Assembly: GCA_023421675.1 (NCBI GenBank) | Contig: JAEZTC010000001.1 | Coordinates: forward strand, 31,388 to 95,387 | Length of the DNA stretch: 64,000 nt | Direction of reading: 5' to 3' | DNA from: Bacillota bacterium | Lineage (GTDB): Bacteria; Bacillota; Clostridia; Acetivibrionales; JANLFN01 | Shown here: piece by piece, positions 1 to 64,000 of the stretch | Position numbering within the stretch: position 1 is the first letter of the stretch | How the letters are laid out: every line of letters begins with the position of its first letter | The notes under the pieces: generated by a model | The model's database searches: none | What the model was told of the DNA's origin: nothing | What the model saw: the letters and a program-made list of their open reading frames with translations, nothing else | Position numbers and translations under genes: made by a program

Positions 1-384
1 ACCGGAGATCTTGGAGCCGGAAAGACAGCCTTTACAAGGGGAATTGCAGAAGCTTTGGGCATAACCGAGCATATAACAAGTCCGACCTTCACTATTGTAA
101 ATGAGTATGAGGGTACTTTGCCGTTATATCATTTCGATGTTTACAGGACTTCGGGTTCGGATGAAATGTTTGATATAGGCTTTGAGGAATACCTTTACGG
201 TAACGGTGTGACTGTTATCGAATGGGCAGATATGATTTCAGATATACTGCCAAAGGAATATGTTCAAGTTAACATTGAGCAAACTTTTATGGAACCTGAC
301 AGCATTGGAAGAGAAATAAGTTTTGACTTTAAAGGAAAGCGCTACGAAGAATATGAAACCAGGCTTGTTGAAGCGCTTAAGTAA
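1..384 (+). CDS. tsaE: tRNA t6A37 biosynthesis ATPase TsaE (YjeE), 5'-truncated at window edge
   Basis: Frame 1 from nt 1 reads TGDLGAGKTAFTRGIAEALG, the TsaE P-loop. Stop at 384. Followed by tsaB and rimI as in Bacillus ydiB-ydiC-ydiD. Confidence 0.85.
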   Translation, partial: TGDLGAGKTAFTRGIAEALGITEHITSPTFTIVNEYEGTLPLYHFDVYRTSGSDEMFDIGFEEYLYGNGVTVIEWADMISDILPKEYVQVNIEQTFMEPDSIGREISFDFKGKRYEEYETRLVEALK

Positions 385-427
385 ATATTGTTTAAGCCTG
401 CCTGGTTATATGAAAGGGAATCGTAAA

Positions 428-1153
428 ATGAAAGTACTTGCTGTAGATACATCGTCAATGGTTGCGGCAGCTGCTGTTTTAGAAAATGACCGGCTTCTTG
501 GAGAGTATATACTTAATCATAAAAAAACACATTCTCAAAAGCTTATGCCCATGATAGAAAGACTTATGAAGGATCTTGAGCTAAACCCGAGAGACATAGA
601 TGTTTATGCGGCTTCTGTAGGACCAGGCTCATTTACAGGACTTAGAATTGGGGTAACTACAATAAAATCAATTGCTTACGCTGCTGAAAAGCCAGTAGTA
701 AGTGTTCCGACACTAGACGCTCTTGCATATAATATACCTGAAACAGATGCACTGGTTTGCCCAATACTGGATGCAAGGAATAATCAAGTCTATACTGCAA
801 TATATAAAAAAGAGGGAAATCTGATTAAAATTACTGAGTATATGGGAGTCCATATAAGCGAACTTGTACAATTACTTAAAGGAAAGAATCAAAGGGTTGT
901 ATTTCTAGGGGATGCTGTTCCTATTCATCAGGAATTTTTAAAGCAGGAATTAGGTGCTCAATGCTCTTTAGCACCTGCAAACCTGTCACTTCAAAAGGCC
1001 TCATCAGTTGCTTGCCTTGCTCTGCAGAAAGCATCTGTGGGACAGCTTGAGGATTGTTTTGATATGGTTCCGTTTTATCTCAGAAAATCGCAGGCTGAAC
1101 GCGAATATGATAAAAAACTTTGCACAGCTTCCTGCGAGAAAAGCGAGGCTTGA
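428..1153 (+). CDS. tsaB: tRNA t6A37 biosynthesis protein TsaB (YeaZ)
   Basis: Starts MKVLAVDTSS (classic TsaB/YeaZ start) and contains GPGSFTGLRIG. The ATG at 428 lies inside the longer tracked ORF 323..1153; an AGGGAA RBS-like sequence lies upstream. Confidence 0.85.
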   Translation: MKVLAVDTSSMVAAAAVLENDRLLGEYILNHKKTHSQKLMPMIERLMKDLELNPRDIDVYAASVGPGSFTGLRIGVTTIKSIAYAAEKPVVSVPTLDALAYNIPETDALVCPILDARNNQVYTAIYKKEGNLIKITEYMGVHISELVQLLKGKNQRVVFLGDAVPIHQEFLKQELGAQCSLAPANLSLQKASSVACLALQKASVGQLEDCFDMVPFYLRKSQAEREYDKKLCTASCEKSEA

Positions 1154-1182
1154 GAATATTGGCGGCAGTAGAGATAATAAAA

Positions 1183-1608
1183 ATGTTACCTGAACATATA
1201 GACGGAGTTATGACGGTCGAAAATCTCAGTTTTTCTATTCCCTGGTCAAGGGAATCTTTTATAGATGAAGTAACTGTTAATACCTTTGCAAGATATTTCT
1301 GTGCCAAACTAAATGACAATGTTATCGGCTATGCAGGAATGTGGAAGGTTTTTGATGAAGGACATATAACCAACATTGCCGTGCACCCTGAATTCCGTAA
1401 TACAGGGATAGGCAGTCTTTTAATGGAGCATATGATACAAACTGCAAAAAGTGAGGGTATTACAAGCATGACCCTTGAGGTGAGAAAAGGTAATTCAGCA
1501 GCTATCAGGCTATATGAAAAATATAATTTCAGTGTCCAGGGTTTAAGAAAAGGGTATTATGCAGACAACAGGGAAGATGCTTTAATAATGTGGAAGACTG
1601 ATTTGTGA
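1183..1608 (+). CDS. rimI: ribosomal-protein-alanine N-acetyltransferase RimI (GNAT)
   Basis: GNAT motifs (IAVHPEFRNTGIGSLLM, MTLEVRKGNSAAIRLYEKYNF). Lies between tsaB and the t6A genes as in Bacillus. The start codon is uncertain: ATG 1183, TTG 1151 or ATG 1120. Confidence 0.8.
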   Translation: MLPEHIDGVMTVENLSFSIPWSRESFIDEVTVNTFARYFCAKLNDNVIGYAGMWKVFDEGHITNIAVHPEFRNTGIGSLLMEHMIQTAKSEGITSMTLEVRKGNSAAIRLYEKYNFSVQGLRKGYYADNREDALIMWKTDL

Positions 1609-1685
1609 TTAAAAAACTTATATATAATGAAAAAAGCTTTTCACCGATTTAATATTATAGAGGTCACATTTAAGGGGGTCAAAAA

Positions 1686-4094
1686 ATGCCTGAATCCTAT
1701 GAAATCAAGTACAATATGCTGAGTAATGAATGCAAACCCAGCTTTTTTAATTTTAAAGACACTTCACAAATAGAATCACTGGAAGGAATAATAGGCCAGG
1801 ATCGAGCTGTAAAGGCAATGCAGTTCGGACTTAATGTAAAGGTACGGGGATATAACATTTACATGTCAGGCATGTCAGGGACCGGCAAAACCAGTTATGC
1901 TCAAAAGTACATAAAGAAGATTGCAATAAAGAAAAAAGTTCCGTGTGACTGGTGCTATGTCTATAACTTTGATAAGCCCAACCAGCCCATGGCTGTAAAT
2001 CTGCCTTCCGGAACAGGCAAAGTCTTTCAGAAGGACATGGATGACTTTATAAAAATACTTAAGCTGGAGATTTCAAAGGTATTTGACAGTGATGATTATG
2101 AAAAGGAAAAAGCGGAGATTATAAGGGAATTCCAGGATAAGAAGGTTGAACTTGTTCAACAGCTGTCAGAGGATGCTGGAAAGCATGGCTTTAAAGTTAA
2201 AACTACCAGTGCAGGAATTTACTTTATGCCTGTAATAGAGGGAAAAACCCTCAGTGAGCAGGAATACAGCGACCTGGACGAGATGATAAAACACGAAATC
2301 AATGAGAAATCAAGCGCCGTTCAGATTGAAACCCTAGATATTATAAGGAATATAAAGAATATCGAGAAAGAAGCAGAGGAAAAGGTTGCCGTATGGGAAA
2401 ATAGGATTGCACTTTTTGCTGTCGGAATGCATATAAACGATCTTAAGGAAAAATATAGTGACTTTGAAAAAATAACTACATATTTAAGTCGAGTTCAGGA
2501 TGACATTCTTGAGAACTTGTCTGATTTCAGGGAAGAGGAACCGGTTGAGGAGCAGCAGTACATAATTCCTTTTGTAAAAAGCAGCGAATCACCGGCTGAA
2601 AAATATAAAGTTAACCTATTAGTAGATAACAGTACATTGGAAGGTGCACCGGTAATAGTGGATTTTAATCCTACATACTATAATTTACTCGGTAAGCTGG
2701 AATATGAGAACGAATTCGGCACCATGACAACAGATCTCACAATGATTAAGGGAGGCCTGTTGCATCAGGCTAATGGCGGGTATCTCATATTACAGGCAAA
2801 GGATGTTATAAATAATGTCCAATCATGGGAGGCTTTGAAGAGAGTACTCAAAACAAAGAAGATAAATATTGGAAATATGAAGGAGCAATCAGGACTTGTC
2901 GCCGTGTCAAGCCTTAAGCCTGAGCCTATTCCGGTTGAGGTCAAGGTAATACTTGTAGGCAGCGAAGGTCTTTATCAGGCGCTATATGAATATGATGAGG
3001 ATTTCAGCAAGCTGTTCAAAATTAAAGTGGATTTCGATGATGAAATGGAACGAGACCAGGATAATACAATGAAGCTTGCCCAGTTTATAAGCTCTTTCTG
3101 CCGCAGGGAGAACATGCCCCATTTTGATAGATCGGGTGTTGCAAAGGTAGTGGAATATAGCTCACGACTTATTGAAAGCCAGAATAAGCTGAGCACCAGA
3201 TTTAATGATATTGCAGATATACTGTGTGAATCGTGTGCCTGGGCGGAAATTGATGAAAAGAAGCTAGTTACCGCTGAGCATGTAAAAAAGGCGATAGAAG
3301 AAAAGAATCAAAGATCAAATAAATATGATAAAAAGTTGCTTGAAATGCTTGAAGAAGGTACAATAATGATAGATACTCAGGGAGAGGTTGTAGGCCAGAT
3401 AAATGGCTTATCCATCCTTGATATGGGTGACTATGTATTTGGAAAGCCTTCAAGAATTACGGCAACCACATACATGGGTGAAAGAGGAATAGTAAACATC
3501 GAACGTGAAATTGAAATGAGCGGCACGTCACATACTAAAGGCGTACTGATACTTAGTGGTTATATCGGTCAGAAATATGCGCAGGAGATACCGCTTTCAT
3601 TATCTGCAAGCCTTTGCTTTGAACAGCTTTACAGCGGTATTGACGGAGATAGTGCCTCAAGCGCGGAGCTTTATGCGATCCTTTCAAGCCTTGCAGATGC
3701 GCCTATTAAACAGGGTATTGCTGTGACAGGTTCAGTAAACCAAAGAGGAGAAATACAGCCTATTGGCGGAGCAACAAATAAGATTGAAGGATTTTTTGAA
3801 CTTTGTAAGCTTCGTGGATTGGATGGAAAGCAGGGAGTAATAATTCCCCATCAGAATATAAAAAACCTTATGCTTGGGGATGAGGTAATTGAAGCAGTAA
3901 AAAAGCATCAATTTCACATTTATGCTGTAAAGACAATTGATGAAGGCATTCAGATACTTACAGGGCTTAAATCTGGTGAAAAAGATCAAAATGGTAAGTA
4001 TCCAAAAGCGACAATAAATTATAAGGTTTATGAAAAATTGAAAAAATTTGCTCTCAGATCGGTTAGCTTTGGAAAAGAACACAACAACAAATAG
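1686..4094 (+). CDS. Lon-like ATP-dependent protease (COG1067/LonC-type AAA+ plus S16 protease domain)
   Basis: 802 aa. Walker A GMSGTGKTS. C-terminal Lon S16-like catalytic region DGDSASSAELYAILSSL...GSVNQRGEIQPIGG. RBS is AAGGGGG. Confidence 0.8.
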   Translation: MPESYEIKYNMLSNECKPSFFNFKDTSQIESLEGIIGQDRAVKAMQFGLNVKVRGYNIYMSGMSGTGKTSYAQKYIKKIAIKKKVPCDWCYVYNFDKPNQPMAVNLPSGTGKVFQKDMDDFIKILKLEISKVFDSDDYEKEKAEIIREFQDKKVELVQQLSEDAGKHGFKVKTTSAGIYFMPVIEGKTLSEQEYSDLDEMIKHEINEKSSAVQIETLDIIRNIKNIEKEAEEKVAVWENRIALFAVGMHINDLKEKYSDFEKITTYLSRVQDDILENLSDFREEEPVEEQQYIIPFVKSSESPAEKYKVNLLVDNSTLEGAPVIVDFNPTYYNLLGKLEYENEFGTMTTDLTMIKGGLLHQANGGYLILQAKDVINNVQSWEALKRVLKTKKINIGNMKEQSGLVAVSSLKPEPIPVEVKVILVGSEGLYQALYEYDEDFSKLFKIKVDFDDEMERDQDNTMKLAQFISSFCRRENMPHFDRSGVAKVVEYSSRLIESQNKLSTRFNDIADILCESCAWAEIDEKKLVTAEHVKKAIEEKNQRSNKYDKKLLEMLEEGTIMIDTQGEVVGQINGLSILDMGDYVFGKPSRITATTYMGERGIVNIEREIEMSGTSHTKGVLILSGYIGQKYAQEIPLSLSASLCFEQLYSGIDGDSASSAELYAILSSLADAPIKQGIAVTGSVNQRGEIQPIGGATNKIEGFFELCKLRGLDGKQGVIIPHQNIKNLMLGDEVIEAVKKHQFHIYAVKTIDEGIQILTGLKSGEKDQNGKYPKATINYKVYEKLKKFALRSVSFGKEHNNK

Positions 4095-4226
4095 GATACA
4101 TTTTAAATTACATAATAAATCTCAGACATGAAATATTAATATGCGTATAATTAATAAAAAGATAAATTCGCAGCATTTTTATTGTATCCGATGAAGCAAG
4201 TGTTAACTGGTAGAGGGTGAGAATTT

Positions 4227-4781
4227 TTGGAACTTTCGGATTATGAGCTTATACAAAAAATCCTGGCAGGAGATGGGGAACTTTTCTCTGAGCTTGTCAG
4301 CAGATATAAAAAACTTATCTACAGCGTTGTTTTTAATATGATGCATGATAAGGAAGAAGTAACAGATATTTCACAGGAAGTATTTATAAGGATTTATAAA
4401 GCATTGGATAAATATAATCCGGAATATAAGTTCTCTACCTGGTCTGTCAAAATTGCTACAAACTATTGTCTTGACACACTAAGAAAGAAAAAGGTGGAGC
4501 AGGTCCCGATAGATGATATTTCTCATATGCCAAATACCAAAGATACTCCTGAATCTGCTTACCTTCAAAAAGAACAAAGCAGGCTTATTAAAGAAGCTAT
4601 TGATGAACTGCCGGAAAAATATAGGATGCCCATTATACTTTTTCATCAGAATGGGTTATCATATGAAGAGATAACAAAAATATTGAATGAACCAATGACA
4701 ATAATAAAAAATAGACTGTATAGAGCGAGGCTATTACTGAAAGACAAGCTTTCAGGCTGCAGAAAGGAGGAGGTCCTATGA
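4227..4781 (+). CDS. ECF-type RNA polymerase sigma factor (sigma-70 regions 2 and 4)
   Basis: TTG start after an AGAGGGTGA RBS. Region 2 (FSELVSRYKKLIYSVVFNM) and region 4 (LSYEEITKILNEPMTIIKNRLYRAR). Overlaps the downstream anti-sigma gene by ATGA. Confidence 0.85.
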   Translation: MELSDYELIQKILAGDGELFSELVSRYKKLIYSVVFNMMHDKEEVTDISQEVFIRIYKALDKYNPEYKFSTWSVKIATNYCLDTLRKKKVEQVPIDDISHMPNTKDTPESAYLQKEQSRLIKEAIDELPEKYRMPIILFHQNGLSYEEITKILNEPMTIIKNRLYRARLLLKDKLSGCRKEEVL

Positions 4782-5356
4782 ACTGTCAGATTTCAGAAGA
4801 ATATATGATGCGGTATTTCGACAAGGATATAAATGATATTGAACAAGCTCAGCTAAGGCAGCACCTTAAGTCCTGCAAAACCTGCAGCGAAAGCTTTGAA
4901 AGCCTGTCGAATGTTCTTAAAATGGTTGAAGCAGAAGGTTCTGTTGAACCGCCTGAAGATTTTGAAGCCTGTATTATGAAAAAATTATCGACCAATGATA
5001 CTCTTCATAAAAGACGTGTCGAAAGAATACTTTTTGCAATATACTGGCTTGCTACAGTAGCTTTAGGAATATTAATGTTCGTAGTGATTCTCAATGTAAG
5101 GGAAGAATTGTTAAAATCCCTTCAGCCTACAGCAGACAGTTCCGGTGTAATGACTGTATTATACTTTATAGTACAAAAGTTCTATGGAGCTCTTGATTTG
5201 CTTATAAGCGGTTTTGAAAAGGTAAGATCTGTTTTCTCAAACATGTATATTTATCTTGCAGCTGCTCTAACTGTTGCATATTTGATAACTAAACCAAGCA
5301 TTTTCAAATTAAAAAATAAACAAATTAACAGACGGCAAACTGCTCAGGACAGATAA
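4778..5356 (+). CDS. anti-sigma factor (zinc-binding ZAS-like, single TM)
   Basis: HLKSCKTCSESF (H-x3-C-x2-C) near the N-terminus and a central TM helix (ILFAIYWLATVALGILMFVVIL). Translationally coupled to the ECF sigma gene. Confidence 0.7.
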   Translation: MNCQISEEYMMRYFDKDINDIEQAQLRQHLKSCKTCSESFESLSNVLKMVEAEGSVEPPEDFEACIMKKLSTNDTLHKRRVERILFAIYWLATVALGILMFVVILNVREELLKSLQPTADSSGVMTVLYFIVQKFYGALDLLISGFEKVRSVFSNMYIYLAAALTVAYLITKPSIFKLKNKQINRRQTAQDR

Positions 5357-5512
5357 TCAATTTATAAAGTAAACACCATTTATAAAAAAATGGTGTTTTT
5401 TCTTTTACAAAGCATTATAAACCAAGTATTAAAATACTCTGTTTTTTTAGTAAAAATAAGAACGAATATATGTGCTTGTTCAACTAATACTAAAAACACG
5501 GAGGTGATTTAA

Positions 5513-5902
5513 ATGGACGACAATTTTAATAATGATCATGACCAGTTCAAAAATACTGGTCCGACAGAAGATACAGGAACTCCGGACGTAAATGATAACA
5601 ATATAAATAATTTTAAAATGGACGACAGAGGTAATGTACACAGGGATAAAAGCGGTGGTATGGCAGTAACTGCCGCAAGTTCACGTACATTTCTTATAAT
5701 CGGCTGGATTAGCGCAGCTCTGGCAGCATTTGTTTCACCATGGTTTGCTATTGCAGGTATAGTTTTTGGTGTACTCGCCAACAGACAGGCTAGAGGCAGC
5801 GGAACAGCTGTTATTATTACCAACGTAGTACTTGCTGCTATTAACCTCATTTTCGGATTCATTATTATTATGACAATCAGAAGAATGCTGATTGGCTATT
5901 AA
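5513..5902 (+). CDS. small membrane protein (D/N-rich N-terminus, two C-terminal TM helices)
   Basis: GGAGGTGA RBS 7 nt upstream. Hydrophobic C-terminal half. Rho-independent terminator directly downstream. Confidence 0.6.
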   Translation: MDDNFNNDHDQFKNTGPTEDTGTPDVNDNNINNFKMDDRGNVHRDKSGGMAVTAASSRTFLIIGWISAALAAFVSPWFAIAGIVFGVLANRQARGSGTAVIITNVVLAAINLIFGFIIIMTIRRMLIGY

Positions 5903-5924
5903 TCCTTCTTGATAAGCTTAAATC

Positions 5925-5950
5925 AGGGGCTTTCCAGCCCCTTTTTATTT
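5925..5950 (+). terminator. rho-independent terminator
   Basis: AGGGGCT-ttcc-AGCCCCT hairpin followed by TTTTTATTT. Confidence 0.8.
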
Positions 5951-5992
5951 GTGTAATTGTATAAATATTAAGATTATGGGAGGGAGTATACT

Positions 5993-6838
5993 ATGAAGAA
6001 GAACTTCGCTATGATTTTGATAGTAGTACTTTTTCTTGCTGCCATAACAGGGTGTTCCAAGGATTATGTGAAATTTATTACAGAAAATAAAATAAAAAAT
6101 GGGATAAGTATAAATAATATTGATATTGGTGGATTGGAAGAAAAAGATGCAAGAGCTAAGCTTGAAGCTTATGCTAAAAGTATAGATATAGAACCTTTGA
6201 ATGCAAAGCTTGATGCGGATTGGAATATTGCGAGGACAGAAAGGCCCGGGAAAAAAGTTAACATTGATCAAACTTTAAAACTGGCAATGGATGCTAAGGA
6301 AAACAGTAAGGTTGACTTGGTTGTAGAAAAGGCATTGCCCCGAATTACAGCTCAGTCGTTAAAACAGAATATAGTCAAGCTCGCATCTTATTCCACAGAG
6401 CTGCTGGATAGAAGTTGGTCGAGAACTAATAATATAAAGATAGCTTCGTCAAAAATAAACAATAAAATAATAGCTCCAGGCCAAGAGTTCTCTTTAAATA
6501 ACGCTATAGGAAGAAGAACATCATCAAAGGGTTATGAGGAAGCACCTATAATCGTTAACACTGAAAAGGGACCTAAAAAGAAATATGGGGTAGGCGGAGG
6601 TATATGTCAGCTTGCCAGTACGCTATACAATGCAGTTATAAACTCTGGTATGGAAGTTACAGAAAGGCATATGCACTCAAAAACAGTAAAATATGTACCC
6701 AAAGGCAAGGATGCAACTGTTTCTATTAATGTCGATTTTAAATTTAAAAATACAAATGAATATCCCATAAAGATAAAAACTTTTTTAAGTAAAGATTCGC
6801 TGACTGTAAGTATATATGAAAATAGAAATAAAACGTAA
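5993..6838 (+). CDS. VanW-family lipoprotein
   Basis: Signal peptide with lipobox LAAITGC. VanW-domain signature GVGGGICQLASTLYNAVINSGMEVTERHMHS...YVPKGKDATVS. RBS is GGGAGGGAG. Confidence 0.75.
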   Translation: MKKNFAMILIVVLFLAAITGCSKDYVKFITENKIKNGISINNIDIGGLEEKDARAKLEAYAKSIDIEPLNAKLDADWNIARTERPGKKVNIDQTLKLAMDAKENSKVDLVVEKALPRITAQSLKQNIVKLASYSTELLDRSWSRTNNIKIASSKINNKIIAPGQEFSLNNAIGRRTSSKGYEEAPIIVNTEKGPKKKYGVGGGICQLASTLYNAVINSGMEVTERHMHSKTVKYVPKGKDATVSINVDFKFKNTNEYPIKIKTFLSKDSLTVSIYENRNKT

Positions 6839-7047
6839 TTTTCCAAAGGTAAAAATTGATATGTGTATGCCAGAAGACAATACCCTTGCTAATACTGCAT
6901 TATGTGAAGCCTAATAAATGTAGATATTTATTTTATTTGTTATTTCTGTTATAATATCATTTAAGAATAATTTTTATATAACCTGTTTATATACGTAAAT
7001 TAATCAATTGTATATAAGATAGCAAAGGTATTAATAGGAGGATAATA

Positions 7048-7317
7048 ATGATAGTAAAAGAATTGATTATCAATGCAGAAAATGGCTTTGAAGCAAAGCC
7101 TGCCACTCTGTTCATACAAAAGGCATCTAAGTATAAATCCAGCATATGGGTTGAAAAGGGAGAACGTAAGGCTAATGGGAAAAGTCTCTTAGGCTTGATG
7201 TCACTTGGCCTTGCAAATGGACAGCGTATTACAATTATAGCTGATGGTGACGATGAAGAACAGGCAATACAGGATCTTTACAAGTATTTAATGGCGGAAG
7301 CGTCTGTAAAAGAATAA
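7048..7317 (+). CDS. HPr-family phosphocarrier-like protein lacking His15 (Crh-like)
   Basis: Aligns with HPr/Crh. Ser46 is conserved (GKSLLGLMSLG). His15 is replaced by Glu (GFEAKPAT versus GIHARPAT). RBS is TAGGAGGA. Confidence 0.8.
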   Translation: MIVKELIINAENGFEAKPATLFIQKASKYKSSIWVEKGERKANGKSLLGLMSLGLANGQRITIIADGDDEEQAIQDLYKYLMAEASVKE

Positions 7318-7402
7318 TTAAACCATACATAATTGTAACAGCCTGTTTAAGCACATCTTAGCTAATAGAAAAACAATAACAGAAAAGAACTTATAGAAAA
7401 TT

Positions 7403-9247
7403 ATGTTCAATATTAATGAAGAATTAAAAAAACTGCCCGATAAACCGGGCGTTTATATTATGAAGGATGAAAATAATACCATAATTTATGTGGGTAAGGC
7501 TGTTATTCTTAAAAACAGGGTACGGCAATATTTTCAGGCTTCTTCAAATATGAATGCAAAAGTTAGGGCGATGGTATCAAAAATAAGTGAGTTTGAATAT
7601 ATTGTTACCAATTCCGAGCTTGAAGCACTCATCCTTGAATGTAACCTTATAAAAACACATAAACCAAGGTATAACATTCTTTTAAAGGATGATAAGACAT
7701 ACCCTTATATTAAGATTTCCCTGAACGAAGAATACCCAAGAATATTTATGACAAGAAGGGTTGAAAAGGACGGGGCAAAATATTTTGGTCCTTATTCAAG
7801 TGCAATGGCTATTAAGGAAACAATAGACCTTATAAAGAAAACCTTCCCTTTAAAGACTTGTAACAGGATTCTTCCAAGGGATATAGGTAAGGAAAGGCCA
7901 TGCCTTAATTATCATATCTCACAGTGCCTTGGTCCATGTCAGGGAGGAGTGAACAAGGATGCTTACAGGTCGATCATGAAGGATATCTGTCTTTTCCTTG
8001 GCGGCCGTCAGGAGGAAGTTGTTTCAAGACTTGAAGAACAAATGAAGGATGCTGCTGAAAACATGGAGTTTGAAAAGGCGGCAGCGTTAAGAAACAAAAT
8101 TAACAGCCTTAAGCATCTTGCAGAAGAGCAAAAGGTGGTATCGACGACGTCCGATGACCAGGATATTATTGCGTTTGTAAAAGGTCAGACTGATGCTTGT
8201 ATTCAGGTTTTCTTCGTAAGGGGAGGCAAGGTAATAGGAAGAGAACATTTTATCTTTGCCGGCGAAGCCGATACTGATGCAAAAGAACTTGAAGCCTCCT
8301 TTTTGAAACAGTTTTATGCCTCTAGAGATTTTATACCATCTGAAATACTTATACCTGATGAGCTTGATGAGCTTGAAATTCTTGAAAAGTGGCTTACCGA
8401 AAAGAGGGGTCTAAGAGTTCATCTTTTGGTTCCTAAAAGGGGAGAGAAAAAGAATCTCGTAGAAATGGTGCGCCAGAATGCTGTTATATCTCTTAAACAT
8501 TTTGAGGAAAATGCAAATGCAGCAGAAGCTTCCGTTAAGGAAGGGCTTTCAGGACTTTCAGAGGTTCTGGGACTTGAAAATCCTCCAAAACGTATTGAAG
8601 CATACGATATATCAAACACCGGAACAACTGAGATTGTTGCATCTATGATTGTATTTGAAGACGGACTTCCTGCAAAAAAGGAATATCGCAAGTTTAAAAT
8701 CAAGTCCATCAATCAGGACGACTATGCCAGCATGCAGGAAGTAATATACAGAAGGTTCAAGCATGCAGAAAAGGAGCAGACGGAAAGCGGTTCTTCAGAG
8801 ACAAAATTTTCTGTAATGCCAGATATAATATTGCTTGATGGTGGCCTTGGACACGTTAATTCTGTTAAACCGGTTTTACAAAACCTTTCTGTAAACATAC
8901 CTGTCTTTGGAATGGTTAAGGATGACTTCCACAGGACAAGGGGACTGATATCAGACAGCAGAGAGATAGTTCTGTCAAATAACCTTCCGGTTTTAAGGTT
9001 TGTTACATCCATTCAGGATGAGGCCCATAGGTTTGCACTGCAGTATAACAAAAAACTAAGGGAAAAAAGGTATACCAGGTCGGTGCTTGACGAAATACCC
9101 GGGGTTGGGCCAAAAAAGAAGAAAGCCCTGATAAAGCATTTTGGAGGCCTAAACCGTATTAAGACTGCGGGAATTGATGACTTAACTGCGGTTGATGGAA
9201 TAAATGAGCAGCTTGCAAAGACAATTTATGATTATTTACGTAATTAA
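7403..9247 (+). CDS. uvrC: excinuclease ABC subunit C
   Basis: N-terminal GIY-YIG (KLPDKPGVYIMKD...IYVGKA), UvrC-type Cys cluster, C-terminal HhH (LDEIPGVGPKKKKALIKHFG). Confidence 0.95.
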   Translation: MFNINEELKKLPDKPGVYIMKDENNTIIYVGKAVILKNRVRQYFQASSNMNAKVRAMVSKISEFEYIVTNSELEALILECNLIKTHKPRYNILLKDDKTYPYIKISLNEEYPRIFMTRRVEKDGAKYFGPYSSAMAIKETIDLIKKTFPLKTCNRILPRDIGKERPCLNYHISQCLGPCQGGVNKDAYRSIMKDICLFLGGRQEEVVSRLEEQMKDAAENMEFEKAAALRNKINSLKHLAEEQKVVSTTSDDQDIIAFVKGQTDACIQVFFVRGGKVIGREHFIFAGEADTDAKELEASFLKQFYASRDFIPSEILIPDELDELEILEKWLTEKRGLRVHLLVPKRGEKKNLVEMVRQNAVISLKHFEENANAAEASVKEGLSGLSEVLGLENPPKRIEAYDISNTGTTEIVASMIVFEDGLPAKKEYRKFKIKSINQDDYASMQEVIYRRFKHAEKEQTESGSSETKFSVMPDIILLDGGLGHVNSVKPVLQNLSVNIPVFGMVKDDFHRTRGLISDSREIVLSNNLPVLRFVTSIQDEAHRFALQYNKKLREKRYTRSVLDEIPGVGPKKKKALIKHFGGLNRIKTAGIDDLTAVDGINEQLAKTIYDYLRN

Positions 9248-9274
9248 AAATATTAGGTGTTTAAGGAGCAGTAA

Positions 9275-9985
9275 ATGTCCATTTATGCAATTTCCGACCT
9301 GCATCTGGCGTTAAGCATTGACAAACCCATGGATGTCTTTGGTTCCAGGTGGGGTGGGTACATGGAAAAAATAAAAGAATACTGGAACGAGGAAGTTACA
9401 GAGAAAGACTGCGTAATAATTCCTGGTGATATATCGTGGGCAACTTATCTTGAACAGGCTTTTGAGGACTTCAGCTATATTGAAAGCCTTCCTGGGAGAA
9501 AAATCATATCCAAAGGCAATCATGATTACTGGTGGACTACTCTGACTAAGCTGGAAGCCTTTATTTCTCAAAACAATTTTTCTACTATCAGCTTTATGCA
9601 TAATAACAGTTTTGTGATAGACAATACAGTGGTTTGCGGAACAAGAGGCTGGAAGCTGCCTGGTGATGATGGGTTTAGCAGCGAGGACAAAAAAATCTAC
9701 ACAAGAGAACTAAAAAGGCTGGAAATTTCCCTGAATGATTCAACTAAGAGCAATTTTGGCAATATAATAGTTGCGATGCATTATCCTCCTTTTAATTCGA
9801 AGCGGGAGACTTCTGATTTCGTTGACATTATGAAGGCTCACAGTGTTAATACCTGCATATACGGGCATCTGCACGGAGAGGGTCATAGGAATGCTGTTAC
9901 TGGGATAATTGATGGAATAGAATTTAAGTGTGTTGCTGCTGATTATCTTGACTTTAGACCATTAAAACTTAGCAATGGAAAATAA
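9275..9985 (+). CDS. calcineurin-like metallophosphoesterase
   Basis: Motifs DLHL, GDISW, GNHDYWW, GHLH. RBS is AAGGAG. Confidence 0.8.
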   Translation: MSIYAISDLHLALSIDKPMDVFGSRWGGYMEKIKEYWNEEVTEKDCVIIPGDISWATYLEQAFEDFSYIESLPGRKIISKGNHDYWWTTLTKLEAFISQNNFSTISFMHNNSFVIDNTVVCGTRGWKLPGDDGFSSEDKKIYTRELKRLEISLNDSTKSNFGNIIVAMHYPPFNSKRETSDFVDIMKAHSVNTCIYGHLHGEGHRNAVTGIIDGIEFKCVAADYLDFRPLKLSNGK

Positions 9986-10193
9986 GTGTTTTTTTGAGCC
10001 TTTTTGTTGGAATTCACGCAGTTGTATGTTATAATATACAGGTTAAATTAGAAATAGTGTACCCAACTTTTGCATATGACCTTATAACCACAGGTAAATA
10101 AGGCTTTGTGGATAATTGCGTAGTGTGAAAGCACACTATTAGAATATAGAAAAAATTATATTTTTAACTAATTATCAGGAGGAAATACAAAAA

Positions 10194-11483
10194 ATGAACG
10201 TGAAAGTTGAGAATGTTGAAAAGAATGTTGTACAACTCGAGATAGAAGTTGATGCAGCAAAATTCGAAGAAGGCATGAAGCAATCTTTTATAAAAAACGC
10301 AAAGAAATTCAACGTGCCTGGCTTCAGAAGAGGCAAAGCTCCAAGAAGTGTAGTTGAAAGATATTACGGTGAGCAGGCTTTATATGAAGATGCTATAAAC
10401 ATCGTTTGTGCAGATGCATATGATGAAGCAGTTGAAGAAAACGATTTGCATCCTGTTGAAAGACCTGAGCTGGACATAAAACAGATTGGAAGCGGCCAAA
10501 ACCTTATATTTACTGCAAAGGTTACTGTAAAGCCTGAAGTTACTCTTGGAGAGTATAAAGGCCTTGAAATAAAGAAGACAGTAGCCAATGTTACGGATGA
10601 AGAAGTAGATAATGAAATAAAGAAGGCAGCTGAAAAGAATGCCAGACTTGTATCTGTTGAGGACAGGCCTGTACAGAAAGATGACATTACAACCATTGAT
10701 TTCGAAGGCTTTGTTGACGGAGTAGCATTTGAAGGCGGAAAAGGAACCGATTACAGCCTTACAATAGGTTCAGGACAATTTATTCCCGGCTTTGAAGATC
10801 AGTTGATTGGCGCTAAAATAGGTGAAGAAACAGAAGTAAAGGTAACATTCCCGGAAGAATACCACAGTGAGGAGCTTTCCGGAAAACCTGCTACCTTTAA
10901 AGTAACTGTTAAGGAAATAAAGGTTAAGGATATTCCCGCAATTGATGATGAATTTGCTAAAGATGTTAGTGAATTTGATACTTTGGAAGCATATAAGGAA
11001 GATCTCAAAAATAAAATGGTTCATGAAGCTGAACATCAGGCTGAACACAAAAATGAAGACAGCGTAATTGGAAAAGCTGTTGAAAATGCTTCTGTTGATA
11101 TCCCTGAAGTAATGGTTTCAAAGAGAGTAGACGATCTTGTAAGAGATTTTGAAATGAGGATTCAGTACCAAGGACTTGACCTTAATAAATATCTTGAAAT
11201 TATGGGCATGGATTATAATACTTTCAGAGGTCAGTTCGGCAAGAGAGCTGAAGATGAAGTTAAAACACAGCTGATTCTTGAAAAGATATCACAGGTTGAA
11301 GACATCCAGGTAACTGATGAAGATGTTGACAAAGAGATAAAAACCATGGCTGAAAATTATAAGCAGGATGCAGAAGAATTTAAGAAACATTTGAGTGAAG
11401 ACGATATAGAATATATTAAGGAAAGCAACAAGATGAAAAAGACAATTGATTTCCTTGTTGAAAATACTAAGTTTGTTGAATAA
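10194..11483 (+). CDS. tig: trigger factor
   Basis: 429 aa. FKBP-type PPIase core (FEGFVDGVAFEGGKG). Canonical tig-clpP-clpX order. RBS is AGGAGGAAA. Confidence 0.95.
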   Translation: MNVKVENVEKNVVQLEIEVDAAKFEEGMKQSFIKNAKKFNVPGFRRGKAPRSVVERYYGEQALYEDAINIVCADAYDEAVEENDLHPVERPELDIKQIGSGQNLIFTAKVTVKPEVTLGEYKGLEIKKTVANVTDEEVDNEIKKAAEKNARLVSVEDRPVQKDDITTIDFEGFVDGVAFEGGKGTDYSLTIGSGQFIPGFEDQLIGAKIGEETEVKVTFPEEYHSEELSGKPATFKVTVKEIKVKDIPAIDDEFAKDVSEFDTLEAYKEDLKNKMVHEAEHQAEHKNEDSVIGKAVENASVDIPEVMVSKRVDDLVRDFEMRIQYQGLDLNKYLEIMGMDYNTFRGQFGKRAEDEVKTQLILEKISQVEDIQVTDEDVDKEIKTMAENYKQDAEEFKKHLSEDDIEYIKESNKMKKTIDFLVENTKFVE

Positions 11484-11674
11484 TACATTTTAAACTTAAG
11501 TACAATAAGCAGGTTAAGCTACATATTTAATTTTTAAAAAATTGTTTATTGTTATTGGGTTTAAACAGAAATACAAGTTTTAATTTGCGAGATTATCAAA
11601 ATTACTTTGTTTAATTACCACTATAATTGGGCAAGAATAATTGAGATGCTACTCGAAAAGGGAGGTACGAATAA

Positions 11675-12265
11675 ATGAGCAGCTTGGTTCCGGTAGTCGT
11701 TGAACAAACCAACCGTGGAGAACGGTCGTATGATATCTATTCAAGATTGTTAAAGGATAGAATAATTCTTCTCAGTGATGAGGTAAATGATGTAACAGCC
11801 AGCCTGGTAGTAGCGCAGATGCTTTTCCTTGAGGCTGAGGATCCTGATAAGGATATCCTGTTATATATCAACAGCCCTGGAGGTTCTATAACATCAGGTT
11901 TTGCAATTTTTGATACCATGCAGTATGTTAAATGTGATGTATCAACTATATGTATAGGTATGGCTGCAAGTATGGGTTCATTCCTTCTTGCTGCAGGTGC
12001 AAAGGGAAAACGTTTTGCACTGCCTAACAGTGAAATAATGATTCACCAGCCATGGACCGGCGGAATTGGCGGACAGGTAACAGATGTTAAAATCCGTGCA
12101 GAATGGCTGATAAAGACTAAACAGAAATTGAACAGGATTTACAGCGAAAAAACAGGTCAGCCTCTTGAAAAGATAGAAAAGGATATGGAAAGAGATTTCT
12201 TCATGTCAGCTGAAGAAGCAAAGGCTTACGGCCTTGTTGATGAGATTATGACAAGAAGAAGTTAA
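11675..12265 (+). CDS. clpP: ATP-dependent Clp protease proteolytic subunit
   Basis: [25 protein letters not shown] (catalytic Ser), IMIHQP (His). Confidence 0.97.
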
Positions 12266-12277
12266 TGAGGTGTAGGA

Positions 12278-13570
12278 ATGTCCAGATATGATGAAAAGAA
12301 GCAATTAAAGTGTTCTTTTTGCGGCAAGACACAGGAACAGGTCAAAAGATTGGTTGCAGGACCTGGGGTATATATCTGTGACGAGTGTATTGAGCTATGT
12401 TCCGAAATAATTGAGGAAGAGTTTGAGGAAGCAAAAGCAGATACCGAGCTTAATGATATTCCCAAACCAAAGGAAATTAAGGAAATACTGGATCAATACG
12501 TAATAGGTCAGGAAGCTGCAAAAAAGACTCTTGCAGTTGCTGTCTATAACCATTATAAAAGAATCAATTCTGATGTAAAGGTTAACGATATTGAACTCCA
12601 GAAAAGTAATATAGTTATGCTTGGACCTACCGGTTCAGGTAAGACATTGCTGGCACAGACGCTGGCCAAAATCCTTAACGTGCCTTTTGCTATTGCTGAT
12701 GCAACATCTCTTACTGAAGCTGGGTATGTTGGAGAAGATGTTGAAAACATACTTTTAAAGCTTATTCAGGCTGCAGATTATGACATAGAGAAGGCCGAAA
12801 AAGGTATTATATACATTGATGAAGTTGATAAGATTGCCCGTAAGTCTGAGAATCCTTCGATTACCAGGGATGTAAGCGGAGAAGGCGTACAGCAGGCACT
12901 CCTTAAAATTCTTGAAGGAACAGTAGCTTCTGTACCTCCTCAGGGAGGGAGAAAGCATCCTCACCAGGAATTTATACAGATAGATACTACAAACATATTA
13001 TTTATCTGCGGCGGTGCTTTTGACGGTATAGATAAGATAATACAAAACAGAATCGGAAAGAAGGCAATGGGCTTCGGGGCTAAGATAGAAAGCCCGAAAG
13101 AAAGGGATGTTGGGGACATACTGAAAAGTATATTGCCGCAAGACCTTTTAAAGTTTGGACTTATTCCCGAATTTGTAGGAAGACTTCCGATTATTGTAAC
13201 GCTGCATTCACTTGACAGGCAAGCTTTGATACAGATACTTACTGAACCTAAAAATGCACTTGTCAAGCAGTACCAGAAGCTTTTCGAGCTTGACGATGTT
13301 CTGCTTGAGTTCAATGAAGAGGCACTTAATGCAATAGCTGAGAAGGCTATTGAGAGAAATACCGGTGCCAGAGGCTTAAGGGCTATTCTTGAAGAGACTA
13401 TGATGGATGTAATGTTTGATATTCCATCACAGGCAAATGTTGAAAAATGCCTTATAAGTAAGGAAGCAGTCACAAATGGTAATGTACCTGAGCTTGTTTA
13501 CAATGAAAACAAGAAATCAATAAAAAAACCTGTAAAGAAGACAAGAGTTAAACGGGAATCCGTTTCTTAA
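12278..13570 (+). CDS. clpX: ATP-dependent Clp protease ATP-binding subunit ClpX
   Basis: C4 zinc finger CSFCGK...CDEC, Walker A GPTGSGKT, and [11 protein letters not shown]. Confidence 0.97.
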
Positions 13571-13592
13571 AGAAAATAAATCAAAGCCTGTA

Positions 13593-13625
13593 AAGGAAGC
13601 ATAATTATGCTTCCTTTTTGTTTTA
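13593..13625 (+). terminator. rho-independent terminator after clpX
   Basis: AAGGAAGCAT-aatt-ATGCTTCCTT stem followed by TTTTGTTTT. Confidence 0.8.
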
Positions 13626-13756
13626 TATATTGAAATTCCAATTGCCACATTTTACAATATGTTCCTTTCTTGCATATCGGATAAAAAATCATTCACAGCT
13701 AATAATATTACAATAGAGTGTTAATATTGGCTAACTTATGTATAGGAGGAAAAGAA

Positions 13757-15433
13757 ATGCTCACCAATGTTTTTTTCATAATTCAGTTTTTCTTTTCAGT
13801 TATAATTGGAATTTACTTTCTGAATCTTTTAAAAACCCATCAGGGAAATAAAAGTGCCATTGAAAAGGAATCTAAAAAGGAATTGGAAAAGCTCAGACGA
13901 ATGAGGGATATTAAGCTTACAGAACCCTTATCCGAAAAGACTCGTCCAAGTACACTTAACGATATAATAGGTCAGGAACAGGGAATTAAGGCCTTACGGG
14001 CAGCATTATGCGGTCCTAACCCACAGCATGTAATTATTTATGGGCCTCCTGGTATAGGCAAAACTGCAGCAGCCAGAGTAATACTTGAGGAAGCAAAAAA
14101 AATTCCTCTTTCTCCTTTCAGGAAAGAGGCAAAATTTGTTGAAGTAGACGCAACCACCTTGAGATATGATGAAAGAGGAATTGCTGACCCTTTAATTGGT
14201 TCAGTGCATGATCCAATTTATCAGGGTGCAGGCGCATATGGCGTAGCAGGAGTTCCGCAGCCCAAGCCCGGAGCAGTGACAAAGGCTCATGGCGGAATAT
14301 TGTTTATAGATGAAATAGGTGAATTGCATTCCGTTCAAATAAACAAGCTGCTTAAGGTTCTGGAGGATAGGCGTGTATTCCTTGAAAGTGCCTATTACAG
14401 TTCTGAAGACAGCAATATTCCTTCACACATACATGAAATATTTCAGAAGGGGCTGCCTGCGGATTTCAGGCTTGTCGGAGCTACTACCCGTACTGCTGAT
14501 GAAATACCTCCAGCCATAAGATCAAGATGTGTTGAAATATATTTTCGTCCTCTTTTTACGCATGAGATAGCAATAATAGCCAGAAATGCCTCAATTAAAG
14601 GCGGCTTTAAAATTGAAGATGGCGTTGAAGAACTTATTTCAAGATATGCTCAGAATGGCAGAGATGCTGTAAATATTATTCAGATTGCCGGAGGCGTTGC
14701 CCAGGTTGAAGGAAGAGGTTTAATAACCCGTAAGGATATTGAATGGGTTATAGAATTCGGGCATTACAGTCCGCGGCATGATAAAAAGATTAAGGAAGAA
14801 GAGCAGATTGGGTGCATTAACGGACTTGCAGTTTACGGCAATTGTACGGGTATGGTAATGGAAATAGAGGTATCTGCAGTTAAGTCTGCAAGTGGAAAGG
14901 GAAGTATAAAGATAACAGGTATTGTTGAAGAGGAAGAACTCGACGGAAGAGGACAGAAGCTTAAAAGGGTAAGTTCTGCAAAATCATCAGTAGATAATGT
15001 TTTAACGGTACTTAACAGGATTTTGTGTGTAGATACAAAGGAATTTGATATTCACCTTAATTTCCCCGGCGGAATACCCATTGACGGGCCTTCGGCAGGT
15101 ACGGCAATAGCTTGTGCCATATACTCGGCAATAAAAAACATCCCTATAAGTAGTTGTATAGCTATGACAGGAGAAATTTCAATACGTGGTATGGTCAAAC
15201 CTGTAGGCGGGGTGGTTTCCAAAGTTGAAGCAGCTGCTCTTGCAGGAATTAGAAAGGTTCTCATTCCAAGGGAAAACTGGCAGGAGCTTTTCAACGATAT
15301 GGATATAAGTGTGGTTCCCGTAGACGATATCAATGATATAATTAAAATAGTATTCGGCATTGAAAAGGAATACCAGAAGGAAATTTATATAACGAACCCT
15401 TCAATTGGTGTAATTACTGCTTCGGGGGTATAA
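13757..15433 (+). CDS. lonB: sporulation-type Lon protease LonB
   Basis: Position after clpX matches Bacillus tig-clpX-lonB. N-terminal TM helix, Walker A GPPGIGKT, C-terminal Lon protease domain (PIDGPSAGTAIACAI). ATG 13757 follows a TAGGAGGAAAAG RBS, inside the longer tracked ORF that begins at 13718. Confidence 0.85.
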   Translation: MLTNVFFIIQFFFSVIIGIYFLNLLKTHQGNKSAIEKESKKELEKLRRMRDIKLTEPLSEKTRPSTLNDIIGQEQGIKALRAALCGPNPQHVIIYGPPGIGKTAAARVILEEAKKIPLSPFRKEAKFVEVDATTLRYDERGIADPLIGSVHDPIYQGAGAYGVAGVPQPKPGAVTKAHGGILFIDEIGELHSVQINKLLKVLEDRRVFLESAYYSSEDSNIPSHIHEIFQKGLPADFRLVGATTRTADEIPPAIRSRCVEIYFRPLFTHEIAIIARNASIKGGFKIEDGVEELISRYAQNGRDAVNIIQIAGGVAQVEGRGLITRKDIEWVIEFGHYSPRHDKKIKEEEQIGCINGLAVYGNCTGMVMEIEVSAVKSASGKGSIKITGIVEEEELDGRGQKLKRVSSAKSSVDNVLTVLNRILCVDTKEFDIHLNFPGGIPIDGPSAGTAIACAIYSAIKNIPISSCIAMTGEISIRGMVKPVGGVVSKVEAAALAGIRKVLIPRENWQELFNDMDISVVPVDDINDIIKIVFGIEKEYQKEIYITNPSIGVITASGV

Positions 15434-15484
15434 GGCTTTACTCCCGTGCATAAAAATAACTGAAATTTATTTTCGGGGGTCTGC

Positions 15485-16135
15485 ATGAAGAAGCTTGTGG
15501 CGGGGATTATAACTTTAACTGTTGCGGTTAGCGGTTATCTTCTTAATATAGGCAATGTAAGAGAAAAAAATGATATTAAACCTCCTTGGCAAATTGTTAG
15601 TGCACAGGAGGTTCCTTCCGGCATTTTAGATATTACAAAGGAAGGAATTGCACCCTTTAGCTTTATAAATACAACAATAACCAGGGTTACTGATGGAGAC
15701 ACGGTTGAGATGAGTTATAAAGGGAAGGACTATAAGGTCCGTTTACTGGATGTTGATACACCCGAAAGCGTTAAAACAAATCTTGCAGTACAGGAATATG
15801 GTAAAGAGGCATCGGAACTGACTAAAAAAATGCTTCTTAATCAGCCTGTGAAGCTTGTTTTTGAAAAAGGTATTCATGACAGGTACGGAAGGCTTCTTGC
15901 CTATATAATTCTCAAGGATAATTCATTATACAATGCAACTCTTGTACAAAACGGCTATGCAAGAGTTGAAATTGTTTCACCCAACTCTAAGTTTTCAAAA
16001 TATTTTAATAGCCTTCAGGACGAAGCTATTAAAAACAAGGCCGGTTTCTGGGGACTGTCTGAAGATAAACAGCCTTTTGTAAAAAACGCAAAAGGACAGT
16101 ATACACCAAGATACCAAATAAAAAAAGGTGCGTAG
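15485..16135 (+). CDS. thermonuclease (staphylococcal nuclease-like), N-terminal anchor/signal
   Basis: SNase motifs TRVTDGDTV...VRLLDVDTPE...RYGRLLAYI. Confidence 0.8.
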   Translation: MKKLVAGIITLTVAVSGYLLNIGNVREKNDIKPPWQIVSAQEVPSGILDITKEGIAPFSFINTTITRVTDGDTVEMSYKGKDYKVRLLDVDTPESVKTNLAVQEYGKEASELTKKMLLNQPVKLVFEKGIHDRYGRLLAYIILKDNSLYNATLVQNGYARVEIVSPNSKFSKYFNSLQDEAIKNKAGFWGLSEDKQPFVKNAKGQYTPRYQIKKGA

Positions 16136-16233
16136 TTGGAAATAGGAACTTAACATATTTACAATAAGTTTTAAATAGAGTATATTTGTTATGTTAATTA
16201 TCAAGGCATTCTATACGCATTTGGAGGTCAACA

Positions 16234-17037
16234 ATGAGCATATTTGAAGCATTGGTTTATGGAATAGTACAAGGACTCGGAGAGTTTTTGCCTATCTCTA
16301 GCACCGCACATTTAACAATTGTTCCGAAGGTTTTTGGGTGGAATGACCCTGGTCTTGCCTTTGACGTTGCATTACATATCGGAACACTTTTTGCAGTTAT
16401 AATGTTCTTCTGGAAAGATTGGATTAAATTAATAAAAGATGGTTTTACTAACGTAAGGTCAGCAAGTGGTAAGCTTTTCTGGTTTCTTGCAATAGCCTGC
16501 ATACCTGGAGGTATTGCTGGTGTATTATTTGAAGATAAGGTTGCAACCTCATTCAGGTCCATTTGGGCTATAGGTGTAGCACTTATTGTAATGGGTATAG
16601 TCTTATATGCTGCAGATAAACTGGGTAAATCAGTTACAAGTCTTGAGAAAATCAGTTTCGGTAAAAGTATAATAATAGGTATTTCACAAGCTGTTGCAAT
16701 AGTGCCTGGTGTATCCAGATCAGGTATTACCATAGCAGCAGGAAGAGTTCTTGGACTTACCAGAGATGCAGCTGCAAGATTTACTTTCCTTTTATCAACA
16801 CCATTTATTTTTGGAAGTGCCGTTTATAAGCTTAAGGATATCGGTGAAGTTGCAAAGTCAGATATAGGAGCGCTGCCTTTTGCAGTTGCTATAATTACTT
16901 CAGCCATTGTTGGAGCGCTAAGCATTAAATTCCTTTTGGGATATATTAAGAAAAAAGGCTTTGGCATATTTGTTGGATATAGATTTATCCTTGGAGCATT
17001 CCTTATAGCATCGTTTGCTTTTGGCTGGATAAAGTAG
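16234..17037 (+). CDS. uppP: undecaprenyl-diphosphatase
   Basis: BacA/UppP signature (GIVQGLGEFLPISSTAHL, SRSGITIAAG). Polytopic membrane protein. RBS is GGAGG. Confidence 0.92.
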   Translation: MSIFEALVYGIVQGLGEFLPISSTAHLTIVPKVFGWNDPGLAFDVALHIGTLFAVIMFFWKDWIKLIKDGFTNVRSASGKLFWFLAIACIPGGIAGVLFEDKVATSFRSIWAIGVALIVMGIVLYAADKLGKSVTSLEKISFGKSIIIGISQAVAIVPGVSRSGITIAAGRVLGLTRDAAARFTFLLSTPFIFGSAVYKLKDIGEVAKSDIGALPFAVAIITSAIVGALSIKFLLGYIKKKGFGIFVGYRFILGAFLIASFAFGWIK

Positions 17038-17134
17038 GACCAAGGTACTATAAATTTCCAGCCTAAGATACTATATAAAATAAGTAACCGTTATGTTAAT
17101 ATAATAATGAACATTAGCATTTCTCCTTTTGGAG

Positions 17135-17165
17135 ACATGGAGTTTTCACTCCATGTTTTTTATTG
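17135..17165 (+). terminator. rho-independent terminator after uppP
   Basis: ACATGGAGT-tttc-ACTCCATGT stem followed by TTTTTTATT. Confidence 0.8.
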
Positions 17166-17293
17166 TCTTTTTTTAGCTACTCTTATCCATTTTCCAATAG
17201 AAATTATATTAAATTAGGTTATAATATAAAGGGAGTTGACAGTTGACGAGAGGACAGTTGAAAGTTAACAGTTAACAAATAGTTATTCTTAAT

Positions 17294-18346
17294 TTGAGAG
17301 TTTTGGAGTTGAAAACATTGCAAACAAAAAAGGATATAGTTGTTCTTGGGATAGAGACAAGCTGTGATGAAACATCAGCAGCTGTTGTAGTTAATGGAAG
17401 AGAAATGCTGTCTAATGTGATATCTTCACAAATAGACCTTCACAAAAAATATGGCGGAGTGGTTCCTGAAATAGCATCCAGGAAGCATGTTGAACTGGTT
17501 ATGCCTGTTATAAATCAGGCATTGAAGGAAGCGGGCAAAAATCTATGTGATATTGATGTAATAGGAGTTACATACGGTCCGGGGCTTGTAGGAGCTTTAC
17601 TTGTAGGACTGACAGCTGCAAAAGGTCTGGCCTTTACACAGAACAAGCCTTTAGTGGGAATACACCATATAGAAGGACATATAGCTGCAAATTATATTGC
17701 GCATAAGGAGCTTGAACCCCCCTTTATATGTCTTGTAGTTTCAGGAGGACACAGCCATATTGTTTATATAGATGATTATGACAGTTTTGAAATAATGGGG
17801 CAAACCAGGGATGATGCGGCCGGAGAAGCTTTTGACAAGGTTGCGAGGGCAATTGGCCTTGGTTATCCCGGCGGACCATTAATTGATAAGGCTGCAAAAA
17901 AAGGTGATAACAAGGCTATTAATTTCCCAAGAGTTCACTTTGACGACAAAAGTCTTGATTTCAGTTTCAGCGGTCTTAAAACAGCAGTCCTTAATTACCT
18001 TCATAATATGGAACAAAAAGGCGAGAGCTACAGTCTGGAAGATGTTTCTGCAAGCTTTCAGCAGGCAGTTGTAGACATATTAGTTGAAAATACCATTAAA
18101 GCGGCTTCTCTGAAGAATACAGATAAAATAGTTATTGCAGGCGGAGTAGCAGCAAACTCGGCGCTAAGGGATTGTATGACAAATGCAGCGTCAAAACGAA
18201 AAATAGGGGTATATTATCCCGATATTATTCTGTGTACAGATAATGCGGCTATGGTTGCAAGCGCTGCTTATTATGAATTCATTAAAGGAAAAATGTCGGA
18301 CATGCATTTAAATGCTGTTCCTGGTTTGAAAATTGGTGAAAGATAG
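17294..18346 (+). CDS. tsaD: tRNA N6-adenosine threonylcarbamoyltransferase TsaD (Gcp/Kae1)
   Basis: [30 protein letters not shown] and the HxEGH-type metal site (HHIEGHI). Start codon is uncertain (TTG 17294/17312/17321). Confidence 0.9.
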
Positions 18347-18347
18347 C

Positions 18348-18380
18348 TGTGGATAACTAATAATTATCCACATTTTTTTA
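18348..18380 (+). terminator. terminator hairpin built from two inverted consensus DnaA boxes
   Basis: TGTGGATAA (18348-18356) and TTATCCACA (18364-18372) form a 9-bp stem followed by TTTTTTT. Both arms match the DnaA-box consensus TTATNCACA exactly. Confidence 0.7.
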
Positions 18381-18563
18381 TTGTTTAAAAAACATTTACA
18401 TATATGACCATTTTTAGATATTTAAGAGAAATGGTACAAGATGGGAAAAGATGTCGAATGTAATATTATGTTAACGAAAAAGTCAGATGCCAGAATCGCT
18501 TGGGACTGTAGTCCTATAAAATTATTAATTCTGTACTTGTCATATTATGTTGAAGAAATGCAT

Positions 18564-18645
18564 GTGAATAATGTGGAAATTTTGCGGAAACGTAGTATTT
18601 TGTAATATTTGAAACTGTGGATAACAGTGTGGATATTGTGGATTA
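18564..18645. promoter_or_regulatory. DnaA-box cluster in the convergent intergenic region downstream of tsaD
   Basis: Perfect boxes (reverse orientation) at 18564-18572 (TGTGAATAA) and 18616-18624 (TGTGGATAA). One-mismatch boxes at 18628-18636 and 18637-18645. Two-mismatch box at 18573-18581. Confidence 0.6.
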
Positions 18646-18720
18646 ACCTAAAAAAATGCTAGTCCTAAAAGAAATTTCTCCATAATTAACAATGTTAACA
18701 AATAAATTCATCATTTATTA

Positions 18721-19359
18721 TCAAGTTCCTGAGAAAGACCTGTAATATTGCATAACTTTCTTTACATAATCCTGTGTTTCTGCATAAGGAGGAATACCGT
18801 TATATTTTTTGACACTACCCGGACCTGCGTTATAAGCAGCGAGTGCAAGTGAAATGTTACCATTGAATGTATTTAGCTGATCTCTTAAATACTGCGTACC
18901 GCCGTTAATATTCTGACCTATGTCCCAGGCATTTGTAACACCCAGTGCGTCAGCTGTTCCCGGCATTAGCTGCATCAGACCCTGTGCACCTGTGTGCGAC
19001 AGAGAATAAGGATTAAAGCCGGATTCTTGTTGTATTACCGCTTTGATAAGGTTGGAATCTACCCCGTATTTCTGGGACGCTGCAAGTACGTTGGTGTTAA
19101 TTAGGTTCATAAGAGCTGACTTGTTTGAGGGTATGTTTGAGGTGTTTTGTGCGAGTGCAGCTTTTGCGCGCAAGACATCGCTTGTCCTGTCCAGACCTTG
19201 TTTATCTATTGCATTGCTGCTCATAGCATTGTCAAGATATGTATCAAAACTTGAAGTTTCAGGAGTTGTTTCCTGACTTTTTATATTAAATTTGATTGGA
19301 ACTCTTGATTCTATCTCTCTAAGCTTTTGCAGAAATAAGCTGTTAATGTCTATACCCAT
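18721..19359 (-). CDS. lytic transglycosylase (SLT domain) protein
   Basis: SLT motif [37 protein letters not shown] 5 nt upstream on the minus strand. Confidence 0.85.
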
Positions 19360-19489
19360 TTTTTCACCCCGAAATATACCTATGCAGAAATTATAACAAA
19401 TTCTGACTTTGGTGTAAAATCAAAAACAAGCCCTATTAAATTATTCGGATTAAAGGGTTTGTTAGTTAATGAGCAGATTTTGTTAATCT

Positions 19490-19801
19490 TCAGGAAACTT
19501 CCTGTTGCGAGCGGCGAGAAAACTTAGAGCATGCATTCTTCTGCGTACCGTCAAAGGTTCTGACTGAAAACAGTCTGCATAATCCTATAGTAGGATTGGA
19601 TTGAGATGTAGTTATAAAATTTTCACATTGGATACATTTATTCCTTACTTCGGGTTCAAAAAGACTGGAGCTTGGAGCAAAGTGGTGCTTGCGGCACACG
19701 TAATCAGGCGATACTGCACCTTTGTCCCTGCAAAGAAGGTCGCTGTTGACACGTATTGAGGATGAGTGTATGCAATTGCTGCAGCTTTTCTTTTGTTTCA
19801 T
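19490..19801 (-). CDS. Cys-rich small hypothetical protein (12 Cys)
   Basis: 103 aa. GGGGGA RBS 4 nt upstream. Multiple CxxC pairs (CSNC, CIQC). No recognisable family. Confidence 0.45.
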   Translation of the reverse strand: MKQKKSCSNCIHSSSIRVNSDLLCRDKGAVSPDYVCRKHHFAPSSSLFEPEVRNKCIQCENFITTSQSNPTIGLCRLFSVRTFDGTQKNACSKFSRRSQQEVS

Positions 19802-20007
19802 TATGTTCCCCCAAAACTTTTTCTTAAAATGTACAGACGCTATGTCTATTTTAGCATTAAAGACTGCTTAATGGTATATTATGGGAAATATGACGGCTTA
19901 TTTTATGCTTATAATGTGCATAATATATTGATAACAGGGTTAAAGCGGTTACATTATATATCTGATATTGTATAATAAATATAAGAATTAATTTGAAGAG
20001 GTATTAC

Positions 20008-20847
20008 ATGAGCAGAACCATTGATTTACATACACACTCGACAGCATCGGACGGGAGCTTCAGCCCGGGGGAACTTGTAAGGCATGCATGGGAAAATGGA
20101 CTTAGTGCGGTTGCACTTACTGACCATGACACCGTATCGGGTATTGAAGAAGCACTGGAAATGGGCAAAGCCCTTGGAATAGAAGTAATCCCTGGTATTG
20201 AAATAGGACTGGAGTTTAAGCCTGAAATGCATATGCTGGGATATTTCTTTAATAACTCCTATAAAAAAATAGGCAAGGTTCTGGACCGGCTTCTTAATAG
20301 CAGGGAGGAGAGGAACCCCAGAATTATTGCAAAGCTTAATGAGTTGGGCTTTAACATTACAATGGGTGATGTAAGGCACAATGCCGGCGGCAGTATAATA
20401 GGAAGGCCTCACATAGCAAAAGCCCTGGTTGATAAAGGCTATGTCAAGGATAATAATGAGGCATTTGAAAAATACCTGGCAAGTGGTAAACCTGCTTATT
20501 TTCCAAAGGACAAACTGACCCCTGCTGAAGGTATAGGTGAAATACTTGAGGCTGGCGGAATACCTGTTTTAGCCCATCCGATATATCTTGGAATGGATTA
20601 TTCCCGCCTTGACGGATTGCTTGCTGATATGAAGAAAGCAGGTCTAAAGGGAATAGAAGCATATTATACTGAGAATAGGTATGAGGATACAGGAAATCTA
20701 TTAAGATTTGCAATAAAGCATGAACTTATTCCTACAGGAGGAAGCGATTTTCATGGAAGCTTTAAGCCTGATATTGAGATAGGCAAAGGAAGAGGAAATT
20801 TACATGTCCCATATGAGGTGCTTGAAAGTTTGAAAAAAGTTAAATAA
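20008..20847 (+). CDS. PHP-domain phosphoesterase (TrpH/YcdX-like)
   Basis: IDLHTHSTASDGS...ALTDHDT PHP signature. ATG 20008 follows a GAAGAGG RBS; the tracked ORF starts 15 nt earlier at TTG. Confidence 0.85.
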   Translation: MSRTIDLHTHSTASDGSFSPGELVRHAWENGLSAVALTDHDTVSGIEEALEMGKALGIEVIPGIEIGLEFKPEMHMLGYFFNNSYKKIGKVLDRLLNSREERNPRIIAKLNELGFNITMGDVRHNAGGSIIGRPHIAKALVDKGYVKDNNEAFEKYLASGKPAYFPKDKLTPAEGIGEILEAGGIPVLAHPIYLGMDYSRLDGLLADMKKAGLKGIEAYYTENRYEDTGNLLRFAIKHELIPTGGSDFHGSFKPDIEIGKGRGNLHVPYEVLESLKKVK

Positions 20848-20852
20848 GAAGC

Positions 20853-21101
20853 TTAAAACTCAGGGAAAGATAAAACCAGACCTGAGTTGTTTTTTGAAGC
20901 GGCTTTTATAGTGGACATTATGCTCACCATATTATTATTGGATACTTTGATACGCTGGGAATGCAGCATACATCTGTGGGCAATCTTATTGCCGTTCTTA
21001 AGATATATATAAGTAAGCTTTCCGTCCATTGCCAACTGATGCCTTATGTGCTCGTTACAGCTTTTTGAACAATTACCGCAAAGCCCGTTGCATATATCCA
21101 T
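20853..21101 (-). CDS. Cys-rich small hypothetical protein
   Basis: 82 aa. Strong RBS TAGGAGGCAGAC-ATG. N-terminal CNGLCGNCSKSCNEH. Confidence 0.5.
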   Translation of the reverse strand: MDICNGLCGNCSKSCNEHIRHQLAMDGKLTYIYLKNGNKIAHRCMLHSQRIKVSNNNMVSIMSTIKAASKNNSGLVLSFPEF

Positions 21102-21280
21102 ATGTCTGCCTCCTAAAGTCTTTTATCCATACTTATATTTTACTCCTGAGATATTACCCGGAACAATGGACTTTTAGGACTTGTTAAGGTGTGAAAATAG
21201 GCAGGGGATATTATGGGACTTATGTACCATTTCCAATGCAGCAATGAGGCGCATGTACTAGCTTTAAGGCTTGTTCAAGC

Positions 21281-21308
21281 TTGACACCGCATTTTAATAT
21301 GTTATACT
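21281..21308 (+). promoter_or_regulatory. sigma-A-type promoter for smpB
   Basis: TTGACA (21281-21286), 16-nt spacer, TG-extended -10 TGtTATACT (21300-21308). Lies about 90 nt upstream of the smpB ATG. Confidence 0.55.
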
Positions 21309-21395
21309 ATTATAGTAACCGAACAAATGTATTAAACAATGCCCTTTCACAAAGAAGGGTTATTTTTATCCCGGTAAAAGGACGAAGGTAGCGGA

Positions 21396-21860
21396 ATGTC
21401 AGGCGAAGGTATTAAAATAGTTGCTCAAAACAAAAAAGCTAGGCACGATTACTTTATTGAAGATACTCTTGAAGCAGGCATAGTGCTTTCAGGTACCGAG
21501 GTCAAGTCTATAAGACAGGGCAAGGTTAATTTGAAGGATAGCTATGCAATGATAGAAGACGGTGAAGTAATCTTAAGCGGTATGCACATAAGTCCTTATG
21601 AGCAGGGCAACATATTTAACAAGGATCCTTTGAGGGACCGCAAGCTGCTGCTTCATAAGTACGAGATAAACAAGCTTATCGGTTACACACAGCAGAAAGG
21701 CCTCACAATAGTTCCTCTACAGCTGTATTTTACACGAGGAAAGGTAAAACTGCAGCTTGGAATAGCTAAAGGTAAAAAGCTCTACGACAAACGCGACGAC
21801 ATAGCGGAAAGAGATGCGAAGCGCAATATAGACAGAATGATGAAGGAACAGAGTAGGTAA
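21396..21860 (+). CDS. smpB: SsrA-binding protein
   Basis: 154 aa. SmpB signature ([30 protein letters not shown]). Immediately upstream of tmRNA. Confidence 0.95.
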
Positions 21861-21890
21861 TTGAGAATTGAGAATGGAGAATTGAGAATT
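21859..21890. repeat. left 32-nt inverted repeat (tandem GAGAATT heptamers) flanking the four-helix-bundle gene
   Basis: AATTGAGAATTGAGAATGGAGAATTGAGAATT. Complementary at 29/32 positions to 22301-22332. Confidence 0.85.
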
Positions 21891-21937
21891 ATTTTAAATT
21901 CATTTTTAGTTCTAGATTATTTATAAAGGGATGCATA

Positions 21938-22297
21938 ATGAAGGATAATGTTATTGTTACTAAAACCTTCAGGTTTGCAGTAAAAGTTGTAGAATGCTAT
22001 AAGATGTTGTGTAATACAAGTAAGGAGTATGTATTGTCTAAACAACTTCTTAGTTCAGGTACCAGTATAGGGGCAAATGTGAGGGAAGCGGTACAGGCTC
22101 AAAGTAAAAAGGATTTTGTTTCAAAAATGTCTATCTCTCTTAAGGAAGCTTATGAGACTCAATATTGGATTGAGTTGCTGAAAGAGACAGAGTACATTGA
22201 TAACCAAATAGCAAGCGAATTAATTGATCAATTGGATGAGATTATAAGAATTCTTAGTTCTATTATCAAATCATCAAAGGATAATAAGCAGAAGTAG
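21938..22297 (+). CDS. four-helix-bundle protein (TIGR02436 / 23S rRNA intervening-sequence protein family)
   Basis: 119 aa. Family-typical sequence FRFAVKVVECYK...SKQLLSSGTSIGANVREAQ...SKKDFVSKMSISLKEAYETQYWIELL. RBS is AAAGGGA. Confidence 0.8.
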   Translation: MKDNVIVTKTFRFAVKVVECYKMLCNTSKEYVLSKQLLSSGTSIGANVREAVQAQSKKDFVSKMSISLKEAYETQYWIELLKETEYIDNQIASELIDQLDEIIRILSSIIKSSKDNKQK

Positions 22298-22300
22298 TTC

Positions 22301-22332
22301 TAATTCTCAATTCTCAATTGTCAATTTTCAAT
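22301..22332. repeat. right 32-nt inverted repeat (AATTCTC heptamers), partner of 21859-21890
   Basis: AATTCTCAATTCTCAATTGTCAATTTTCAATT. Starts 4 nt after the stop codon and ends 10 nt before the tmRNA 5' end. Confidence 0.85.
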
Positions 22333-22341
22333 TATATTTTT

Positions 22342-22732
22342 GGGGGCGTATTGGTTTCGACGGGATTGTTGAGACTTGGGTAGCGGGTAGAGGATTCTCG
22401 TTGGCCTCTTAAAAAACGAGAAACTAAAATTAAACGCTAAAAATAATAACAATTATTCATTAGCTTTAGCAGCTTAATACTGCTAACCGTCAGTCCAGGG
22501 TTCCTGCACCTTGGGTAGCTGGCGTCATTAAGTCAGGCCTTCGGCATAGGAAGGTTAAATGCTGGAACTTTTGCAGCGGTAGCCTTGAGCTGTAATCGTA
22601 TTTAAAGGATACTGAAAGTGTAATCCTGCCTGTGGGAGTGCACCGTAGGGAATGTAAAAATGCAGGATACACCCGTAGAAGCTCTTGTGGATATGGTTTC
22701 GGACAGGGGTTCGACACCCCTCGCCTCCACCA
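22342..22732 (+). ncRNA. ssrA: transfer-messenger RNA (tmRNA, 10Sa RNA)
   Basis: 5' GGGGGCGTATTGGTTTCGACGGG and 3' GGACAGGGGTTCGACACCCCTCGCCTCCACCA. Internal tag reading frame GCT AAA AAT AAT AAC AAT TAT TCA TTA GCT TTA GCA GCT TAA gives AKNNNNYSLALAA. Follows smpB. Confidence 0.95.
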
Positions 22733-22741
22733 AAATGAAAA

Positions 22742-22770
22742 GTATCACCATCAGGTGATGCTTTTTTATT
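22742..22770 (+). terminator. rho-independent terminator of ssrA
   Basis: GTATCACC-atca-GGTGATGC stem followed by TTTTTTATTTT. Confidence 0.8.
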
Positions 22771-22806
22771 TTGCATAGAATCGGAAGGGGTGTCGAACCT
22801 AGCGGC
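22763..22806. repeat. left boundary direct repeat (DR-L) of the ssrA-adjacent island
   Basis: TTTTTATTTTGCATAGAATCGGAAGGGGTGTCGAACCTAGCGGC. The 3' 28-mer is identical to 34807-34834. Begins in the terminator T-tract. Confidence 0.8.
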
Positions 22807-22813
22807 TTGGAGC

Positions 22814-22929
22814 GTAAAGGAAACGTGCTGAATGCACGTTTTTAGCGACAAGTGAGGAGACAGGACCCGCCAGCGGGTGGCGACTCGGAAGTATGCGAGC
22901 ACAGCGAAGCAGACGGTCGACTCTGAGCC
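22814..22929 (+). repeat. ~115-nt conserved element, copy 1 (possible structured RNA)
   Basis: About 93% identical to 23576-23690. Internal hairpins ACGTGC-tgaat-GCACGT and ACCCGC-ca-GCGGGT. Copy 1 is followed by an AAGCCGCT/AGCGGCTT terminator-like hairpin. Confidence 0.6.
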
Positions 22930-23078
22930 TGAGCCAAATAAAGCCGCTGATGAAGCGGCTTTTGCCATAATGGTTAATATAAGCCTGATTAATGAAAGTA
23001 AGTTTCGTGCAATATGGATTTGTGGTAGTTACTTATTTAGTGGATATAGTTTAGTCAAGGGAATCCTATTTCTTGATA

Positions 23079-23225
23079 TTAATCATCTTCGCCGTAACCA
23101 TATTGAGTATTCTTATATCCGCAATACTTACATCTAACATAAGCATATTCATTATCACCATCTTCCCAGGGAAGGGTCAATTCCCCGCCAGACAATGATT
23201 GTCCACAATTTTCACATGTATCCAT
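23079..23225 (-). CDS. 48-aa zinc-ribbon protein (not in the ORF track, below 60 aa)
   Basis: Minus strand reads MDTCENCGQSLSGGELTLPWEDGDNEYAYVRCKYCGYKNTQYGYGEDD*. Two CxxC pairs. Strong RBS AAGGAGGTG 6 nt upstream. Confidence 0.55.
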   Translation of the reverse strand: MDTCENCGQSLSGGELTLPWEDGDNEYAYVRCKYCGYKNTQYGYGEDD

Positions 23226-23575
23226 TAGTGCACCTCCTTAGCTTATCCATTCTCAACAAAATCAATATTATATTAATGTTATGTTATGGAAACTCATAAG
23301 TCAAGTCGATCAACAAAATAGGCGCTGTCATCAGATATTGGAAATTTTCCTATCAACATTTGAACTATGTAGGATAACAAAGTAGTAATCATAAAAAAGT
23401 AATGCAAGGGAAGGGATGAGAAAGAGCCTTCGAGGGGTAATCGCTAAAAAAATTTGGGTAGACATTAGATAGACAATTCTACTTTAAAACTCCAAAATAG
23501 GACATGATATTGCATAATACTGGAAGGTAAAAGATGGGATACCAATTTCCTTGGGATACCTTGTTTTAAGGGATA

Positions 23576-23690
23576 GTAAGGGAAACGTGCTGAATGCACG
23601 TTTTCAGCGATAAGTGAGGAGCCAGGACCCGCCAGCGGGTGGCGACTCGGAAGTATGCGAGTGAAGCGAGCAGACGGTCGACTCTGAGCC
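23576..23690 (+). repeat. ~115-nt conserved element, copy 2
   Basis: Direct-orientation near-identical copy of 22814-22929. Lies about 340 nt upstream of the HD-GHKL gene. Confidence 0.6.
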
Positions 23691-24032
23691 TCTACCAAGC
23701 AAAACCTCGATAGAAGTATAAGTTGCATACTCCATGGCTTTTGTTATTTGTAATCGCATGATGGGTGTAGGGGACTTCAATCAAATTGGTAAATAAAAAT
23801 ATTATAATTAAAAACTTTTGATATTAGTATATTGAGAAAGTTACCTACCTTATTATGTCAGTAACCATGCTTTATGACATAAGGGTAACTATCGTATAAT
23901 ATTAAATACAGAGATTTTTTCGAAAAGATACAATATTCTTGAAAAACAGGGCGGAAGTTGATAAAAATTGTTATTATATGTATAATTATTGCTAATATTA
24001 CTTTTAACTTATGTGGGGGGAATTATAAAATA

Positions 24033-26876
24033 ATGGATTCCATAGAAATACCTAAACGATTTGAAAAAAAATTAGAGAGTGATCCTGATTATTGTGTTAT
24101 TGTTAAGGAAATAATTCGCAGGTTTTCACCTATTATTAAAGATAATAAATTAGAATTTTTTCCTGAGTACACTGATCATGGGTTCTTACATATAAATAAT
24201 ACTTTACAGCTTGCTGATAGGATAATTCCAGATGAAACATATAATAAATTAAATACTTTAGACATAAGCATGATTATATTATCTGTTTTTTTGCATGACT
24301 TAGGAATGCATATTACATATGAATTTTTTATTGAATTAATTCAAGGAAAGTCTAAAAATTGTATTGATACGAGGGTTGACAATAAAACATGGGATATTTT
24401 ATGGGATGAGTTTTTTGCAGAAGCTAAGCTTTGGAGCGCAAAAAAACGCCAGTCTTTATTTAAGGATGACTTTGAAATTAAGCAACCTCCTATTAAAAGG
24501 GGAGAAGCAACAGAGAATGATAAGAAGTTTATTGGAGAATTTTTGAGGAAATATCACTCAAGACTAGCATACGAAATATGCATTTTTGGATTTCTGCAAG
24601 TTGATGGATCTAGAATGGAGCTTTCTGACAATTTAGACAATAAGCAAAAAGTATTATTAGGACTTATTGCAAGGAGTCATGGCTTAAATTTGTGGGATGT
24701 TTTTCAATACATTGAGAATGAATTTGGAAGGGAACAAATTCGATCACCCAAAAATGTTCATGCAATTTATATTATGGTTGTTTTAAGAATATCAGACTAT
24801 TTTGATATGGATAAAAGTAGGGCTAATACGCCTATTCTGAAATTTAGAAAAATAAATAGTAGTATTTCGGAATTAGAGTGGGAAAAGCATAAGGCAGTTG
24901 ATTATATAGCAATGGAATTTCAAGATGATCCAGAATCAATTTTTGTGTATATTAATGAAATTGCGCAGAGTAAAGTATACTTAGGTATAAATGACTTGTT
25001 GAAAAACATGCAAAGTGAGCTAGATACATGTTGGGCAGTTTTGGGTAAAGTATATGGGGCATATGAGAATTTACAACTTTCTTTTAGGAGAATACATTCA
25101 AATTTGGACAATAAAGATGTGTTCTTAAAGAAAGTAAAATTTGTTCCGGAAAGAATTAAATTTGATTCCAATCCAGATATTTTAAAACTCTTAATACAAC
25201 CTTTATATGGGCATAACCCAGCATATGGAATAAGAGAACTTTTGCAAAATGCTATAGATGCTTGTGTAGAAAAGGAAAAGGTTTATTCTGAAAAGTATAC
25301 ACCTAACATCATAATAACTATTGATCAAGAGTGTTTAACTGTAGAAGATAATGGTATAGGGATGAATAAAGATATATTGATAAATTACTTCCTTGTAGCA
25401 GGAGCTTCATTTAGAAATAGTGATGTATGGAAAAAGACCTATTGTTTAAATGATAAATCTACTATACCAAGAAGTGGAAGATTTGGTGTGGGTGTTTTTG
25501 CTAGTTTTCTTATTGGAAATGAAATTTCAGTTGAAACTTATAGGATGGGTGAAGATATAGGGTATAAATTTGACGCTAATATTGATACAGATCAAATTGA
25601 AGTGATAAAAGTGATTCCTGATGGAAAGAAATCTGGTACCAAAATTAAGATTAAACTAGATAAAATAGTTCTGGAAGAATTGAAAAACCAATTTGAAAAC
25701 AGTACTGATGAAATAAATTGGAGAAATTGGTATTTTGGGGACAACCCAAAACTTATAATAAATGTGCCAGACGGATGGGTGAAGGGGAGGGACAATGATG
25801 AAATAAAGGTTAGTTTATACAATGATAAGCTTGAGTCTTATTGGAAATCAATAAAGCCAGAGGGATATCATAGAGTTGATTGGACGTATAAATCATATAA
25901 TATGCTTATTTGTAATGGGATAATTATTCGAAATGGGTATAGTGCATATAGATTCATGAGATACAGGTTTCCGGAGAGCTTTTTGCAACCTTTAGTTTCA
26001 GTTGTAGACAGTGATGCTAACTTACCTTTAAATCTTGATAGAAATGGCATAAGCAACAATAGGCTTCCTTTCGAAACAGATCTTGTAAAAGACATCTATA
26101 CCGATATTATAGCAAAACTAATAATGTCAAATGATATTACCGAACTAAATGAGGAAAAGTTAATAATAAAAGAAACAAATCTTTTACACCCAGCAATAAG
26201 TCCGAGAGATTATTCGTATCGTGTTTTCGATTCTTCTGATTATCTCTTAACAAAAAAAGGATTTAATTTGTGCCATTACTATAGCTTGGAAAAACTAGAC
26301 GTTAAGCTTATTAATCGAATGTGGGTAAAAAGTGATACTCAACAAATAGATGATAAAGAATTTATCTCTAAGATTGACCATTTGATTGTAACTAAAGGTA
26401 GAATTTCTTCTATACAACAATATAAACAATGCATAGATTTAAATTATGCAATTAATCTTGGGAAGGCATATGATTTATCAAACATTCGGGCCTATATTAA
26501 AAAGGTCGAATTTAATTATATATTTGAAGAAAACAAAAATAGAATGCGTGCTGGATTTGAAAATAATATTGTTATAGAAAGTGAAAGTAACAATTGGTAC
26601 TGTATAACCTATGGAGATGTACCTAGTCCAAAGCTTGATATTGAATATTTGGAAAGGAATAGTAATAATATTAATCTATTTGTAGAATATTATTATAAAC
26701 TTACAACACAAGAGAAACGTCTTCAAGAACAATATTATTATAGATATGATGAAACTACTTTGTTTGAAGAGTTATTGACAAAGTATATGGGGGAAGATAT
26801 TTATATACCATACGATATTGGTACCAGAATGATTAAATATGATAAGCTAGTAAAAGAGATAAATAATGAGGTATAA
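24033..26876 (+). CDS. HD-phosphohydrolase / GHKL (Hsp90-MORC-like HATPase) fusion protein, candidate defence protein
   Basis: N-terminal HD motifs (DHGFLHINN; FLHDLGMH). Central Bergerat ATPase motifs: N-box ELLQNAIDA, G1 VEDNGIGM, G2 GRFGVGVFASF. The reading frame opens at 23958 with an I-rich AT-junk extension. Strikingly AT-rich codon usage. Confidence 0.75.
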   Translation: MDSIEIPKRFEKKLESDPDYCVIVKEIIRRFSPIIKDNKLEFFPEYTDHGFLHINNTLQLADRIIPDETYNKLNTLDISMIILSVFLHDLGMHITYEFFIELIQGKSKNCIDTRVDNKTWDILWDEFFAEAKLWSAKKRQSLFKDDFEIKQPPIKRGEATENDKKFIGEFLRKYHSRLAYEICIFGFLQVDGSRMELSDNLDNKQKVLLGLIARSHGLNLWDVFQYIENEFGREQIRSPKNVHAIYIMVVLRISDYFDMDKSRANTPILKFRKINSSISELEWEKHKAVDYIAMEFQDDPESIFVYINEIAQSKVYLGINDLLKNMQSELDTCWAVLGKVYGAYENLQLSFRRIHSNLDNKDVFLKKVKFVPERIKFDSNPDILKLLIQPLYGHNPAYGIRELLQNAIDACVEKEKVYSEKYTPNIIITIDQECLTVEDNGIGMNKDILINYFLVAGASFRNSDVWKKTYCLNDKSTIPRSGRFGVGVFASFLIGNEISVETYRMGEDIGYKFDANIDTDQIEVIKVIPDGKKSGTKIKIKLDKIVLEELKNQFENSTDEINWRNWYFGDNPKLIINVPDGWVKGRDNDEIKVSLYNDKLESYWKSIKPEGYHRVDWTYKSYNMLICNGIIIRNGYSAYRFMRYRFPESFLQPLVSVVDSDANLPLNLDRNGISNNRLPFETDLVKDIYTDIIAKLIMSNDITELNEEKLIIKETNLLHPAISPRDYSYRVFDSSDYLLTKKGFNLCHYYSLEKLDVKLINRMWVKSDTQQIDDKEFISKIDHLIVTKGRISSIQQYKQCIDLNYAINLGKAYDLSNIRAYIKKVEFNYIFEENKNRMRAGFENNIVIESESNNWYCITYGDVPSPKLDIEYLERNSNNINLFVEYYYKLTTQEKRLQEQYYYRYDETTLFEELLTKYMGEDIYIPYDIGTRMIKYDKLVKEINNEV

Positions 26877-26895
26877 GGAAGGTATATTGCCCCAG

Positions 26896-27110
26896 GTTCC
26901 TCATTATTTTACAGCATCGGCAAGAACCCATTTATAGGGGATAACTTTCACTGCGATTTTGGGAAAAACATATATATTGGTGATAATTTTCACGCCGATT
27001 ATAACTGTACAATGCTGGACGTTTGGGAGATAGCCTGTGACCCACTGTATAGATGCCGACATCCGGCCCAATCAGGCAGTTGTTTCCAATACGAATTTCT
27101 GCAAAAGAGT
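26896..27110. pseudogene. scrambled hexapeptide-repeat acetyltransferase (Maa/LacA-like) remnant
   Basis: Plus strand 26896-27026 encodes NPFIGDNFHCDFGKNIYIGDNFHADYNCTMLDV. The next segment, EIRIGNNCLIGPDVGIYTVGH, is on the minus strand (27100-27038). Local inversion, no intact ORF. Confidence 0.55.
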
Positions 27111-27336
27111 TGCTTGCCTGGTAACAGGTGCATTTCCGTCTTGTATTGGCCGGAAGCAAACCATCAATTATATAAAACAAGCTTGTGAGTTAAAAGGTGC
27201 GAAGATTTGTGGAATAGGAAGTGTGGGATGGTGGAGTTTTAATCGCAGTAGGCAAATCTCGGAAGTAGTTAATCATTTGACAAATTGCTTTAAATAGTTT
27301 TAGGACATAAAATACAAGGGTAACTGTATTCCGCTA

Positions 27337-27366
27337 GGGTTGTGATGATAATCACAACCCTTTTTA
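27337..27366 (+). terminator. rho-independent terminator (plus-strand orientation)
   Basis: GGGTTGTGAT-gata-ATCACAACCC stem followed by TTTTTAATTT. Confidence 0.6.
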
Positions 27367-27384
27367 ATTTAATCTCTAACCTAA

Positions 27385-28365
27385 TCAGTGTCCGCCTGAT
27401 TGAAGGTTCAACTGCCTGCTAATCCGTTCCTTTACCTGCGATAGAAAATTATCTGGTCCCAAAACTTTTACTACTGGTCCAAAACTTAAAATACGAATCA
27501 GTAGTTCGGTTTCATCTGCGGGGTCAAAGTTGATGCGGCAAGTGTAAGTATCTCGGTCTTTATCATACTCTGTCTGCCGTTCAAAAGATGCAAATTGAAG
27601 CATACAACGTTCTAATGCGTTACGTTCTTTTGAAATTTCTAAAACCACAGGTTCATTGTGGAAAGGTTCTTTATAAAGTGCATCCAAATCAACAAAAATA
27701 TCAAATTGGTTTTCTGATGGCATAACAGATTTTATGCGCCCAAGATTTAATGTAATCCGTTCAAGTTTGTTATGATGACGGTTGAATGCAGCGCACATGA
27801 GCCTGAATTTATCGTCGCGCGCCGAATAGCATATTTTATACGGATGATATTGCCGCTTGGTACGGCCACCCTTACTACTGCCATATTCGATAATCAGGGG
27901 CTGATGTGCTTTGCAAGCACCGAGAATAGCTTTAAATCGGGCAATATACCCGTCATCGTTGTAATCATCACCGTCAAGATGCTTGTCATATATATGAAAG
28001 TCATTCTGTTCATATAGTGGTTCGATATTATTCAGCGATTCATCTAATACCGTTAGTTGGCTGTCATTTAAAAACAATTTTATACGCCGATCATTAAGAA
28101 GTGCTTTTAACCATGATTTTTCAAGAGTAGTTAAAGGCCTCTTTGTTTCACTGTTGAATTTTGTGAAATATTTTTTGTCCCTTTCCGCAAGTAAACTCCA
28201 TTCACTGGAAAAGAGTGAAGGCAGCAGATGAAAAGCTGTATCATAAAAGCCGTATCCGGAAACAAGTTGTTCAATCTCGGATTTAGATAAGCCGTTCTGG
28301 GCTTGCTCCAAAATTTTAGCCACAACAGTGAAATAGCATCCATAAATTTCGGAAAACAATTCCAT
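27385..28365 (-). CDS. WYL-domain protein (downstream gene of a tandem pair)
   Basis: WYL-like core PYKICYSARDDKFRLMCAAFNRHHNKLERITLNLGRIKSV. AGGAGGTG RBS 6 nt before ATG 28365. Start overlaps the upstream stop codon (TGATG). Confidence 0.7.
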   Translation of the reverse strand: MELFSEIYGCYFTVVAKILEQAQNGLSKSEIEQLVSGYGFYDTAFHLLPSLFSSEWSLLAERDKKYFTKFNSETKRPLTTLEKSWLKALLNDRRIKLFLNDSQLTVLDESLNNIEPLYEQNDFHIYDKHLDGDDYNDDGYIARFKAILGACKAHQPLIIEYGSSKGGRTKRQYHPYKICYSARDDKFRLMCAAFNRHHNKLERITLNLGRIKSVMPSENQFDIFVDLDALYKEPFHNEPVVLEISKERNALERCMLQFASFERQTEYDKDRDTYTCRINFDPADETELLIRILSFGPVVKVLGPDNFLSQVKERISRQLNLQSGGH

Positions 28366-29600
28366 CACTGCTCACCTCCTATACTATACATCTCTGCCAT
28401 TTGGTTAATATCACTGTAAAAACGGTTGACAACAAGCTCGTTTGTCCCTTCAAGCGCGAGAATGCGGCCGGTGAATGTCTTAATCCATGGCGACATATCT
28501 GATGAGTCAAACATTTCCTTGGTGTATAGAAAAGTATTTGTGTCAAGATGCGTAAGTACACCGCCCTGACCCTCTCTCAAGATACGATGGATGATATATT
28601 GCTCACGTTTTTCATCAATGTACAGCTTCATGCATATAACTTCCTTACGGTGTTCACCGCCAAAGCTGACTCCCCAGACCTTATCTAGATTAGTACTTAG
28701 CTTTTCTTTGATTTCAGGAGCAAAATCAATTACAACATCAGGCACAACCGATTTAATATAATCCAAACGATAATTGAAAAAGCGGCGTTTTCGTAGCGAA
28801 TACATGCATGCATATCGGCGCCCGGTTGTCGCACTGACAAATATTTTCAGCGGCAATGCATGTGTGGTCGTGGTCTTTCCGCTTCTTTCGCTTTGATTTT
28901 CAAATACTACTGATTGATTTTTGTGAATAGCTGTAAGCAATTCAAGCAAAATACCGTCCTCAAGAGTGTATGCGATATAGTGATGTTTAAACGCAAATAG
29001 GTCATTTTCAGCATTTTCGTTATCCAAAATATAACTGCCAACTTCCCCGATTGGAGCAACTCCCTGAAAAAACTTGATTGCATCTAAGAATTCATGTGTT
29101 ATGTTGATAGTTTGCGGGGCGATACCGTAGAAAAATACTTTCCCTTGTTTTTCACAAGTCATCATGCCGATTCTTACATACTCATTGCACTTTCCACGGA
29201 CTGTCTGAGCATCAAAAGTGACACCACTTTTTTCGCAAATATAATCAGTAAGTGCATCCACGGCCATTTTTCTGCTTCTTAATGCGTCCAGAATATAAAA
29301 ATGCAGCATAATATCATTTGAAGTAAAACTTTTAGACTTCCATGCTGCGAACAATGGATTAACAGGAATTTTAGAACTGTCCACTGATATGAAGGAGGTT
29401 TTACTGCCATCTTTGTAATCCCATTTCATATATTTCTTGAGATAACTCTCACATCGACGTTTTTCATTATCATAGGTTCTGGCGGATTTTTTAGTGAAAT
29501 CATTGCGCGACTTGAAGCCATATACATAGAAATCTCGCATATAGTCTCGGATTTTATCAAATCTTTTTATCAGTTCTGAAAACTCTGCCATGCCCCTCAC
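28365..29600 (-). CDS. WYL-domain protein (upstream gene of a tandem pair)
   Basis: WYL-like core PLKIFVSATTGRRYACMYSLRKRRFFNYRLDYIKSV. Start is uncertain (GTG 29600 or ATG 29591). Divergent from rtcB. Confidence 0.65.
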   Translation of the reverse strand: MRGMAEFSELIKRFDKIRDYMRDFYVYGFKSRNDFTKKSARTYDNEKRRCESYLKKYMKWDYKDGSKTSFISVDSSKIPVNPLFAAWKSKSFTSNDIMLHFYILDALRSRKMAVDALTDYICEKSGVTFDAQTVRGKCNEYVRIGMMTCEKQGKVFFYGIAPQTINITHEFLDAIKFFQGVAPIGEVGSYILDNENAENDLFAFKHHYIAYTLEDGILLELLTAIHKNQSVVFENQSERSGKTTTTHALPLKIFVSATTGRRYACMYSLRKRRFFNYRLDYIKSVVPDVVIDFAPEIKEKLSTNLDKVWGVSFGGEHRKEVICMKLYIDEKREQYIIHRILREGQGGVLTHLDTNTFLYTKEMFDSSDMSPWIKTFTGRILALEGTNELVVNRFYSDINQMAEMYSIGGEQ

Positions 29601-29710
29601 CCAATAATATGATAATAATTATTCCTTAAAAAATCAACTTCGCAAACTTTTTTAAATGAAAGCAAAATAAGTTACTGGTAAAATTTAACCATAGAAAGGA
29701 GATGAATACA

Positions 29711-30943
29711 ATGTTTGTAATTTCAAACGAAAACACAAATGTACCTATTAAAATTTGGCTGTCAGATGAAAACAAAATTGAGGAAAGCTGTCTTGAACAG
29801 GCGTACCACCTCGCTAATCTGCCATTTTTACATAAATGGGTTTCATTAATGCCTGATACACATACGGGCATGGGAATGCCAATTGGTGGTGTAATTGCCA
29901 CAACCGGTGTAATAATTCCGAACGCTGTTGGTGTAGATATCGGATGTGGAATGGCTTTTGTCGGAACAGATATTAAGGTCGCTGAAATTCATGAAGTTAT
30001 GACCGGGAACGGTTCACTTCTTCAGGGCATTGTTGGAGACATCCTTCGCAATGTACCAGTCGGCTTTAATCATCATAAGAATATTCAAAGTTGCACCACT
30101 CTTGATGTTGCACTTGATAATATGGATAAATATGAAGCAAATACCGAGCTTGTAGGGCAAATTGATGCTGGCTATTATCAGATTGGGACACTTGGCGGGG
30201 GTAATCACTTTATTGAGTTACAGGAAGATAATGATGGCAATTTTGGTATAATGATTCACTCCGGCAGCCGTAATTTTGGTAAGCAAGTATGTGACTACTT
30301 CCACAAAGCCGCCCGTGATTTAAATCAAAAATGGTATTCAAAGATTCCTGATGAATGGCGGTTGGCATTTTTACCGGTTGATTCAAGTGAGGGTAAACAA
30401 TACATTAACTGGATGAATTTAGCGCTTGATTTTGCTGCTGAAAACCGTTCTAAAATGATGTATGCAGTACGTTCAATCATCGAAAAATGGATTGGCAAAT
30501 ATACGAATATTAGTTTTAACTATGCTGATGAAATAAACTGCCACCATAATTATGCTGCAATTGAACATCATTACGATAAAAATGTATGGGTTCACCGCAA
30601 AGGGGCGACCAGAGCACGACTTGGTGAAATCGCAGTTATTCCAGGTGCAATGGGTTCCTATAGCTATGTGGTTGAAGGTTTAGGGAATGAAATGAGCTTC
30701 TGCTCGTCTTCACACGGGGCAGGTCGTCAATATTCACGCAAAGTTGCAATGCAGAATTTTTCTACTGAACAGGTCATGGTCGATTTGAAAGAGCAGGGTG
30801 TTATTCTCGGGAAGCAAAACAAAGAAGACGTGGCGGAAGAAAGTCGCTTTGCATATAAGGATATAGATGTTGTAATGGAAAATCAACAGGATTTGGTTAA
30901 GCCAATCAAAAAGTTAAAGACTATAGGTGTGGTCAAAGGTTAG
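29711..30943 (+). CDS. rtcB: RNA-splicing ligase RtcB (3'-phosphate/5'-OH RNA ligase)
   Basis: RtcB motifs PDTHTGMGMPIGGV, NAVGVDIGCGM, GGGNHFIEL and the catalytic His in SSHGAGR. AGGAG RBS 9 nt upstream of ATG 29711. Confidence 0.9.
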   Translation: MFVISNENTNVPIKIWLSDENKIEESCLEQAYHLANLPFLHKWVSLMPDTHTGMGMPIGGVIATTGVIIPNAVGVDIGCGMAFVGTDIKVAEIHEVMTGNGSLLQGIVGDILRNVPVGFNHHKNIQSCTTLDVALDNMDKYEANTELVGQIDAGYYQIGTLGGGNHFIELQEDNDGNFGIMIHSGSRNFGKQVCDYFHKAARDLNQKWYSKIPDEWRLAFLPVDSSEGKQYINWMNLALDFAAENRSKMMYAVRSIIEKWIGKYTNISFNYADEINCHHNYAAIEHHYDKNVWVHRKGATRARLGEIAVIPGAMGSYSYVVEGLGNEMSFCSSSHGAGRQYSRKVAMQNFSTEQVMVDLKEQGVILGKQNKEDVAEESRFAYKDIDVVMENQQDLVKPIKKLKTIGVVKG

Positions 30944-31029
30944 GTTTTAGGGTGTTGCAGCCTTATATACAACTGATTTATTCTATGCTAAGGGATCAAA
31001 ATCCTTTGCGGTGCCGTAGCGACTAGCTT

Positions 31030-31094
31030 CACGGTATGCCGGGTAGATCAGAAAAATGACAGACAGTGTCGGAGGTTCGAATCCTCTACCCGTG
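31030..31094 (+). other. tRNA-like element 1 (T-arm GGAGG-TTCGAAT-CCTCT plus enclosing stem), not a canonical tRNA
   Basis: Perfect T-arm at 31071-31087, flanked by CACGG (31030-34) and CCGTG (31090-94). GGGTAGA (31041-31047) is complementary to TCTACCC (31085-31091). No D-arm or anticodon arm can be drawn. Confidence 0.4.
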
Positions 31095-31096
31095 AA

Positions 31097-31197
31097 AGGG
31101 TTAACTCAGTTGGAAGAGTATGTCTAGTTTTAGACTGAAAAGCTAAAACTCAAATGGTAAGCGAGCAGTCGCCTGAGGTTCAAATCCTCAATCAGGG
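31097..31197 (+). other. tRNA-like element 2 (D-arm-like ACTC-AGTTGGAA-GAGT, T-arm TGAGG-TTCAAAT-CCTCA)
   Basis: D-arm-like hairpin at 31104-31119, GTCTA-gttt-TAGAC hairpin, T-arm at 31174-31190, 3' ATCAGGG. No matching 5' acceptor strand. Confidence 0.4.
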
Positions 31198-31453
31198 AAA
31201 AGACCTTTCAAGTCTATTCACAAATGGTAGAAATCAAAAATGTCCGGCAAGAGATGGACTGGAAACCATATCATCTTTTGCAACGATTAGCCAGCCAGTG
31301 GTGAAAAGGATACCGTTTGTTTCAGGATTGTTCCATAACGTTCAAGTGATGAATGTACACCGGACAATGACGGAAAAACTTCAATTTTTACCCCGCAGGA
31401 AAAGCGTGGACATTTTTGATAGAAACCGAAATTAAAAGGAAAGAGGTAATAAA

Positions 31454-32548
31454 ATGAAGATTGTTATTAATGAAAATGAACGCGGCTTTTTATTTAAGAA
31501 TGGTACATATCGTAAATTGCTATTACCTGGAAAACATCATATTTACAGGTGTTTTGGAGAATCATATGCACGAACTGATGTTGCAAAGCATGTGCAGGTT
31601 GCCAATACGGATATCGCTGTACTGTTAAAAGATAAATTATTTGCAGAAAGCGTTACAAGAATTGATGTTCCTGATGGATTTGTCGCCATACGAATGGAGG
31701 ACAGCAGAATTACAAGCACTCTACAGCCTGGAACATATTGTTTCTGGAACTGCTACCGAACTCAAAGTTTCAAATTAATTGATATTTCAAAGCCCGAGGT
31801 AACCGATTTGACACGCGAACAGTTAATGGCTGTGCCACGCAATATGTACGCAAAAATTGAAATACCGGAAGGTGAGACAGGTTTGCTGTTTTTTGACGGC
31901 AAGCTAGAGCGCAAACTTGAAAGTGGCAGCTATTACTTCTGGAATAGTATGACGAAAATTACATGCCAGAACATTGATATGCGTGCACAGCAGCTTGACA
32001 TTGCTGGTCAGGAGATCCTGACAGCAGATAAAGTGTCGCTGAGGCTTAACTTTGTATGCACCTACAGAATCACTGATGCAGTCAAAATCGTCAGCGATAT
32101 CAGGGACTACAAAGCACAGATTTATACTATGACACAGCTTGCTCTGCGTGAATATGTCGGCAAGTTTCGTTTCGACGAATTGTTGGAGCAAAAGGACTCC
32201 ATCGCCGCTTTTGTTCTGGAACAATTAAGGGCTAAACAGGACGCGTTGTTTGTGGAATTTTTCGATGCTGGTTTGAAGGATATTATTTTGCCTGGAGAAA
32301 TCCGTGACATTATGAACACTGTGTTGATCGCCGAAAAAAATGCACAGGCTAATGTGATTGCTCGCCGCGAGGAGGTTGCATCTACCAGAAGCTTACTGAA
32401 TACTGCTAAGTTGATGGAGGAAAATGCTACACTTTATAAACTGAAAGAGATGGAATATCTTGAAAAAATCTGCGACAGGGTTGGAAACATTTCAGTTGGT
32501 GGAGGAAACTTACTGACCGAACTGCGTGGGATTTTGAGTTCAAAATAA
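31454..32548 (+). CDS. SPFH/band-7 (stomatin-prohibitin-like) domain protein
   Basis: C-terminal half aligns with the SPFH domain (VSLRLNFVCTYRITDAVKIV...AQANVIARREEVASTRSL). RBS is AAAGGAAAGAGG. Confidence 0.7.
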   Translation: MKIVINENERGFLFKNGTYRKLLLPGKHHIYRCFGESYARTDVAKHVQVANTDIAVLLKDKLFAESVTRIDVPDGFVAIRMEDSRITSTLQPGTYCFWNCYRTQSFKLIDISKPEVTDLTREQLMAVPRNMYAKIEIPEGETGLLFFDGKLERKLESGSYYFWNSMTKITCQNIDMRAQQLDIAGQEILTADKVSLRLNFVCTYRITDAVKIVSDIRDYKAQIYTMTQLALREYVGKFRFDELLEQKDSIAAFVLEQLRAKQDALFVEFFDAGLKDIILPGEIRDIMNTVLIAEKNAQANVIARREEVASTRSLLNTAKLMEENATLYKLKEMEYLEKICDRVGNISVGGGNLLTELRGILSSK

Positions 32549-32578
32549 ATGTCTAAAGTGATAACAACAATTCAAAAT

Positions 32579-32625
32579 AACAGGACTGTTTCTTTACTAT
32601 TGATGGCAAAGTGAACAGTCCTGTT
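32579..32625 (+). terminator. long hairpin (possible terminator) after the SPFH gene
   Basis: AACAGGACTGTT and AACAGTCCTGTT (12-bp stem, 23-nt loop). Weak T-tract. Confidence 0.35.
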
Positions 32626-32836
32626 TAATTGGAAATGTATGTTAATAACTTTGGAATTGGTTATTTTTTGTTGATTTTTAATCTATATAATATATTCCAC
32701 AATATTAACAAATGTATCAAGAGTGTAATATTAATATATCCGTTTACATCAAGTTCTTCCCTGTCGGTTATACCCTTATTAAGAGTACAAAGTAGTACGG
32801 CACATTCTTAAAAATTTACATTTTTTAGATAAACAC

Positions 32837-32867
32837 TTGACACTTACCTTACGTAAGATGTTACGAT
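32837..32867 (+). promoter_or_regulatory. MerR-type promoter with 19-bp spacer and operator palindrome
   Basis: TTGACA (32837-42), 19-nt spacer containing the perfect palindrome CTTACGTAAG (32848-57), -10-like TACGAT (32862-67). Lies 25 nt upstream of the MerR gene. Confidence 0.55.
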
Positions 32868-32891
32868 TAACGCGGAAGGCAGGTAATTATT

Positions 32892-33614
32892 ATGAAAATT
32901 AAGCAGGTATGCGATAGTACAGGTCTGTCTGAACGCACGATACGCTTTTATATTGAGAAAGGGCTTATACAGCCTCAAAGCTGTGAACAGAATCGGCGTA
33001 CATACTATGAGTTTGGAGAAGATGATGTTCGACAAACCGAGCAGATTGCAATACTACGGAAAATAGGCTTTTCCATTGCCGAAATTCTAACTATGAAAAA
33101 TGAACCTGAGTGCATTGGTTCCATTATAGAAGAACACCTGATTTCGTTGGAGGAGAGTGCAAGAAAACAGGCTGAAGCCTTGACAGCAGTACAAAATGCT
33201 GTTGGCAGTCAATACCCCAGCCTGTCAGCGCTATGTGCCGTACTTACTGAAAGCGCTGAACATCTTGAATTACCGCAACGTGATGTATGGCCGCATTTCG
33301 CTCAATTTGATGAGGAAACACCCGAGGAGCGCGAAAAATCCTACCAGAGTTTTTTAGACCGGCATAACCGGAAGGAGAAAAGACTCAAGTGGCTGAAACC
33401 CGCTCTGCTTTCCCTGTGCGCGGCTGCACTTATTTTCGGGGTAGTCATTGGTGTCAGCTACATACCTCGCCATATTCAAAGAGAGTTTTTGGGAAGTGAG
33501 TTGGAGATGGCGGTGAAGGTTCAAAACTACTTAAAAAAACGGATATTCATATCGAAGGATGGTTATATGGAGGATTGTTTACAACGCCAAGCTTCAAGGG
33601 GGTATTTGAACTGA
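32892..33614 (+). CDS. MerR-family transcriptional regulator with C-terminal transmembrane anchor
   Basis: N-terminal MerR HTH (MKIKQVCDSTGLSERTIRFYIEKGLI). Predicted TM helix LKPALLSLCAAALIFGVVIGV. Confidence 0.8.
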   Translation: MKIKQVCDSTGLSERTIRFYIEKGLIQPQSCEQNRRTYYEFGEDDVRQTEQIAILRKIGFSIAEILTMKNEPECIGSIIEEHLISLEESARKQAEALTAVQNAVGSQYPSLSALCAVLTESAEHLELPQRDVWPHFAQFDEETPEEREKSYQSFLDRHNRKEKRLKWLKPALLSLCAAALIFGVVIGVSYIPRHIQREFLGSELEMAVKVQNYLKKRIFISKDGYMEDCLQRQASRGYLN

Positions 33615-33940
33615 GCACATATCCGTTTACACACGATACTCAGGTTGAAATACCCTTTCTACATGATAAAGGGGATGTATGTCCAATTGTTTATTGTTAT
33701 TATAAGGATGGTTTACCGCATACAAGTAGTTTGGGAATGCTTTATACCGATAGCAATTTTCGTTCAGTAGCTATCCAGCTATTCGATAAGAAGAAAAACG
33801 GTGACGGAATCGAAAGCGGCTCAATAGGAAACCGTGTCATTGCTGCTCCGGCAAGTGATTTGCAAATGGCTTCTTCAGTCTTGGATGAACGTAATATCTA
33901 CTGGATGGATTTCAAAGGCGTATACCATTATCCAAGATAA
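33575..33940 (+). CDS. hypothetical protein (overlaps the MerR gene 3' end; start uncertain)
   Basis: 121-aa tracked ORF. No recognisable motifs and no clear RBS. Confidence 0.3.
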   Translation: MFTTPSFKGVFELSTYPFTHDTQVEIPFLHDKGDVCPIVYCYYKDGLPHTSSLGMLYTDSNFRSVAIQLFDKKKNGDGIESGSIGNRVIAAPASDLQMASSVLDERNIYWMDFKGVYHYPR

Positions 33941-34061
33941 CAGAATCTCAAAATAAATTCAAAAATGCAATTATTATTTGCATATACACCATATTTGATG
34001 TAAAATATAATTGTGAATACATCAAAAGTGGTGTATAAACATGTAATACAGGAGAAATACT

Positions 34062-34409
34062 ATGAATGTACATCATTATGAAACAAGGGGAGGCAAAGAC
34101 ATAATCCTTGAGTATATTGACGAGCTTCCCAAAAATGAAAAAGCAGAGGGGTTAACAATTCTTGAAAAACTTGAGGATGAAGGATTCGCAGCACTTGATG
34201 TACTAAATACGAGACAACTCAGGGCAAAGCTCTGGGAAATCAAGTTTTATGATAATAATAGGATTATGTATGTTATAGCAGACGGGGAAAATATGTATTT
34301 GGTTCATGTTTGTAAAAAGCAGAAGGGTAAAGCTGAAAGGTTTGAATTGGATAAAGCAATAAAAAGAGTCAGGGAACTGGAAACGGAACTGGGCAAGAGA
34401 TTTATTTGA
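34062..34409 (+). CDS. type II toxin, RelE/ParE superfamily (HigB / Gp49-like, DUF891-type)
   Basis: LRAKLWEIKFYDNNRIMYVIADGENMYLVHVCKKQKGKAE matches the Gp49/HigB-like killer fold pattern. Followed 22 nt later by an XRE-HTH gene. RBS is CAGGAGAAA. Confidence 0.65.
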   Translation: MNVHHYETRGGKDIILEYIDELPKNEKAEGLTILEKLEDEGFAALDVLNTRQLRAKLWEIKFYDNNRIMYVIADGENMYLVHVCKKQKGKAERFELDKAIKRVRELETELGKRFI

Positions 34410-34430
34410 ATGAATGAGAGGTGAATACCC

Positions 34431-34745
34431 ATGCCGTTTAAAAAAGTCAATGTTAAGGAAGAAATCAACAAAAGGCTGGAAAATGACGTAGAACTTAAGA
34501 AAGCATATGCTAATGCACAGCATGAGTATGAAGTTATCAAGCAGCTTGTAAAAATAAGAAATGAAATGGGTTTTTCCCAAAGTGATGTTGCAAGGCAGTC
34601 CGGATTGACACAGCAGATGGTTTCCAGGATTGAAACCGTAGATAACTCCCCCACGCTCAGGAACTTTATAAAGTATGTAGACAGCCTGGGCTTGGAAATC
34701 AGGATTGAGAAAAAGGATGCAAAAATGGAGTGCGGAAAGGTGTAG
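34431..34745 (+). CDS. HTH XRE-family antitoxin (HigA-like)
   Basis: HTH segment LVKIRNEMGFSQSDVARQSGLTQQMVSRIE. RBS is GAGAGGTGA. Confidence 0.7.
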   Translation: MPFKKVNVKEEINKRLENDVELKKAYANAQHEYEVIKQLVKIRNEMGFSQSDVARQSGLTQQMVSRIETVDNSPTLRNFIKYVDSLGLEIRIEKKDAKMECGKV

Positions 34746-34768
34746 GTTTGGAGAGGGCGGAAAGGATG

Positions 34769-34800
34769 GAACAGGGTGAACCTGTTCTCTTTTTATTTTG
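34769..34800 (+). terminator. rho-independent terminator after the TA pair
   Basis: GAACAGG-gtgaa-CCTGTTC stem followed by TCTTTTTATTTT. Confidence 0.8.
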
Positions 34801-34834
34801 TATGGAAATCGGAAGGGGTGTCGAACCTAGCGGC
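34787..34834. repeat. right boundary direct repeat (DR-R) of the island
   Basis: CTCTTTTTATTTTGTATGGAAATCGGAAGGGGTGTCGAACCTAGCGGC. The 28-mer is identical to DR-L. Also begins in a terminator T-tract. Confidence 0.8.
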
Positions 34835-35066
34835 AAGAAAAGAATTTTAAGCTTTTAAACAATAAAGTCATGAAACAGAGTCTTATAAATAACCTTTATC
34901 ATTATGTTAAAAATAAATAGCTTTACCGTTATATGGTGAAAAGTTGTATCTTTTAGAGCGAATGGGCAAAAAATGAATAAAATCATTCTAAAATAGTCCA
35001 TATTAATCCTTGAATCATACTCGAGTATGGAATAGTATATATATAACCATTTAATGGGAGGGCGCT

Positions 35067-35192
35067 ATGCAACAAATTACATTTTTAATAGCTTATATTC
35101 TGGGTCTTGCCTTAAATATTGCAATTGTATATTTTATTGTTAAACTTATTATACGTTACCTAGAGAAGGTAAGAAGTAGTAAAGCAAAATAA
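35067..35192 (+). CDS. 41-aa hydrophobic peptide (type-I-toxin-like; not in the ORF track)
   Basis: MQQITFLIAYILGLALNIAIVYFIVKLIIRYLEKVRSSKAK. One TM helix plus a basic tail. Strong RBS GGGAGGG 5 nt upstream. Confidence 0.45.
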   Translation: MQQITFLIAYILGLALNIAIVYFIVKLIIRYLEKVRSSKAK

Positions 35193-35256
35193 TACTTTAT
35201 TCTGTAAATATTGACATTATTTGCTTATGGGTGTATTATATTTACAAAAAGCAGAA

Positions 35257-35302
35257 ACCTCCTAGATTAAAATTCTTTTGCGGAGATCCCTTAATCTAGG
35301 AG
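35257..35302. repeat. perfect 13-bp inverted repeat with 20-nt spacer
   Basis: CCTCCTAGATTAA (35257-69) and TTAATCTAGGAGG (35290-302). No T-tract follows. Confidence 0.7.
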
Positions 35303-35902
35303 GTAACACCCCTTCCAATAATTGAAAGGTAATTCTATTATATACCTTATTTTTGGCAAATTTTAATCATGCTTTTTGGCAAATAAGATTCCCTAGAAGA
35401 TTAATAATAACACACAATGGTCAAAACATTTAGGTCTTAGGGGTCTTCCACCCCCCAAACCCCTGGAAAACCAATACAAGGCATTAAAGAAAATCATTTA
35501 ATATCTTTGTTTAAATTAATTGCCAGTTTTATAACGAAAGTTATTTACCAAACCGATGAACTTCCTGTCTCATTTGAAAAACGGGAACCCCGACGACTTA
35601 GAATACAGAAAGCTACTTGTTATAGCGTCTATATTTACATCAACGATAATGGAGGCCATAATGCAACCGTAATATTCAATGTGGGCAACCAGCCGCCCAT
35701 ACATGTGGATGTGTCTCTATTGGATGAAATACAGGGCAATAGTGGTTCTTATGCGTCCCTGTTGCCTCCACAATACTAGAAAACCAAGTGCTTCAGATAA
35801 ACTGAGATGCTTGGTTTCTTATTTTGTCCGGTTTTAAAGGAATATAGATTCGAATATAAATTAAGGTCTGAACCCGTGCCCGGAATCAGACCTTTGATAA
35901 CA

Positions 35903-36661
35903 TTAAACAGATGTATATCCCCCATCAACTTTTATATTCTGACCGGTAATATAGGAAGCTTCATCACTTGCAAGGAAAATAGCGGCAGGGTTTAATTCGC
36001 CCTCATTGCCATAACGCCCAAGCGGGACAGATGATTTCATGAAATTGGTAAATGCCTCGGTTTTTAATGTATCAATTGTCAATTCTGTTTCGAAGTATCC
36101 GGGGCTAATAGCATTGCAGGTAATATTATATCTGGCTAATTCAGCTGCTACAGCTCTGGTAAAATTAATAACGCCGCCTTTGGATGAATGATATGCGACC
36201 GTATCCATGACAGTATTACCAACCTGTCCATATATGGAAGCGATATTAATAATTCGGCCATACTTGTTTTCAACCATATTTTTTGAGAACGCTCTTGTTA
36301 CTTTGAATACGCTGGTTAAATCTGCATCGATGGTGAATTTCCAGTCATCATCGGTCATATCCAGTATGCCCGCGTTTTTTGCGGCTCCTGCATTATTGAC
36401 CAGAATATCTACTTTCCCGTACTCTTTAATTGCAGCTTCAGCTGCTTTGTTTACATCTTCCGTTTTTGTAACATCACATTGTATGGGGAGGCACCTGACT
36501 CCTTTAGACCTGAAATCAGCAGCTATTGCCTCCAGTCTTTCAATTCTTCTGGCCATGAGAACCAAATCGGCACCCTGCCCCGCAAAACCATGCGCCATCT
36601 GAAGACCTAAACCTGAAGAAGCCCCTGTCACTACAACTACGCGATTTTTTAGCGAAAACAT
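35903..36661 (-). CDS. SDR-family oxidoreductase (FabG-like)
   Basis: VVVVTGASSGLG, NNAG and YHSSKGG motifs. AGGAGGG RBS before ATG 36661; the tracked ORF extends 7 codons further upstream. Confidence 0.85.
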   Translation of the reverse strand: MFSLKNRVVVVTGASSGLGLQMAHGFAGQGADLVLMARRIERLEAIAADFRSKGVRCLPIQCDVTKTEDVNKAAEAAIKEYGKVDILVNNAGAAKNAGILDMTDDDWKFTIDADLTSVFKVTRAFSKNMVENKYGRIINIASIYGQVGNTVMDTVAYHSSKGGVINFTRAVAAELARYNITCNAISPGYFETELTIDTLKTEAFTNFMKSSVPLGRYGNEGELNPAAIFLASDEASYITGQNIKVDGGYTSV

Positions 36662-36868
36662 AATATCCCTCCTAAAACACAAACGATTATAATTACTATT
36701 CGTTCAATGAATACTAATTATTAATACCCATTTAGTTAAAATTTATATCATGATAATAACCTTGTCACTCAACATTAATTTGAACATGCTGATAAAACAA
36801 TGTATGATAAAGACTAGATTACTTTGGAAAAGATAATAGTTGAAATACATTTAAAAAAGGGGAATATA

Positions 36869-37606
36869 ATGAAAAACTACAAGCTAATTGTCCAATATGA
36901 TGGGAGCAGGTATAAAGGCTGGCAAAAGTTTAAAGATAGTGATCTTTCAATCCAGGAAAAGATAGAAACAGTACTTGCTAAGATGGCAGGAGAAGAAATT
37001 CATGTAATAGGTTGCGGAAGTACAGATGCAGGCACTCATGCCGAAAGTTACGTAGCAAATTTTCACACAAATTCAACATTGTCACCTAAACTTATATTAA
37101 ACTACCTTTATGAATTTTTACCCGAGGATATTGTAGTAAAATCAGTAGAAGAAGTGGATGAAAGATTCCACGCACAACACAATATGAAATCAAAAACTTA
37201 TGTATATAGCATTACTAAGGGGAAATTTAGAAATGTATTTAATAGAAAGTATTCTTTTCACTCAGATGAGAGGCTTGATCTTACTCAAATGAGAAATGCA
37301 TCTGAATATTTAATTGGAACCCATGATTTTCAAAGCTTTACCAGCCTAAAAGAGAGCTCAAAATCCACAGTAAAAACTATAAATTCTTTAGATATTATTG
37401 AAAATGGTATGTTAATTGAGATTGTAATAAATAGTAATGACTTTTTGCTTCATATGGCAAGGTTGATTGCCGGAGCTCTTATAGAGGTTGGCAAAAATAA
37501 AATAAAAGCTGCAGATATCCAAAAAATATTAGCTGAGAAAAAACGTACAGAAGCAATACCAATGGCTCAGCCAAAGGGTCTTTGCTTAAGAGAGGTTCAA
37601 TATTAA
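36869..37606 (+). CDS. truA: tRNA pseudouridine(38-40) synthase
   Basis: MKNYKLIVQYDGSRYKGWQ TruA signature. RBS is AAAAGGGGAA. Confidence 0.85.
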   Translation: MKNYKLIVQYDGSRYKGWQKFKDSDLSIQEKIETVLAKMAGEEIHVIGCGSTDAGTHAESYVANFHTNSTLSPKLILNYLYEFLPEDIVVKSVEEVDERFHAQHNMKSKTYVYSITKGKFRNVFNRKYSFHSDERLDLTQMRNASEYLIGTHDFQSFTSLKESSKSTVKTINSLDIIENGMLIEIVINSNDFLLHMARLIAGALIEVGKNKIKAADIQKILAEKKRTEAIPMAQPKGLCLREVQY

Positions 37607-37644
37607 GCCGCAGTTGACGGCAACTGTAAAGGAAAACATGACAT

Positions 37645-38343
37645 ATGCAAATACCTTCAAACCTTGTTAATGAACATTTTGATGACCGTTATTTTGACGT
37701 GGTTAGCGCGCTGGACGAAGCTCAGCAGATATATTTCAGGAATAATAATCTGATTGAACGGATTAGAATGGGGCTGCAATCAGAAACCCCTTTTATAATT
37801 GGTGAAACGGGCTTTGGCGCCGGCCGCGTGGTAGTTGCGCTTATGGAGTTCATCAGAAAAAGTGGTATGCAAAATGTTTCTATAGAATATAACACAGTTG
37901 AATTGTATCCTTTGGATCCTGATAGAATGCTGGATATCCTTAGCGGATTTAAAGAGCGAGCCGGTGAGGAGATAAGTACACTCGTGGAAGCATACCGAAG
38001 TATCGATATAACTGTGCCTGGTTGGCATTCAGTGAAAATACAGCAATCATTTGGTACGATACAGCTGAATCTATGGATAGGAGAAGCCCTTGAAATGGTG
38101 AGTTCTCTGGAAAAACCCTGTGATGTCTGGTTTCTTGATGGACATAGTCCCAAAAAGAACCCTTCAATTTGGCGGCCTGAGTTACTTATGGCAATCGGAA
38201 ACAAGACAAAAACCGGAGGCACTTGTGCTACTTTTACTGTAGCGGGTGTTGTAAAAAGTGCCCTCGTAGAAGCTGGCTTTACACTTAATAAATACCCTGG
38301 ATGTGGCGGAAAAAAACATGTGCTGCAAGGGGAAAAGTGTTGA
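37645..38343 (+). CDS. MnmC-like tRNA methyltransferase domain protein (DUF752)
   Basis: GETGFGAGRVVV...VWFLDGHSPKKNPSIWRPELL matches the DGF(S/A)P-KNP-W motif of the MnmC SAM-dependent methyltransferase domain. Confidence 0.7.
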   Translation: MQIPSNLVNEHFDDRYFDVVSALDEAQQIYFRNNNLIERIRMGLQSETPFIIGETGFGAGRVVVALMEFIRKSGMQNVSIEYNTVELYPLDPDRMLDILSGFKERAGEEISTLVEAYRSIDITVPGWHSVKIQQSFGTIQLNLWIGEALEMVSSLEKPCDVWFLDGHSPKKNPSIWRPELLMAIGNKTKTGGTCATFTVAGVVKSALVEAGFTLNKYPGCGGKKHVLQGEKC

Positions 38344-38649
38344 TTTTGCTTAATAATATGATTTTAACCAGTATAAGAATGTAGTGCCATTGCGTATTAA
38401 TGGTGCTTTTTATTACTTTGGGTAGATTTGGTGGTATTTCCAGTTTCCCTGATGGTATAGCAGGAAATATTGTAATTATGATCTGGAATTTGATACAATA
38501 AATTTACATAAACGGAAATAAAAGTTGACAAATAAGGAGGTGATATATTAAAAACTGATATTGTTCACAAACATACTGAATGTGGCTTTTTTAGGTACAT
38601 CAAAGGTGTGGAAGTAAACAATTGGATAGTTTGGAAAGGAGAATTAACA

Positions 38650-39249
38650 ATGAAGAAATCAGTAAAAATGTTCTCGCTTTTTATGGTTTTAACATTTATT
38701 TTCTCGGCTTTCTGTGCAAATGTATGGGCGCAGAACTACAGTGATCTTCTTACACAAAGCCTGACGGTTCCGCTCGGACAACTGACATATTATATTGATA
38801 GTTCCGCATCAGGGAGTTCAACCCAGATTAAAGCTGCAATGAATGCATGGTCAACAGCATCAGGCGGAAGGATTAATTTTACATCAAGCTCGGCAAGTTC
38901 AGCCACAATTGTTTTCAAGAAGCAATCAACTTTTCCTTCTGCAATTAGTACTGCCAATGGGTATGTACTGTATTACAGCAGCGGAACATCGTTGAATACA
39001 CCGGGAGGTTATCCTTCACAAGATTGGACAAAATGTGAAGTCTATATAAAGTCCGGATTGACAAGTGCGCAGACTCAGCGTACAGCTTGCCATGAAATCG
39101 GACATTGCCTTGGTTTGGACCATCCGTTTAATGATGGTCTGACAAGCAGTATCATGTATGTAAGCGGACATGCAAAAGCCTCAAACACTCCCACCCAAGA
39201 GGATATCGCCAACCTGGAAGAAAAGTATACCGAACCATGGCATTGGTAG
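38650..39249 (+). CDS. secreted zinc metalloprotease (metzincin/matrixin-like)
   Basis: Signal peptide. HEIGHCLGLDH (HExxHxxGxxH) followed by a Met-turn (SIMYV). RBS is AAAGGAG. Confidence 0.8.
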   Translation: MKKSVKMFSLFMVLTFIFSAFCANVWAQNYSDLLTQSLTVPLGQLTYYIDSSASGSSTQIKAAMNAWSTASGGRINFTSSSASSATIVFKKQSTFPSAISTANGYVLYYSSGTSLNTPGGYPSQDWTKCEVYIKSGLTSAQTQRTACHEIGHCLGLDHPFNDGLTSSIMYVSGHAKASNTPTQEDIANLEEKYTEPWHW

Positions 39250-39320
39250 GTTGTCCTTGCTTTTCCTGGAACAAGGATGGGTGATTTAAATAATAACATC
39301 ATAAAATGAAGAAATTTCCC

Positions 39321-39365
39321 AAAGCAAGACTTTGTTGTTAAAAGCAGAGTCTTGCTTTGTTTTAT
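39321..39365 (+). terminator. rho-independent terminator
   Basis: AAAGCAAGACT and AGTCTTGCTTT stem followed by GTTTT. Confidence 0.75.
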
Positions 39366-39681
39366 GAAGAGGTCGTACTGTCATTGACTGCTGTTGAGGG
39401 AGGGAACAGGCATATTACTTCACCATGAAACAGCTTGAATGCAAAGCGTTCAACGGGTATTTACATTGGGAGAGTGTTTATAAATGTTATATCTTCAATG
39501 TTTCGTCTTTGTTAATCCGGGAAATAAGGGGTGTTAGGGGACTTTTAACTTGCGGGAATATTATTGCATTTATACAAAAAAGTGGAAGTTGTTGACTGCA
39601 TAAAAAATGATTAAAAACTTACTTTTCTTATTTATTATAATGTATAATATGTTTAAATCATATGTTCAGATGAGGAATTAT

Positions 39682-40935
39682 ATGAAAAAAGTACTATTAT
39701 TATTTATTGTAGTTTGTTCAATTTCTATTATAGTTGGCTGTTCAAAGAATGCACCTATGCAAACACAACAACTAACATCACAGAAAGCAGCACCCACACT
39801 TACACAGGCTAAACTGCCGACATCTAGTAATGTAACACCTAAACTAACACAGACTAAACAATCCACATTTAGTGATGTACAGACGGAATTTGCCAATGAT
39901 GTGAAAATAGGCAGTAATCGTGTTGAAAAGATATATTGCTGGGAAGATTTTATTCATGATGATTCAAAAGGTGCAAATGAGCAAAAACAGACGACAGTTA
40001 TTTACGATCCTAGCGATCAACTTTTTGATGACAGTCAGAAGGCGTCTTTTATAAAAACCTATCTGCAAGGACAGGGGCAATATAAGGAAGTACCGGATGG
40101 CGTGACTTTAGATAATGAAGGAAGGCCCTTGGTGGAATATTATTTTAACCAAGATAAAAGCAAGCTCAGTTTCGTAGTTCATATGTGGGGAAATTATCTC
40201 ACAGATTTTGATGCGGGTACTCGTGTTAAAACTGATGCAATATATTGTACTACACTTCATTTGGATGACTTAAATAAAGTAGGAAATCTCATCTCAAAAT
40301 ATGAACCAGAAAAGAATGTGACAGAAGAAAAATTATATGATGCGCAAGGTAAGCATATGGCAAGTATTTCCTATCAGTATATTAAAGGAGTTCCATTTCC
40401 ATTTATTACGAACTCTTGGAATTTAAACACTTGCCCTGAATTGATTCGAGACGGGTTATGCAGAAATCAGAAGATCTGGTTTTATAAGGAACAGTCTCAA
40501 TTTGATGATTCGGGTAAATGGATCGGATACAATGGCTATAAAAATGAATACGATACAAAAGAGTATTTTAAATACCCAAGTAGTAGCTCTTATAACTCGT
40601 CTGAACTCAAAAAAATTACTGAAGAACGGCAAGATTGTGATTCAAATGAGTTTACCAAAGATTCTTCTGGTGAAATGAAATTGAATTATCATGATGGTAT
40701 GCTTAATAGCATTGATTATTGGCGTTCTTCAAGTGTTCATGGTACATGGGATTCCAGTGGGAAAATATATTATGATAAAAAAGGAAGAATGATAGATAAT
40801 GATTACTATGTAACAAGTGGTGGTCAGGATAAAATTTTTCTTTATCAAGGTGAATCAAGAATGCCATGGGCTTGCATTTACTGGGATAGTTTTATAAATA
40901 ACTTTGAGAAAATTTATCTATTCATTCCTGCTTAA
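39682..40935 (+). CDS. lipoprotein, hypothetical
   Basis: MKKVLLLFIVVCSISIIVGCSKN (signal peptide plus lipobox). 417 aa, no recognised domain. Confidence 0.7.
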   Translation: MKKVLLLFIVVCSISIIVGCSKNAPMQTQQLTSQKAAPTLTQAKLPTSSNVTPKLTQTKQSTFSDVQTEFANDVKIGSNRVEKIYCWEDFIHDDSKGANEQKQTTVIYDPSDQLFDDSQKASFIKTYLQGQGQYKEVPDGVTLDNEGRPLVEYYFNQDKSKLSFVVHMWGNYLTDFDAGTRVKTDAIYCTTLHLDDLNKVGNLISKYEPEKNVTEEKLYDAQGKHMASISYQYIKGVPFPFITNSWNLNTCPELIRDGLCRNQKIWFYKEQSQFDDSGKWIGYNGYKNEYDTKEYFKYPSSSSYNSSELKKITEERQDCDSNEFTKDSSGEMKLNYHDGMLNSIDYWRSSSVHGTWDSSGKIYYDKKGRMIDNDYYVTSGGQDKIFLYQGESRMPWACIYWDSFINNFEKIYLFIPA

Positions 40936-41020
40936 AACTGAGGATATTTTGTGAATGTTTACTTTATTAAGTTGGAATTAAAACAAAACTGAATAACATA
41001 GCAGCTTGGTGCAAAACTTA

Positions 41021-41218
41021 TTAGCCCTTCAATATCCCTAAATACCTATCCAGCCTTTCCTCAACATACCCTCCCACAAGAAGTGCCATTTGTTCGCGGC
41101 TGCCGGTCTCATAATAAGAGGAAAAGCAGTCATAATATTTCTTGCGGTCACTAAACTTAATATTGACTGCCGGAAAGCCTGCTGAGTTTAACTCAAACTT
41201 AAGAAGTATACCGGACAA
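41021..41218 (-). CDS. small ORF / possible gene remnant downstream of the MBL hydrolase
   Basis: 65 aa. Starts 2 nt after the MBL-hydrolase stop codon. No motif. Confidence 0.25.
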   Translation of the reverse strand: MSGILLKFELNSAGFPAVNIKFSDRKKYYDCFSSYYETGSREQMALLVGGYVEERLDRYLGILKG

Positions 41219-41220
41219 TG

Positions 41221-41919
41221 TTATCCTTGTCTTTTATATATTCCTCCATGGTAGCAAATGTAAGTTTCAGCATCATAGTCCAATATCTTTGAAATGCTTT
41301 TCTTTGCATTTTCCATATCTAACGTAAACTCTGGGTTTGCAACGACCAATTGACTGTTTTGTAATGCAGCAGCATCGCCTGTTATGAGAATTCTTTTATT
41401 TTTAAAATATAAAGATATATGCCCTGGTGTATGTCCGGGAGTGCTAATGATCTCGCATCCGCCGCACCAGTTCATAACTTCGCCGTCATGCACTAATATA
41501 TCTACCTCAACAGGTTTAACACTTTTTAGAACTTTACAAAAAGCCAATCCAAATGACTTCTGCTCTTCACTTAAGGTATTTTGAAGTAACTCTGCCTGTT
41601 CTAGCCTTAATGATTTCTTCTCTCCCGCAATATAGGGAGCTTCAATTTCACTTGAAATAATTTTTATCTGAGGATATTTTTGTTTAAAATCTGCTAAGGC
41701 ACCCATGTGGTCATGGTCATGATGTGTAATAAGGATTTTAGTCAGATGGCTGCAATCCAGGTTTTCAGATTTAATGGCATCTTCTATAACAGACATAAAG
41801 CCTATATATCCACAATCAATCAGTATCATTTCATTGTCATCTTTTAAAACAACAGGGTGAATAGTACCCTCCATATCTCCAAATTTATACTTTACATTTA
41901 AGATAATAATATTTTCCAT
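41221..41919 (-). CDS. MBL-fold metallo-hydrolase
   Basis: HHDHDHMG (HxHxDH) motif. AAGGA RBS. Confidence 0.85.
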   Translation of the reverse strand: MENIIILNVKYKFGDMEGTIHPVVLKDDNEMILIDCGYIGFMSVIEDAIKSENLDCSHLTKILITHHDHDHMGALADFKQKYPQIKIISSEIEAPYIAGEKKSLRLEQAELLQNTLSEEQKSFGLAFCKVLKSVKPVEVDILVHDGEVMNWCGGCEIISTPGHTPGHISLYFKNKRILITGDAAALQNSQLVVANPEFTLDMENAKKSISKILDYDAETYICYHGGIYKRQG

Positions 41920-42307
41920 AAGGTGTCCTTTGGGTTAATCATCATTAATGCTCATAATTTTACCATGGCACATTTATGATATCAAGATTTTTCCATATGG
42001 TTAAATGATTAATGAAGATCTATATAATGAGGAATTACTTTTAGTGCTGTTTTTCTTGATATGTTTTTATCACTTATTCATTATATTCAATTCATCCACT
42101 TATCTCAGTACCTGATGTTCCATGGGCTTTTCTTATAATTATTGTTAGAAAAACGACTCAAAGCTCTTTAAATATCTGTATCCTCTTGAACGTATGTAAA
42201 AGTTAATTGTAGACTTCCATTTGAAGAACGAAGCAAGGAAGTGTTCCAGAATATTTCTCGATACATATGATAAAGAAGAATCATGTTTACTGGGTAGGAA
42301 CACTTGG

Positions 42308-43075
42308 ATGAACATCGATAATAACAATAAAATCCCCTGTACAGAGATATTATGCGATACAAGGACGATAGCAGAGGTTCAGAGTGAAACAGTGTCGCCG
42401 ACTGGCTATTATGGTCCGTTAATTGCCCAGATTCCGGTGCTTGTTTCAAAAAACAAAGTACAAATTCACGTTGAAGCTAACATCAACCTCAAATGTTCTT
42501 TGACAGCCATCCGTAACTGCACTAGGGATGTTTTTATAACGCAATGCAAGCTCTTGGATCTTAATAATCAAAAAAATGGCAAGCTATATTTAAACGGTTA
42601 TGTAAGAGAAAGTATTGAATATGCTGCCACTAATTACATAAGGGATATGAAATCCAGTGGAGATATCCGATATACAGTAGTAAAAATCCCATTTGAATGC
42701 ACTGCAAAAATTAGCTATTATACAGCTCCTACAATAAAAACAAAGAATCGCTTTGTCAATATCGCGCTCTCTGCCATGTGCAATACACCTGAAAATCGGT
42801 GTAATGCTTCGACAGCACAAAACTTGGAGTGCTATGTCACAGCATCCGGCTATGGTTCAGCAAACATGTTCTGTGAATTGGATGAGGTAATTATTCTGGA
42901 ATTGGGTGAGCAATGCGAAACTGCTTTATCTGAAAAAAAAACGCCAGATAAGCATACCTTTGCTGAGCATATTATCATTTCCATTACTTTTACGCTTGCA
43001 CAGTGGCAATGGGTAAATATTCCCAAATTTCCTACCTATCCTACCTATAACGGGCAATATAAATCGTTAAGGTAA
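42308..43075 (+). CDS. hypothetical protein, paralogue A of a tandem pair
   Basis: Shares IPVL...VQ(I/V)xVE...VF(I/V)xQC...GKL(Y/F)L(N/S)G(Y/F)V...IE(Y/F)A...IR(Y/H)T(V/T)V..PF.C..KI with the next gene. Start chosen by analogy (MNIDNNN versus MNNDNS). Confidence 0.55.
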   Translation: MNIDNNNKIPCTEILCDTRTIAEVQSETVSPTGYYGPLIAQIPVLVSKNKVQIHVEANINLKCSLTAIRNCTRDVFITQCKLLDLNNQKNGKLYLNGYVRESIEYAATNYIRDMKSSGDIRYTVVKIPFECTAKISYYTAPTIKTKNRFVNIALSAMCNTPENRCNASTAQNLECYVTASGYGSANMFCELDEVIILELGEQCETALSEKKTPDKHTFAEHIIISITFTLAQWQWVNIPKFPTYPTYNGQYKSLR

Positions 43076-43254
43076 TGTAAAAAAAATCTGAAACTGCAAT
43101 CCTTAACATAAGATTATTATTTTTTTATTTCATGCTTCGACAATAATTGCTTAAAAATTGGTTTACATAATGAACATTATTGTAAACGTATTCATATAAT
43201 AGGACTATATAGTATTGAAGATAGCAGATCGATTTTGTAATAGGAGGAATAATT

Positions 43255-43992
43255 ATGAACAATGATAATAGTTGCAAAGCCGGTATAATTAAATCCCATA
43301 CCGTCCCTGAATGCTCCAGTGAAGAATTAATACCTAAAGGATATGAATGTCCTGTGGTAGGGAAAATACCTGTAGTACTTGCCGAGCCTGTTGTTCAGGT
43401 TGATGTAGAGTCGATAATTCAGCTGGAAGAACCTGCATTTGAAATTAAAAGAATTAAAAAAAATGTTTTTGTTAACCAATGTACAATAGTTGATACTGGA
43501 TGTGGCAAAAGCGGAAAACTATTTTTGAGCGGTTTTGTTAAAAAGAATATTGAGTTTGCTACAGCTGATTGCAGCAGTGAAGACAACAAAAGCGTAAGCG
43601 GTAGAATACGCCACACAACAGTAAATGTACCCTTTAGCTGTGTAACCAAGATACATTTCATTACCCCACCACAGCTAAGCAAGAAGGGAAATACAGAAGA
43701 AACTGCGTCCTTTTTTAAAGAAATAAAAGAGGATGAATTCTGTTGTCAAAAGATTATGGGACGTGACCCATGCGAGATGGCCTTTGAGCACACTGAATTC
43801 TTCAATGAGAAAATATTCTGTGAACTGGTTGAAGCAAAGATTTTTGAAGATGATGTCCCGAAAGATCAAAAGCCATTTGGATGCGAATGCAGAAACGATT
43901 TCATCTTTGATAAAATTGAAGAAAAAATGGTAGTTCTTATAAGATTAAAGATTTTACAGAAACAGCAGGTAAGAATTTCGGAACACAAATAA
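43255..43992 (+). CDS. hypothetical protein, paralogue B
   Basis: Strong RBS TAGGAGGAATAATT-ATG. Paralogous to 42308-43075. Confidence 0.65.
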   Translation: MNNDNSCKAGIIKSHTVPECSSEELIPKGYECPVVGKIPVVLAEPVVQVDVESIIQLEEPAFEIKRIKKNVFVNQCTIVDTGCGKSGKLFLSGFVKKNIEFATADCSSEDNKSVSGRIRHTTVNVPFSCVTKIHFITPPQLSKKGNTEETASFFKEIKEDEFCCQKIMGRDPCEMAFEHTEFFNEKIFCELVEAKIFEDDVPKDQKPFGCECRNDFIFDKIEEKMVVLIRLKILQKQQVRISEHK

Positions 43993-44252
43993 TCTCTTGG
44001 GGGCATAATAGTGCAAATGTTGCAAGTATAAGAAAAACATATGGGATTAAAAGTGGTACAGAAGGTTTGACAATATAATAAAATATGCAAAGAATATCCC
44101 ATAGGACATTTAATACTTATGGGATATTTTTTCGATTATTTTATTGCCGGAAAGCTTCTGAAGAAACTATATTATGTTTTAAAAGATTTAAAAATGGTAA
44201 TATATCACTAATGGATTATCCAACGTTTTATTTATAGAAGGGAATTGAAAAG

Positions 44253-45095
44253 ATGAGTGAATTAAGGACAGTGAAAAAAATTACCCAAGGCAAGCATACG
44301 GTTGATGGTGCGGGTGTTAAGCTGGTGCGGGTAATAGGATACCATGACACGAAGGATTATGACCCATTTCTAATGTTGGATGCTTTTGATTCCGAAAATC
44401 AGGATGATTACACCAAAGGGTTTCCATGGCATCCCCATAGAGGAATTGAAACGATAACATACCTGATACAAGGTGATATCGAGCATGGTGACAGCCTCGG
44501 TAACACTGGGAGTATAAGGGATGGAGATTGTCAGTGGATGACGGCCGGATCCGGAATCATTCATCAGGAGATGCCCCAGCCATCAGTACGAATGCTGGGG
44601 ACACAGCTTTGGCTTAACTTGCCGGCAAAGGAAAAGATGACGGCTCCAAGTTATGGGGACATTAAAAAAGAAAAAATTCCTGTAATTGTTGAGGGCGGGA
44701 ATAGAATACATATTATTGCAGGAGACTATCTGGGGACAAAGGGCGCATTTGAAGGCAGCCATGTAAAAGCTACTTATCTGGATGTCGAAATAGAGGAAGG
44801 CAGTGAATGGCACTTTGATAGTGAGGAGAGTTCAACGCTGTTTATATACATTGTCCAGGGCAAAGGTAGATTTGAACCTGAAAGCAATACAACAATAACA
44901 GAAAGACAGGCTGTTTTGTTTAACACAGGGCGTAGATTTTGGGTGCATGCATCGGATAGTGGTATAAGATTTCTGCTTTTTTCAGCGAGACCACTTAATG
45001 AGCCAATCGCCTGGGGAGGTCCTATTGTGATGAATACAAAGGAGGAGCTTGATTTGGCCTTCAAGGAACTTGAGGAGAATAAATTTATTAAATAG
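44253..45095 (+). CDS. pirin-family protein
   Basis: HPHRGIETITY signature and a bicupin layout. Confidence 0.9.
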   Translation: MSELRTVKKITQGKHTVDGAGVKLVRVIGYHDTKDYDPFLMLDAFDSENQDDYTKGFPWHPHRGIETITYLIQGDIEHGDSLGNTGSIRDGDCQWMTAGSGIIHQEMPQPSVRMLGTQLWLNLPAKEKMTAPSYGDIKKEKIPVIVEGGNRIHIIAGDYLGTKGAFEGSHVKATYLDVEIEEGSEWHFDSEESSTLFIYIVQGKGRFEPESNTTITERQAVLFNTGRRFWVHASDSGIRFLLFSARPLNEPIAWGGPIVMNTKEELDLAFKELEENKFIK

Positions 45096-45316
45096 TAAAC
45101 AAACAATTCTCATTTTAGATAGAATTCTTTATATGTTAAATCAGGAGGCCCTTCATGGGAAAGCATAAGGACGGACACAGCTACATGAGTTGTGTTGGCT
45201 TAATAAGAAAAATTGATGATATTCCAGAATTCCCAAGGATTTAGATGCAGTTAAGAAGGAAAGAGAGATTCAAATAGAATTGATGAAGAGTGTTTAGTTT
45301 GAGGAGGTACAATCCT

Positions 45317-45682
45317 ATGTTTAAATATACAGGGGAAGAACTGGCAGAGGCACTGCTGGTTGTAATTTCTACTATTAGTAAATGCGAAAAAATACAGCCC
45401 AAATTTGCTGAGGGCACTTCACAACAGACACTTCTAAAGAACAGGATAAAAGCGCTATATATTTCAAAATCATTGATGACAGATGAAAATGTTTTGGGCA
45501 CATATACAAAAGAAGAATTGATGGAAGCACTACCCCCCATAGCTTCAATTATAAACAAATGTGAAAAAGCACAGCTGAAAGCTACAGAGGGTACGGTCCA
45601 TCACACTCGCCTTAAAAATATAATAAAAGCGATGTATATATCAAAAACATTAATAACAGATGAAATTAGTAAAAGGGATTAA
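45317..45682 (+). CDS. hypothetical protein with internal tandem duplication
   Basis: Two ~55-aa repeats (YTGEELAEAL...CEKIQPKFAEGT...LKNRIKALYISKSLMTDE versus YTKEELMEAL...CEKAQLKATEGT...LKNIIKAMYISKTLITDE). RBS is GAGGAGG. Confidence 0.6.
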   Translation: MFKYTGEELAEALLVVISTISKCEKIQPKFAEGTSQQTLLKNRIKALYISKSLMTDENVLGTYTKEELMEALPPIASIINKCEKAQLKATEGTVHHTRLKNIIKAMYISKTLITDEISKRD

Positions 45683-45721
45683 TGTTCATTACAATATTTT
45701 TATATATTGAATATCTATGGA

Positions 45722-46138
45722 TTAATCGTATATTACATTTTTTCCTTCATCACTTAACTTTTTTAAAGATGCTAGCATATTATTTATCTCTTCATCGGAA
45801 TGTCTTTCCCATGAACCTAATTCGGCTATTATTTTCAAAGGAAATTTAGACCTATATGAACGCGTTGGGTTTCCAGGGAATTTTTTGTCAGTTAAGTTTG
45901 GGTCATTTTCAAATTCACCTAATGGTTCTACAATATAAATTCTTTCTTTTGATTCAGATGTCGCTAATTCAGCACCCCATTTTGCAGCATTCAATGTTGC
46001 AGTAAAATAAATGTAGTTGGATTTTTTATTTTGGTAATTTGATAAGTGTTGTGGTTCCAATAAATCTCCAATTTTGAGTTCTGCTTTAGTACCATGAAAA
46101 AAAGGACCATTATCTAAAACATCTTTTTTGTCATTCAT
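45722..46138 (-). CDS. arr: NAD(+)--rifampin ADP-ribosyltransferase
   Basis: 138 aa. Aligns along its length with the Arr family: GPFFHGTKAELKIGDLL, IYFTA, WGAELA, YIVEPLGEFENDPNLTDKKFPGNPTRSYRS. Confidence 0.85.
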   Translation of the reverse strand: MNDKKDVLDNGPFFHGTKAELKIGDLLEPQHLSNYQNKKSNYIYFTATLNAAKWGAELATSESKERIYIVEPLGEFENDPNLTDKKFPGNPTRSYRSKFPLKIIAELGSWERHSDEEINNMLASLKKLSDEGKNVIYD

Positions 46139-46545
46139 GCGCAGTCTCCAATCTATTAATTTTATTAATCATATTTTAATGGCAGAGTGAAAGAAATAAT
46201 AGTCTGCATCTTAACTTTTATATATGATATAATTAAACTGGAGATAAAAAGTTATGCGTATAAGAAATAGATTTTAAGAGCCAATAACATTCTGCATATA
46301 TCCTCTGATAGAAAATAAAACAGTGCTAGCATTTAGCACTGTTTCTTAACTTATCTCAGATCCTTTTCTTCTTTCTAAACAGTATAGCTTTGATTCCAAA
46401 TGACCCCCGGAGGTAAGGGGGATTGTTCTATTGATTACATTCTTTCCATATGATAAGATTTGAAAATGGAAGGCGTTGCCATACCAAGGTCTGAAAAGTT
46501 ATGCTTGGTGACCGTCCCCATATTTTTTCTAAAGGATATTTTGAT

Positions 46546-47673
46546 ATGATTTGTAAAAATAATAGAGCTAAAGAAAAAGTGCACATAAAGTTATTGGCAT
46601 TGGTATCGGTAATTGTTGTTATGTTCTTTACAGCAAACTTTTACACCTATGCATGTACAATATTTACAAAAGAACAGGATGGAAAGGTATTAGTCGGAAA
46701 CAATGAGGATTATCTTTATCACATTAATTCCAGCATGACAGTCAAAGCTGCTGATAAAGATTCATATGGAATGGTGTTTTTCTCTAATTCCTCGTATGTT
46801 CAGGGAGGCATGAACGAAAAGGGATTGTTTTATGATGGAGCGGCTTGCCCCTCAACAAATGTGCCATATTCCAAAGATAAGCAAATCCTAGGCATGAATT
46901 TTGGAGAAGAGGTTCTTTCCAAATGTTCAAATGTGGACGAAGCAGTCGATTTTCTCAAAAAATATAATATCCCTAAGAGTTTTGGAGACCATTTACTGCT
47001 GGCAGATGCAACAGGTAAATCGGCAATTGTCGAATGGGTTCAGGATGAGATGAGAATAATACCGAAAGAGAAGGATTATCAGGTTGTAACTAATTTTTTC
47101 ATTTCCAACCCCGAATTAGGAGGGTATCCATGTAACAGGTATGAGACAGCCGAAGCAATGCTAAAAGGTTTTGATAATATCTCGTTGGCAAACTTTAAGG
47201 ATGTCCTTTCTAATGTCAAACAGGATTGGGGTGATGGAGGGACAAAATATTCAAACATTTACGACTTGAGAAACAAAATAGTGTATGTATTTAAAAAAGC
47301 AGATTTCGGCAGTGCTGCAAGCATTAATCTTTCCATAGAACTTGGAAAACTGAAACATGGTGAAAAAGAAAACTATAAAATAGAAGAGCTGTACTATGAG
47401 AAATTTGAGGATAATTCATTCAACCCAGTGGTTGACAGTTCAAGAATTGGTGACGCAAATGAAGAAAGTTCAGCTAATTCAGAAGTTAAAAATAAAATTA
47501 AATCAGATCAAACAGGAACAAATTTAAAGAATAAAAATGAATTATACAAAAACACAACCGAGAACGATTCGGCACTCATTTTGTGGGGTTCAATTTTGGG
47601 TATATTGGTAGTTGGTGGTGTGATTATCTTTCTTTTAAAGCACAAGAGCAAACATACAATAAAGAGTGAATAA
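46546..47673 (+). CDS. Ntn-hydrolase family protein (choloylglycine hydrolase/linear amide C-N hydrolase-like) with C-terminal TM anchor
   Basis: Signal peptide ending in the nucleophile Cys (FYTYA-CTIFT). S/N-rich linker and a C-terminal TM helix. Confidence 0.6.
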   Translation: MICKNNRAKEKVHIKLLALVSVIVVMFFTANFYTYACTIFTKEQDGKVLVGNNEDYLYHINSSMTVKAADKDSYGMVFFSNSSYVQGGMNEKGLFYDGAACPSTNVPYSKDKQILGMNFGEEVLSKCSNVDEAVDFLKKYNIPKSFGDHLLLADATGKSAIVEWVQDEMRIIPKEKDYQVVTNFFISNPELGGYPCNRYETAEAMLKGFDNISLANFKDVLSNVKQDWGDGGTKYSNIYDLRNKIVYVFKKADFGSAASINLSIELGKLKHGEKENYKIEELYYEKFEDNSFNPVVDSSRIGDANEESSANSEVKNKIKSDQTGTNLKNKNELYKNTTENDSALILWGSILGILVVGGVIIFLLKHKSKHTIKSE

Positions 47674-47792
47674 AACTCGTCCCCTTGATTTCAAAGGTAT
47701 ACGCGTGTTGTTAATATTTTCTCTATAAGTATTTTCTAATGTTATGAGTAATAATATTCATTGTACTAAAGGATCGAATTGAGGTGCGGCCA

Positions 47793-48377
47793 ATGACAAA
47801 AATGAATCCCAAGGTTGATGAATACCTTAATAAACTCACAAAATGGAAGCAGGAAATGGAAAAACTGAGAATGATACTTCTTGACTGTGAGCTGAACGAG
47901 GAATTCAAGTGGGGTAAACCCTGTTACACATTAGGTAAAGACAACATCGCTTTAATACATGGATTCAAAGAATACTGTGCACTTCTCTTTTTCAAAGGTG
48001 CCTTATTGAAGGACGCCAAGGGCATTCTGACTCAGCAGACCGAGAATGTCCAAGCTGGGCGTCAGGTACGGTTCACAGATGTTAATAAAATTGTTGAGAT
48101 GGAAGGTACCTTGAAAGACTATATAAATGAAGCCATTGATATAGAAAAAGCGGGGTTACAGGTGGATTTAAAAAAGAGTATTGAAGCCATCCCGGAAGAA
48201 TTGCAAAATAAGTTCAATGAAAACTCTGATTTGAAAGCTGCATTCGGAAAATTAACACCAGGACGCCAAAGAGCATATGTCCTTTACTTTTCACAGCCCA
48301 AACAATCAAAAACCCGGGAGTCAAGGATTGGAAAATATGTGCAGCAAATCCTTAATGGAAAGGGACTGAATGATTAG
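47793..48377 (+). CDS. DUF1801/YdeI-family protein
   Basis: KVDEYLNKL...WGKPCY...ALIHGFKEYCALLFFKGALL pattern. GAGGTG RBS. Confidence 0.55.
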   Translation: MTKMNPKVDEYLNKLTKWKQEMEKLRMILLDCELNEEFKWGKPCYTLGKDNIALIHGFKEYCALLFFKGALLKDAKGILTQQTENVQAGRQVRFTDVNKIVEMEGTLKDYINEAIDIEKAGLQVDLKKSIEAIPEELQNKFNENSDLKAAFGKLTPGRQRAYVLYFSQPKQSKTRESRIGKYVQQILNGKGLND

Positions 48378-48590
48378 TGTATTTTAATAATGCCCATTCA
48401 GACCGTAACTTATTAAATCACAAATTATGCTCTATCCATCCTTATCTTTTTTCTTCTCTTTTCATAATTAGATTAACCTTTTCTTGACGTTATCCATTTG
48501 AGAAAATAATCTGCAAGCTATTCAGATTTAACCCAAACTGGTCGAATGTGTGATATGCTTAAATGGTAAGTTTTGAGAGGAGAGATCGTC

Positions 48591-49259
48591 ATGAAAATCA
48601 TTAATAAACCTGAATTTTTGAAAAGAAGTGTTGAAACGCTTGAAGAAATATTTGATATGCTAACAAAGCTTCCGGCTATACAGCTGAAAGATTTACAGGG
48701 GAAGCAAACAGCGCTTGTTATAGTTGATATGATAAACGGGTTTGCCAGGGAAGGTGCATTAATGAGTCCAAGAGTGGAAGGATTGATTCCTGGAATAGTA
48801 AAATTGTCAGAGGACTGTGACCAATTGAATATTACAAAGCTTGCATTCGCAGACTGCCATACAAAGGCTTCACCGGAATTTGATGCTTATCCGGTACATT
48901 GTATGGAAGGAACAAATGAAGGGAAAATCGTTGATGAACTTATAGAAGTCGGGGGTTATAACCTTATTCCAAAAAACTCTACAAATGGCTTTATAGAAGA
49001 AGAATTTCAGAAGTGGTTAAAGAAAAACGAACATATAAATAACTTCATAATTGTCGGTGACTGTACCGATATCTGTGTACAGCAATTTGCAATAACACTA
49101 AAGACTTGGTTCAATATGCAAAATAAAAAGGTAAGAGTGATAGTTCCTTTAAATGCAGTTGAAACTTATGATCTCGGGATACACAATGGCGATTTAATGA
49201 ATGTAATGGCACTGTACAATATGATAATTAATGGGGTAGAAGTGGTTCGGAACGTATGA
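48591..49259 (+). CDS. isochorismatase-family hydrolase, putative nicotinamidase
   Basis: ALVIVDMINGF and GDCTDICV motifs. Adjacent to pncB. RBS is GAGAGGAGAG. Confidence 0.75.
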   Translation: MKIINKPEFLKRSVETLEEIFDMLTKLPAIQLKDLQGKQTALVIVDMINGFAREGALMSPRVEGLIPGIVKLSEDCDQLNITKLAFADCHTKASPEFDAYPVHCMEGTNEGKIVDELIEVGGYNLIPKNSTNGFIEEEFQKWLKKNEHINNFIIVGDCTDICVQQFAITLKTWFNMQNKKVRVIVPLNAVETYDLGIHNGDLMNVMALYNMIINGVEVVRNV

Positions 49260-49341
49260 TAAGAATCACTCTGCGGCGTCAGATTTTACTTGTGCGCTGC
49301 TCATATATAAAAAATAAACCCCGTTGAAGGGAGACATTAAA

Positions 49342-50784
49342 ATGAACAAGATGAATTTAACTATGCTGACAGATTTTTATGAGTTAACTATGGCAAATGG
49401 ATATTTTCAGAATAATTTGAAAGAAAAACAAGCCTATTTCGATATGTTTTTCAGAAAGGTCCCGGATAACGGCGGCTATGCGATAATGGCTGGAGTTGAG
49501 CAGCTTATACAGTATCTTAAAAACCTTAAGTTTGATGATAAAGATATAGAATACCTCAGAAGTAAAAAAATGTTTAGTGAAGAATTTTTGCAGTACCTCA
49601 GAACTTTTAAGTTCAGCTGTGATGTTTGGGCTATACCTGAAGGTACTCCTATATTTCCAAATGAGCCGGTCGTAACTGTGAGAGGACCTGTAATTGAAGC
49701 CCAGTTTATTGAAACGATGATTCTGCTAACAATAAACCATCAAAGTCTGATAGCAACAAAGGCAAACCGTATTGTCAGAGCTGCGCAAGGAAGAAATGTT
49801 ATGGAGTTTGGCTCAAGAAGGGCGCAGGGCTATGACGGGGCTATCTATGGTGCAAGGGCTGCATACATAGGTGGGTGTGTTGGTACTGCATGCACCATTG
49901 CAGAGAGAGAATATGATATTCCGGCTATTGGTACAATGGCGCATAGCTGGATTCAGATGTTTCCAACCGAATTGGAGGCTTTCCGTGCTTATGCTTTGAC
50001 ATATCCCGATAGTTGTACGCTTCTTGTAGATACCTATAGTGTATTAAAATCGGGTGTTCCTAACGCAATAAAAGTATTTAGCGAGGAAATAGTTCCAAGG
50101 GGATTCAGACCCAAGGGAATAAGGATTGATAGCGGTGACATTACATATCTTTCAAGGGAAGCAAGAAAAATGCTGGATGAAGCTGGGTTCAGTGACTGTA
50201 AAATCGTTGCATCAAACTCACTCGACGAATTTATTATAAGAGATATTCTTGTCCAAGGTGCACAGGTGGATTTATTCGGTGTTGGGGAACGCTTAATCAC
50301 TTCAAAGTCAGAGCCTGTATTTGGTGGGGTTTACAAGCTGGTGGCAGTTGAAGAAAATAGTGTAATGATTCCTAAAATAAAGCTTAGTGAAAATGTAGGG
50401 AAAATAACCAATCCGGGATTTAAACAGGCTTGGAGGCTATTTGACAAGGTGAGCGGAAAAGCAATTGCAGACGTACTTACAACTAATGAAGAGATTATAG
50501 ATGAAAACAAGCCTTATGAACTATTTGATCCAGAATATACATGGAAAAGAAAGACTATTACCAACTTTTCTGCAAAAAGACTTCTAACCAGGATTTTTGA
50601 TAAGGGAGCATGTGTATATGAAAATCCGAGGTTAAGCGAAATTAAAAGCTACTGCAAAGAGCAGATTGATACATTGTGGGATGAGGTAAAAAGATTTGAA
50701 AACCCTCACAAATACTATGTAGATTTGTCAAAGAAATTGTGGGAGATGAAGGAAAGGCTATTACAGGAGTATTCGGTGAAATAG
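49342..50784 (+). CDS. pncB: nicotinate phosphoribosyltransferase
   Basis: LTMLTDFYELTMANGYF start, GTMAHSWIQMF, and the length are all typical of NAPRTase. Confidence 0.9.
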   Translation: MNKMNLTMLTDFYELTMANGYFQNNLKEKQAYFDMFFRKVPDNGGYAIMAGVEQLIQYLKNLKFDDKDIEYLRSKKMFSEEFLQYLRTFKFSCDVWAIPEGTPIFPNEPVVTVRGPVIEAQFIETMILLTINHQSLIATKANRIVRAAQGRNVMEFGSRRAQGYDGAIYGARAAYIGGCVGTACTIAEREYDIPAIGTMAHSWIQMFPTELEAFRAYALTYPDSCTLLVDTYSVLKSGVPNAIKVFSEEIVPRGFRPKGIRIDSGDITYLSREARKMLDEAGFSDCKIVASNSLDEFIIRDILVQGAQVDLFGVGERLITSKSEPVFGGVYKLVAVEENSVMIPKIKLSENVGKITNPGFKQAWRLFDKVSGKAIADVLTTNEEIIDENKPYELFDPEYTWKRKTITNFSAKRLLTRIFDKGACVYENPRLSEIKSYCKEQIDTLWDEVKRFENPHKYYVDLSKKLWEMKERLLQEYSVK

Positions 50785-50942
50785 AATAATAGAGTGAGAT
50801 AATATCATGAATAACCTGTTATTGAGAAGACCAACGGTTAATTATAAGAGTACATTATTGTTGAAAAGAGAATACAATATCAAAGTTTGAAAGTAATTCA
50901 AATTGAATAATTTTCTTAAAAAAGAAGGGGAGATATACAGTG

Positions 50943-51287
50943 ATGAAAGATTTTCCTGAATTTATGAAGAATCCAAAGAACCGTGTGCCCGGGAGTGCAC
51001 AGAACACAGAGGACATTGAAGGGTATTACTATGAAGGACCGGGAGGCGGGCAGATGGCTTTCTGGACCTGTAATTCTGATAGAGTATCCAAAAAGCACAA
51101 GCACGATTTTGACGAGTACACAGTCGTAGTGTCAGGACAGTATGTTGCATGCTTTGAAGACAAGGAAATAATCCTTAATCCTGGTGATGAGCTGTTCGTC
51201 CCGGCAGGTACTCTGCAGTGGGGCAGATGCATAGCCGGAACAAGAACAATTCATGCTTTTGGTGGTAAAAGAATAAAAACAGAGTAA
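50943..51287 (+). CDS. cupin-domain protein
   Basis: Small single-cupin pattern (HKHDFDEYTVVVSGQY...PGDELFVPAG). Confidence 0.6.
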   Translation: MKDFPEFMKNPKNRVPGSAQNTEDIEGYYYEGPGGGQMAFWTCNSDRVSKKHKHDFDEYTVVVSGQYVACFEDKEIILNPGDELFVPAGTLQWGRCIAGTRTIHAFGGKRIKTE

Positions 51288-51494
51288 ATTATTTATTTTT
51301 TCTAATACAGAACAACAAATAATGATTTGTAAATTTTAGAGGGCACAGATACCATTCTGTTGCTCTTTTCTTTTAAAATCGCCTTTAGACATGTTAATAA
51401 CTCCTATTTTAGATAGTTTGAATAAAATAGCAATTATCGAAATATAATATATTTCAGAGTATGACCATTCTTTTTTCATTAAAGGAGAAGAAGT

Positions 51495-52085
51495 ATGGAG
51501 TTAAGAGGAAGTAAAACCTATGAGAATTTAATGAGGGCATTCGCTGGAGAGAGCCAAGCAAGAAATAGATATAACATTGCTGCATCTGCAGCGAAGAAGG
51601 AAGGGTTTCAAGTCATTGAGGCAGTATTTAATTATACTGCAGATCAGGAAAGAGCTCATACTAAGGTATTCTATCAAAAGCTAAAGGAATTTGCGGGAGA
51701 TACTATAAGCATATGCGGAGGATACCCTATCGACCTTTATGATAACACTGTGAAGGCCCTAAGGGCTGCCCAACATAATGAACTGGAGGAATGGGATAAA
51801 GTATATAAGGGTTTTGGTAAAGAAGCAAGGGACGAAGGATTTACATCCATCGCTTATATCTTCGAAGCTATTGCAGCAATTGAAAAGACTCATGCAGACC
51901 GATTTGGCAGAATTGCGGATGAACTGGAAGGAGGTAACTTCTTCAGAAAAAATGAGGAAATTGCCTGGATATGTACCAATTGCGGGCATATCCATATAGG
52001 GAAGGAAGCTCCGGAGGTTTGCAGTGTTTGTCAACATCCACAAGGATTTTTCATGCCATTTGCAGAATCTTTTGCAGAAAAATAA
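51495..52085 (+). CDS. rbr: rubrerythrin
   Basis: Ferritin-like diiron ExxH motifs plus a C-terminal rubredoxin domain (CTNCGH...CSVCQHP). Confidence 0.9.
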   Translation: MELRGSKTYENLMRAFAGESQARNRYNIAASAAKKEGFQVIEAVFNYTADQERAHTKVFYQKLKEFAGDTISICGGYPIDLYDNTVKALRAAQHNELEEWDKVYKGFGKEARDEGFTSIAYIFEAIAAIEKTHADRFGRIADELEGGNFFRKNEEIAWICTNCGHIHIGKEAPEVCSVCQHPQGFFMPFAESFAEK

Positions 52086-52137
52086 TATCATTCGCCAGAT
52101 ATATGGAAATAAATAAAAAATTTTATCAGAAAGGTAT

Positions 52138-52941
52138 TTACTCCTGCTTTTTTAGGCTGTTTCTGAATTCGGTAGGGGTCATTCCACTGTATGTTTTAAA
52201 TACACGGTTAAAGTTCCTGATGCTTTCGAAGCCGCATTCTAAAGCTATTGTGGCTATATTTGAATCTGTTGTTACTAATAAGCTCTGCGCCATATTTATA
52301 CGAAGCTTATTTATATAATCATTAAACTGTTCGCCTATTTTGTGGTTAAATATGCGTGATATATGAAATTTACTGAATCCTAAATCCTTTGCTGTGTTTT
52401 CGAGAGTTATATTCTCATAGAAACGGCTGCCTATATATCTTAAAAGCTTCTGAATTGTAGTATCATGAAGCTGTTTACCGTCTTTAAAAACAAAAATCTT
52501 ATCCAGTTTGCCGAAAATAGAATACAAAAGACCTTTAATCACATATTGATTCCTGTCCTTTAAATCTTCAGCCAAAAGCATATTAAGCAGATAATTAATT
52601 TCTTCATCAAAGGAATCTTTCTTAAAAAACGGGTCAGCCAGGGTTTTACCCAAGCACTTGCTGAAATAACTCCTGACAATATCCGGAGAAAAGACAATTA
52701 TCATAAGTTTACAGTCGGATATACTGCTGTAACTATGGACATCGTTCGGAAAGCATAAGACCATATCCCCTTTTTTTAGTTCCTTCTTGTTATAGTTTAC
52801 CGATATGATTGTTTCACCTTCTACAATATATGCAAGCTCCATATGTGAATGAAGGTGAAGAGGAAAGTTGAAATTTTCTACAATTTGCAGCCTGAAATCG
52901 AAAGGCTCATTTGTGATTGCTGTCTCGTAATAGGGATACAT
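52138..52941 (-). CDS. AraC-family transcriptional regulator (cupin sensor plus AraC HTH)
   Basis: C-terminal AraC HTH signature (IATIALECGFESIRNFNRVFKTYSGMTPTEFR). Confidence 0.85.
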   Translation of the reverse strand: MYPYYETAITNEPFDFRLQIVENFNFPLHLHSHMELAYIVEGETIISVNYNKKELKKGDMVLCFPNDVHSYSSISDCKLMIIVFSPDIVRSYFSKCLGKTLADPFFKKDSFDEEINYLLNMLLAEDLKDRNQYVIKGLLYSIFGKLDKIFVFKDGKQLHDTTIQKLLRYIGSRFYENITLENTAKDLGFSKFHISRIFNHKIGEQFNDYINKLRINMAQSLLVTTDSNIATIALECGFESIRNFNRVFKTYSGMTPTEFRNSLKKQE

Positions 52942-53058
52942 GACTTATCTCCATAGTTTTAATAGACTTGCACTGTTTATTTTAATATACCATCACACAG
53001 CAATGTATGTCCATATTCAAAAGCATCACCCAAGCTGGGACATATATTTAGTTGCCTT

Positions 53059-54003
53059 TTAATAAAGGCATTTGTCACAAATAAGGACTTTTTTATCAGT
53101 AGCGTCGAGTTCCACTTCGACGCCTATTGGCAGTATGATTGATGGGCATGTATGGCTGCAATCGAACTCTGATAATACTGGGATATCTGTATCGCCTAAA
53201 ACCTCCAGTAAAATATCGTGAGGCATTTTACCGCACCCCTCGTCATTAAATGCATTATGTTTACCCAATATAATTCCGCTTATCTTATCGAAAACATTGT
53301 TAAGTTTAAGAAAAGAAAAACTTCTTTCTACAATAGAAGCAGTCTTATCAGTATCTTCAATAAAGAGAATGTCACCTTCCCTAATTTCCGGCATATATTT
53401 GCTGCCCCAAATTCCTGTAATAGTATTTAAATTTCCACCAATCAGTCTGCCCCTTGATTTTCCTTTACGGGCTGTTATCCATTTATCTGATTGTAAGGAT
53501 GGAAGCAAGCATGAGTATGGAATTTTTGGGATATCGAGAAACATGTTTTTGAAATACTCATACCTAAGGTCGGATAGTCCAACATTGCCAAATGATAGAA
53601 AATCAAGACCATAAAAGGTTGTAATGCCTGTCATAGCATAAATGCCTAACAAAATTGCGGTAATATCTGAAAATCCAATAACTATTTTGGGATTATTCAA
53701 AAGTGACTTGTAATCAATATAAGGAAGAATAGAATTTGATACCCAGCCTCCACAGGATGACATAATACAGTTTATATTTTTGTTTTGTACCAAGGAATTA
53801 AACTCTTCAACCCTTTCTTTGATTGAACCGGATCTGTAATGATCGTATTTCCCGGTAAGCTTTCCTTCACATATATGAAATCCTTTATTCTGAAAATATA
53901 TCTTTGAATTCTCATACTCTTCTGCATATGTAAATGTTGCCGGGGATGATGCAGAAAATACCCCGATTGTGTCACCTTCGTTCAATTTTCTTAAAAAGTT
54001 CAT
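53059..54003 (-). CDS. LD-carboxypeptidase (S66 family, LdcA/MccF-like)
   Basis: N-terminal GDTIGVFSASSPA, the family catalytic Ser region, and the length. RBS is AGGAGTG. Confidence 0.75.
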   Translation of the reverse strand: MNFLRKLNEGDTIGVFSASSPATFTYAEEYENSKIYFQNKGFHICEGKLTGKYDHYRSGSIKERVEEFNSLVQNKNINCIMSSCGGWVSNSILPYIDYKSLLNNPKIVIGFSDITAILLGIYAMTGITTFYGLDFLSFGNVGLSDLRYEYFKNMFLDIPKIPYSCLLPSLQSDKWITARKGKSRGRLIGGNLNTITGIWGSKYMPEIREGDILFIEDTDKTASIVERSFSFLKLNNVFDKISGIILGKHNAFNDEGCGKMPHDILLEVLGDTDIPVLSEFDCSHTCPSIILPIGVEVELDATDKKVLICDKCLY

Positions 54004-54094
54004 TGTTTTATCACTCCTAATCTAAATGAATGCGCTGCTTTTAGACTGAATTTATTTATAAAGGTTATACGGTTTTGATGTGTGAGGTCAATTC

Positions 54095-55030
54095 TTAAAC
54101 CATTTTTGTTGAGTGAAGTAGCAGTTTATGAAGCTTTGCTCCAAAATTAAAAATTATCATTCCGGTTAAAATAACCAGGCCGCCTACAATTGTCGGAAGA
54201 TCTGGTTGTTCCCCTGTAAAAACAAATCCCAGCAGAGATGTTAATAACGGAGTAATAAACATATAGTTACTGACAAGAGATGCTTGTTTTGCCTTTTTAA
54301 AAGCTAGAGCCCATGCAACATAAGCCATTGCACTTGAAAAAGCCCCGAGGATTACTATGTAAAGCAGCTGGATAGGTGGGGCAGTGCTTACTTCTTGGAC
54401 GGATGCAGGGAGAAATACAGCAAGCATAACTGCTCCAGCGAAAATACTGAATGCAGAAACCTGCAGCCCTGAATAGGCTTTTGTGAGCTTGCGTTGTAGT
54501 ATATTATAAATTCCTAGAGAGATAGCTGCAAGAAGCAGCCAAAGAATTCCATGATTTAGCGAAAAATTATGATTCATCTGTGTCATCACAACAACACCTG
54601 AAAATTCTATTAAGCTTGCTGCCCATTGAAAACTGCTTAATTTTTCCTTATAAAAAATCCTGGCTAACAGTGCTGTAATGACCGGCACAGTTGCGATAAT
54701 AACGCTGCTGGTGGCAGCTGTCACTGTTTCACACCCTTTATTAAAAGCAATCATATAAAGAAAGAATCCAAAAAAGCCTGCTGCAAAAAACCATTTCATG
54801 TCAGCCCTTTTAGGTATTTTAATTTTTGCAGTAATTGCTATGGTAAGCAATACACAGGATGCGGTAAAATAGCGAAGAAAGCCCAGGGAAAATGGTGAAA
54901 AGTATTCCAGGCTCAGCCGTGTAAGAACATAAGCCAGTGACCAGAAGAGAATGGTAACGCTTGCGTACGGGTGAAAACTGTTGCTGAATTTCATAGTATT
55001 TTTGCCCCATTTACAAAATTTATTATTCAT
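54095..55030 (-). CDS. DMT-superfamily (EamA) transporter
   Basis: About 10 TM helices and a two-EamA-repeat layout. Start uncertain. Confidence 0.75.
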   Translation of the reverse strand: MNNKFCKWGKNTMKFSNSFHPYASVTILFWSLAYVLTRLSLEYFSPFSLGFLRYFTASCVLLTIAITAKIKIPKRADMKWFFAAGFFGFFLYMIAFNKGCETVTAATSSVIIATVPVITALLARIFYKEKLSSFQWAASLIEFSGVVVMTQMNHNFSLNHGILWLLLAAISLGIYNILQRKLTKAYSGLQVSAFSIFAGAVMLAVFLPASVQEVSTAPPIQLLYIVILGAFSSAMAYVAWALAFKKAKQASLVSNYMFITPLLTSLLGFVFTGEQPDLPTIVGGLVILTGMIIFNFGAKLHKLLLHSTKMV

Positions 55031-55072
55031 TTATAATAAAACCATAAACTACTGGCTCATAAAAGTACCAAT

Positions 55073-56509
55073 TTGAAACACACTTTATTGAGCCGGTTTT
55101 TAATGTGGGGTGTGGTTATACTATTTATTGAGATTGATAAAGACCAGAAACGTTCTATAGCAAACCAAATTTATCTGCAGGTACGGAAAAAAATTCTATT
55201 CGGAGAACTAAAATCTGGGGAACGTCTTCCTTCTACAAGAGAACTGTCCAATGAGCTCCATGTATCAAGGAATACAGTTTTGACAGCCTATGATATGCTT
55301 GTATCCGAAGGTTTTGTAGATAGCTTGCCTGGCTCAGGAAATTATGTTAGCGAGGGTACGTCTAAACAACTGCCGGAGCCGCCTGTATCTGACTTATATA
55401 CAGCCTCTCTTTCTGCTGAAAGGATATCAAATGATGTAATCAATTTTGACAGTGGAATCCCTGCACTGGATTTATTCCCTAGAAGCAGATGGGAGCGTTT
55501 TGTTATGCGTTCGTTTATGGAAGCTCCTATATCAGCCCTTGGATACGATGATCCGCAGGGTAGACCAGAGATGCGGGAGGTGCTGGCTGCCTATCTTGAG
55601 AAATCGAGAGGAATTCACTGCAGCCCGGATCAAATCATTATCACGTCAGGTGCAAAGCAGGGTTTGACGCTTCTCGCAAAATGCCTTCTTGATCAGGAAA
55701 GCGAGGTTTGGCTGGAAGAACCGTGCAATGCCAATGTAAGGCAAATTTTTTCCTATCATACAAAACACATTATGCCAATTGAGGTTGACAGAGAGGGTAT
55801 CCGGACAGAACAATTGCTGCATGGTGGGAAACCTACGCTCATCTTCGCCACACCTTCCCATCAGTTTCCCTTGGGGGGAATAATGTCAATTCAAAGAAGG
55901 TTGGAGCTTACACGGTTTGCACAGCGGTGCGGGTGCTTTATAGTGGAGGATGACTATGACAGTGAATTCAGATATGACAATATTCCTGTCCGTTCTTTAT
56001 TTGAGCTTGACAGTGAGCATGTCATTTATGTCGGAACATTCAGCAAAGTAATGTTCCCATCCCTGCGGTTAGGCTATCTTGTACTGCCATATTCTCTTAT
56101 TAAGCAATGTCTTGAGTGGAAGCGCCTTGCAGATCATCACTCCAATTCCATTAACCAACTGGCTTTGATGCGCTTTATTGAAAGTGGGGAATTGGAGAGA
56201 CACATTTCGCGAATGAAAAAGATTTATTACACACGGCGATGTGCTCTGCTGGAATTATTGAGTTTCTACTTTCAGGGACAGGTAAGCATTTATGGTGAAT
56301 CGGCAGGAATGCACATTACAGCTGGGTTTGAGGGGACCACTTTTTCTCCGAACCTTATTGAACGTATAACAGATAAGGGCGTCTATATTGTACCGGTAGA
56401 GAAACATTCTATGTTAGGCGGGCATATTGATAAGGTAATTATGGGATATGCACAGCTTAAGCCTGAAGAAATGGAGAAGGGCCTTTTAAGACTTAAACAA
56501 TGTATCTAG
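55073..56509 (+). CDS. MocR/GntR-family regulator with PLP-dependent aminotransferase domain
   Basis: GntR HTH (GERLPSTRELSNELHVSRNTV) plus an aminotransferase-fold body (SKVMFPSLRLGY). Divergent from the EamA transporter, a classic pairing. Start uncertain. Confidence 0.8.
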   Translation: MKHTLLSRFLMWGVVILFIEIDKDQKRSIANQIYLQVRKKILFGELKSGERLPSTRELSNELHVSRNTVLTAYDMLVSEGFVDSLPGSGNYVSEGTSKQLPEPPVSDLYTASLSAERISNDVINFDSGIPALDLFPRSRWERFVMRSFMEAPISALGYDDPQGRPEMREVLAAYLEKSRGIHCSPDQIIITSGAKQGLTLLAKCLLDQESEVWLEEPCNANVRQIFSYHTKHIMPIEVDREGIRTEQLLHGGKPTLIFATPSHQFPLGGIMSIQRRLELTRFAQRCGCFIVEDDYDSEFRYDNIPVRSLFELDSEHVIYVGTFSKVMFPSLRLGYLVLPYSLIKQCLEWKRLADHHSNSINQLALMRFIESGELERHISRMKKIYYTRRCALLELLSFYFQGQVSIYGESAGMHITAGFEGTTFSPNLIERITDKGVYIVPVEKHSMLGGHIDKVIMGYAQLKPEEMEKGLLRLKQCI

Positions 56510-56624
56510 AAATCCGTCCCTTTCTCACCTATTTAAACTGCAAATACATTAATGTATAATAAATATAAAATTTAAGGCACAAGCAATATAATTTAAGTTA
56601 TTTTAATTAATGGGGGAATTTTAT

Positions 56625-58106
56625 ATGAACAATATTCCAAAAGTAAAGCTTGGAATTGTAGCTGTAAGCAGAGACTGCTTTCCGGTAGAACTGAGCAAGG
56701 AGAGAAGAAAGGCTGTTGCAAAAACTTGTTCCGGTAAAGGGATTGAAATATTTCAGGCAGATACAGTTGTAGAGAATGAAAAGGATATGCTTAAAGCTCT
56801 TGAAGAAATAAATACTGCAGGGGTTAATGCATTGGTAGTATACTTGGGTAACTTTGGACCTGAAGGACCTGAAACGTTATTGGCACAAAAGTTTTCCGGA
56901 CCTTCAATGTTTGTAGCTGCTGCTGAAGAGACTGAAACCAATCTTGTAAGCGGACGCGGAGACGCTTACTGCGGTATGCTCAATGCTTCTTATAATCTGG
57001 GTCTAAGAAATATGAACCCATATATCCCGGAATATCCTGTAGGTACGCCGGATGATATTACAGAAATGATTATGGATTTTGAAAATATCGCAAGAGTTAT
57101 GCTGGGTATTTCAAAGTTAAAAATATTCAGTTTCGGGCCAAGACCACAGGACTTTCTGGCGTGTAATGCTCCTATCAAGCCTTTATTTGATTTGGGAGTA
57201 GAAATTATGGAGAATTCTGAACTTGATTTGTTTGAAGCTTTCAATAACCATGCAAATGACCCGAGAATACCTGCGGTTGTAAAAGAAATGGAAGCCGAAC
57301 TGGGCAGCGGAAACGGTTATCCGGGAATTCTGCCAAAGCTTGCGCAGTATGAACTTACATTGAGGGATTGGGCTGAAAATAACAAGGGTGCATCAGAATA
57401 TGTCGCATTTGCAAATAAATGCTGGCCTGCATTCCAGACCCAGTTTGGTTTTGTTCCGTGCTATGTGAATTCAAGGCTTGCATCAGTTGGAATACCTGTA
57501 GCTTGCGAAACCGATATTTATGGTGCGTTAAGCGAGTACATAATTACATGCGCAACTCAGCTTCCTGCCACTCTTCTTGATATAAACAATACTGTTCCAA
57601 AGGACATGTATGAAAACAATAAGGATAAATTTGAAGGTTATACGCTTAAAGACCTGTTTATGGGCTTCCACTGCGGGAATACTCCTTCAAGCTGCATGAA
57701 GAACTGTGCAATGAAGTACCAGCTTATAATGCACAGACTGCTTGAGCCTGATAAGGAACCTGACATATCCAGAGGAACCCTGGAAGGTACCATAAAACCA
57801 GGAGAGATAACATTTTTCAGATTACAGACCACAGCAGACTGCAAACTGAAAAGCTATGTGGCAGAAGGGGAAATAATTGATGTTGATCCTAAATCATTTG
57901 GAGCTATAGGTGTATTTGCAATTAAAGAAATGGCAAGGTTCTACAGACATGTACTTATTGCTAAAAGGTATCCTCACCATGGCGGTGTTGCATTCAAACA
58001 TATCGGAAAGGTACTGTTCGCTGTTATGAAACTTCTGAAGATAGAAGACGTAGCCTTTAACCAGCCGACAGCAATGCTTTATAAGGATGAAAACCCGTTT
58101 AAATAA
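56625..58106 (+). CDS. L-fucose/L-arabinose isomerase-family protein
   Basis: 493 aa. The FucI-like layout is an inference from length and N-terminal pattern. Confidence 0.55.
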   Translation: MNNIPKVKLGIVAVSRDCFPVELSKERRKAVAKTCSGKGIEIFQADTVVENEKDMLKALEEINTAGVNALVVYLGNFGPEGPETLLAQKFSGPSMFVAAAEETETNLVSGRGDAYCGMLNASYNLGLRNMNPYIPEYPVGTPDDITEMIMDFENIARVMLGISKLKIFSFGPRPQDFLACNAPIKPLFDLGVEIMENSELDLFEAFNNHANDPRIPAVVKEMEAELGSGNGYPGILPKLAQYELTLRDWAENNKGASEYVAFANKCWPAFQTQFGFVPCYVNSRLASVGIPVACETDIYGALSEYIITCATQLPATLLDINNTVPKDMYENNKDKFEGYTLKDLFMGFHCGNTPSSCMKNCAMKYQLIMHRLLEPDKEPDISRGTLEGTIKPGEITFFRLQTTADCKLKSYVAEGEIIDVDPKSFGAIGVFAIKEMARFYRHVLIAKRYPHHGGVAFKHIGKVLFAVMKLLKIEDVAFNQPTAMLYKDENPFK

Positions 58107-58144
58107 GGATTTAAATTAAATAAAAGGCTTTAAAAACTGTAAAA

Positions 58145-58178
58145 AGGGTTGTGTTTATAAGAGCACAACCCTTTTTTA
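58145..58178 (+). terminator. rho-independent terminator
   Basis: AGGGTTGTG-tttataagag-CACAACCCT stem followed by TTTTTTAT. Confidence 0.8.
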
Positions 58179-58366
58179 TGCCTTTGCAAGAATGTGGTAA
58201 TAAATATTACTTTATTCTAACCTTTTTTCTAAAAACAAATATGTTCTGAATCGTAAAACATTGTAACTTTACAAAAATTTAATCAATTGTTATGTCCATT
58301 TAATAGTTTTATAATAAATATATCTCTTTAAAGTATCGGCAAAAATTAAGAATATGGGGGTTAACA

Positions 58367-59371
58367 ATGAAAAGGCTTGTAAAGTTTTCAGCTTGTATCA
58401 TTTTGCTATTTTTATTAGCATCTTCAATCTCCTGTTCAACGCAAAAAAGCAGCACTGTCGACAGTACTACGCTTGAGAAAACAACCCAGAAAAAAATCGT
58501 TCTAGGTTTTTCACAGCTGGGAGACGAAAGTGATTGGCGTGCTGCAAATACAGAATCTATAAAGTCAGCAGCAAAAAAAGCAGGTATTGAACTAAAGTTT
58601 TCAAATGCTTATCAAAAGCAGGATGAACAGATAAAAGCAATCAGATCATTTATTGCTCAGCAGGTTGATGTAATAGCTTTTTCACCTTTCGTGGAGAGTG
58701 GATGGGACTCGGTATTAAAGGAAGCAAAAGTTGCAAATATTCCTGTAGTCATACTGGACAGAAGTATTGAGATAACGGATGAATCACTTTATGTTACTTA
58801 TATAGGCTCCGATTTTGAGGAAGAAGGAAGGAAAGCCGGAAGATGGCTTCTTGAGAAAACAAAGGGTTTAAAAGGAGACATTAATGTAGTTGAGATAGAG
58901 GGAAATGCCGGCTCAACGCCGGCAATAGGGCGTAAAAAAGGCTTTGAGGAAACCATAAAAGAAAATCCGAATATAAAAATCTTATTATCCCAGTCGGGAG
59001 ATTTCATGGAATCTAAAGGAAAGGAAGTAATGGAATTCTTCCTCAAAATGAAGGGTAACAATATTAATTATCTTTTTGCTCATAATGATGATATGGCTCT
59101 GGGCGCTGTTGAAGCCATACAGGAGTATGGGCTGAAACCCGGAAATGATATAAAAATCGTATCAGTTGACGCAAATAGGGCAGCTTTTGAAGCTATGGTT
59201 GCAGGAAAAATCAATTGTACGGTAGAATGCAACCCACTTCAGGGACCTCAGCTTATGGAAACTGTTAAGGATATTATTAATGGTAAAGCTGTTCCCAAAA
59301 GAATACTTATTGACGAAGGTATATTCCCGGAAGAATCTGCAGCAGTTGAGCTTCTTAACCGCAAATATTAA
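58367..59371 (+). CDS. periplasmic sugar-binding lipoprotein (LacI/RbsB-type fold)
   Basis: Lipobox ASSISC. ESDWRAANTESIKSAAKKAG is shared with the second binding protein at 63012. RBS is GGGGG. Confidence 0.8.
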   Translation: MKRLVKFSACIILLFLLASSISCSTQKSSTVDSTTLEKTTQKKIVLGFSQLGDESDWRAANTESIKSAAKKAGIELKFSNAYQKQDEQIKAIRSFIAQQVDVIAFSPFVESGWDSVLKEAKVANIPVVILDRSIEITDESLYVTYIGSDFEEEGRKAGRWLLEKTKGLKGDINVVEIEGNAGSTPAIGRKKGFEETIKENPNIKILLSQSGDFMESKGKEVMEFFLKMKGNNINYLFAHNDDMALGAVEAIQEYGLKPGNDIKIVSVDANRAAFEAMVAGKINCTVECNPLQGPQLMETVKDIINGKAVPKRILIDEGIFPEESAAVELLNRKY

Positions 59372-59406
59372 ACTGTTAAATCTAGGTACCAGCCTTTTAA
59401 ATCATC

Positions 59407-60924
59407 ATGGACGGGGGAAACGCTGTGCGGTTAAAATCCATTATACATGCATTCAAAAAATTTAAGCTTATTGATACTATTACTTCTGCAAATTTGTCTA
59501 TAAGAAATAAGATTATTATTGCATTTATTATTGTAATACTGCTTATGGGAATCCTTAATATTGCTATGCTTTATAGCTCTCTAAAGTATAGTGAACAATA
59601 CAATACAGTAGTTTTGAACATTACCAATGCAAACAGCATCAATGGCATAGTAAAAACCAGAATAGACAGTGAAATGTGGGATATAGTCAAAGGTAAGGTC
59701 AAGTTCGAAGAAGGAAAGCAATATGAAATAATCAGGGAAATAAACACAAATATCAAGAATATAATGAAAAATGTTAGTAATCCGGACAATAGAACAAGAC
59801 TTGATGTAACACTTCGTACCATGAAGACCCTTACCAGCTATGTTGATACCATGGGTCAGCAAATCAGAGATAAAAGGCGTGTTGCTGAGAATGAGAAAGT
59901 TCTGGAGGAGATAAGAGGAGTATCCTCCCTTGTAGAAGAAAACATACAGGAGTTCATTCTGTATGAGCTTCAGGATTCTGCAGAAATAAATACCAAGATA
60001 CAGAACAATATAAAAAGCTGGGTTTTGACTAATATTATAGTTTTGGGCCTGGTATTTGTTTTTTCAGGTTTTGCAGCTTGGGTCATCGGAGAAAGCATTT
60101 CCAAGCCCATACGCGTATTGCACAAAATGACAAAATCCATATCCGAAGGTAATCTTGACGTAAGAGTCGAGAATAAAAATGTCGATGAGATTACCAGCCT
60201 CGGCAGAAGCTTTAACATAATGACACAAAAAATAAAAGAATTGTTTGAGAAAAGTATCAAGGAGCAGGAGGAACTGAAAAAGGCTGAATTAAAGGTTATG
60301 CAGGCTCAGATTAATCCTCATTTTTTATATAATACGCTTGATACCATCATATGGATGGCTGAAGCCAACAAAAGTGAGCAGGTAATTGAAATTGTACGCG
60401 CACTTTCAAACTTTTTCAGAATTACCCTCAGCAAGGGAAACGACTGGATAACAATTAGAGATGAAGTAGCACACATCAGAAGCTATCTTATAATTCAGAA
60501 AATAAGGTACAGGGATATATTGGACTTTGATATAGATATTGACGAAAAAATCATGGACTATACAATCTTAAAACTTACATTGCAGCCTATTGTGGAAAAT
60601 GCTCTTTACCATGGAATTAAGAACAAAAGAAAGGGAGGGGTAATAACCATAAGCGGTTACAAGACTGAGGATGGTAAAATAGTTTTTAAAATTAATGATA
60701 ATGGGGCGGGAATGACCGAGGAACGCTATAAGGAAGTACAAGCGGAGCTTGAAGACGACTCGAAGGAAATGGTTATAAAGGACAGGGGCTTCGGCCTGAG
60801 TAATGTTCATAAGAGGATAAAGCTCTACTATGGAGAACAATATGGGCTGAGCATCAGCACTGAGAATGAAATAGGTACAGAAGTATCAGTAGTTATACCT
60901 ATAAGAGGTGAATTGGGTGTATAA
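59407..60924 (+). CDS. sensor histidine kinase (LytS/YesM-type: TM, HAMP, His_kinase, HATPase)
   Basis: HAMP region, INPHFLYNTL histidine box, ATPase motifs (NALYHG, DNGAGM, GFGL). Confidence 0.85.
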   Translation: MDGGNAVRLKSIIHAFKKFKLIDTITSANLSIRNKIIIAFIIVILLMGILNIAMLYSSLKYSEQYNTVVLNITNANSINGIVKTRIDSEMWDIVKGKVKFEEGKQYEIIREINTNIKNIMKNVSNPDNRTRLDVTLRTMKTLTSYVDTMGQQIRDKRRVAENEKVLEEIRGVSSLVEENIQEFILYELQDSAEINTKIQNNIKSWVLTNIIVLGLVFVFSGFAAWVIGESISKPIRVLHKMTKSISEGNLDVRVENKNVDEITSLGRSFNIMTQKIKELFEKSIKEQEELKKAELKVMQAQINPHFLYNTLDTIIWMAEANKSEQVIEIVRALSNFFRITLSKGNDWITIRDEVAHIRSYLIIQKIRYRDILDFDIDIDEKIMDYTILKLTLQPIVENALYHGIKNKRKGGVITISGYKTEDGKIVFKINDNGAGMTEERYKEVQAELEDDSKEMVIKDRGFGLSNVHKRIKLYYGEQYGLSISTENEIGTEVSVVIPIRGELGV

Positions 60925-62515
60925 GGTATTTATTGTTGATGATGAGATTGTAACACGTGAAGGGATAAGGGATAACATTAAATGGGAGAACACTAACTTT
61001 GTGTTAGCTGGAGAAGCTCCGGATGGTGAAATTGCAATTCCCATGATACAGGAAATTAAACCGGATATAGTTGTTACAGACATAAAAATGCCTTTCATGG
61101 ATGGCTTGCAGTTAAGCAGGATAATCAAAAAAAGCATACCCTGGATAAAGATAATAATCCTCAGTGGTCATGATGAATTTGATTATGCCAGAGAAGCCAT
61201 ACGTATAGGTATTAATGAATTTATGCTAAAGCCGGTCAGTTCGTCTGATTTAATTGAGGTCTTGAATAAGGTGGCTCTCCAGATAGAACAGGAAAAGAAG
61301 GAACGGGAAAATACTGAAAAACTAAAAAGGCAGATAGAAAGCAATGTACCTCTGTTCAGAAACGAGTTCCTGAACAAGCTTGTGCTGGGTTTGGTCCCAC
61401 CGCTGGAAGTAATCGATGGGTGTTCTCGCTATGACATCAATATAATAGCTAAGTTCTATCTGACTTTGATTATTGAATTTGAAATACCTGATGTTAATGA
61501 GCATGAATATGACTATTCCGAGTACTTAAAGTCTGAGGCGTTAGTTGACACTATGTTTGCCGATAACAGCGACTATATCATATTTAAAATGAACCACAAT
61601 CAGAAGGTAGTGATTATTAAAGGTGATAAGCCCATGGCACTGGAAGAAACTGCGTACAGCATGGCTCAGGCTATAAAATATGAGGTTGAAAGGAATACAC
61701 CATTCCGGATTGCAATAAGTATCGGAAGTGTAAGGGAAAGGCTTCAGGGTATTCCTCTTTCCTATAAAGATGCACAGATGGTCCAAAGTTACAAATATAT
61801 GTACGGAAGCAATAAAATCATTGGAATAAATGATATCAAAATAGACTCTGCGAGTAAAAAAGAATATATCAAAATTGATAAAAATGATATCCGTGACTTT
61901 TTGAAGTGCGGTTCAAAGGCAGACATAGAAAAGTACATTGATGGATACGTGAAGAACCTTAGTGTAACAGGAATGAAATCACTTATCTATATTTATTATG
62001 TTTTTATGGATATAGTTATGAACACCTCAAAATTTATATTCGACCTTGGAGGAGATATCGAAAGTTTGATTCCGGAGGTGGCCAATCTTGAAATGATAGT
62101 TTCTAATATAGATTCTATAATGAAGTTTAAGGAGCAAGCTGTAAAACTTCTTACAAAGGTTTTTGAATACAGGGACAGCAGAGTTGAGAATAAGTATAAC
62201 GGTATAATCAGTAAAGCAAAGGAATATATAAAAAATAATTTTTATGACCCGAATATTTCCCTTAATATGGTTGCATCGGCAGTAAACTTGAGTCCCAGCC
62301 ATTTCAGTACTGTTTTCAGCCAGGAAACAGGTGAAAATTTTATTGAATACTTGACAAGGATGAGAATGAAAAAAGCCATGGAACTTCTTAAGACAACTAC
62401 GCAAAAGTCCTCCGAAATAGCCTATAATATAGGCTACAACGATCCTCATTATTTCAGTTATATTTTTAAAAAGACAGCCGGAGTGACACCAAAGGAATTT
62501 AGAAACGAGAAATAA
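60917..62515 (+). CDS. response regulator with AraC-type HTH output (YesN-like)
   Basis: REC domain (FIVDDE...DIVVTDIKMPFMDG) and C-terminal AraC HTH (IAYNIGYNDPHYFSYIFKKTAGVTPKEFR). GTG start after an AGAGGTG RBS. Overlaps the histidine-kinase gene 3' end. Confidence 0.85.
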   Translation: MYKVFIVDDEIVTREGIRDNIKWENTNFVLAGEAPDGEIAIPMIQEIKPDIVVTDIKMPFMDGLQLSRIIKKSIPWIKIIILSGHDEFDYAREAIRIGINEFMLKPVSSSDLIEVLNKVALQIEQEKKERENTEKLKRQIESNVPLFRNEFLNKLVLGLVPPLEVIDGCSRYDINIIAKFYLTLIIEFEIPDVNEHEYDYSEYLKSEALVDTMFADNSDYIIFKMNHNQKVVIIKGDKPMALEETAYSMAQAIKYEVERNTPFRIAISIGSVRERLQGIPLSYKDAQMVQSYKYMYGSNKIIGINDIKIDSASKKEYIKIDKNDIRDFLKCGSKADIEKYIDGYVKNLSVTGMKSLIYIYYVFMDIVMNTSKFIFDLGGDIESLIPEVANLEMIVSNIDSIMKFKEQAVKLLTKVFEYRDSRVENKYNGIISKAKEYIKNNFYDPNISLNMVASAVNLSPSHFSTVFSQETGENFIEYLTRMRMKKAMELLKTTTQKSSEIAYNIGYNDPHYFSYIFKKTAGVTPKEFRNEK

Positions 62516-62823
62516 CTATTGTAATATATAGGATGAAGTAAATTTCTTATACATTATTTGCATTTCTAAAGCCAAATGCAAATGGGTATCAAATCAGAAT
62601 TTACTTTATCCTATTACAGATGTAATAAGTTGAATTAAACTCATTTATCATACCATTATGGCCGGCATTAAGGACATGATGCATATTAAATATTTAATTC
62701 AACTTATATTGTCCGTAAAAAAATGAACTTTCAAAATAAAAACGTATCATTTCCAATACTTTTTTTGGAAAATTCAAGTAGCCTAATAAAACTTAATAAA
62801 AAAATAAACATATCGAATAAAAA

Positions 62824-62860
62824 AACCAACATTTTACCAAATGATGGTTTTTTTGTTTTT
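62824..62860 (+). terminator. terminator-like hairpin plus T-tract
   Basis: AACCAACATT and AATGATGGTT stem (1 mismatch) followed by TTTTTTTGTTTTTT. Confidence 0.45.
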
Positions 62861-63011
62861 TAAAATTAGATAAATTAATCTACCTATGCCCAAAGCAATT
62901 GCATTGAGTAAACATACTACCCAAAATATAATGAAGGTGTATTAAACGAGGCATACTCTTCCGCGGAGAGAATGCGGGAAACTAATTATTAATTAATTAG
63001 GAGGAAAAATA

Positions 63012-64000
63012 ATGAGAAGGTTTTCAAAAGTTATCGGTTTGTTAGTTGCAATGATTATGACATTTTCATTGGCAGCATGTGGTAGTTCAAGCAGTTCAAG
63101 CAGTACTGATTCCAACAACACAGCATCAACAGTAAGTTCCGATTCTAAAGCAAAATCAGATAAGAAAGTTACTGTAGGTGTTGTGCAGACAAATGCGAAC
63201 GAGTCAGACTGGCGTACTGCAAACACAAAGTCTTTCAAAGAAGCATTTGGTAAAGCAGGTTTTGATCTGAAAATAGTTTATGGTGAAGGCGACCATGCAA
63301 AACAGATCTCACAGGCACAACAGCTTATCCAGGAAGAAGTTGACTATCTTGTAGTTTTAGGACTTCAGGCAGCAGGTTGGGAAGACGTAGCAAAGGCTGC
63401 TAAGCAAGCTGGAATTCCATTTATTATGGCTGACCGTAAACTTGACTTGGCAGAGGATCTTTACACGGCAATGGTATGCTCCGATTTCGAAGCTGAAGGT
63501 AAGAAGGCTGTTGAATGGCTGAAAAATCAAAAACTCAGTGAGAACAATATTGTTGTACTTGGCGGTGACACAGGTTCTTCCGCTCAGATTGGACGTTCAA
63601 AAGCTATTGATGACGGCGCAAAGGCAAATAACTGGAAAATCGTATTCAATCAGAATATGAAGGGTTGGGACGAAACACTTGCAAAGCAGGCTGTTGCTGA
63701 TCTTATAGCTAAAGGAACCAAATTCAACGTTGTATACGCTGAAAACGACAATATGGCTCGTGGTGCTTGCGCTGCTATGGATGCTGCAGGTATTAAATAC
63801 GGAAAGAGCGGCAATGTAAAGGTTATTGCTTTTGATGCAAACAAGTGGGCTCTTAAGAATGTTCTTGAAGGTAAATTTAACCTTGACGTTGAGTGCAATC
63901 CTCTCCATGGTCCTCGTATTGTTGAATTAATTAATAAGCTTGAGGCTGGAGAAAAAGTTGAAAAGAATGCATATGTTACTGAAGAAGTGTTTGATACTGC
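63012..64000 (+). CDS. periplasmic sugar-binding lipoprotein (ABC transporter substrate-binding), 3'-truncated at window edge
   Basis: RBS TAGGAGGAAAAATA-ATG. Lipobox LAACGSSSS. Reading frame stays open to the window end. Paralogous to 58367-59371. Confidence 0.8.
   Translation, partial: MRRFSKVIGLLVAMIMTFSLAACGSSSSSSSTDSNNTASTVSSDSKAKSDKKVTVGVVQTNANESDWRTANTKSFKEAFGKAGFDLKIVYGEGDHAKQISQAQQLIQEEVDYLVVLGLQAAGWEDVAKAAKQAGIPFIMADRKLDLAEDLYTAMVCSDFEAEGKKAVEWLKNQKLSENNIVVLGGDTGSSAQIGRSKAIDDGAKANNWKIVFNQNMKGWDETLAKQAVADLIAKGTKFNVVYAENDNMARGACAAMDAAGIKYGKSGNVKVIAFDANKWALKNVLEGKFNLDVECNPLHGPRIVELINKLEAGEKVEKNAYVTEEVFDT

Follow-up and report, generated by a model that had tools for sequence, protein, structure and literature searches.

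Region 18348-18645 of the window, the 64-kb stretch of DNA analysed here, is very probably a non-origin DnaA-box cluster, a predicted site of stable DnaA assembly and the Clostridia counterpart of the B. subtilis cluster DBC[gcp-ydiF]. The region lies in a 375-bp gap between tsaD (+ strand, ending at 18346) and a convergent lytic-transglycosylase (SLT) gene (- strand, ending at 18721), in a neighbourhood that comprises uppP, tsaD, the SLT gene and a PHP phosphatase gene. Matches to TTATNCACA with at most one mismatch were taken as DnaA boxes, and at least four to five boxes, several of them perfect, as a cluster. Within 298 bp the region holds six such boxes, three of which are perfect copies of TTATCCACA, and one conserved box with two mismatches. 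Five boxes are packed in 83 bp (18563-18645). The features are as follows.

17294..18346, + strand: tsaD (gcp); NCBIfam TIGR03723 TsaD, E = 1.3e-133
18348..18382, + strand: tsaD intrinsic terminator (terminator scan); 9 pairs, 7-nt loop, tail TTTTTTTATT
18348-18356, - strand: proximal DnaA box TTATCCACA, 0 mismatches; left hairpin arm, starting 2 nt past the tsaD stop
18364-18372, + strand: proximal DnaA box TTATCCACA, 0 mismatches; the sole box pointing towards the distal array
18563-18571, - strand: box a, TTATTCACA; 1 mismatch to TTATCCACA, fits TTATNCACA; first of the abutting pair
18572-18580, - strand: box b, ATTTCCACA; 2 mismatches to TTATCCACA; second of the abutting pair
18581..18615, no strand: spacer of 35 nt between boxes b and c
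18616-18624, - strand: box c, TTATCCACA, 0 mismatches; the most conserved box
18628-18636, - strand: box d, ATATCCACA; 1 mismatch; 12 bp after box c
18637-18645, - strand: box e, TAATCCACA; 1 mismatch; abuts box d
18721..19359, - strand: convergent SLT gene; NCBIfam lytic transglycosylase and Pfam SLT matches

The terminator stem (18348-18372) directly follows the tsaD stop at 18346 and its arms are the two inverted perfect boxes, an arrangement found for the proximal pair only. The start of tsaD is called later in some assemblies, which yields a 342-aa product. A previous sequence-only reading of this DNA had described the inverted pair as the terminator stem, a perfect box at 18616-18624 and two one-mismatch boxes at 18628-18645, and all of these were recovered. 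It had further placed a perfect box at 18564-18572 and a two-mismatch box at 18573-18581; both boxes exist, each one base lower, at 18563-18571 and 18572-18580.

The clustering of the boxes is far beyond chance, although their total number is ordinary. The window contains 6 matches to TTATNCACA compared with 4.0 +/- 1.9 expected, and 23 boxes with at most one mismatch compared with 21.7 expected. Six of these 23 fall in the 298 bp described above, and every other 300-bp stretch of the window holds at most one. Dinucleotide shuffles of the window (n = 300) yielded a maximum of 3 boxes per 300 bp against the 6 observed, and shuffles of the intergenic region alone (n = 5000) gave a mean of 0.24 and again a maximum of 3. 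Across the usable related loci, three or more boxes in 480 bp were present at 29 of 138 tsaD 3' ends and in only 1 of 1626 control windows drawn from the same loci (~1 Mb). The suspected local peak in box density is therefore sharp, both in the window and in about 1 Mb of related loci.

A search with the TsaD protein, limited to one genome per species, provided 80 loci for comparison. The nearest (L001) belongs to a Bacillota MAG with 95% TsaD identity, followed at 66-75% identity by Acetivibrio mesophilus, Ruminiclostridium cellobioparum, R. papyrosolvens and related MAGs. The cluster is located directly 3' of tsaD in 21/21 close relatives (L001-L020 and L057; TsaD identity down to 66%), so that the conservation expected from the sequence-only reading holds for all close relatives sampled, and three Clostridia MAGs at greater distance (L024, L043 and L064) have it as well. 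It is kept across lineages at only 55-75% TsaD identity while the spacers diverge. In most other Clostridia sampled the cluster is absent after tsaD; Staphylococcus, Listeria, Paenibacillus, Clostridium sensu stricto and Peptostreptococcaceae lie outside the sample.

The genes on both sides of the element are rearranged, and tsaD is the only constant partner of the cluster. The gene upstream of tsaD is uppP in the window and rimI or others elsewhere. Downstream, an SLT gene is found in most lineages; its place is taken in L002 and L003 by a radical-SAM-like gene, in L020 by one for a chemotaxis receptor (MCP), in L024 by one with a CBS domain and in L064 by mfd. The SLT gene is thus context only and not a constant partner. 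The placement between convergent genes is shared by the window and most lineages, and the downstream gene is co-directional in L002, L003, L024 and L064. In L002 (+558..+1889 from the tsaD stop) and L003 (+369..+1805), an extra gene of 443-478 aa is inserted between the array and the SLT gene; we take it to be radical-SAM-like from its CxxxCxxC-like N-terminus. The array in these two loci consequently precedes a co-directional gene.

A register-fixed comparison of 12 loci of the Acetivibrio/Ruminiclostridium clade gave mean pairwise identities of 0.82 for box b, 0.39 for the 35-nt spacer, 0.96 for box c, 0.28 for the 3-nt gap, 0.89 for box d, 0.86 for box e and 0.36 for the 30-nt flank. The TGTGGAAA of box b is conserved across the clade, and box a is conserved in the alignment of relatives. 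In a MAFFT alignment of seven close loci (alignment A1), box c is invariant and the invariant columns fall mostly within boxes, while the sequence from the terminator to box a is poorly conserved. This pattern indicates that selection acts on the boxes rather than on the surrounding DNA. Closer to tsaD, the proximal - strand box (18348-18356) is conserved in L001-L004 and L013-L018, and L005-L008, L019, L020, the B. subtilis locus L082, L085 and L087 likewise have a + strand box near tsaD. Because L003 retains the inverted box pair despite having separate terminator hairpins, it is the box sequence itself, and not merely a hairpin, that is maintained.

The arrangement common to the clade consists of a + strand box near tsaD, often with a - strand partner, followed by an array of exclusively - strand boxes. 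The steps within the array are 9 bp for the abutting pair, 44 bp to box c, 12 bp to box d and 9 bp to box e. Same-strand distances between boxes, measured in 15 representative lineages, fall into sharply discrete classes: the 42-44-bp step was found in 15/15, the 9-bp step in 13/15, the 21-bp step in 9/15 and the 12-bp step in 8/15. The length of the spacer is conserved at 33-35 nt throughout these 15 lineages and its sequence is free. At 28 loci plus L086, this layout recurs downstream of tsaD with unchanged orientation; elsewhere in the 2.1 Mb scanned it was encountered four times, as chance matches at isolated sites in coding regions. The exception is the B. subtilis strain of locus L081, which has a step of 41 bp in place of the 43 bp of L082, a 2-bp difference in the spacer. 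The spacing constraint is tight, not absolute.

The sequence-only reading had likened the region to the B. subtilis cluster between gcp and ydiF. The literature confirms that cluster, and the B. subtilis sequence, once retrieved, displays the box layout of the window. The B. subtilis TsaD used as a probe matched database protein P0001 at 100% identity; loci L081 and L082 are database records. In B. subtilis, + strand boxes just past the tsaD terminator are followed by - strand boxes, among which the abutting pair TGTGGATAG TGTGTATAA is separated by a 34-nt spacer from a perfect TGTGGATAA. A genome of the B. pumilus group (L083) has an abutting pair, 33 nt, a box, 3 nt and a further box. A metagenome scan for Bacilli returned, among the matches listed, mostly distant TsaD loci without clusters and at least four Bacillaceae-like contigs, of which the three usable ones (L085, L086 and L087) have a layout in common with the window. 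By the definition of same layout proposed here, which is not taken from the literature, the window, the Clostridia lineages, L082, L083 and L085-L087 all share one arrangement.

Several features are common to the two elements. Both are situated directly 3' of tsaD and between convergent genes, and both have + strand boxes near tsaD that precede a - strand array. DBC[gcp-ydiF] includes 8-10 boxes, several of them perfect, and the window cluster is likewise a multi-box element with perfect members. In both, an abutting pair with a 9-bp step is followed by a spacer and a perfect box, the 34-nt spacer of B. subtilis corresponding to a 43-bp step. An additional box at +12 after the strong box is present in the window, the B. 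pumilus-group genome and L086/L087. The differences are that the window belongs to another class, being part of an Acetivibrio/Ruminiclostridium-like MAG of the Clostridia; that the convergent partner is an SLT gene instead of ydiF; that the terminator stem of the window is itself made of two boxes, whereas the B. subtilis terminator precedes the boxes; and that the window has a distal triple with 12- and 9-bp steps. DnaA binding has been shown only for the B. subtilis element, and the window element is known from its sequence. Shared position and layout suggest an old element, short of proving common descent. Most other sampled Clostridia lack the cluster, so that the shared layout may reflect either descent from a common ancestor with the Bacillus element, followed by many losses, or convergence.

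Box-bearing sites of other appearance were observed at related tsaD loci. In L083 (4030-4250), two hairpins follow tsaD, each with TGTGGATA in its loop (aactcctgTGGATAcaggagtt), so that a DnaA-box sequence is again found in terminator-like hairpins. In the metagenome contigs L091 and L093, whose TsaD proteins are about 55% identical to that of B. subtilis, a smaller set of boxes occupies +66 to +180 after tsaD, in the same place and with a different layout: L091 has TTATCCACA and then two TGTGAATAA boxes 31 bp apart, and L093 has only two TGTGAATAA boxes. These boxes lie just upstream of a gene read as ispD-like.

Conservation of the gcp-ydiF cluster within the Bacillaceae has been known since 2007. 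In B. subtilis, DnaA stably binds eight intergenic regions in vivo, including gcp-ydiF; of the 8 boxes there, 4 are perfect, and their position at the 3' ends of two convergent genes is described as "uncharacteristic for transcriptional regulation" (PMC2533591). In vitro, DBC[gcp-ydiF] contains 10 sites and binds ATP-DnaA with a Kd of 0.15 uM; when little protein is present, ATP-DnaA is favoured 16-fold (PMC4447404). Across Firmicutes, a Clostridia species among them, DnaA keeps its base-contacting residues and the box consensus is preserved (PMC7561715), and the array should consequently be bound by DnaA here too. The sequence-only reading had also stated that such clusters titrate DnaA and modulate initiation. 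This applies to the six B. subtilis clusters deleted together; deletion of DBC[gcp-ydiF] alone left the ori/ter ratio unchanged (0.99 of wild type), and its re-insertion alone into the six-fold deletion did not restore control (3.13 vs 3.17) (PMC3245932). For this one cluster, titration is thus a putative role.

The geometry of the array allows a mechanism to be proposed. Boxes c, d and e, which are strong, and the a-b pair all point in the same direction and would be bound by DnaA. The presence of two same-direction anchor groups 33-35 nt apart, together with the ATP preference of the B. subtilis element, suggests a single cooperative ATP-DnaA oligomer. ATP-DnaA may thus oligomerise over the 35-nt spacer into one filament-like complex of ~7-8 protomers that would cover 83 bp (18563-18645). 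The spacer was scanned for cryptic low-affinity boxes in an 11-bp register, and weak box-like matches were found within it only at +11 and +20 (4.0 and 3.7 of 9, with a background of ~2.5); being so faint, they argue only weakly for a filament that crosses the spacer. A boundary or closure of the complex may be provided by the opposing box at the tsaD terminator. Such a complex would keep DnaA from the origin and, with other sites of this kind, could make a redundant contribution to the timing of initiation. As the array is placed between a terminator and a convergent gene that has no clear terminator, transcription could modulate it: read-through into the array might alter its occupancy, or the bound array might block read-through.

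A further known parallel is E. coli datA, a non-origin DnaA-box cluster that lowers initiation potential and, like the window cluster, is found just after the terminator of a translation-related unit, glyVXY, read-through transcription from which modulates it (PMC10950094). By contrast, datA requires an IHF site and stimulates the hydrolysis of DnaA-bound ATP, whereas the window cluster has no recognisable bending-protein site and no sequence or positional homology to datA. B. subtilis lacks both IHF and datA (PMC13220808). The 35-nt spacer, conserved in length, displayed no conserved motif in the 12-locus comparison.

Among the alternatives, an effect on local transcription fares best, and we regard it as possible, if clearly less probable than the DnaA assembly site. 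The array would in that case be a DnaA-dependent cis-regulator instead of a DnaA sink, one that blocks convergent read-through (from tsaD on the left and the SLT gene on the right) or controls an antisense transcript into tsaD, and that couples t6A modification to replication status. The constancy of tsaD through rearrangements on both sides and the construction of its terminator stem from two boxes are consistent with such a role. The terminator scan found no convincing SLT terminator on the - strand between 18372 and 18721, and SLT transcripts may therefore cross the array. Precedents are ywlC, a B. subtilis gene that DnaA represses directly (PMC2533591), and datA, which is under read-through control after the glyVXY terminator (PMC10950094). 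On the other hand, no conserved sigma-A-type promoter was recognised in or beside the array, where the best local matches reach 9/12 and the candidate hexamers differ between clades. In B. subtilis, effects of the DnaA level on gcp and ydiF expression were undetectable because expression is weak (PMC2533591). The DnaA-regulated promoters of B. subtilis (dnaA, sda, ywlC and yydA) are likewise DnaA-box clusters stably bound by DnaA, but they are positioned upstream of the regulated gene, whereas the window cluster is at gene 3' ends. Only 9/12 promoter-like matches, no conserved ORF, no RNA family or structure signal and a next gene that is mostly convergent were found, a combination unlike that of a DnaA-regulated promoter or operator. 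A TGTAnnAT(T) block in the spacer of some close relatives was considered as a conserved promoter and is not supported as such: a -35 element to go with it is lacking, and neither Ruminiclostridium nor Bacillus has the block. Control of local transcription is compatible with the DnaA assembly site, and both could be true.

A bolder version of the DnaA assembly site, which we consider doubtful, would make it an ancient Bacillota element that predates the split of Bacilli and Clostridia and was repeatedly lost. Its fixed layout would build one DnaA complex with a dedicated job, either as a datA/DARS counterpart that processes the nucleotide state of DnaA or as a link in cis between t6A modification and replication status. 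To our knowledge, no datA/DARS-type site that processes the DnaA nucleotide state is known in Bacillota. Coupling of the array with t6A synthesis is conceivable, because the array stays with tsaD throughout and because B. subtilis ywlC (tsaC), the gene for the TsaC partner enzyme of TsaD in t6A synthesis, is repressed directly by DnaA; both genes would then be DnaA targets.

It is improbable that the boxes serve as operator to a DnaA-regulated promoter from which a small gene or sRNA, so far unannotated, is expressed within the gap, comparable to sda in B. subtilis; the 54-aa ORF at 18441-18605 (+ strand) would be one candidate. The gap of 375 bp is long for a convergent pair, the ORF is called in some assemblies, and a co-directional gene follows the array in L002 and L003. 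Nevertheless, the ORF is cut to 26 codons and its start is changed in the closest relative, L001, at 95% TsaD identity, and it has no family match on record; the small protein was rejected on these grounds, and the ORF is probably a false gene call. A structured RNA in the gap was likewise rejected, given the lack of an Rfam match at gathering score or at E <= 1 and folding z-scores of -0.81 and +0.20 on either strand, which carry no signal. The poor conservation between the terminator and box a and the convergent next gene in most lineages also speak against a small gene or RNA, an idea that is largely refuted as far as the ORF is concerned.

A cryptic or relic replication origin is very unlikely. 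The cluster resembles the oriC arrays of Firmicutes, which flank dnaA, in its 9-mer consensus, mixed orientations and tight packing, and its same- and opposite-oriented boxes stand beside an AT-rich stretch (18373-18440). It differs from them in that the neighbours are uppP, tsaD and the SLT gene and not dnaA or dnaN, and in the lack of a recognisable unwinding element; no run of DnaA-trio repeats was seen on reading the sequence. Throughout the 64 kb, to either side of the cluster, GC skew keeps a positive sign without a switch, which marks the + strand as the leading strand, and oriC was rejected. The B. subtilis counterpart is, moreover, a known non-origin site (PMC2533591, PMC3245932). Least credible of all is that the boxes are a chance by-product of AT-rich intergenic DNA and of a hairpin terminator whose palindrome doubles one box: the whole-window count does not exceed the shuffled expectation and the two terminator boxes are not mutually independent, but the shuffles, the conservation of boxes at 55-75% TsaD identity beside diverging spacers, and the control windows refute it.

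In the papers searched, none was found that links DnaA boxes to tsaD or t6A, or to Acetivibrio, Ruminiclostridium or C. thermocellum, and both the presence of the cluster in Clostridia lineages and the spacing rule across two classes appear to be new there. How DnaA is controlled at sites other than the origin has been worked out well for E. coli (datA, DARS) and is poorly understood in Gram-positive bacteria. That an element of this position and spacing recurs in distant anaerobic Clostridia argues for long-term selection and for an importance of geometry, not just of the number of boxes. A vague "DnaA sink" thereby becomes a testable structure, for which the 2-bp spacer difference between L081 and L082 offers a natural variant of the spacing. 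For annotators, the layout also offers a simple means of recognising a non-coding feature that at present goes unannotated.

Other observations concern the gap and its surroundings. The motif TGTCGAA, the core of the Spo0A '0A-box', is found at 18453-18459 in the window and also in L001, L003, L013, L016 and L043, between the tsaD terminator and the distal boxes. It is enriched in the gap, at 0.91 per kb as against 0.17 per kb elsewhere in the loci, but its distribution is patchy and the loci are related, so that chance may account for it. A palindrome, CCATT(N)ATGG, is invariant in L013-L018 (alignment A1, columns 82-120); it corresponds to 18408-18437 of the window, where, as in L001, an insertion of 17 nt interrupts it (CCATTT...AAATGG). 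Beyond the SLT gene, a conserved cysteine-rich protein of 101-121 aa with CxxC motifs, encoded at 19490-19801 (- strand) in the window and without an NCBIfam match, always accompanies the SLT gene in L001-L019. A lone perfect TTATCCACA at 10107-10115 (- strand), noted by the sequence-only reading ahead of an ORF that it took as tig, is indeed present 79-87 nt upstream of the 429-aa ORF 10194-11483, at the frequency of one per 64 kb that chance predicts. Finally, a tmRNA gene (Rfam RF00023, 184 bits) occupies 22342-22732 (+ strand), in an ordinary position after an ORF read as smpB-like (21396-21860).

Follow-up and report, generated by a model that had tools for sequence, protein, structure and literature searches.

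An IVS-type gene cassette with inverted heptamer arms between smpB and ssrA in a Clostridia genome

Introduction

In a 64,000-nucleotide stretch of Clostridia DNA (Bacillota bacterium, contig JAEZTC010000001.1; hereafter the window), the spacer between smpB and the tmRNA gene ssrA holds a small gene of the PF05635/TIGR02436 family, bracketed by inverted arrays of 7-nt units. We consider this element most likely to be a promoterless selfish cassette of the intervening sequence (IVS) type that would be carried on the smpB-ssrA co-transcript and whose stem would be a substrate for RNase III. The initial annotation had proposed an IVS-like or mobile cassette in this spacer. Its IVS-like character is borne out by the family of the encoded protein and by the presence of the same stem-plus-ORF design inside a 23S rRNA gene (L093), and when the spacer was compared among related genomes, as the annotation had called for, it proved to be occupied by one of four distinct cassettes or, in one strain, by none.

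IVSs were first reported around 1990, and versions without an open reading frame (ORF) occur in the rRNA genes of Salmonella, Campylobacter and others. The nature of rRNA IVSs, their spread, and the role of the conserved small protein are described as unclear in PMC4990558. The same paper shows excision by RNase III and variable heptamer repeats experimentally for the Coxiella 23S IVS.

The smpB-cassette-ssrA locus

A single strand holds smpB, the cassette gene, and the tmRNA gene, within the following series of features:

21281..21308, + strand: promoter-like site, TTGACA-16-TG-TATACT, 11/12 (consensus match only)
21396..21860, + strand: smpB (PF01668, E=2e-66)
21858..21891, + strand: left arm, GAGAATT heptamers, 4.6 copies (inverted-repeat search, TRF)
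21892..21937, + strand: 5' untranslated stretch of the cassette with a Shine-Dalgarno-like AGGGA (read from sequence)
21938..22297, + strand: 119-aa four-helix-bundle ORF (PF05635/TIGR02436, the 'S23p' 23S rRNA IVS protein family)
22301..22334, + strand: right arm, AATTCTC heptamers, 5.3 copies (inverted-repeat search, TRF)
22335..22341, + strand: short A/U-rich leader from the stem to the mature tmRNA 5' end
22342..22732, + strand: tmRNA gene, standard form (ARAGORN; Rfam RF00023, 184 bits)
22737..22766, + strand: intrinsic-terminator-like hairpin that closes the transcription unit

The cassette fits tightly between its neighbors. The left arm opens with the stop codon of smpB (TAA, 21858-21860), the AGGGA motif (21927-21931) lies 6 nt upstream of the cassette ATG, and the right arm starts 3 nt past the ORF stop codon. 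The initial annotation rightly placed the right arm against the tmRNA 5' end at 22342 but gave the gap as 10 nt, where we measure 9 nt from position 22332 and 7 nt from the extended arm end. The short leader that follows, which ends at the presumed RNase P site (22341/22342), has a relative (ATTTTATAC..) both in alleles that carry a cassette and in outgroup L110, which has none, and the tmRNA itself encodes the tag AKNNNNYSLALAA and has no intron. There is no rRNA in the window; the cassette site is the smpB-tmRNA spacer and not a 23S or 16S rRNA helix, and Rfam searches at gathering and permissive thresholds matched only the tmRNA in or near the cassette.

The site at 21281..21308 is the sole strong plus-strand promoter-like match before the tmRNA and, going by this consensus match, is the likely start of a smpB-cassette-ssrA transcript. 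No terminator-like site was found between smpB and the tmRNA. Candidate tmRNA promoters inside the cassette were rejected as only weak 9/12 matches, the best placed of which (22311-22338) was dismissed because transcription would begin inside the mature tmRNA. In the empty-site relative L088 the tmRNA begins 4 nt past the smpB stop codon, and therefore ssrA in this clade must be transcribed through smpB.

Arms built of heptamers

The arms had been described in the initial annotation as 32 nt long, complementary at 29/32 positions and composed of GAGAATT heptamers, a description that holds with a slight extension to 34 nt (21858-21891 and 22301-22334; 31/34 complementary, 91%). TRF assigns a period of 7 to both, with 92% matches in the left arm and 90% in the right. 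The best inverted-repeat score of 25 compares with 9.5 +/- 1.0 (maximum 13) in 60 dinucleotide shuffles, about 16 SD above, and the 14-mer GAGAATTGAGAATT, allowing up to 2 mismatches, occurs 8 times versus 1.5 expected, with seven of the eight occurrences in the arms. An inverted-repeat score so far above shuffles, together with the excess of the 14-mer, indicates that the arms did not arise by chance. In RNA folding the arms pair with each other in both the minimum-free-energy (MFE) structure and the centroid; the MFE fold pairs 31/34 arm positions, with a dG of -37 kcal/mol for the duplex, and the arms paired in the MFE folds of all eight cassettes tested. Across 19 cassettes and 602 arm positions, mismatches comprised 7 sense-strand G-U, 8 A-C, and 54 others. 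The mismatches thus carry no RNA-strand signature, and complementarity could be maintained at the DNA level.

Every cassette uses one heptamer type common to both of its arms, and the type differs among cassettes. The cassette is present as a single copy, with no further copies within the window, yet heptamer arrays also occur alone. A solo array at 17234-17277 is a near-exact complement of the right arm of allele C (see below), in L026 a third array precedes smpB, L088 has one inside its tmRNA intron, and further solo arrays lie elsewhere in array-rich genomes. The window array, which lies upstream of tsaD, was considered as a second polymorphic cassette site and rejected, as no polymorphism was seen there and the region is 100% identical in strains with alleles A, B, and C. 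Within the sample studied, the smpB-ssrA spacer carries heptamer arrays at a per-base density about 50 times that of other sequence.

The small protein

The identification of a four-helix-bundle protein of the TIGR02436/PF05635 type is confirmed by strong matches to both models (TIGR02436: E=2.4e-31, 108 bits, cutoff 24; PF05635: E=6.4e-28, 97.5 bits, cutoff 33.8), by the presence of the invariant family motifs, and by PDB 2RLD as the nearest solved structure (E=1e-35). Matches to bAvd (18.7 bits, cutoff 40) and NF033474 (18.1 bits, cutoff 80) are weak. PADLOC defence models gave no match for the cassette, and the gene list within +/-6 kb of it contains no reverse transcriptase.

Between the orthologous alleles B and B2, dN/dS is 0.026 at a dS of 0.39 (0.44 for the neighboring smpB), which shows, for this one allele, that the cassette protein is under purifying selection. 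Strong purifying selection of this kind fits poorly with a purely parasitic ORF. Among 5.8 billion database proteins, the next best match to the allele A protein is 66% identical. No near-identical second copy of allele A appears anywhere in the protein database, and recent transposition is thus unsupported.

Allelic turnover at the junction

Near-identical strains carry different cassettes at the same junction:

Allele A: window and L001-3
Allele B/B2: L084 and L104
Allele C: L085, ORF decayed or missing
Allele D: L106
Empty site: L088, 4-nt smpB-tmRNA spacer

The four alleles are non-orthologous, each with its own heptamer, and share 64-72% nucleotide and 51-61% amino acid identity in pairwise comparisons. 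Their flanks are 87-99.7% identical (93-99.7% outside pairs that include the more distant B2 strain), flank identity across the strains with a cassette or the empty site is 93-100%, and a 181-nt intergenic stretch 4 kb off shows 100% identity among strains with alleles A, B, and C. Most relatives lack the cassette, including a strain with a 96% identical SmpB, and it is also missing from both genus-level outgroups.

The last 60 nt of smpB form a mosaic block that moves with the cassette allele. When the smpB genes that accompany allele A are compared with those of alleles B and C, the initial 405 nt show 0 differences and the final 60 nt show 21 (35%). Because this divergent block starts inside smpB, we conclude that allele A was swapped by homologous recombination, and de novo insertion as its source is rejected on the same ground. 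The left arms of alleles B and C agree over 13 nt from their start and then diverge. No target-site duplication was found at the cassette junctions, and at none of the examined loci does a cassette have a linked integrase, transposase, or recombinase. The suggestion of a mobile cassette thus stands as far as strain polymorphism is concerned, but transposition is not demonstrated: the replacement of allele A, a homologous exchange with its breakpoint inside smpB, is the only traceable turnover.

Related cassettes in other lineages and contexts

Five other Clostridia lineages hold heptamer-armed elements at the smpB-ssrA junction, either intact, decayed, or ORF-less:

L026: smpB-ssrA junction, pseudogene
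L102: smpB-ssrA junction, pseudogene
L034: smpB-ssrA junction, intact PF05635 gene (E=6.5e-38)
L038 and L078: smpB-ssrA junction, ORF-less arms

The design extends well beyond this junction. L093 carries a homologous cassette, with the same stem-plus-ORF layout, inside 23S rRNA, and homology between the window cassette and that of L089 starts and stops at the outer arm ends, with unrelated flanks on either side. About 30 of 37 independent PF05635 loci show an ORF precisely bracketed by an inverted pair of heptamer arrays, in settings that include 23S rRNA, operons, and viral contigs (13 of 18 viral loci). Most cassettes are co-oriented with the host operon and directly follow an upstream stop codon. 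A plasmid collection searched with the cassette DNA returned one distant match, on a Nostoc plasmid, where the homolog lies between cas2 and cas1 and is antisense to its neighbors; read-through expression is therefore not universal. A Nostoc four-helix-bundle gene (L134) likewise has heptamers on its flanks.

Proposed mechanism and alternative explanations

We propose that the cassette is a terminatorless, Avd-like S23p gene between inverted 7-nt arrays, fitted precisely between the stop codon of smpB and the short tmRNA leader. Read-through would transcribe it within the smpB-ssrA co-transcript, the arms would form a duplex of roughly 32-34 bp that brings the 3' end of smpB close to the 5' end of the pre-tmRNA, and RNase III, by analogy with the homologous 23S rRNA IVSs, would cut this duplex and release the small-protein mRNA. 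The ribosome-binding site would survive stem cleavage intact because it is located inside the loop. RNase P would then make the mature tmRNA 5' end as usual, and since RNase P alone would free the tmRNA from upstream sequence, the stem is not obviously needed by the host; it could possibly affect tmRNA processing but would not be required, with 5' maturation by RNase P being independent of it. We infer co-transcription of smpB, the cassette, and ssrA, cleavage by RNase III, and translation of the ORF from these features, and the same is true of any effect of the cassette on smpB or tmRNA levels. For the host the cassette is dispensable and polymorphic. Its persistence and spread at the junction would be due mainly to its highly conserved neighbors, smpB and ssrA, which permit whole-allele homologous exchange, and over time the ORF may decay to leave an ORF-less stem.

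The strongest competitor, although still an unlikely one, holds that the arms act in the DNA, as recombination sites or hairpins akin to integron attC or REP/IS200-type sequences that an enzyme encoded elsewhere would use for insertion or exchange of the cassette, and that the RNA stem is incidental. Arm mismatches show no excess of G-U over A-C and are mostly transversion-type unit variants, solo arrays exist (window 17234-17277 and the third array of L026), the divergence of the B and C left arms after 13 nt suggests breakpoints inside arrays, and the Nostoc homolog is antisense to its neighbors, all of which would suit such a DNA-level function. However, neither a linked integrase, transposase, or recombinase nor a target-site duplication accompanies the cassettes, the allele A breakpoint lies 55-60 nt inside smpB as expected of ordinary homologous recombination, and the co-orientation with operons and the position right after an upstream stop codon fit a transcript-level lifestyle; cleavage of such stems by RNase III is, moreover, experimentally established for 23S IVSs (PMC4990558). 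The solo arrays, including those in the L088 tmRNA intron and in array-rich genomes, could also be taken to mean that the heptamers are a genome-wide repeat class flanking the gene by accident, without any cassette unit, much as cyanobacterial STRR heptamers are found inside stable RNA genes (PMC2858038). We regard this as highly improbable given the precise bracketing of the ORF in about 30 of 37 PF05635 loci, the restriction of window-L089 homology to the interval between outer arm ends, and the agreement in heptamer type between the arms of one cassette but not between cassettes.

Two further explanations center on the protein. Recurrence of the smpB-ssrA position in at least six Clostridia lineages, strong purifying selection on allele B, and the relationship of the family to nucleic-acid-binding Avd proteins might point to a host-recruited, co-regulated trans-translation factor that acts on SmpB, tmRNA, or stalled ribosomes. 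There is little room for such a role when the cassette is missing from most relatives, among them both outgroups at genus level and the strain whose SmpB is 96% identical, when the alleles at the site are non-orthologous, when L085, L026, L102, L038, and L078 have a decayed ORF or none, and when the same cassettes appear in unrelated operons and inside 23S rRNA. That the gene is the Avd accessory gene of a former diversity-generating retroelement can be almost dismissed: the bAvd and NF033474 matches that hint at it fall far under their cutoffs (18.7 vs 40 and 18.1 vs 80), the surrounding 6 kb contain neither a reverse transcriptase nor a template/variable repeat, and PADLOC finds no match.

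More tentatively than for the RNase III-processed cassette at smpB-ssrA, we entertain the possibility that PF05635 genes in inverted heptamer arrays constitute one very widespread operon-embedded class, not previously recognized as such, of which the classic 23S IVSs would be no more than the best-known special case. Such cassettes might ride on host transcripts and excise at the RNA level by means of their stems, junctions next to conserved, strongly transcribed stable-RNA genes might be favored, and the selected, Avd-like pentameric protein might act on its own heptamer stem. The class would have members among Bacillota and viral contigs as well as at least one from a cyanobacterium (the Nostoc plasmid). 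Action of the protein on the stem could serve maintenance, spread, or some host benefit.

Relation to known elements

The closest counterparts are the S23p IVSs of 23S rRNA in Leptospira and Coxiella burnetii, whose protein belongs to the same PF05635/TIGR02436 family (PMC4990558). In these IVSs as in the window cassette, the ORF occupies the loop of a terminal-inverted-repeat stem (28 bp in Coxiella, 32-34 bp in the window cassette), and the Coxiella IVS and the window cassette both have tandem heptamers of variable copy number in the stem region. S23p IVSs and the cassette are also alike in their sporadic, strain-variable distribution and in their sense orientation within a stable-RNA transcription unit. 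Unlike S23p IVSs, the cassette sits in a spacer upstream of tmRNA and outside any rRNA helix, so that its excision would neither fragment a functional RNA nor be needed for maturation of the host RNA. Its ORF also has a plausible ribosome-binding site and is under strong purifying selection in at least allele B, whereas the Coxiella ORF is decaying and probably untranslated. The elements of L038 and L078, and in part those of L085, L026, and L102, resemble the short stem-only rRNA IVSs (PMC4990558), from which they differ in location and in the explicit heptamer construction.

The bAvd proteins have a homologous four-helix-bundle fold and are pentameric in solved structures, and the PF05635/Avd relationship has been noted (PMC10053308); unlike bAvd, the cassette comes without a reverse transcriptase or a TR/VR pair and scores under the family cutoffs. 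Like the ORFs of integron-type cassettes, the window ORF lacks a promoter, and it runs in the direction of its neighbors, but none of the loci has a tyrosine integrase close by. Neisseria Correia and enterobacterial ERIC elements are co-transcribed inverted-repeat elements that are cleaved by RNase III, and their stems alter the processing and stability of flanking mRNA. Within operon transcripts the repeats at their termini form a long stem, as is predicted for the arms of the cassette, but they are non-coding, exist in many near-identical copies, and have target-site duplications, none of which applies to the cassette. Cyanobacterial STRR heptamers occur inside RNase P RNA genes and share with the cassette arms the arrangement of tandem 7-nt units in or beside stable RNA genes; STRRs, however, are dispersed tandem arrays, not gene-bracketing inverted pairs, and consist of other units in another phylum.

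Selfish elements are known at ssrA itself: the T-loop may be interrupted by a group I intron, and genomic islands occur at the 3' end (PMC11915505). These depend on self-splicing or site-specific integration and lie inside or 3' of the tmRNA, whereas the cassette lies 5'. A tmRNA group I intron is present in the relatives L085, L088, L104, and L111-114. In the literature covered, to which subscription journals contributed little so that an earlier description is possible, neither the tmRNA-adjacent location nor the general heptamer-arm design is described, apart from the remark on heptamers in the Coxiella IVS.

Significance

For the study of IVS spread, the smpB-ssrA junction provides near-identical strains in which the site is either empty or filled by one of four alleles, some intact and some decaying. 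As a single-copy site with a natural allele series, it is cleaner than multi-copy rRNA operons, and the cassette adjoins an RNA, tmRNA, whose maturation is readily assayed. The design of an ORF within a heptamer stem is general and not tied to rRNA, and conserved flanks let alleles move by homologous recombination. With the 5' cassette, the T-loop intron, and the 3' islands, the ssrA locus gathers three kinds of selfish element. For Clostridia, the smpB-ssrA spacer can carry an extra gene and a long stem, and this stem may influence smpB mRNA stability and pre-tmRNA processing.

The smpB–ssrA Cassette and Its Probable Transcription Unit

The spacer between smpB and the tmRNA gene (ssrA) holds a four-helix-bundle ORF bracketed by an inverted repeat. 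This repeat, proposed in the initial annotation, is real, with slightly longer arms of 34 nt that are complementary at 31 of 34 positions. The locus is arranged as follows.

Features of the smpB–ssrA locus in the window
21281–21308, promoter-like site upstream of smpB, matching the consensus at 11 of 12 positions, the sole strong one
21396–21860, + strand, smpB, with its stop codon forming the left arm's first triplet
21858–21891, left arm, 34 nt
21938–22297, + strand, 119-aa ORF matching PF05635 and TIGR02436
22301–22334, right arm, 34 nt
22342–22732, + strand, tmRNA gene of standard form
22737–22766, terminator-like hairpin 3′ of the tmRNA

The ORF scores well beyond the family cutoffs (PF05635, 97.5 bits against 33.8; TIGR02436, 108 bits against 24), and its nearest solved structure is 2RLD (E = 1e-35), a deposition with five chains. 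Tandem Repeats Finder assigns a period of 7 to both arms, and the inverted repeat scores 25, compared with 9.5 ± 1.0 for dinucleotide shuffles. The right arm starts 3 nt past the end of the ORF's stop codon, and 7 nt lie between this arm and the tmRNA 5′ end. Both the predicted minimum-free-energy (MFE) RNA fold and the centroid fold pair the two arms, and a Shine-Dalgarno-like AGGGA, 6 nt upstream of the cassette ATG, lies in the loop outside the stem.

No terminator-like sequence lies between smpB and the tmRNA. A terminator-like hairpin with a T-run does occur at 21341–21360, between the promoter-like site and the smpB start (21396), and could be a leader or attenuator. In the relative L088 only 4 nt separate the smpB stop codon from the tmRNA start, so that ssrA transcription in this clade must pass through smpB. 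From the placement of promoter and terminator, the L088 spacing, and the features of the cassette, we infer that smpB, the cassette, and ssrA are co-transcribed.

Allele Turnover Among Close Relatives

The window derives from an uncultured organism of the Bacillota (Clostridia), whose closest relatives with a name are Pseudobacteroides and Ruminiclostridium (SmpB identity 79–81%), and one metagenome contig (ERZ27268835:k141_15369) is identical to the window. The junction was compared on contigs, metagenomic or from MAGs, whose SmpB is 96–100% identical to that of the window, and these present five states.

Junction states among contigs with 96–100% identical SmpB (L numbers are compared loci)
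State A: window and L001–L003; ORF 119 aa; arms of GAGAATT
States B / B2: L084, L104; ORF 123 aa; arms of TTGACAG / TGTACAA
State C: L085; ORF 3′-truncated, its frame continuing into the tmRNA; arms GTTGACA.. / ..GTCAAC
State D: L106; ORF 119 aa; arms of GATTATA
State E: L088; site empty, spacer 4 nt; without arms

Genus-level outgroups (SmpB 87–89% identical) have spacers of 27–45 nt that lack a cassette. Between alleles A–D the ORF is only 64–72% identical in DNA and 51–61% in protein; in the same comparisons, the 1 kb 5′ of smpB is 87–99% identical and the tmRNA 98–99.7%. An intergenic stretch of 181 nt located 4 kb away is 100% identical among the A, B, and C strains. The smpB–ssrA junction is a hot spot for allele turnover.

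Comparison of smpB from allele A with that of B or C reveals no differences over the first 405 nt and 21 over the last 60 nt. Given this sharp boundary, allele A was brought in by homologous recombination along with the smpB tail of a foreign donor, in which this junction already held a cassette. The initial annotation had proposed an IVS-like or mobile cassette that landed in the spacer. Cassette presence is indeed polymorphic among relatives, with alleles A–D and the empty L088, but the arrival of allele A is a replacement with its breakpoint in smpB, and transposition is not demonstrated. Alleles B and C have a common smpB tail and keep matching for 13 nt into the left arm before they diverge, suggesting exchange via the heptamer arrays themselves.

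Allele B occurs in two lineages, with a dS of 0.44 between their neighboring smpB genes. Its ORF (dS 0.39, dN 0.010, dN/dS 0.026) is constrained to a degree matching that of smpB (dN/dS 0.041). The low ratio and a dS near that of smpB indicate that allele B has long been inherited vertically and encodes a functional protein; by these estimates, selection acts on the protein of at least one allele. Elsewhere the ORF has decayed and the arms are kept: the ORF is truncated in L085, and an in-frame stop interrupts it in both L026 and L102, together with a frameshift in the former and an internal deletion in the latter.

Variation Around the tmRNA

Several close relatives (L088 at 3345–3645, L085, L104, and L111–L114) carry a tmRNA T-loop insertion of ~300 nt, absent from the window, L084, and L106. 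It has a sub-threshold group I intron score (RF00028, 23.9 bits, E = 0.001); past the insertion, the tmRNA continues with its 3′ exon, CCCCTCGCCTCCACCA. Intron presence and cassette allele vary independently. Within the putative L088 intron, at 3526–3559, lies a heptamer array (CAACTGTACATTGTACATTGTCAATTATCAACTG) akin to the allele B arms.

Just 3′ of the window's tmRNA terminator, a direct repeat of ~137 nt (22809–22945 and 23571–23706, 84–91% identical, 762 nt apart) flanks a minus-strand, 48-aa zinc-ribbon-like ORF; its copies are higher in GC than their surroundings, have a structured look, and had no Rfam match. Near-identical strains differ in gene content 3′ of the tmRNA (window ~22770–28300 compared with L002, L085/L132, and L106): the window has an HD-CE/HATPase protein, L002 and L130 have both an RCC1-repeat and a ThsA-Macro protein, L132 has a MerR regulator, and in L106 a large serine recombinase lies directly against the tmRNA 3′ end. 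This variability fits the known use of tmRNA genes as sites where islands integrate.

The Same Junction and the Same Design Elsewhere

Eighty species-representative genomes were found via SmpB, ~50 of them with tmRNA downstream. A heptamer-armed element lies between smpB and ssrA in four of these ~50: a pseudogene in a Ruminococcus MAG (L026), an intact PF05635 gene of a different subfamily in a Eubacteriaceae genome (L034, E = 6.5e-38), and ORF-less arms in L038 and L078. The metagenome contig L102, where the right arm ends 10 nt before the tmRNA, is a fifth case. SmpB of these hosts is only 60–68% identical to that of the window. Period-7 arrays number six in 5.6 kb of smpB–ssrA spacer and nine in 426 kb of the remaining loci, ~50 times denser per base on small numbers. 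The association is recurrent and probably enriched; because counts are small and carrier genomes are generally array-rich, we grade it short of proven. L026 has a third heptamer array at 2855–2882, 5′ of smpB, that is more complementary to the right arm (3865–3897) than the true left arm is, so that the right arm could instead pair across the entire smpB and cassette.

Among homologs from metagenomes and protein look-up, an inverted heptamer pair, its unit specific to the cassette, surrounds the ORF at nearly every locus, and viral contigs have the same arms at 13 of 18 loci. One cassette (L093) lies within a 23S rRNA gene as a classic intervening sequence (IVS); others lie at fabG–fabF, at hsdS–hsdR, and in a polysaccharide operon, usually at or just past the upstream stop codon and co-oriented with the operon. 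On Nostoc sp. TCL26-01 plasmid NZ_CP040299.1 (L134, 1290–1830), a four-helix-bundle gene with GTAAAAA-type heptamers on its flanks sits between cas2 and cas1 and runs antisense to these two genes. The window cassette and L089, the metagenome homolog closest to it, are homologous exactly between the outer ends of their arms and have unrelated flanks, so that arms and ORF make up a single unit. In all eight cassettes folded, the MFE structure has the arms paired. The design of ORF plus heptamer arms is general.

In the polysaccharide operon (L115, 2501–3400), a small DUF4160/DUF2442 gene pair precedes the four-helix-bundle gene, and the downstream array has turned into the N-terminal codons of the gene that follows, a member of the UDP-glucose dehydrogenase family. 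The window also has a solo array of ~6 heptamers (GTTGACA, GTTGACG, AGAGGAC, AGTTGAA, AGTTAAC, AGTTAAC) at 17234–17277, just 5′ of tsaD and without an inverted partner; its first 26 nt are a near-exact complement of the allele C right arm in L085, and its region is 100% identical across the A, B, and C strains.

Standing and Possible Function

Every testable defining feature of an S23p-type IVS is present in the window element, except location inside rRNA. Compared with other element classes, it is neither a DGR accessory protein (Avd) nor an integron cassette nor a MITE. In a search of mainly open-access literature, we found no description of PF05635 cassettes beside tmRNA and, a remark on Coxiella aside, no account of arms built from heptamer arrays as something general. 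Introns, permuted genes, and islands are all covered by a tmRNA database paper of 2025, which lists nothing upstream of the tmRNA gene.

The best-supported reading is an IVS-type cassette riding the smpB–ssrA co-transcript as a passenger. By analogy, its ~32-bp stem would serve as a natural RNase III substrate, as in the Coxiella IVS, which also bears variable tandem heptamers and for which RNase III excision mid-way in a 28-bp stem is demonstrated (PMC4990558). Cleavage would free an ORF-containing RNA with its own ribosome-binding site; what remained would be the smpB mRNA and, as a substrate for RNase P, a pre-tmRNA with a short leader. The main rival, that the arms act at the DNA level, stays alive, since G-U pairs are not in excess among the mismatches of the arms (7 G-U vs. 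8 A-C, with 54 others) and solo arrays exist.

On the IVS-type reading, the stem may influence tmRNA 5′ processing, as initially suggested, without being required for it: RNase P would release tmRNA from any upstream sequence, so the tmRNA can mature without the stem. The stem may be of more consequence for how the cassette itself is expressed or for how stable the 3′ end of the smpB mRNA is.

What the first reader, a model, noticed from the sequence alone, without database searches (positions are those of the whole stretch)
22763..34834. A ~12-kb accessory island directly 3' of ssrA, bounded by 44-48-nt direct repeats, with no recombinase
Sequence: two stretches (22763-22806 and 34787-34834) share an identical 28-mer, AATCGGAAGGGGTGTCGAACCTAGCGGC, and a similar T-rich lead-in (TTTTTATTTTG[C/T]AT[A/G]GAA). 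Each starts inside the U-tract of a rho-independent terminator, that of ssrA on the left and that of the HigA-like gene on the right. The enclosed cargo looks accessory: an AT-rich HD-GHKL fusion, a scrambled acetyltransferase pseudogene, tandem WYL genes with rtcB, tRNA-like fragments, an SPFH protein, a MerR regulator and a HigBA-like TA pair. Outside the repeats the genes are housekeeping (smpB/ssrA on one side, SDR/truA on the other). Established knowledge: the 3' side of ssrA is a classic integration hotspot for genomic islands. Atypically, no integrase or recombinase is present. The 14-nt core AGGGGTGTCGAACC is the reverse complement of the tmRNA T-loop segment, so the repeat is not the usual direct duplication of the tmRNA 3' end. 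Inference: a decayed or non-canonically mobilised defence/stress island.
Basis: partly seen in the sequence, partly recalled or inferred. Interest (0 to 1): 0.8.

Follow-up and report, generated by a model that had tools for sequence, protein, structure and literature searches.

The report
Patchwork of island relics beside ssrA
The two repeats are real, but they do not bound one 12-kb island: each is a copy of a small flank module of the tmRNA gene, and the DNA between them is a strain-variable patchwork of relics from repeated integrations at a known hotspot.

Summary
An exact 28-mer with a T-rich lead-in occurs twice, 12 kb apart, and no recombinase lies between the copies or anywhere in the window. 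The single-island reading fails. About 20 conspecific contigs show at least four independently varying slots. One strain keeps the HD-GHKL-to-MerR cargo but lacks the right repeat. Others carry the right repeat (HigBA-repeat-41-aa-ORF, 1.8 kb) with different cargo. In others the sequence to the right of the right repeat sits directly after ssrA. The recombinases are elsewhere. A conspecific strain has a CcrB/DsiB-like large serine recombinase abutting ssrA, with a DISARM island. Recombinase-less islands in other strains still carry that family's attP arm. Related species have tyrosine integrases at ssrA. In this window the serine-recombinase site in ssrA is unoccupied. Read on the minus strand, the repeat is a diverged copy of the ssrA 3' end. 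Together with the ssrA terminator it forms a 93-nt palindrome. The same layout (terminator, anti-T-arm, GC-rich core, copy of the ssrA 3' end) recurs in at least four distant Clostridia. I read the region as a tandem array of decayed ssrA elements, as described in Dehalococcoides. The function of the anti-T-arm module is unexplained.

The parts
21396..21860 (+). smpB, the conserved left anchor
   Evidence: Pfam SmpB, 2.4e-66. The product is identical in 21 conspecific contigs.
22342..22732 (+). ssrA (tmRNA), intron-less. Its last 12 nt, TCGCCTCCACCA, form the identity block (attB core) of the serine-recombinase islands. The site is unoccupied in this window.
   Evidence: ARAGORN and Rfam. attL/attR comparison. 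Recombinase tails GGGE|....
22708..22799 (.). Imperfect palindrome of about 93 nt: tmRNA T-arm, acceptor/CCA, terminator T1 (hairpin 22744-22759, T-tract 22762-22773), spacer, anti-T-arm (22786-22799)
   Evidence: DNA fold -28.5 kcal/mol, z -6.0, 0 of 200 shuffles as good. The outer stem is 14 bp and perfect.
22763..22806 (+). Left copy of the repeat (T-tract lead-in plus 28-mer). Read on the minus strand it is a diverged copy of the ssrA 3' end plus its flank.
   Evidence: The two copies rank directly after true ssrA in a scan of the window for resemblance to the tmRNA 3' end.
22807..22945 (+). D1A, a GC-rich element of about 137 nt ending ...GACGGTCGACTCTGAGCCTGAGCCAA. Interpreted as an attR-type relic (element right arm plus decayed copy of the ssrA 3' end).
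   Evidence: Repeat family D1/D2. Equivalent position and partial homology to the cores in L051, L076 and L077, which end in clean copies of the ssrA 3' end.
22936..22970 (+). Terminator-like hairpin GCCGCTGATGAAGCGGC-TTTT directly after D1A. It is 89% identical to the sequence that follows ssrA (the left arm of a tyrosine-integrase island) in L028.
   Evidence: blastn; sequences.
23079..23225 (-). 48-aa zinc-ribbon-like ORF between D1A and D1B
   Evidence: ORF list. Only weak zinc-ribbon Pfam hits.
23571..23706 (+). D1B, the second copy of D1 (91%/84% identical to D1A), ending ...GAGCCTCTACCAA
23958..26876 (+). 972-aa HD-CE + GHKL ATPase. Low-GC cargo of the variable slot between D1 and the flavodoxin gene. 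Candidate defence gene.
   Evidence: Pfam; GC 0.29-0.32; no PADLOC hit. Other strains have a flavodoxin gene at this position.
27103..27279 (+). 3' fragment of a flavodoxin gene, truncated by arrival of the HD-GHKL segment
   Evidence: tblastn: 85% to residues 84-142 of the L001 flavodoxin, 1e-30. The synteny breakpoint is at 27103 in every strain.
27337..27366 (+). Hairpin T2, GGGTTGTGATGATAATCACAACCC-TTTTTA. In intron-bearing strains a second copy lies directly after ssrA.
27385..32548 (.). Semi-conserved block: WYL(-), WYL(-), RtcB(+), weak YrlA-like tRNA-like region (31063-31123), SPFH(+). L005-type strains have Thoeris instead.
   Evidence: Pfam; Rfam weak hit; strain comparison.
32892..33940 (+). 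MerR-family gene, frameshifted here into 240 + 121 aa; intact at 349 aa in most strains
   Evidence: A 1-nt length difference appears in the alignment.
33970..35770 (+). 1.8-kb presence/absence module: higB (34062-34409), higA (34431-34745), hairpin (34768-34789), right repeat, 41-aa ORF (35067-35192), 90-aa ORF (35507-35779). It ends ...CCCTGTTGCCTCCAC at 35756-35770, a possible decayed ssrA 3' end.
   Evidence: Indel boundaries from L011, L013, L014, L015 and L019 against the window. The junction ranks in the top 0.06% for resemblance to the tmRNA 3' end. An alignment to the serine-recombinase arm is not significant.
34790..34834 (+). Right copy of the repeat (anti-T-arm at 34814-34827). It is an orphan arm with no palindromic partner.
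   Evidence: fold z -1.2. Together with 34835-35356 it is 97.7% identical to the DNA directly after ssrA in L005.
35903..36661 (-). SDR gene, followed by truA (36824-37606). This is the conserved right anchor within the species.
   Evidence: Pfam. The product is identical in 23 contigs.

Best explanation
The stretch between ssrA and the SDR gene is a strain-variable stack of decayed integrative elements, not one island. Elements have entered at the 3' end of ssrA again and again, each pushing older ones to the right. At least two recombinase families were involved. One is a tyrosine integrase crossing over in or near the T-loop. The other is a CcrB/DsiB-like large serine recombinase crossing over within the last 12 nt. 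Recombinase genes and much cargo were later lost. Slots were then swapped between strains by deletion, illegitimate joins and homologous exchange. The 46-nt repeat is the module 'terminator T-tract + anti-T-arm' that lies just beyond the ssrA terminator. It is an inverted, diverged copy of the ssrA 3' end. The left copy sits in its home position, followed by an attR-type relic (D1A). The right copy belongs to an older unit (repeat, 41-aa ORF, 90-aa ORF, decayed 3'-end copy) that now lies next to the SDR gene. That unit was either displaced there by later integrations or carried in on an element's left arm. higBA was joined to it at the T-tract. In this window the serine-recombinase site in ssrA is empty. 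What is shown: the slot structure, the recombinases and their att arms in relatives, and the palindrome with its recurrence in other species. What is inferred: the order of events, D1 as an attR relic, and the history of the right copy.
For: Slots vary independently among conspecific contigs.
- Slot A lies between the ssrA CCA end and [12-nt ssrA end + T1 + repeat]. It is empty in the window. It holds FRG+AIPR in L001/L004, a 282-aa gene in L002, RCC1 in L005, and a serine recombinase with DISARM in L006.
- The slot between D1 and the flavodoxin gene holds HD-GHKL or flavodoxin.
- WYL-RtcB-SPFH alternates with Thoeris.
- The HigBA-repeat module alternates with about 112 nt.

Recombinase evidence.
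- The L006 recombinase has Resolvase+Recombinase+Zn_ribbon domains and is CcrB-like. It lies next to DrmA (1508 bits).
- Homologues at 69-73% identity in other species again abut ssrA and carry defence cargo. One overlaps ssrA by 73 nt.
- Many homologue tails read GGGEGSRTPVRN, which is the reverse complement of the tmRNA end. Others read GGGEPYQFK.
- All slot-A islands share the right end ...GAATGGTACGGT|TCGCCTCYACCA. On the minus strand it encodes YFGRGEPYHSKITTSIEGYRH (blastx 9e-7).
- Tyrosine integrases with arm-type repeats follow ssrA in L028 and L032.
- The terminator after D1A is 89% identical to the L028 left arm.

Repeat evidence.
- Palindrome fold z is -6.
- The repeat copies are the best matches to the tmRNA 3' end in the window after ssrA itself.
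- The architecture recurs in L051, L076, L077 and L080, each with a clean direct copy of its ssrA 3' end.

The published precedent is the tandem ssrA islands of Dehalococcoides, which include units without integration modules (PMC3146451).
Against: The window contains no clean direct copy of the ssrA 3' end. D1 aligned against the whole tmRNA is not significant. The 35756-35770 relic is weak. No strain shows the simple ancestral state ssrA-repeat-34835...-SDR. In L011-type strains a D1-like 112 nt occupies the place of the HigBA module, so at least two events separate the two types. The left arm T1+repeat in L005 is unlike the left arm of the recombinase-bearing island (the recombinase gene itself). 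This requires capture of flank DNA, or excision between non-cognate sites, and that is assumed rather than shown. Why an element or flank should carry an inverted T-arm is unexplained.
Confidence: 0.6

Rival explanations
1. The 12 kb is one island. The two repeats are its attL and attR. It is mobilised in trans by a recombinase encoded elsewhere, or is now immobile.
For: The repeats are exact and direct. In L005-type strains, ssrA-T1-repeat is joined directly to 34835-35356 (97.7% over 574 nt). That is the junction expected after loss of the 12 kb.
Against: L011 keeps the cargo without the right repeat. L017, L018 and L020 keep the right repeat with other cargo. In L005 the junction is followed by other genes and by a second repeat copy, not by the SDR gene. 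The crossover sites of the recombinases found at this locus are in ssrA itself. In L017 the two copies differ within the 28-mer.
Confidence: 0.08
2. The second copy arose without site-specific recombination. A stretch of ssrA flank (repeat plus 41-aa ORF) was duplicated or moved by illegitimate or homologous recombination, for example at terminator T-tracts. The locus is simply a hotspot where flanking homology drives cassette exchange.
For: The homology of the right copy starts exactly at a T-tract behind an unrelated hairpin. A second pair of this kind exists: hairpin T2 lies after ssrA and again before the WYL genes in L004. The HD-GHKL segment ends inside a flavodoxin gene, which is an illegitimate join. 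Slots assort freely, and block identity ranges from 94.8% to 99.9%.
Against: It does not explain why att-type arms and copies of the ssrA 3' end sit at the junctions. It also does not explain why the same ordered module recurs after ssrA in distant species.
Confidence: 0.17
3. The repeat is a functional cis-element kept at cassette borders. It could be a read-through insulator or RNase III-type processing stem for ssrA transcripts. It could also be a binding or recombination site for an unidentified enzyme.
For: In five or six distant species the anti-T-arm matches that species' own T-arm and lies at a similar distance, +46 to +68. The cores of L077 and L076 show 7 compensatory pair changes and no disruption.
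Against: Strains with an island at ssrA have ssrA followed by other sequence (T2 or the recombinase gene) and no adjacent anti-T-arm. It is therefore not needed in cis for ssrA. The right copy has no partner arm. The 28-mer lies beyond the T-tract, so most transcripts should end before it (sequence). Variants within the species are not compensatory: L005 has two mismatches.
Confidence: 0.1

Closest known systems
Tandem ssrA-specific genomic islands of Dehalococcoides (McMurdie et al. 2011, PMC3146451)
   Same: Several islands are stacked downstream of the single ssrA gene. A CcrB-like large serine recombinase sits next to attL on the reverse strand, and its ORF runs into the ssrA 3' end. Here one homologue overlaps ssrA by 73 nt and the tails read GGGEGSRTPVRN. 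Some islands lack an integration module and are read as cis-mobilizable or accreted units. Cargo is strain-specific.
   Different: Their islands are marked by clean 20-bp direct repeats starting in the T-loop. Here the identity block is 12 nt at the very end of ssrA. The window itself has no clean copy, only decayed ones. The cargo is defence and stress genes rather than reductive dehalogenases. There is no DsiA/RecF/ParB module; an M78 peptidase gene lies next to the recombinase instead.
tRNA/tmRNA-gene islands integrated by tyrosine integrases (Islander/TIGER definition, PMC4383910)
   Same: The target is the 3' part of ssrA. The element restores the gene and leaves a displaced 3' fragment. 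Related species L028 and L032 have an Arm-DNA-bind + Phage_integrase gene right after ssrA, with arm-type repeats. The mini-elements in L076, L077, L080 and L051 end in 19-21-nt displaced fragments.
   Different: The window has no integrase and no intact displaced fragment. The reported repeat is an inverted, not a direct, copy of the ssrA end, and it lies beyond the terminator.
Cis-mobilizable elements (CIMEs) and accretion of integrative elements (reviewed in PMC5704250)
   Same: DNA is flanked by att sites without any recombination gene. Such units form by decay, or by tandem integration next to a resident element. Mobilisation in trans is possible.
   Different: Mobility is untested here. 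In the window the att sites are decayed, so the units are probably fixed.
Chromosomal defence hotspots (e.g. core defence hotspots in Pseudomonas, PMC10250203)
   Same: The same locus between conserved anchors holds different defence systems in different strains. Here these are Thoeris, DISARM and FRG+AIPR.
   Different: Here part of the traffic can be tied to identified site-specific recombinases and att arms.

Membership tests
Single integrated genomic island at a tmRNA gene | Lies directly 3' of, or within the 3' end of, ssrA | tested here: met
   The ssrA end is at 22732 and variable DNA begins within 75 nt of it.
Single integrated genomic island at a tmRNA gene | A displaced ssrA 3' fragment forms a direct repeat at the far end | tested here: not met
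   CCCCTCGCCTCCACCA with up to 3 mismatches occurs only in ssrA itself. The reported repeat is the reverse complement of the T-arm.
Single integrated genomic island at a tmRNA gene | Carries an integrase or recombinase gene | tested here: not met
   Pfam on all major ORFs. tblastn with tyrosine integrases and serine recombinases against the whole window found nothing except the tmRNA-encoded tail.
Single integrated genomic island at a tmRNA gene | Present or absent as one unit among close relatives | tested here: not met
   At least four slots vary independently. L011 has the cargo without the right repeat.
Tandem ssrA islands with CcrB/DsiB-like serine recombinase, including units without recombinase | A large serine recombinase lies next to attL, convergent with ssrA and running into its 3' end | tested here: met
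   Met in the conspecific L006 and in L109 and L111. Not met in the window itself.
Tandem ssrA islands with CcrB/DsiB-like serine recombinase, including units without recombinase | A direct copy of the ssrA 3' end, preceded by a conserved element arm, lies at the far end of each island | tested here: met
   In L001, L002, L004, L005, L013 and L017 the arm GAAGTTGTTATCTTTGAATGGTACGGT is followed by TCGCCTCYACCA. The arm encodes the recombinase's attP-form tail. The window has only decayed candidates: the D1 ends and 35756-35770.
Tandem ssrA islands with CcrB/DsiB-like serine recombinase, including units without recombinase | Excision or integration activity (circular forms) | not testable with these tools
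   Needs PCR or read-level evidence, or an in vitro assay.
Generic REP-like or MITE-like dispersed repeat | Many copies at unrelated loci | tested here: not met
   There are two copies in 64 kb. In conspecific loci it occurs only at this locus. It is absent from 80 related ssrA loci, from IMG/VR and JGI metagenomes, and from the phage and plasmid collections. The rest of the source genome could not be scanned.
Defence island or hotspot | Known defence systems occupy the locus in different strains | tested here: met
   ThsA/ThsB in L005, DrmA+methylase+MZB in L006, FRG+AIPR in L001/L004. For the window's own HD-CE/GHKL gene the test is inconclusive, with no PADLOC hit.

The most novel reading that the evidence does not exclude
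The unit 'ssrA terminator, inverted copy of the host's own T-arm, GC-rich hairpin core, direct copy of the ssrA 3' end, next terminator' may be a distinct and so far undescribed element family, not a random scar. It is 150-210 nt long and was seen in the window species and in four or five distant Clostridia. It could be a minimal, trans-mobilised attP-only element. It could also be a structured RNA or single-stranded-DNA element tied to ssrA. The window's left repeat+D1A would be one intact copy and the right repeat a broken one.
Probability: 0.2. Interest if true: 0.6.

Novelty: new member of a known kind. Interest (0 to 1): 0.35.

Why it matters
This case shows how a pair of perfect direct repeats next to ssrA can mislead. 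Here the repeats mark two relics of the same kind of flank module, not the two ends of one mobile unit. The locus is a compact natural example of defence-gene turnover at ssrA in uncultured Clostridia. It can be tied to a specific family of large serine recombinases whose ORF reads across the att site. That gives predicted attB and attP sequences that could be tested, and possibly used as integration tools. The recurrent anti-T-arm module is the only part that specialists might find unexpected.

Tried and rejected
- Rfam found nothing beyond tmRNA. I ran gathering and E-value modes on the window and on four other species. Sub-threshold hits were tmRNA_permuted, YrlA and Intron_gpI.
- Folding D1 as RNA on either strand gave z -0.4 to -1.5, not significant.
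- D1 aligned against the whole tmRNA scored within the shuffle range. The window's right junction against the serine-recombinase arm was also not significant. The 'relic' readings therefore rest on position and on cross-species analogy.
- Exact-pattern scans for the repeat and for the D1 core in IMG/VR and JGI metagenomes gave 0 hits. Phage and plasmid BLAST matched only the tmRNA end.
- Related species fetched through SmpB share upstream but not downstream synteny, so no cross-species empty site could be defined.
- I considered D1 as the minus-strand coding tail of a recombinase. blastx against 120 homologues found no match.
- I considered the palindrome as the serine-recombinase attB. I rejected this because the crossover lies within the last 12 nt of ssrA, about 20-30 nt from the dyad centre.
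- I considered the anti-T-arm as an intron guide sequence, or the core as a ribozyme. I rejected this on size (about 70-110 nt) and the lack of Rfam support.
- The acetyltransferase pseudogene was not confirmed.

Full report
**1.
- The 28-mer AATCGGAAGGGGTGTCGAACCTAGCGGC is exact at 22779-22806 and 34807-34834, with none expected by chance.
- The T-rich lead-ins are similar: two substitutions and one indel.
- In both places the similarity starts at the T-tract, behind a different hairpin. On the left it is the ssrA terminator and on the right the hairpin after higA.
- ssrA is at 22342-22732.
- Pfam confirms the HD-CE+GHKL fusion, two WYL genes, RtcB, SPFH, MerR, and a Gp49/HigB-HTH pair. smpB lies on one side and the SDR gene and truA on the other.
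- tblastn with tyrosine integrases and large serine recombinases finds no remnant anywhere in the 64 kb.
- Low GC is limited to the HD-GHKL gene.
- The acetyltransferase pseudogene was not confirmed.
- The 'tRNA-like fragments' after rtcB give only a weak YrlA-like hit.

**2. It is not one island.** Exact-protein look-ups with SmpB, the SDR, the 41-aa ORF and the HD-GHKL protein returned about 20 conspecific contigs. Their flanks are 98-100% identical to the window. Block-by-block BLAST shows at least four slots that vary independently.
- **Slot A** lies between the CCA end of ssrA and a unit made of [last 12 nt of ssrA + terminator T1 + the repeat].
  - It is empty in the window and in L003.
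  - L001 and L004 hold LAGLIDADG-fragment+FRG+AIPR+SF0329, and L002 holds a 282-aa gene plus SF0329.
  - L005-type strains hold repeat+41-aa ORF+210-aa gene+RCC1.
  - L006 holds a serine recombinase, an M78 peptidase, a methylase, Vsr, DrmA and MZB.
- **Slot B** lies between D1 and a flavodoxin gene. The window has HD-GHKL, whose right boundary cuts the flavodoxin gene at 27103. Other strains have intact flavodoxin.
- **Slot C** holds WYL-WYL-RtcB-SPFH in most strains and Thoeris in L005-type strains.
- **Slot D** is 33970-35770 (higBA, right repeat, 41-aa and 90-aa ORFs).
  - It is present in the window, L012, L017, L018 and L020.
  - About 112 nt replace it in L011, L013, L014, L015, L016 and L019.

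Three comparisons are decisive.
- L011 has HD-GHKL to MerR at 98.6% identity but lacks slot D.
- L017 has slot D with flavodoxin instead of HD-GHKL.
- In L005 the DNA to the right of the right repeat (34835-35356) follows ssrA-T1-repeat directly (97.7% over 574 nt), yet other cargo and a second repeat copy come after it.

**3. The recombinases exist elsewhere, and their sites are in ssrA.**
- *Serine recombinase in L006.* Its SmpB is identical to the window's. A 480-aa large serine recombinase (Resolvase+Recombinase+Zn_ribbon, CcrB-like) abuts the ssrA 3' end, convergent with it. A DISARM island follows.
- *Homologues in other species.* At 69-73% identity they again sit against ssrA-smpB, with an M78 peptidase gene and defence cargo. 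In L111 the ORF overlaps ssrA by 73 nt.
- *Tails.* Many homologue tails read GGGEGSRTPVRN, the translation of the reverse complement of the tmRNA end. Others read GGGEPYQFKSTI, which is the form expected across attP.
- *Shared right end.* All slot-A islands, with or without a recombinase, end ...GAAGTTGTTATCTTTGAATGGTACGGT|TCGCCTC(T/C)ACCA. On the minus strand this arm encodes YFGRGEPYHSKITTSIEGYRH, matching the attP-form tails (blastx 9e-7). These islands therefore belong to that recombinase family.
- *Identity block.* It is the 12 nt TCGCCTCCACCA. A C/T difference between attL and attR suggests that the crossover lies in the final ACCA (inference).
- *State of the window.* It carries the unoccupied site.
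- *Tyrosine integrases.* Related species L028 and L032 have an Arm-DNA-bind + Phage_integrase gene right after ssrA, preceded by four (A/G)GGTAGACA repeats.

**4. What the repeat is.** Read on the minus strand, the repeat is GGTTCGACACCCCT-TCCGATTCTATG-CAAAATAAAAAAG. The ssrA end and its flank read GGTTCGACACCCCT-CGCCTCCAC-CAAAATGAAAAG. The repeat is therefore an inverted, diverged copy of the ssrA end. In a scan of the whole window for resemblance to the tmRNA 3' end, the two copies rank directly after ssrA itself. With terminator T1 in the middle, 22708-22799 forms a 93-nt imperfect palindrome (z -6.0). The right copy is an orphan arm (z -1.2).

**5. The same layout occurs in distant species.** I examined 49 ssrA loci from other species.
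- L077, L051, L076, L080 and, more weakly, L088 each have an inverted copy of their own T-arm variant 46-68 nt beyond the CCA end. Scores are 12-15 against a shuffle maximum of 10.5 or less.
- In L051, L076, L077 and L080 this is followed by a GC-rich core of 70-110 nt. Then comes a clean direct copy of the ssrA 3' end (19-21 nt, from the T-loop or T-stem to CCA), and then another terminator.
- Direct copies of the 3' end were found only in loci that also have the anti-T-arm.
- L076 has further tandem units.
- L051 has a 46-aa recombinase C-terminal remnant right after the copy.
- The window's left repeat+D1A occupies the same position. D1 is about 67% identical to the L051 core over about 54 nt. 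It ends in a decayed 3'-end-like sequence (...GGTCGACTCTGAGCCTCTACCAA in D1B).
- D1A is followed by a terminator that is 89% identical to the ssrA-proximal arm of the L028 integrase island.
- D1 copies or fragments also lie at other slot borders. One is in front of FRG in L001, one in front of Thoeris in L005, and one is within the 112 nt between MerR and the SDR gene.
- The L077 and L076 cores share two nested hairpins with 7 compensatory pair changes and no disruption. This hints at a structural constraint that I cannot explain.

**6. Best reading.** The region is a tandem array of decayed ssrA-targeting elements, reshuffled between strains.
- The left repeat is the native or element-borne flank module, followed by an attR-type relic.
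- The right repeat is the same module from an older unit now lying next to the SDR gene. higBA was joined to it at the T-tract.
- The order of events, the status of D1 as an att relic, and the weak 35756-35770 relic are inferences. Searches show that they are not statistically secure on sequence similarity alone.
- The anti-T-arm is not required next to ssrA, because island-bearing strains have other sequence there.

**7. Comparison with known systems.** The closest described system is the tandem ssrA islands of Dehalococcoides.
- *Shared features.* That system has a CcrB-like recombinase running into ssrA, and units without integration modules interpreted as cis-mobilizable elements (PMC3146451; also PMC5704250, PMC4383910).
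- *Differences here.* The identity block is 12 nt, the cargo is defence genes, two recombinase families are involved, and the window's copy is decayed.
- *Other known feature.* Group I introns in the tmRNA T-loop, seen here in several strains, are also known (PMC11915505).

**8. Verdict.** This is a new member of a known kind, of modest interest. The only element that may be new is the recurrent module of anti-T-arm, core and 3'-end copy.

Noticed in passing
L001 11199-11467; L002, L004, L006 and L109 at the equivalent place: In several conspecific strains and in another species, the tmRNA T-loop is interrupted by an insert of about 270 nt with a group I intron core (..CAAGATATAGTC..). Rfam Intron_gpI gives 21.7 bits, E 0.0036, which is below threshold. 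The window and L005 lack the insert. ARAGORN misses these ssrA genes.
   Followed up: partly
window 22716 (T-loop position 7): The window's tmRNA T-loop is TTCGACA, whereas other strains have TTCGACT. The A makes the 14-bp complementarity with the anti-T-arm perfect. This could reflect gene conversion or template switching within the palindrome.
   Followed up: no
window 21858-22334: A 119-aa gene of the 23S-rRNA-intervening-sequence protein family (weak bAvd-like hit) lies between smpB and ssrA. It is flanked by 34-nt inverted repeats made of AATTGAGAAT units. Several strains have a 115-nt deletion (window 21986-22100) that breaks the gene. L043 has a homologue at the same place.
   Followed up: partly
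window 30950-31200: The region after rtcB contains two T-arm-like motifs (GGAGGTTCGAATCCTC and GAGGTTCAAATCCTC) and a weak YrlA (Y RNA-like) Rfam hit at 31063-31123 (27.5 bits, E 0.014). This suggests an RtcB-associated tRNA-like RNA under control of the paired WYL regulators.
   Followed up: partly
window 27337-27366; L004 11501-11524 and 16881-16904: A second terminator-type short repeat, GGGTTGTGATGATAATCACAACCC. It lies before the WYL genes in all strains. In intron-bearing strains it also lies directly after ssrA, mirroring the behaviour of the reported repeat.
   Followed up: partly
L077 10880-10990 and L076 10900-11015: The cores between the anti-T-arm and the copy of the ssrA 3' end share two nested GC-rich hairpins (loops AGT, internal TGAAT/AGA) and a conserved linker GACCNAGCCCGCAGGCG. 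Seven pair changes are compensatory and none is disruptive.
   Followed up: partly
window 35067-35192: A 41-aa hydrophobic ORF (MQQITFLIAYILGLALNIAIVYFIVKLIIRYLEKVRSSKAK) always travels with the repeat's right-hand partner sequence. It is identical in 16 contigs in two different contexts. It could be a small membrane peptide or a type I toxin.
   Followed up: no
L001 11521-11928 (-), L004 equivalent: A 135-aa LAGLIDADG endonuclease-like ORF lies just downstream of the intron-bearing ssrA, outside the intron and on the opposite strand.
   Followed up: no
L021, L022, L023, L026, L027, L030: Contigs of many related MAGs and genomes end within about 1 kb after ssrA. This is consistent with a hard-to-assemble variable or repeated region at this locus across the group.
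   Followed up: no
window 32892-33940: The MerR-family gene is frameshifted by a 1-nt deletion in the window lineage (also in L012). It is intact at 349 aa in the other strains.
   Followed up: yes

What the first reader, a model, noticed from the sequence alone, without database searches (positions are those of the whole stretch)
22814..23690. Pair of ~115-nt, ~93% identical direct repeats flanking a small zinc-ribbon gene at the island entry
Sequence: 22814-22929 and 23576-23690 are near-identical in the same orientation. They share the internal hairpins ACGTGC-tgaat-GCACGT and ACCCGC-ca-GCGGGT. Copy 1 is followed by a terminator-like hairpin (AAGCCGCT-gatga-AGCGGCTT). Between the copies, on the minus strand, lies a 48-aa CxxC...CxxC protein with an excellent RBS. 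The minus-strand ORFs overlapping the copies are spurious. The elements do not convincingly match any riboswitch or intron-domain consensus known to me. A GTATGCG string resembles group II domain V but has no complementary strand. Possibilities: a structured sRNA family, an omega/guide-like RNA of a lost transposon, or LTR-like ends of a mini-element.
Basis: seen in the sequence. Interest (0 to 1): 0.55.

Follow-up and report, generated by a model that had tools for sequence, protein, structure and literature searches.

The report
Repeated junction relic beside the tmRNA gene
The two repeats are real, but they are most likely leftover junction sequences from foreign DNA inserted repeatedly next to the tmRNA gene, in a fast-changing stretch that holds phage-defence genes, and not a new RNA gene.

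Summary
22809-22945 (X1) and 23571-23706 (X2) are direct repeats, 93% identical over 117 nt. They are GC-rich (57-58% against 34% for the spacer) and bracket a real 48-aa zinc-ribbon gene.

X1 starts 77 nt after the tmRNA gene (ssrA, 22342-22732). Other strains of this uncultured Bacillota species carry completely different cargo downstream of ssrA: Thoeris, FRG/AIPR, a methylase/helicase island, or almost nothing. X copies occur only in this region. They always point the same way as ssrA and always sit at boundaries between cargo modules. Some copies are truncated or decayed, and two strains lack the X core near ssrA.

The best-preserved copies end in an ssrA-3'-end-like GGTCGAC...CTCCACCAA. 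Downstream of that point each copy differs, and several have their own distinct terminator. In other strains X belongs to a longer repeated unit: damaged ssrA 3' end, ssrA terminator, "flank A", then X.

I found no Rfam match, no covariation, no conserved promoter and no copies elsewhere. One sister species is the only other carrier.

Best reading: X is a junction relic of serial insertions at ssrA and now serves only as homology for recombination. This is a new example of a known kind, of modest interest. Where the X body came from is unresolved.

The parts
22342..22732 (+). tmRNA gene (ssrA). This is the intron-less allele, with T-loop TTCGACA. It anchors the whole variable region.
   Evidence: Rfam RF00023, 184.3 bits, E=1.7e-73. 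ARAGORN reports tag peptide AKNNNNYSLALAA.
22737..22766 (+). ssrA intrinsic terminator. It is copied, together with the elements that follow it, at distal sites in other strains.
   Evidence: Terminator scan: 13-bp stem plus T run. The same sequence follows displaced ssrA 3' remnants at L001 16055-16141, L002 13337-13423 and L005 15313-15399.
22763..22806 (+). "Flank A", a repeated ssrA-downstream segment. It contains AGGGGTGTCGAACC (22786-22799), a perfect 14-nt inverted copy of the ssrA T-arm. It is the left copy of a ~48-nt direct repeat whose right copy lies at 34783-34837.
   Evidence: the repeat finder I10. BLAST matches 22763-22806 to 34790-34834 at 93%. nhmmer finds copies in L001, L002, L005, L013, L033 and L037.
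22809..22945 (+). X1, repeat copy 1. It consists of a hairpin module (22821-22841), the core palindrome ACCCGC-CA-GCGGGT (22865-22878) and a tail GGTCGACTCTGAGCCTGAGCCAAAT (22915-22939). The tail corresponds to the ssrA-3'-end-like tail of better-preserved copies.
   Evidence: GC content is 57%.
22941..22963 (.). GC-rich hairpin plus T run just after X1. It may be a bidirectional terminator. Under the relic model it is the terminator that once followed an ssrA 3' end.
   Evidence: Sequence reading. A different hairpin plus T run follows the X copies L013a and L013b.
23079..23225 (-). 48-aa zinc-ribbon gene (CENC...CKYC) with a GGAGG ribosome-binding site. It is an orphan small gene of mobile-element type and the only cargo between X1 and X2.
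   Evidence: Translation. 36 homologous clusters. Homologues sit among small ORFs next to NERD, HNH and IS110 genes. No X-like DNA lies near those homologues.
23571..23706 (+). X2, repeat copy 2. It has no flank A upstream. Its tail is GGTCGACTCTGAGCCTCTACCAAG (23676-23699).
   Evidence: GC content is 58%.
23958..26876 (+). Next cargo module: a promoter-like site (23958-23986, 11 of 12 matches) and a 947-aa HD-CE plus HATPase_c_3 gene (24033-26876). The promoter lies downstream of X2, so X2 is not this gene's leader.
   Evidence: Promoter scan. Pfam HD-CE 7.2e-43 and HATPase_c_3 2.8e-10.
34783..34837 (+). Flank A', the distal copy of flank A, directly after a HigB/HigA-like toxin-antitoxin pair. 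With 22763-22806 it brackets the ~12-kb segment that begins with X1.
   Evidence: BLAST and nhmmer. Sequence. In strain L005 the DNA that follows flank A' in the window (34838-35356) lies directly after the ssrA-proximal flank A.
35764..35775 (+). Right border of the variable region: GCCTCCACAA followed by TACTAG. It is a weak ssrA-3'-end-like remnant. In other strains a decayed X tail (GAGCTTTAACCAA then TACTAG) occupies the same position.
   Evidence: Sequences. Synteny breakpoint at 35771. The similarity to the ssrA 3' end is weak: 71 of 1000 shuffles score as well.

Best explanation
X1 and X2 are two members of a small, lineage-restricted family of non-coding junction repeats. The family has built up in the hypervariable cargo region immediately 3' of the tmRNA gene (ssrA).

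Foreign DNA has repeatedly entered at or near the ssrA T-loop and 3' end. Each incoming piece restores a working ssrA 3' end with its own terminator. It pushes the previous 3' end, and everything downstream of it, further away. Repeated rounds, followed by deletion, leave co-oriented copies of the same junction sequences between cargo modules. These sequences are the ssrA 3' remnant, the ssrA terminator, flank A and X.

X consists of a GC-rich body of unknown origin fused to a decayed ssrA-3'-end-like tail (GGTCGAC...CTCCACCAA).

In the window, X1 is the copy currently next to ssrA. X2 is an older copy, displaced by a module that has since decayed to 0.63 kb (a terminator plus an orphan zinc-ribbon gene).

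The copies are not genes. Their only likely present-day role is as direct-repeat homology for recombination that deletes, converts and shuffles the modules.

Shown here: the repeat family, its confinement to the ssrA hotspot, its position at module boundaries, the decayed and absent alleles, the clear displaced ssrA remnants in other strains, and the mosaic pattern among copies.

Inferred: the insertion history, the identification of the X tail as a former ssrA 3' end, and the recombination role.
For: 1. X1 begins 77 nt after the ssrA 3' end, following the ssrA terminator and flank A.

2. The region is a strain-variable hotspot. Contigs with the identical SmpB protein carry different cargo after ssrA: FRG plus AIPR (L001, L004), a 282-aa membrane protein (L002), HD-CE/HATPase (the window, L003), RCC1 plus Thoeris ThsA/ThsB (L005), and serine recombinase plus methylase, Vsr and helicase (L006). 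Contigs whose SmpB is 96-97% identical carry DUF4238/SEC-C (L037) or almost nothing (L035).

3. Every X copy found by BLAST or nhmmer lies in this region, on the ssrA strand, between modules. The copies are L001 12005-12100 and 16141-16214, L002 13423-13496, L005 15400-15530 and a partial at 20204-20247, and L013 4261-4346 and 736-791. None lies elsewhere in the 64-kb window or in the flanking 10-kb arms.

4. In L001, L002 and L005, X is the last part of a longer repeated unit. The unit begins with a damaged ssrA 3' end (GGTTCG^CCTCYACCAAAAT, missing 10 nt of the T-loop). That remnant matches the real 3' end better than any of 500 shuffles. The ssrA terminator and flank A follow it.

5. In the better-preserved copies the X tail resembles the ssrA 3' end. 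Shuffles scoring as well number 3 of 1000 for L005a, 40 of 1000 for L013a and 80 of 1000 for X2.

6. Beyond ...CCAA every copy continues into unrelated DNA. Three copies (X1, L013a, L013b) are followed within about 12 nt by different hairpin-plus-T-run terminators. Both ssrA alleles and the ancestral right border show the same arrangement.

7. At the right border of the hotspot, a decayed X tail in L005, L014 and L035 occupies the same position as a GCCTCCACAA remnant in the window.

8. Older copies are decaying. L001b is 82% identical, AT-shifted and 3'-truncated. L013b and L005b carry independent microhomology deletions at the same genomic position.

9. L035 and L037 show no X core within 10 kb downstream of smpB.

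10. Sites in the copies show all four allele combinations: CCCG[C/T] combined with GAG[CAC/TGA] in X1, X2, L005a and L004a. This indicates recombination or gene conversion among copies.

11. In the sister species, X is 96% identical to X1. The whole ssrA-intron-endonuclease-X block is 92.9% identical between species against 87% for the core genes, and the block ends exactly at the X tail. Transfer of the block explains the high conservation of X without requiring selection on X itself.

12. The principle is established: an island regenerates the tDNA, and a displaced fragment marks its far end. Tandem arrays occur, and the tmRNA gene is the most enriched integration target (PMC4383910).
Against: - No integrase is found in any ORF scanned between 22.9 and 35.8 kb of the window, nor in most other strains. 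The classical tyrosine-integrase mechanism is therefore not demonstrated. Only L006 and L041 carry a recombinase, and it is a large serine recombinase, which does not duplicate its target.
- The X body shows no significant similarity to this tmRNA, to the ssrA group I intron of sister strains, or to the endonuclease upstream region. Its origin is unexplained.
- The resemblance of the X tail to the ssrA 3' end is short and only modestly significant. It is absent in X1 itself.
- X is 57-58% GC in a 37% GC genome, contains three palindromes, and its substitutions are mostly compatible with G-U pairing. This is what a structured RNA or a protein-binding site would also look like.
- The 14-nt inverted T-arm in flank A is not explained by this model.
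Confidence: 0.58

Rival explanations
1. X is an active recombination site, not a passive scar. It could be an ssrA-3'-end mimic used as a secondary attachment site by integrases that target the CCA end of ssrA. Alternatively it could be the distal homology arm through which the T-loop group I intron and its free-standing LAGLIDADG endonuclease co-convert neighbouring cargo into intron-less alleles.
For: - Cargo differs immediately after ...CTCCACCAA in every copy.
- Serine-recombinase islands are inserted exactly after the CCACCA end of ssrA in L006 and L041.
- The block conserved between species (ssrA, intron, exon 2, terminator, LAGLIDADG gene, X) ends precisely at the X tail.
- Intron-bearing alleles always come with their own exon 2 and terminator.
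- The displaced ssrA remnants lack exactly the 10 nt around the intron insertion site.
Against: - No recombinase or endonuclease gene lies in the window.
- Serine integrases do not create target duplications.
- The ssrA-like tail of X is degenerate (X1: CCTGAGCCAA; X2: CCTCTACCAA).
- The older copies at the right border (L005b, L013b) are decaying.
- No binding, cleavage or excision evidence is obtainable with these tools.
Confidence: 0.15
2. X encodes a structured non-coding RNA on the plus strand, either an sRNA or a cis-acting leader or insulator carried by the cargo modules.
For: - GC content is 57-58% against 34% for the spacer.
- Two stable hairpins are shared by the copies.
- Most changes in the ACCCGC/GCGGGT stem give G-U pairs on the plus strand.
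- X1 and L013a are followed by terminators.
- Every X copy is followed by unrelated DNA, which in the window, L001 and L005 is plus-strand cargo.
Against: - No Rfam family matches at gathering score or at E<=10.
- RNAalifold gives only -13.5 kcal/mol over about 90 columns, with a covariation term of +0.41. One pair shows a double change and several pairs are broken.
- Copy 2 folds no better than shuffles (z = -0.6).
- No promoter-like site precedes X1, and the promoter of the next gene lies downstream of X2.
- Upstream sequences and terminators differ between copies.
- Copies are truncated at either end (L001a, L001b, L013b, L005b), and the X core is absent near ssrA in L035 and L037.
- X is found in only two sister species and nowhere in the viral, JGI metagenome, phage or plasmid collections.
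Confidence: 0.1
3. X is a protein-binding DNA region: an operator or regulatory platform for a transcription factor encoded in the hotspot (WYL pair, MerR, HigA/Xre), repeated in front of modules.
For: - X contains three palindromes: ACCCGC-CA-GCGGGT, CTCG-N8-CGAG and GTCGAC.
- In L001, L004 and L013, X lies just upstream of the divergent LAGLIDADG promoter region.
- Regulator genes are conserved in the hotspot.
Against: - The variant stems (ACCCGT...GTGGGT) break the DNA dyad symmetry.
- X1, L005a and L001b have no gene on the side where the endonuclease gene sits in L001a.
- Spacing to downstream genes varies from about 170 to over 450 nt, with independent promoters.
Confidence: 0.06
4. X1 and X2 are the ends or relics of a transposable mini-element (a MITE or an IS200/IS605-derived element whose end encodes an omega-type guide RNA), or the product of a recent local duplication.
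For: Two similar copies bracket a tiny module that carries one orphan gene of mobile-element type.
Against: - The copies are direct, not inverted.
- The flanks do not match and no transposase, TnpB or IscB is present.
- The copies are not dispersed. They occur only in the ssrA hotspot, and a scan of 185,579 genomes found one locus.
- The 7% divergence between copies far exceeds the 0.1-1.4% divergence between strains in flanking core DNA.
- Each copy is more similar in parts to copies in other strains. A recent local duplication is therefore excluded.
Confidence: 0.05

Closest known systems
Tandem or nested genomic islands at tRNA and tmRNA genes, marked by a regenerated gene and displaced 3' fragments (the Islander principle; PMC4383910)
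   Same: The location is the same, immediately 3' of an intact ssrA. Co-oriented repeats containing ssrA 3'-end sequence sit at module boundaries, and cargo differs between strains. Clear displaced ssrA 3' fragments are present in other strains (0 of 500 shuffles score as well). The tmRNA gene is the most enriched island target.
   Different: No integrase accompanies the modules. The repeated unit extends far beyond the ssrA fragment (terminator, flank A and about 90 nt of X body of unknown origin). The ssrA-like tail of X is degenerate. The modules are very small (0.6-5 kb) and appear in different orders in different strains.
Integrase-less defence hotspots between conserved core genes
   Same: The segment between conserved flanks (smpB-ssrA on one side, the SDR gene on the other) is hypervariable. 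It holds Thoeris, AIPR/FRG, restriction-modification-like genes and toxin-antitoxin genes in otherwise about 99% identical strains. The comparison with such hotspots rests on my own knowledge of the field, not on a paper read here.
   Different: Here the modules are punctuated by a recurring internal repeat family tied to a tmRNA gene. That points to site-directed insertion history as well as flanking homologous exchange.
Integron cassette arrays (attC sites)
   Same: Short, similar, co-oriented non-coding repeats of about 60-140 nt separate promoter-poor cargo modules next to a fixed entry point.
   Different: No IntI integrase is present. X is not a single imperfect palindrome with the R''-L''/L'-R' layout. 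Copies are truncated at different points, and modules carry their own promoters and lie in mixed gene orientations.
Group I intron in the tmRNA T-loop, and collaborative homing by an intron plus a free-standing homing endonuclease
   Same: Sister strains have an insert of about 270 nt in the ssrA T-loop. It matches RF00028 weakly but over the full model (21.7 bits, E=0.002) and contains the AAGATATAGTC motif. A LAGLIDADG gene lies just outside it, followed by X. Introns in tmRNA genes occur almost only in Bacillota (PMC13011429). The collaborative-homing comparison rests on my own knowledge.
   Different: The window itself has the intron-less allele and no endonuclease gene. X shows no sequence similarity to the intron. 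Any role of homing in spreading X or cargo is inferred only.

Membership tests
tDNA/tmRNA-gene genomic island array (Islander criteria) | An intact target gene (tmRNA) is regenerated at one end of the inserted DNA | tested here: met
   tmRNA at 22342-22732, 184 bits, full model. ARAGORN agrees.
tDNA/tmRNA-gene genomic island array (Islander criteria) | A displaced 3' fragment of the same gene lies in direct orientation at the far end of each island | tested here: inconclusive
   Clear in other strains: L001, L002 and L005 remnants match the ssrA 3' end better than all 500 shuffles. In the window only degenerate candidates exist. The X2 tail scores 80 of 1000, the X1 tail is not significant, and 35764-35775 scores 71 of 1000.
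tDNA/tmRNA-gene genomic island array (Islander criteria) | Each island carries its own integrase gene | tested here: not met
   No recombinase domain was found in the ORFs scanned between 22.9 and 35.8 kb. Only L006 and L041 have a large serine recombinase.
tDNA/tmRNA-gene genomic island array (Islander criteria) | Presence or absence of the inserted DNA varies among close relatives | tested here: met
   At least seven different cargo configurations occur among contigs whose SmpB is 96-100% identical to the window's. One of them is nearly empty (L035).
Structured non-coding RNA family | Match to a curated covariance model | tested here: not met
   Rfam 15 at gathering score over the window, and at E<=10 on 22700-23800 and on L005 15395-15545, returned only chance-level hits.
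Structured non-coding RNA family | Conserved secondary structure supported by compensatory changes | tested here: not met
   Seven distinct copies were folded together. The covariation term is +0.41, one pair shows a double change, and pairs are broken in 9 of 21 columns. Power is low because all copies come from two sister species.
Structured non-coding RNA family | An independent transcription unit (promoter and terminator) conserved with the element | tested here: not met
   No plus-strand promoter-like site lies upstream of X1. Upstream and downstream sequences differ between copies. Transcription itself cannot be tested here.
IS200/IS605-type or MITE-type element end (omega RNA, palindrome-associated element) | Association with tnpA, tnpB or iscB, or dispersed copies with element-like ends | tested here: not met
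   No such genes are nearby. Copies occur only in the ssrA hotspot. One locus was found in 185,579 genomes.
Integron attC site | A neighbouring IntI integrase, and a single imperfect-palindrome fold for each site | tested here: not met
   No integrase is present. The folds show several short hairpins, not one long bottom-strand hairpin.
Relic of the ssrA group I intron or of the tmRNA body | Detectable sequence similarity to the intron of sister strains or to the tmRNA upstream of the T-arm | tested here: not met
   X core against intron: 157 of 300 shuffles score as well. Flank A plus X against intron plus exon 2: z = 1.3. X body against tmRNA body: z <= 1.4. No RF00028 hit on X.

The most novel reading that the evidence does not exclude
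X, together with flank A, is the working distal arm of an undescribed integrase-less mobility system at ssrA. A group I intron in the T-loop and a free-standing LAGLIDADG endonuclease cut intron-less alleles. Repair then copies the intron, a new ssrA 3' end and adjacent defence cargo up to the next X. X acts as an ssrA-3'-end mimic that supplies the homology or landing site. This would give an integron-like cassette array driven by homing instead of an integrase.
Probability: 0.1. Interest if true: 0.7.

Novelty: new member of a known kind. Interest (0 to 1): 0.3.

Why it matters
This removes a candidate new RNA family from the list. It also documents a compact, well-resolved tmRNA-linked defence hotspot in an uncultured Clostridia-like lineage. 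There, module boundaries can be read from reiterated junction sequences even though the integrases are gone.

Such relic repeats are useful markers for reconstructing how defence islands are assembled and shuffled. They are also a caution: GC-rich, hairpin-bearing repeats next to tRNA or tmRNA genes are often insertion scars, not genes.

The polymorphic ssrA intron with an adjacent free-standing LAGLIDADG gene in sister strains is the more interesting lead. It could link homing to the turnover of cargo.

Tried and rejected
- **Rfam.** Searched at gathering score over the whole window and at E<=10 on both copies and on the best-preserved copy in L005. Nothing was found beyond the tmRNA.
- **Wider homologues.** BLAST against phage and plasmid collections found none. 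Two pattern scans of viral contigs and two of JGI metagenome contigs found none. One scan of 185,579 species genomes found a single locus in a sister species.
- **X as a decayed group I intron.** No significant similarity to the intron of sister strains.
- **X body as a decayed tmRNA 3' domain.** Only the last ~28 nt contributes signal.
- **X 5' part as homologous to the region upstream of the endonuclease gene.** It looked plausible by eye but is not significant.
- **Minus-strand ORFs over X as relics of the serine recombinase that overlaps ssrA in L041.** Only the tmRNA-antisense stretch matches.
- **X travelling with the zinc-ribbon gene.** Homologues of the gene in other taxa have no X-like DNA nearby.
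- **tRNA-like fold for X.** ARAGORN finds nothing, and I could not find a convincing acceptor pairing by hand.
- **Tn7-like end.** Considered because of the repeated GYCGACTC motif, but no transposition genes are present.
- **Covariation.** RNAalifold on seven variants gave no support.
Full report
**1. Observation**

The two copies exist as described. The repeat finder reports 22809-22907 against 23571-23669 at 91% over 99 nt. After a 1-nt indel the match continues as 22908-22945 against 23669-23706 at 84%. BLAST gives 93.2% over 117 nt for 22814-22930 against 23576-23691. A 37-nt core is identical in both copies and occurs nowhere else in the window, with 0 expected by chance.

The shared hairpins (22821-22841 and 22865-22878) and the hairpin after copy 1 (22941-22961) are present. 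The copies are 57-58% GC. The spacer is 34% and the window 37%.

The 48-aa zinc-ribbon ORF between them (23079-23225, minus strand) is a genuine conserved small protein, with 36 clusters at 67-85% identity. The minus-strand ORFs over the copies are spurious. One runs antisense through the tmRNA gene, and the copies differ by a frame-shifting indel.

**2.

Copy 1 (X1) starts 77 nt after a tmRNA gene (ssrA, 22342-22732, 184 bits). The order along the window is:
- smpB
- a 23S-IVP/bAvd-like gene
- ssrA and its terminator (22737-22766)
- a segment I call flank A (22763-22806), which contains a perfect 14-nt inverted copy of the T-arm
- X1 and a hairpin
- the zinc-ribbon gene (minus strand)
- X2
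- an HD-CE plus HATPase gene with its own promoter downstream of X2
- two WYL genes, RtcB, a Band 7 gene, a frameshifted MerR gene and a HigBA-like pair
- a second copy of flank A (34783-34837)
- the conserved SDR gene

**3. The region is a strain-variable hotspot**

Look-ups of the exact SmpB and SDR proteins, and of SmpB variants at 96-97% identity, returned contigs from the same and closely related uncultured Bacillota. Their core DNA is 98.7-100% identical to the window. Between ssrA and the SDR gene they carry entirely different cargo:
- FRG plus AIPR plus SF0329 (L001, L004)
- a membrane protein plus SF0329 (L002)
- the window's arrangement (L003, L011, L012)
- an RCC1-repeat protein plus Thoeris ThsA/TIR/ThsB (L005, L033, L034)
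- a large serine recombinase with methylase, Vsr, helicase and MZB (L006)
- DUF4238 and SEC-C proteins (L037)
- almost nothing, with ssrA followed directly by MerR (L035)

A further lineage has a serine-recombinase, primase and type I restriction-modification island inserted exactly at the CCA end of ssrA (L041-L043).

**4. X is a family confined to this hotspot**

BLAST and nhmmer against all fetched loci and the whole window find X only between ssrA and the SDR gene. It is always on the ssrA strand and always between modules. The copies are:
- L001 12005-12100, between a LAGLIDADG gene and FRG
- L001 16141-16214 and L002 13423-13496, before a flavodoxin gene
- L005 15400-15530, before ThsA
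- L005 20204-20247, a partial copy after MerR
- L013 and L039 (sister species), one copy next to the LAGLIDADG gene and one deleted copy at the right border

Left ends differ. Some copies are joined to flank A, some begin at AGCCARGA next to the endonuclease gene, and X2 stands alone. The right end is constant. In the best-preserved copies it reads GGTCGACTCTGAG(A/C)CTCCACCAA, and beyond it every copy continues into unrelated DNA.

X1, L013a and L013b are each followed within about 12 nt by a different hairpin plus T run. Both real ssrA alleles and the ancestral right border show the same arrangement.

**5. Link to ssrA 3' ends**

In L001, L002 and L005, X is the last element of a longer repeated unit. 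The unit starts with a damaged ssrA 3' end (GGTTCG^CCTCYACCAAAAT, lacking 10 nt of the T-loop). That remnant matches the true 3' end better than any of 500 shuffles. The ssrA terminator, flank A and X follow it. A further ~125-nt "pre" segment upstream of the remnant is shared by two different cargo sets and is not tmRNA-derived.

The X tail itself resembles the ssrA 3' end only modestly. Shuffles scoring as well number 3 of 1000 for L005a, 40 of 1000 for L013a and 80 of 1000 for X2. X1 is not significant.

At the right border of the hotspot, a decayed X tail in L005, L014 and L035 occupies the same position as GCCTCCACAA in the window. That window remnant is itself weak (71 of 1000).

The established island principle is that the incoming element regenerates the tDNA while a displaced fragment marks the far end. 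Tandem arrays occur, and the tmRNA gene is the most enriched target (PMC4383910). This accounts for the pattern.

**6. Evidence that X is not a gene or a conserved functional RNA**

- No Rfam family matches.
- RNAalifold on seven distinct copies gives -13.5 kcal/mol with a positive covariation term and several broken pairs.
- Copy 2 folds no better than shuffles (z = -0.6). Copy 1 reaches z = -2.2 only when its terminator is included.
- No promoter-like site precedes X1, and the next gene's promoter lies downstream of X2.
- Older copies are AT-shifted, truncated or carry independent microhomology deletions at the same genomic position (L001b, L005b, L013b).
- L035 and L037 show no X core within 10 kb downstream of smpB.
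- X is absent from the phage, plasmid, viral-contig and JGI metagenome collections. It was found in one other species among 185,579.
- That sister-species copy is 96% identical to X1. The whole ssrA-intron-endonuclease-X block is 92.9% identical between species against 87% for the core, and it ends exactly at the X tail. Transfer of the block explains the conservation.
- Allele combinations among copies show all four types, indicating recombination among copies.

**7. What remains unexplained**

The ~90-nt GC-rich X body has no detectable similarity to the tmRNA body, to the intron, or to the region upstream of the endonuclease gene.

No integrase accompanies the modules in the window. The insertion mechanism is therefore inferred. 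Candidates are integrases that have since been lost, homing-associated gene conversion, or homologous exchange.

The inverted T-arm in flank A is also unexplained.

**8. Mechanism and verdict**

My best-supported reading (about 0.58) is as follows. X1 and X2 are junction relics of serial insertions at ssrA. X1 belongs to the present ssrA-proximal flank. X2 was displaced by a module now reduced to a terminator plus an orphan zinc-ribbon gene of mobile-element type. Today the copies act at most as direct-repeat homology for deleting and shuffling modules.

The rivals are:
- an active recombination or homing site (0.15)
- a structured RNA (0.10)
- a regulatory DNA platform (0.06)
- a transposon end or local duplication (0.05)

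This is a new example of a known kind of structure, a tmRNA-gene island array and defence hotspot. Interest is modest (0.3). The most novel reading not excluded is a homing-driven cassette system in which X is the distal arm (probability about 0.1).

Noticed in passing
L001 11199-11466, also L002, L004, L006, L013, L035, L037 and L039 (not in the window): Many strains carry an insert of about 270 nt (longer in L035 and L037) in the ssrA T-loop. It is followed by a fresh TCCCCTCGCCTCCACCA end and a different terminator. It matches Rfam Intron_gpI over the full model but below threshold (21.7 bits, E=0.002) and contains AAGATATAGTC. The window, L005, L033 and L034 have intron-less alleles, so the intron is polymorphic within the species. 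ARAGORN fails to call the interrupted gene in L039.
   Followed up: partly
L001 11521-11928 (minus strand), L013 4405-4833, L039 11650-12057; remnants at L002 ~11500-11590 and L035 ~11640-11730: A free-standing single-domain LAGLIDADG gene of 135-142 aa (Pfam 23.4 bits against a cut-off of 23.1) lies just outside the ssrA intron, after exon 2 and its terminator, on the opposite strand. It is degraded to a 3' stub in other intron-bearing strains. This looks like a collaborative-homing arrangement going through a decay cycle.
   Followed up: partly
window 22786-22799 against 22708-22721: Flank A contains AGGGGTGTCGAACC, a perfect 14-nt inverted copy of the ssrA T-arm, 64 nt downstream of it. It is conserved in most flank A copies. 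No model I considered explains it.
   Followed up: partly
window 21858-21891 and 22301-22334, around the ORF at 21938-22297: The 23S-rRNA-IVP/bAvd-like gene between smpB and ssrA is bracketed by 34-nt inverted repeats made of GAGAATT-like heptads (91% complementary). Other strains carry a 115-bp internal deletion (window 21986-22100 missing), and the gene call is absent in L037. It may be a small insertion of its own.
   Followed up: no
L006 2836-4594 and L041 11331-12896: Large serine recombinase islands are inserted exactly after the CCACCA end of ssrA. One carries methylase, Vsr, helicase and MZB genes; the other carries primase and type I restriction-modification genes. In L041 the recombinase ORF, as called, runs on antisense through the last ~180 nt of ssrA. 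The window ORF 22555-22968 shares that antisense stretch and the same stop position.
   Followed up: partly
window 24033-26876: A 947-aa protein has an HD-CE domain (7e-43) and an HSP90/MORC-type HATPase_c_3 domain. It sits in a defence hotspot but has no PADLOC match, so it is a candidate uncharacterised defence gene.
   Followed up: no
window 27385-30943: Two adjacent WYL-domain genes are divergently paired with an RtcB RNA ligase gene. This block is shared by most strains but missing in the Thoeris-type strains. It may be a WYL-regulated RNA-repair module inside the hotspot.
   Followed up: no
window 32892-33940: The MerR-family gene is split into 240-aa and 121-aa ORFs in the window and in L015. 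It is an intact 349-aa gene in other strains. This is a likely frameshift pseudogene or a sequencing error.
   Followed up: no
window 34062-34745: A Gp49/HigB-like toxin and an HTH_3/HigA-like antitoxin pair lie directly before flank A'. They are present in some strains (L015, L020, L021, L023) and absent in others (L014, L016-L018).
   Followed up: no
L001 15920-16049, L002 13202-13331, L005 15166-15311: An AT-rich "pre" segment of about 125 nt lies immediately upstream of the displaced ssrA remnant. It is homologous between two different cargo sets (alignment score 71 against a shuffle maximum of 37) and is absent from the window. It may be the conserved right arm of another insertion family.
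   Followed up: partly
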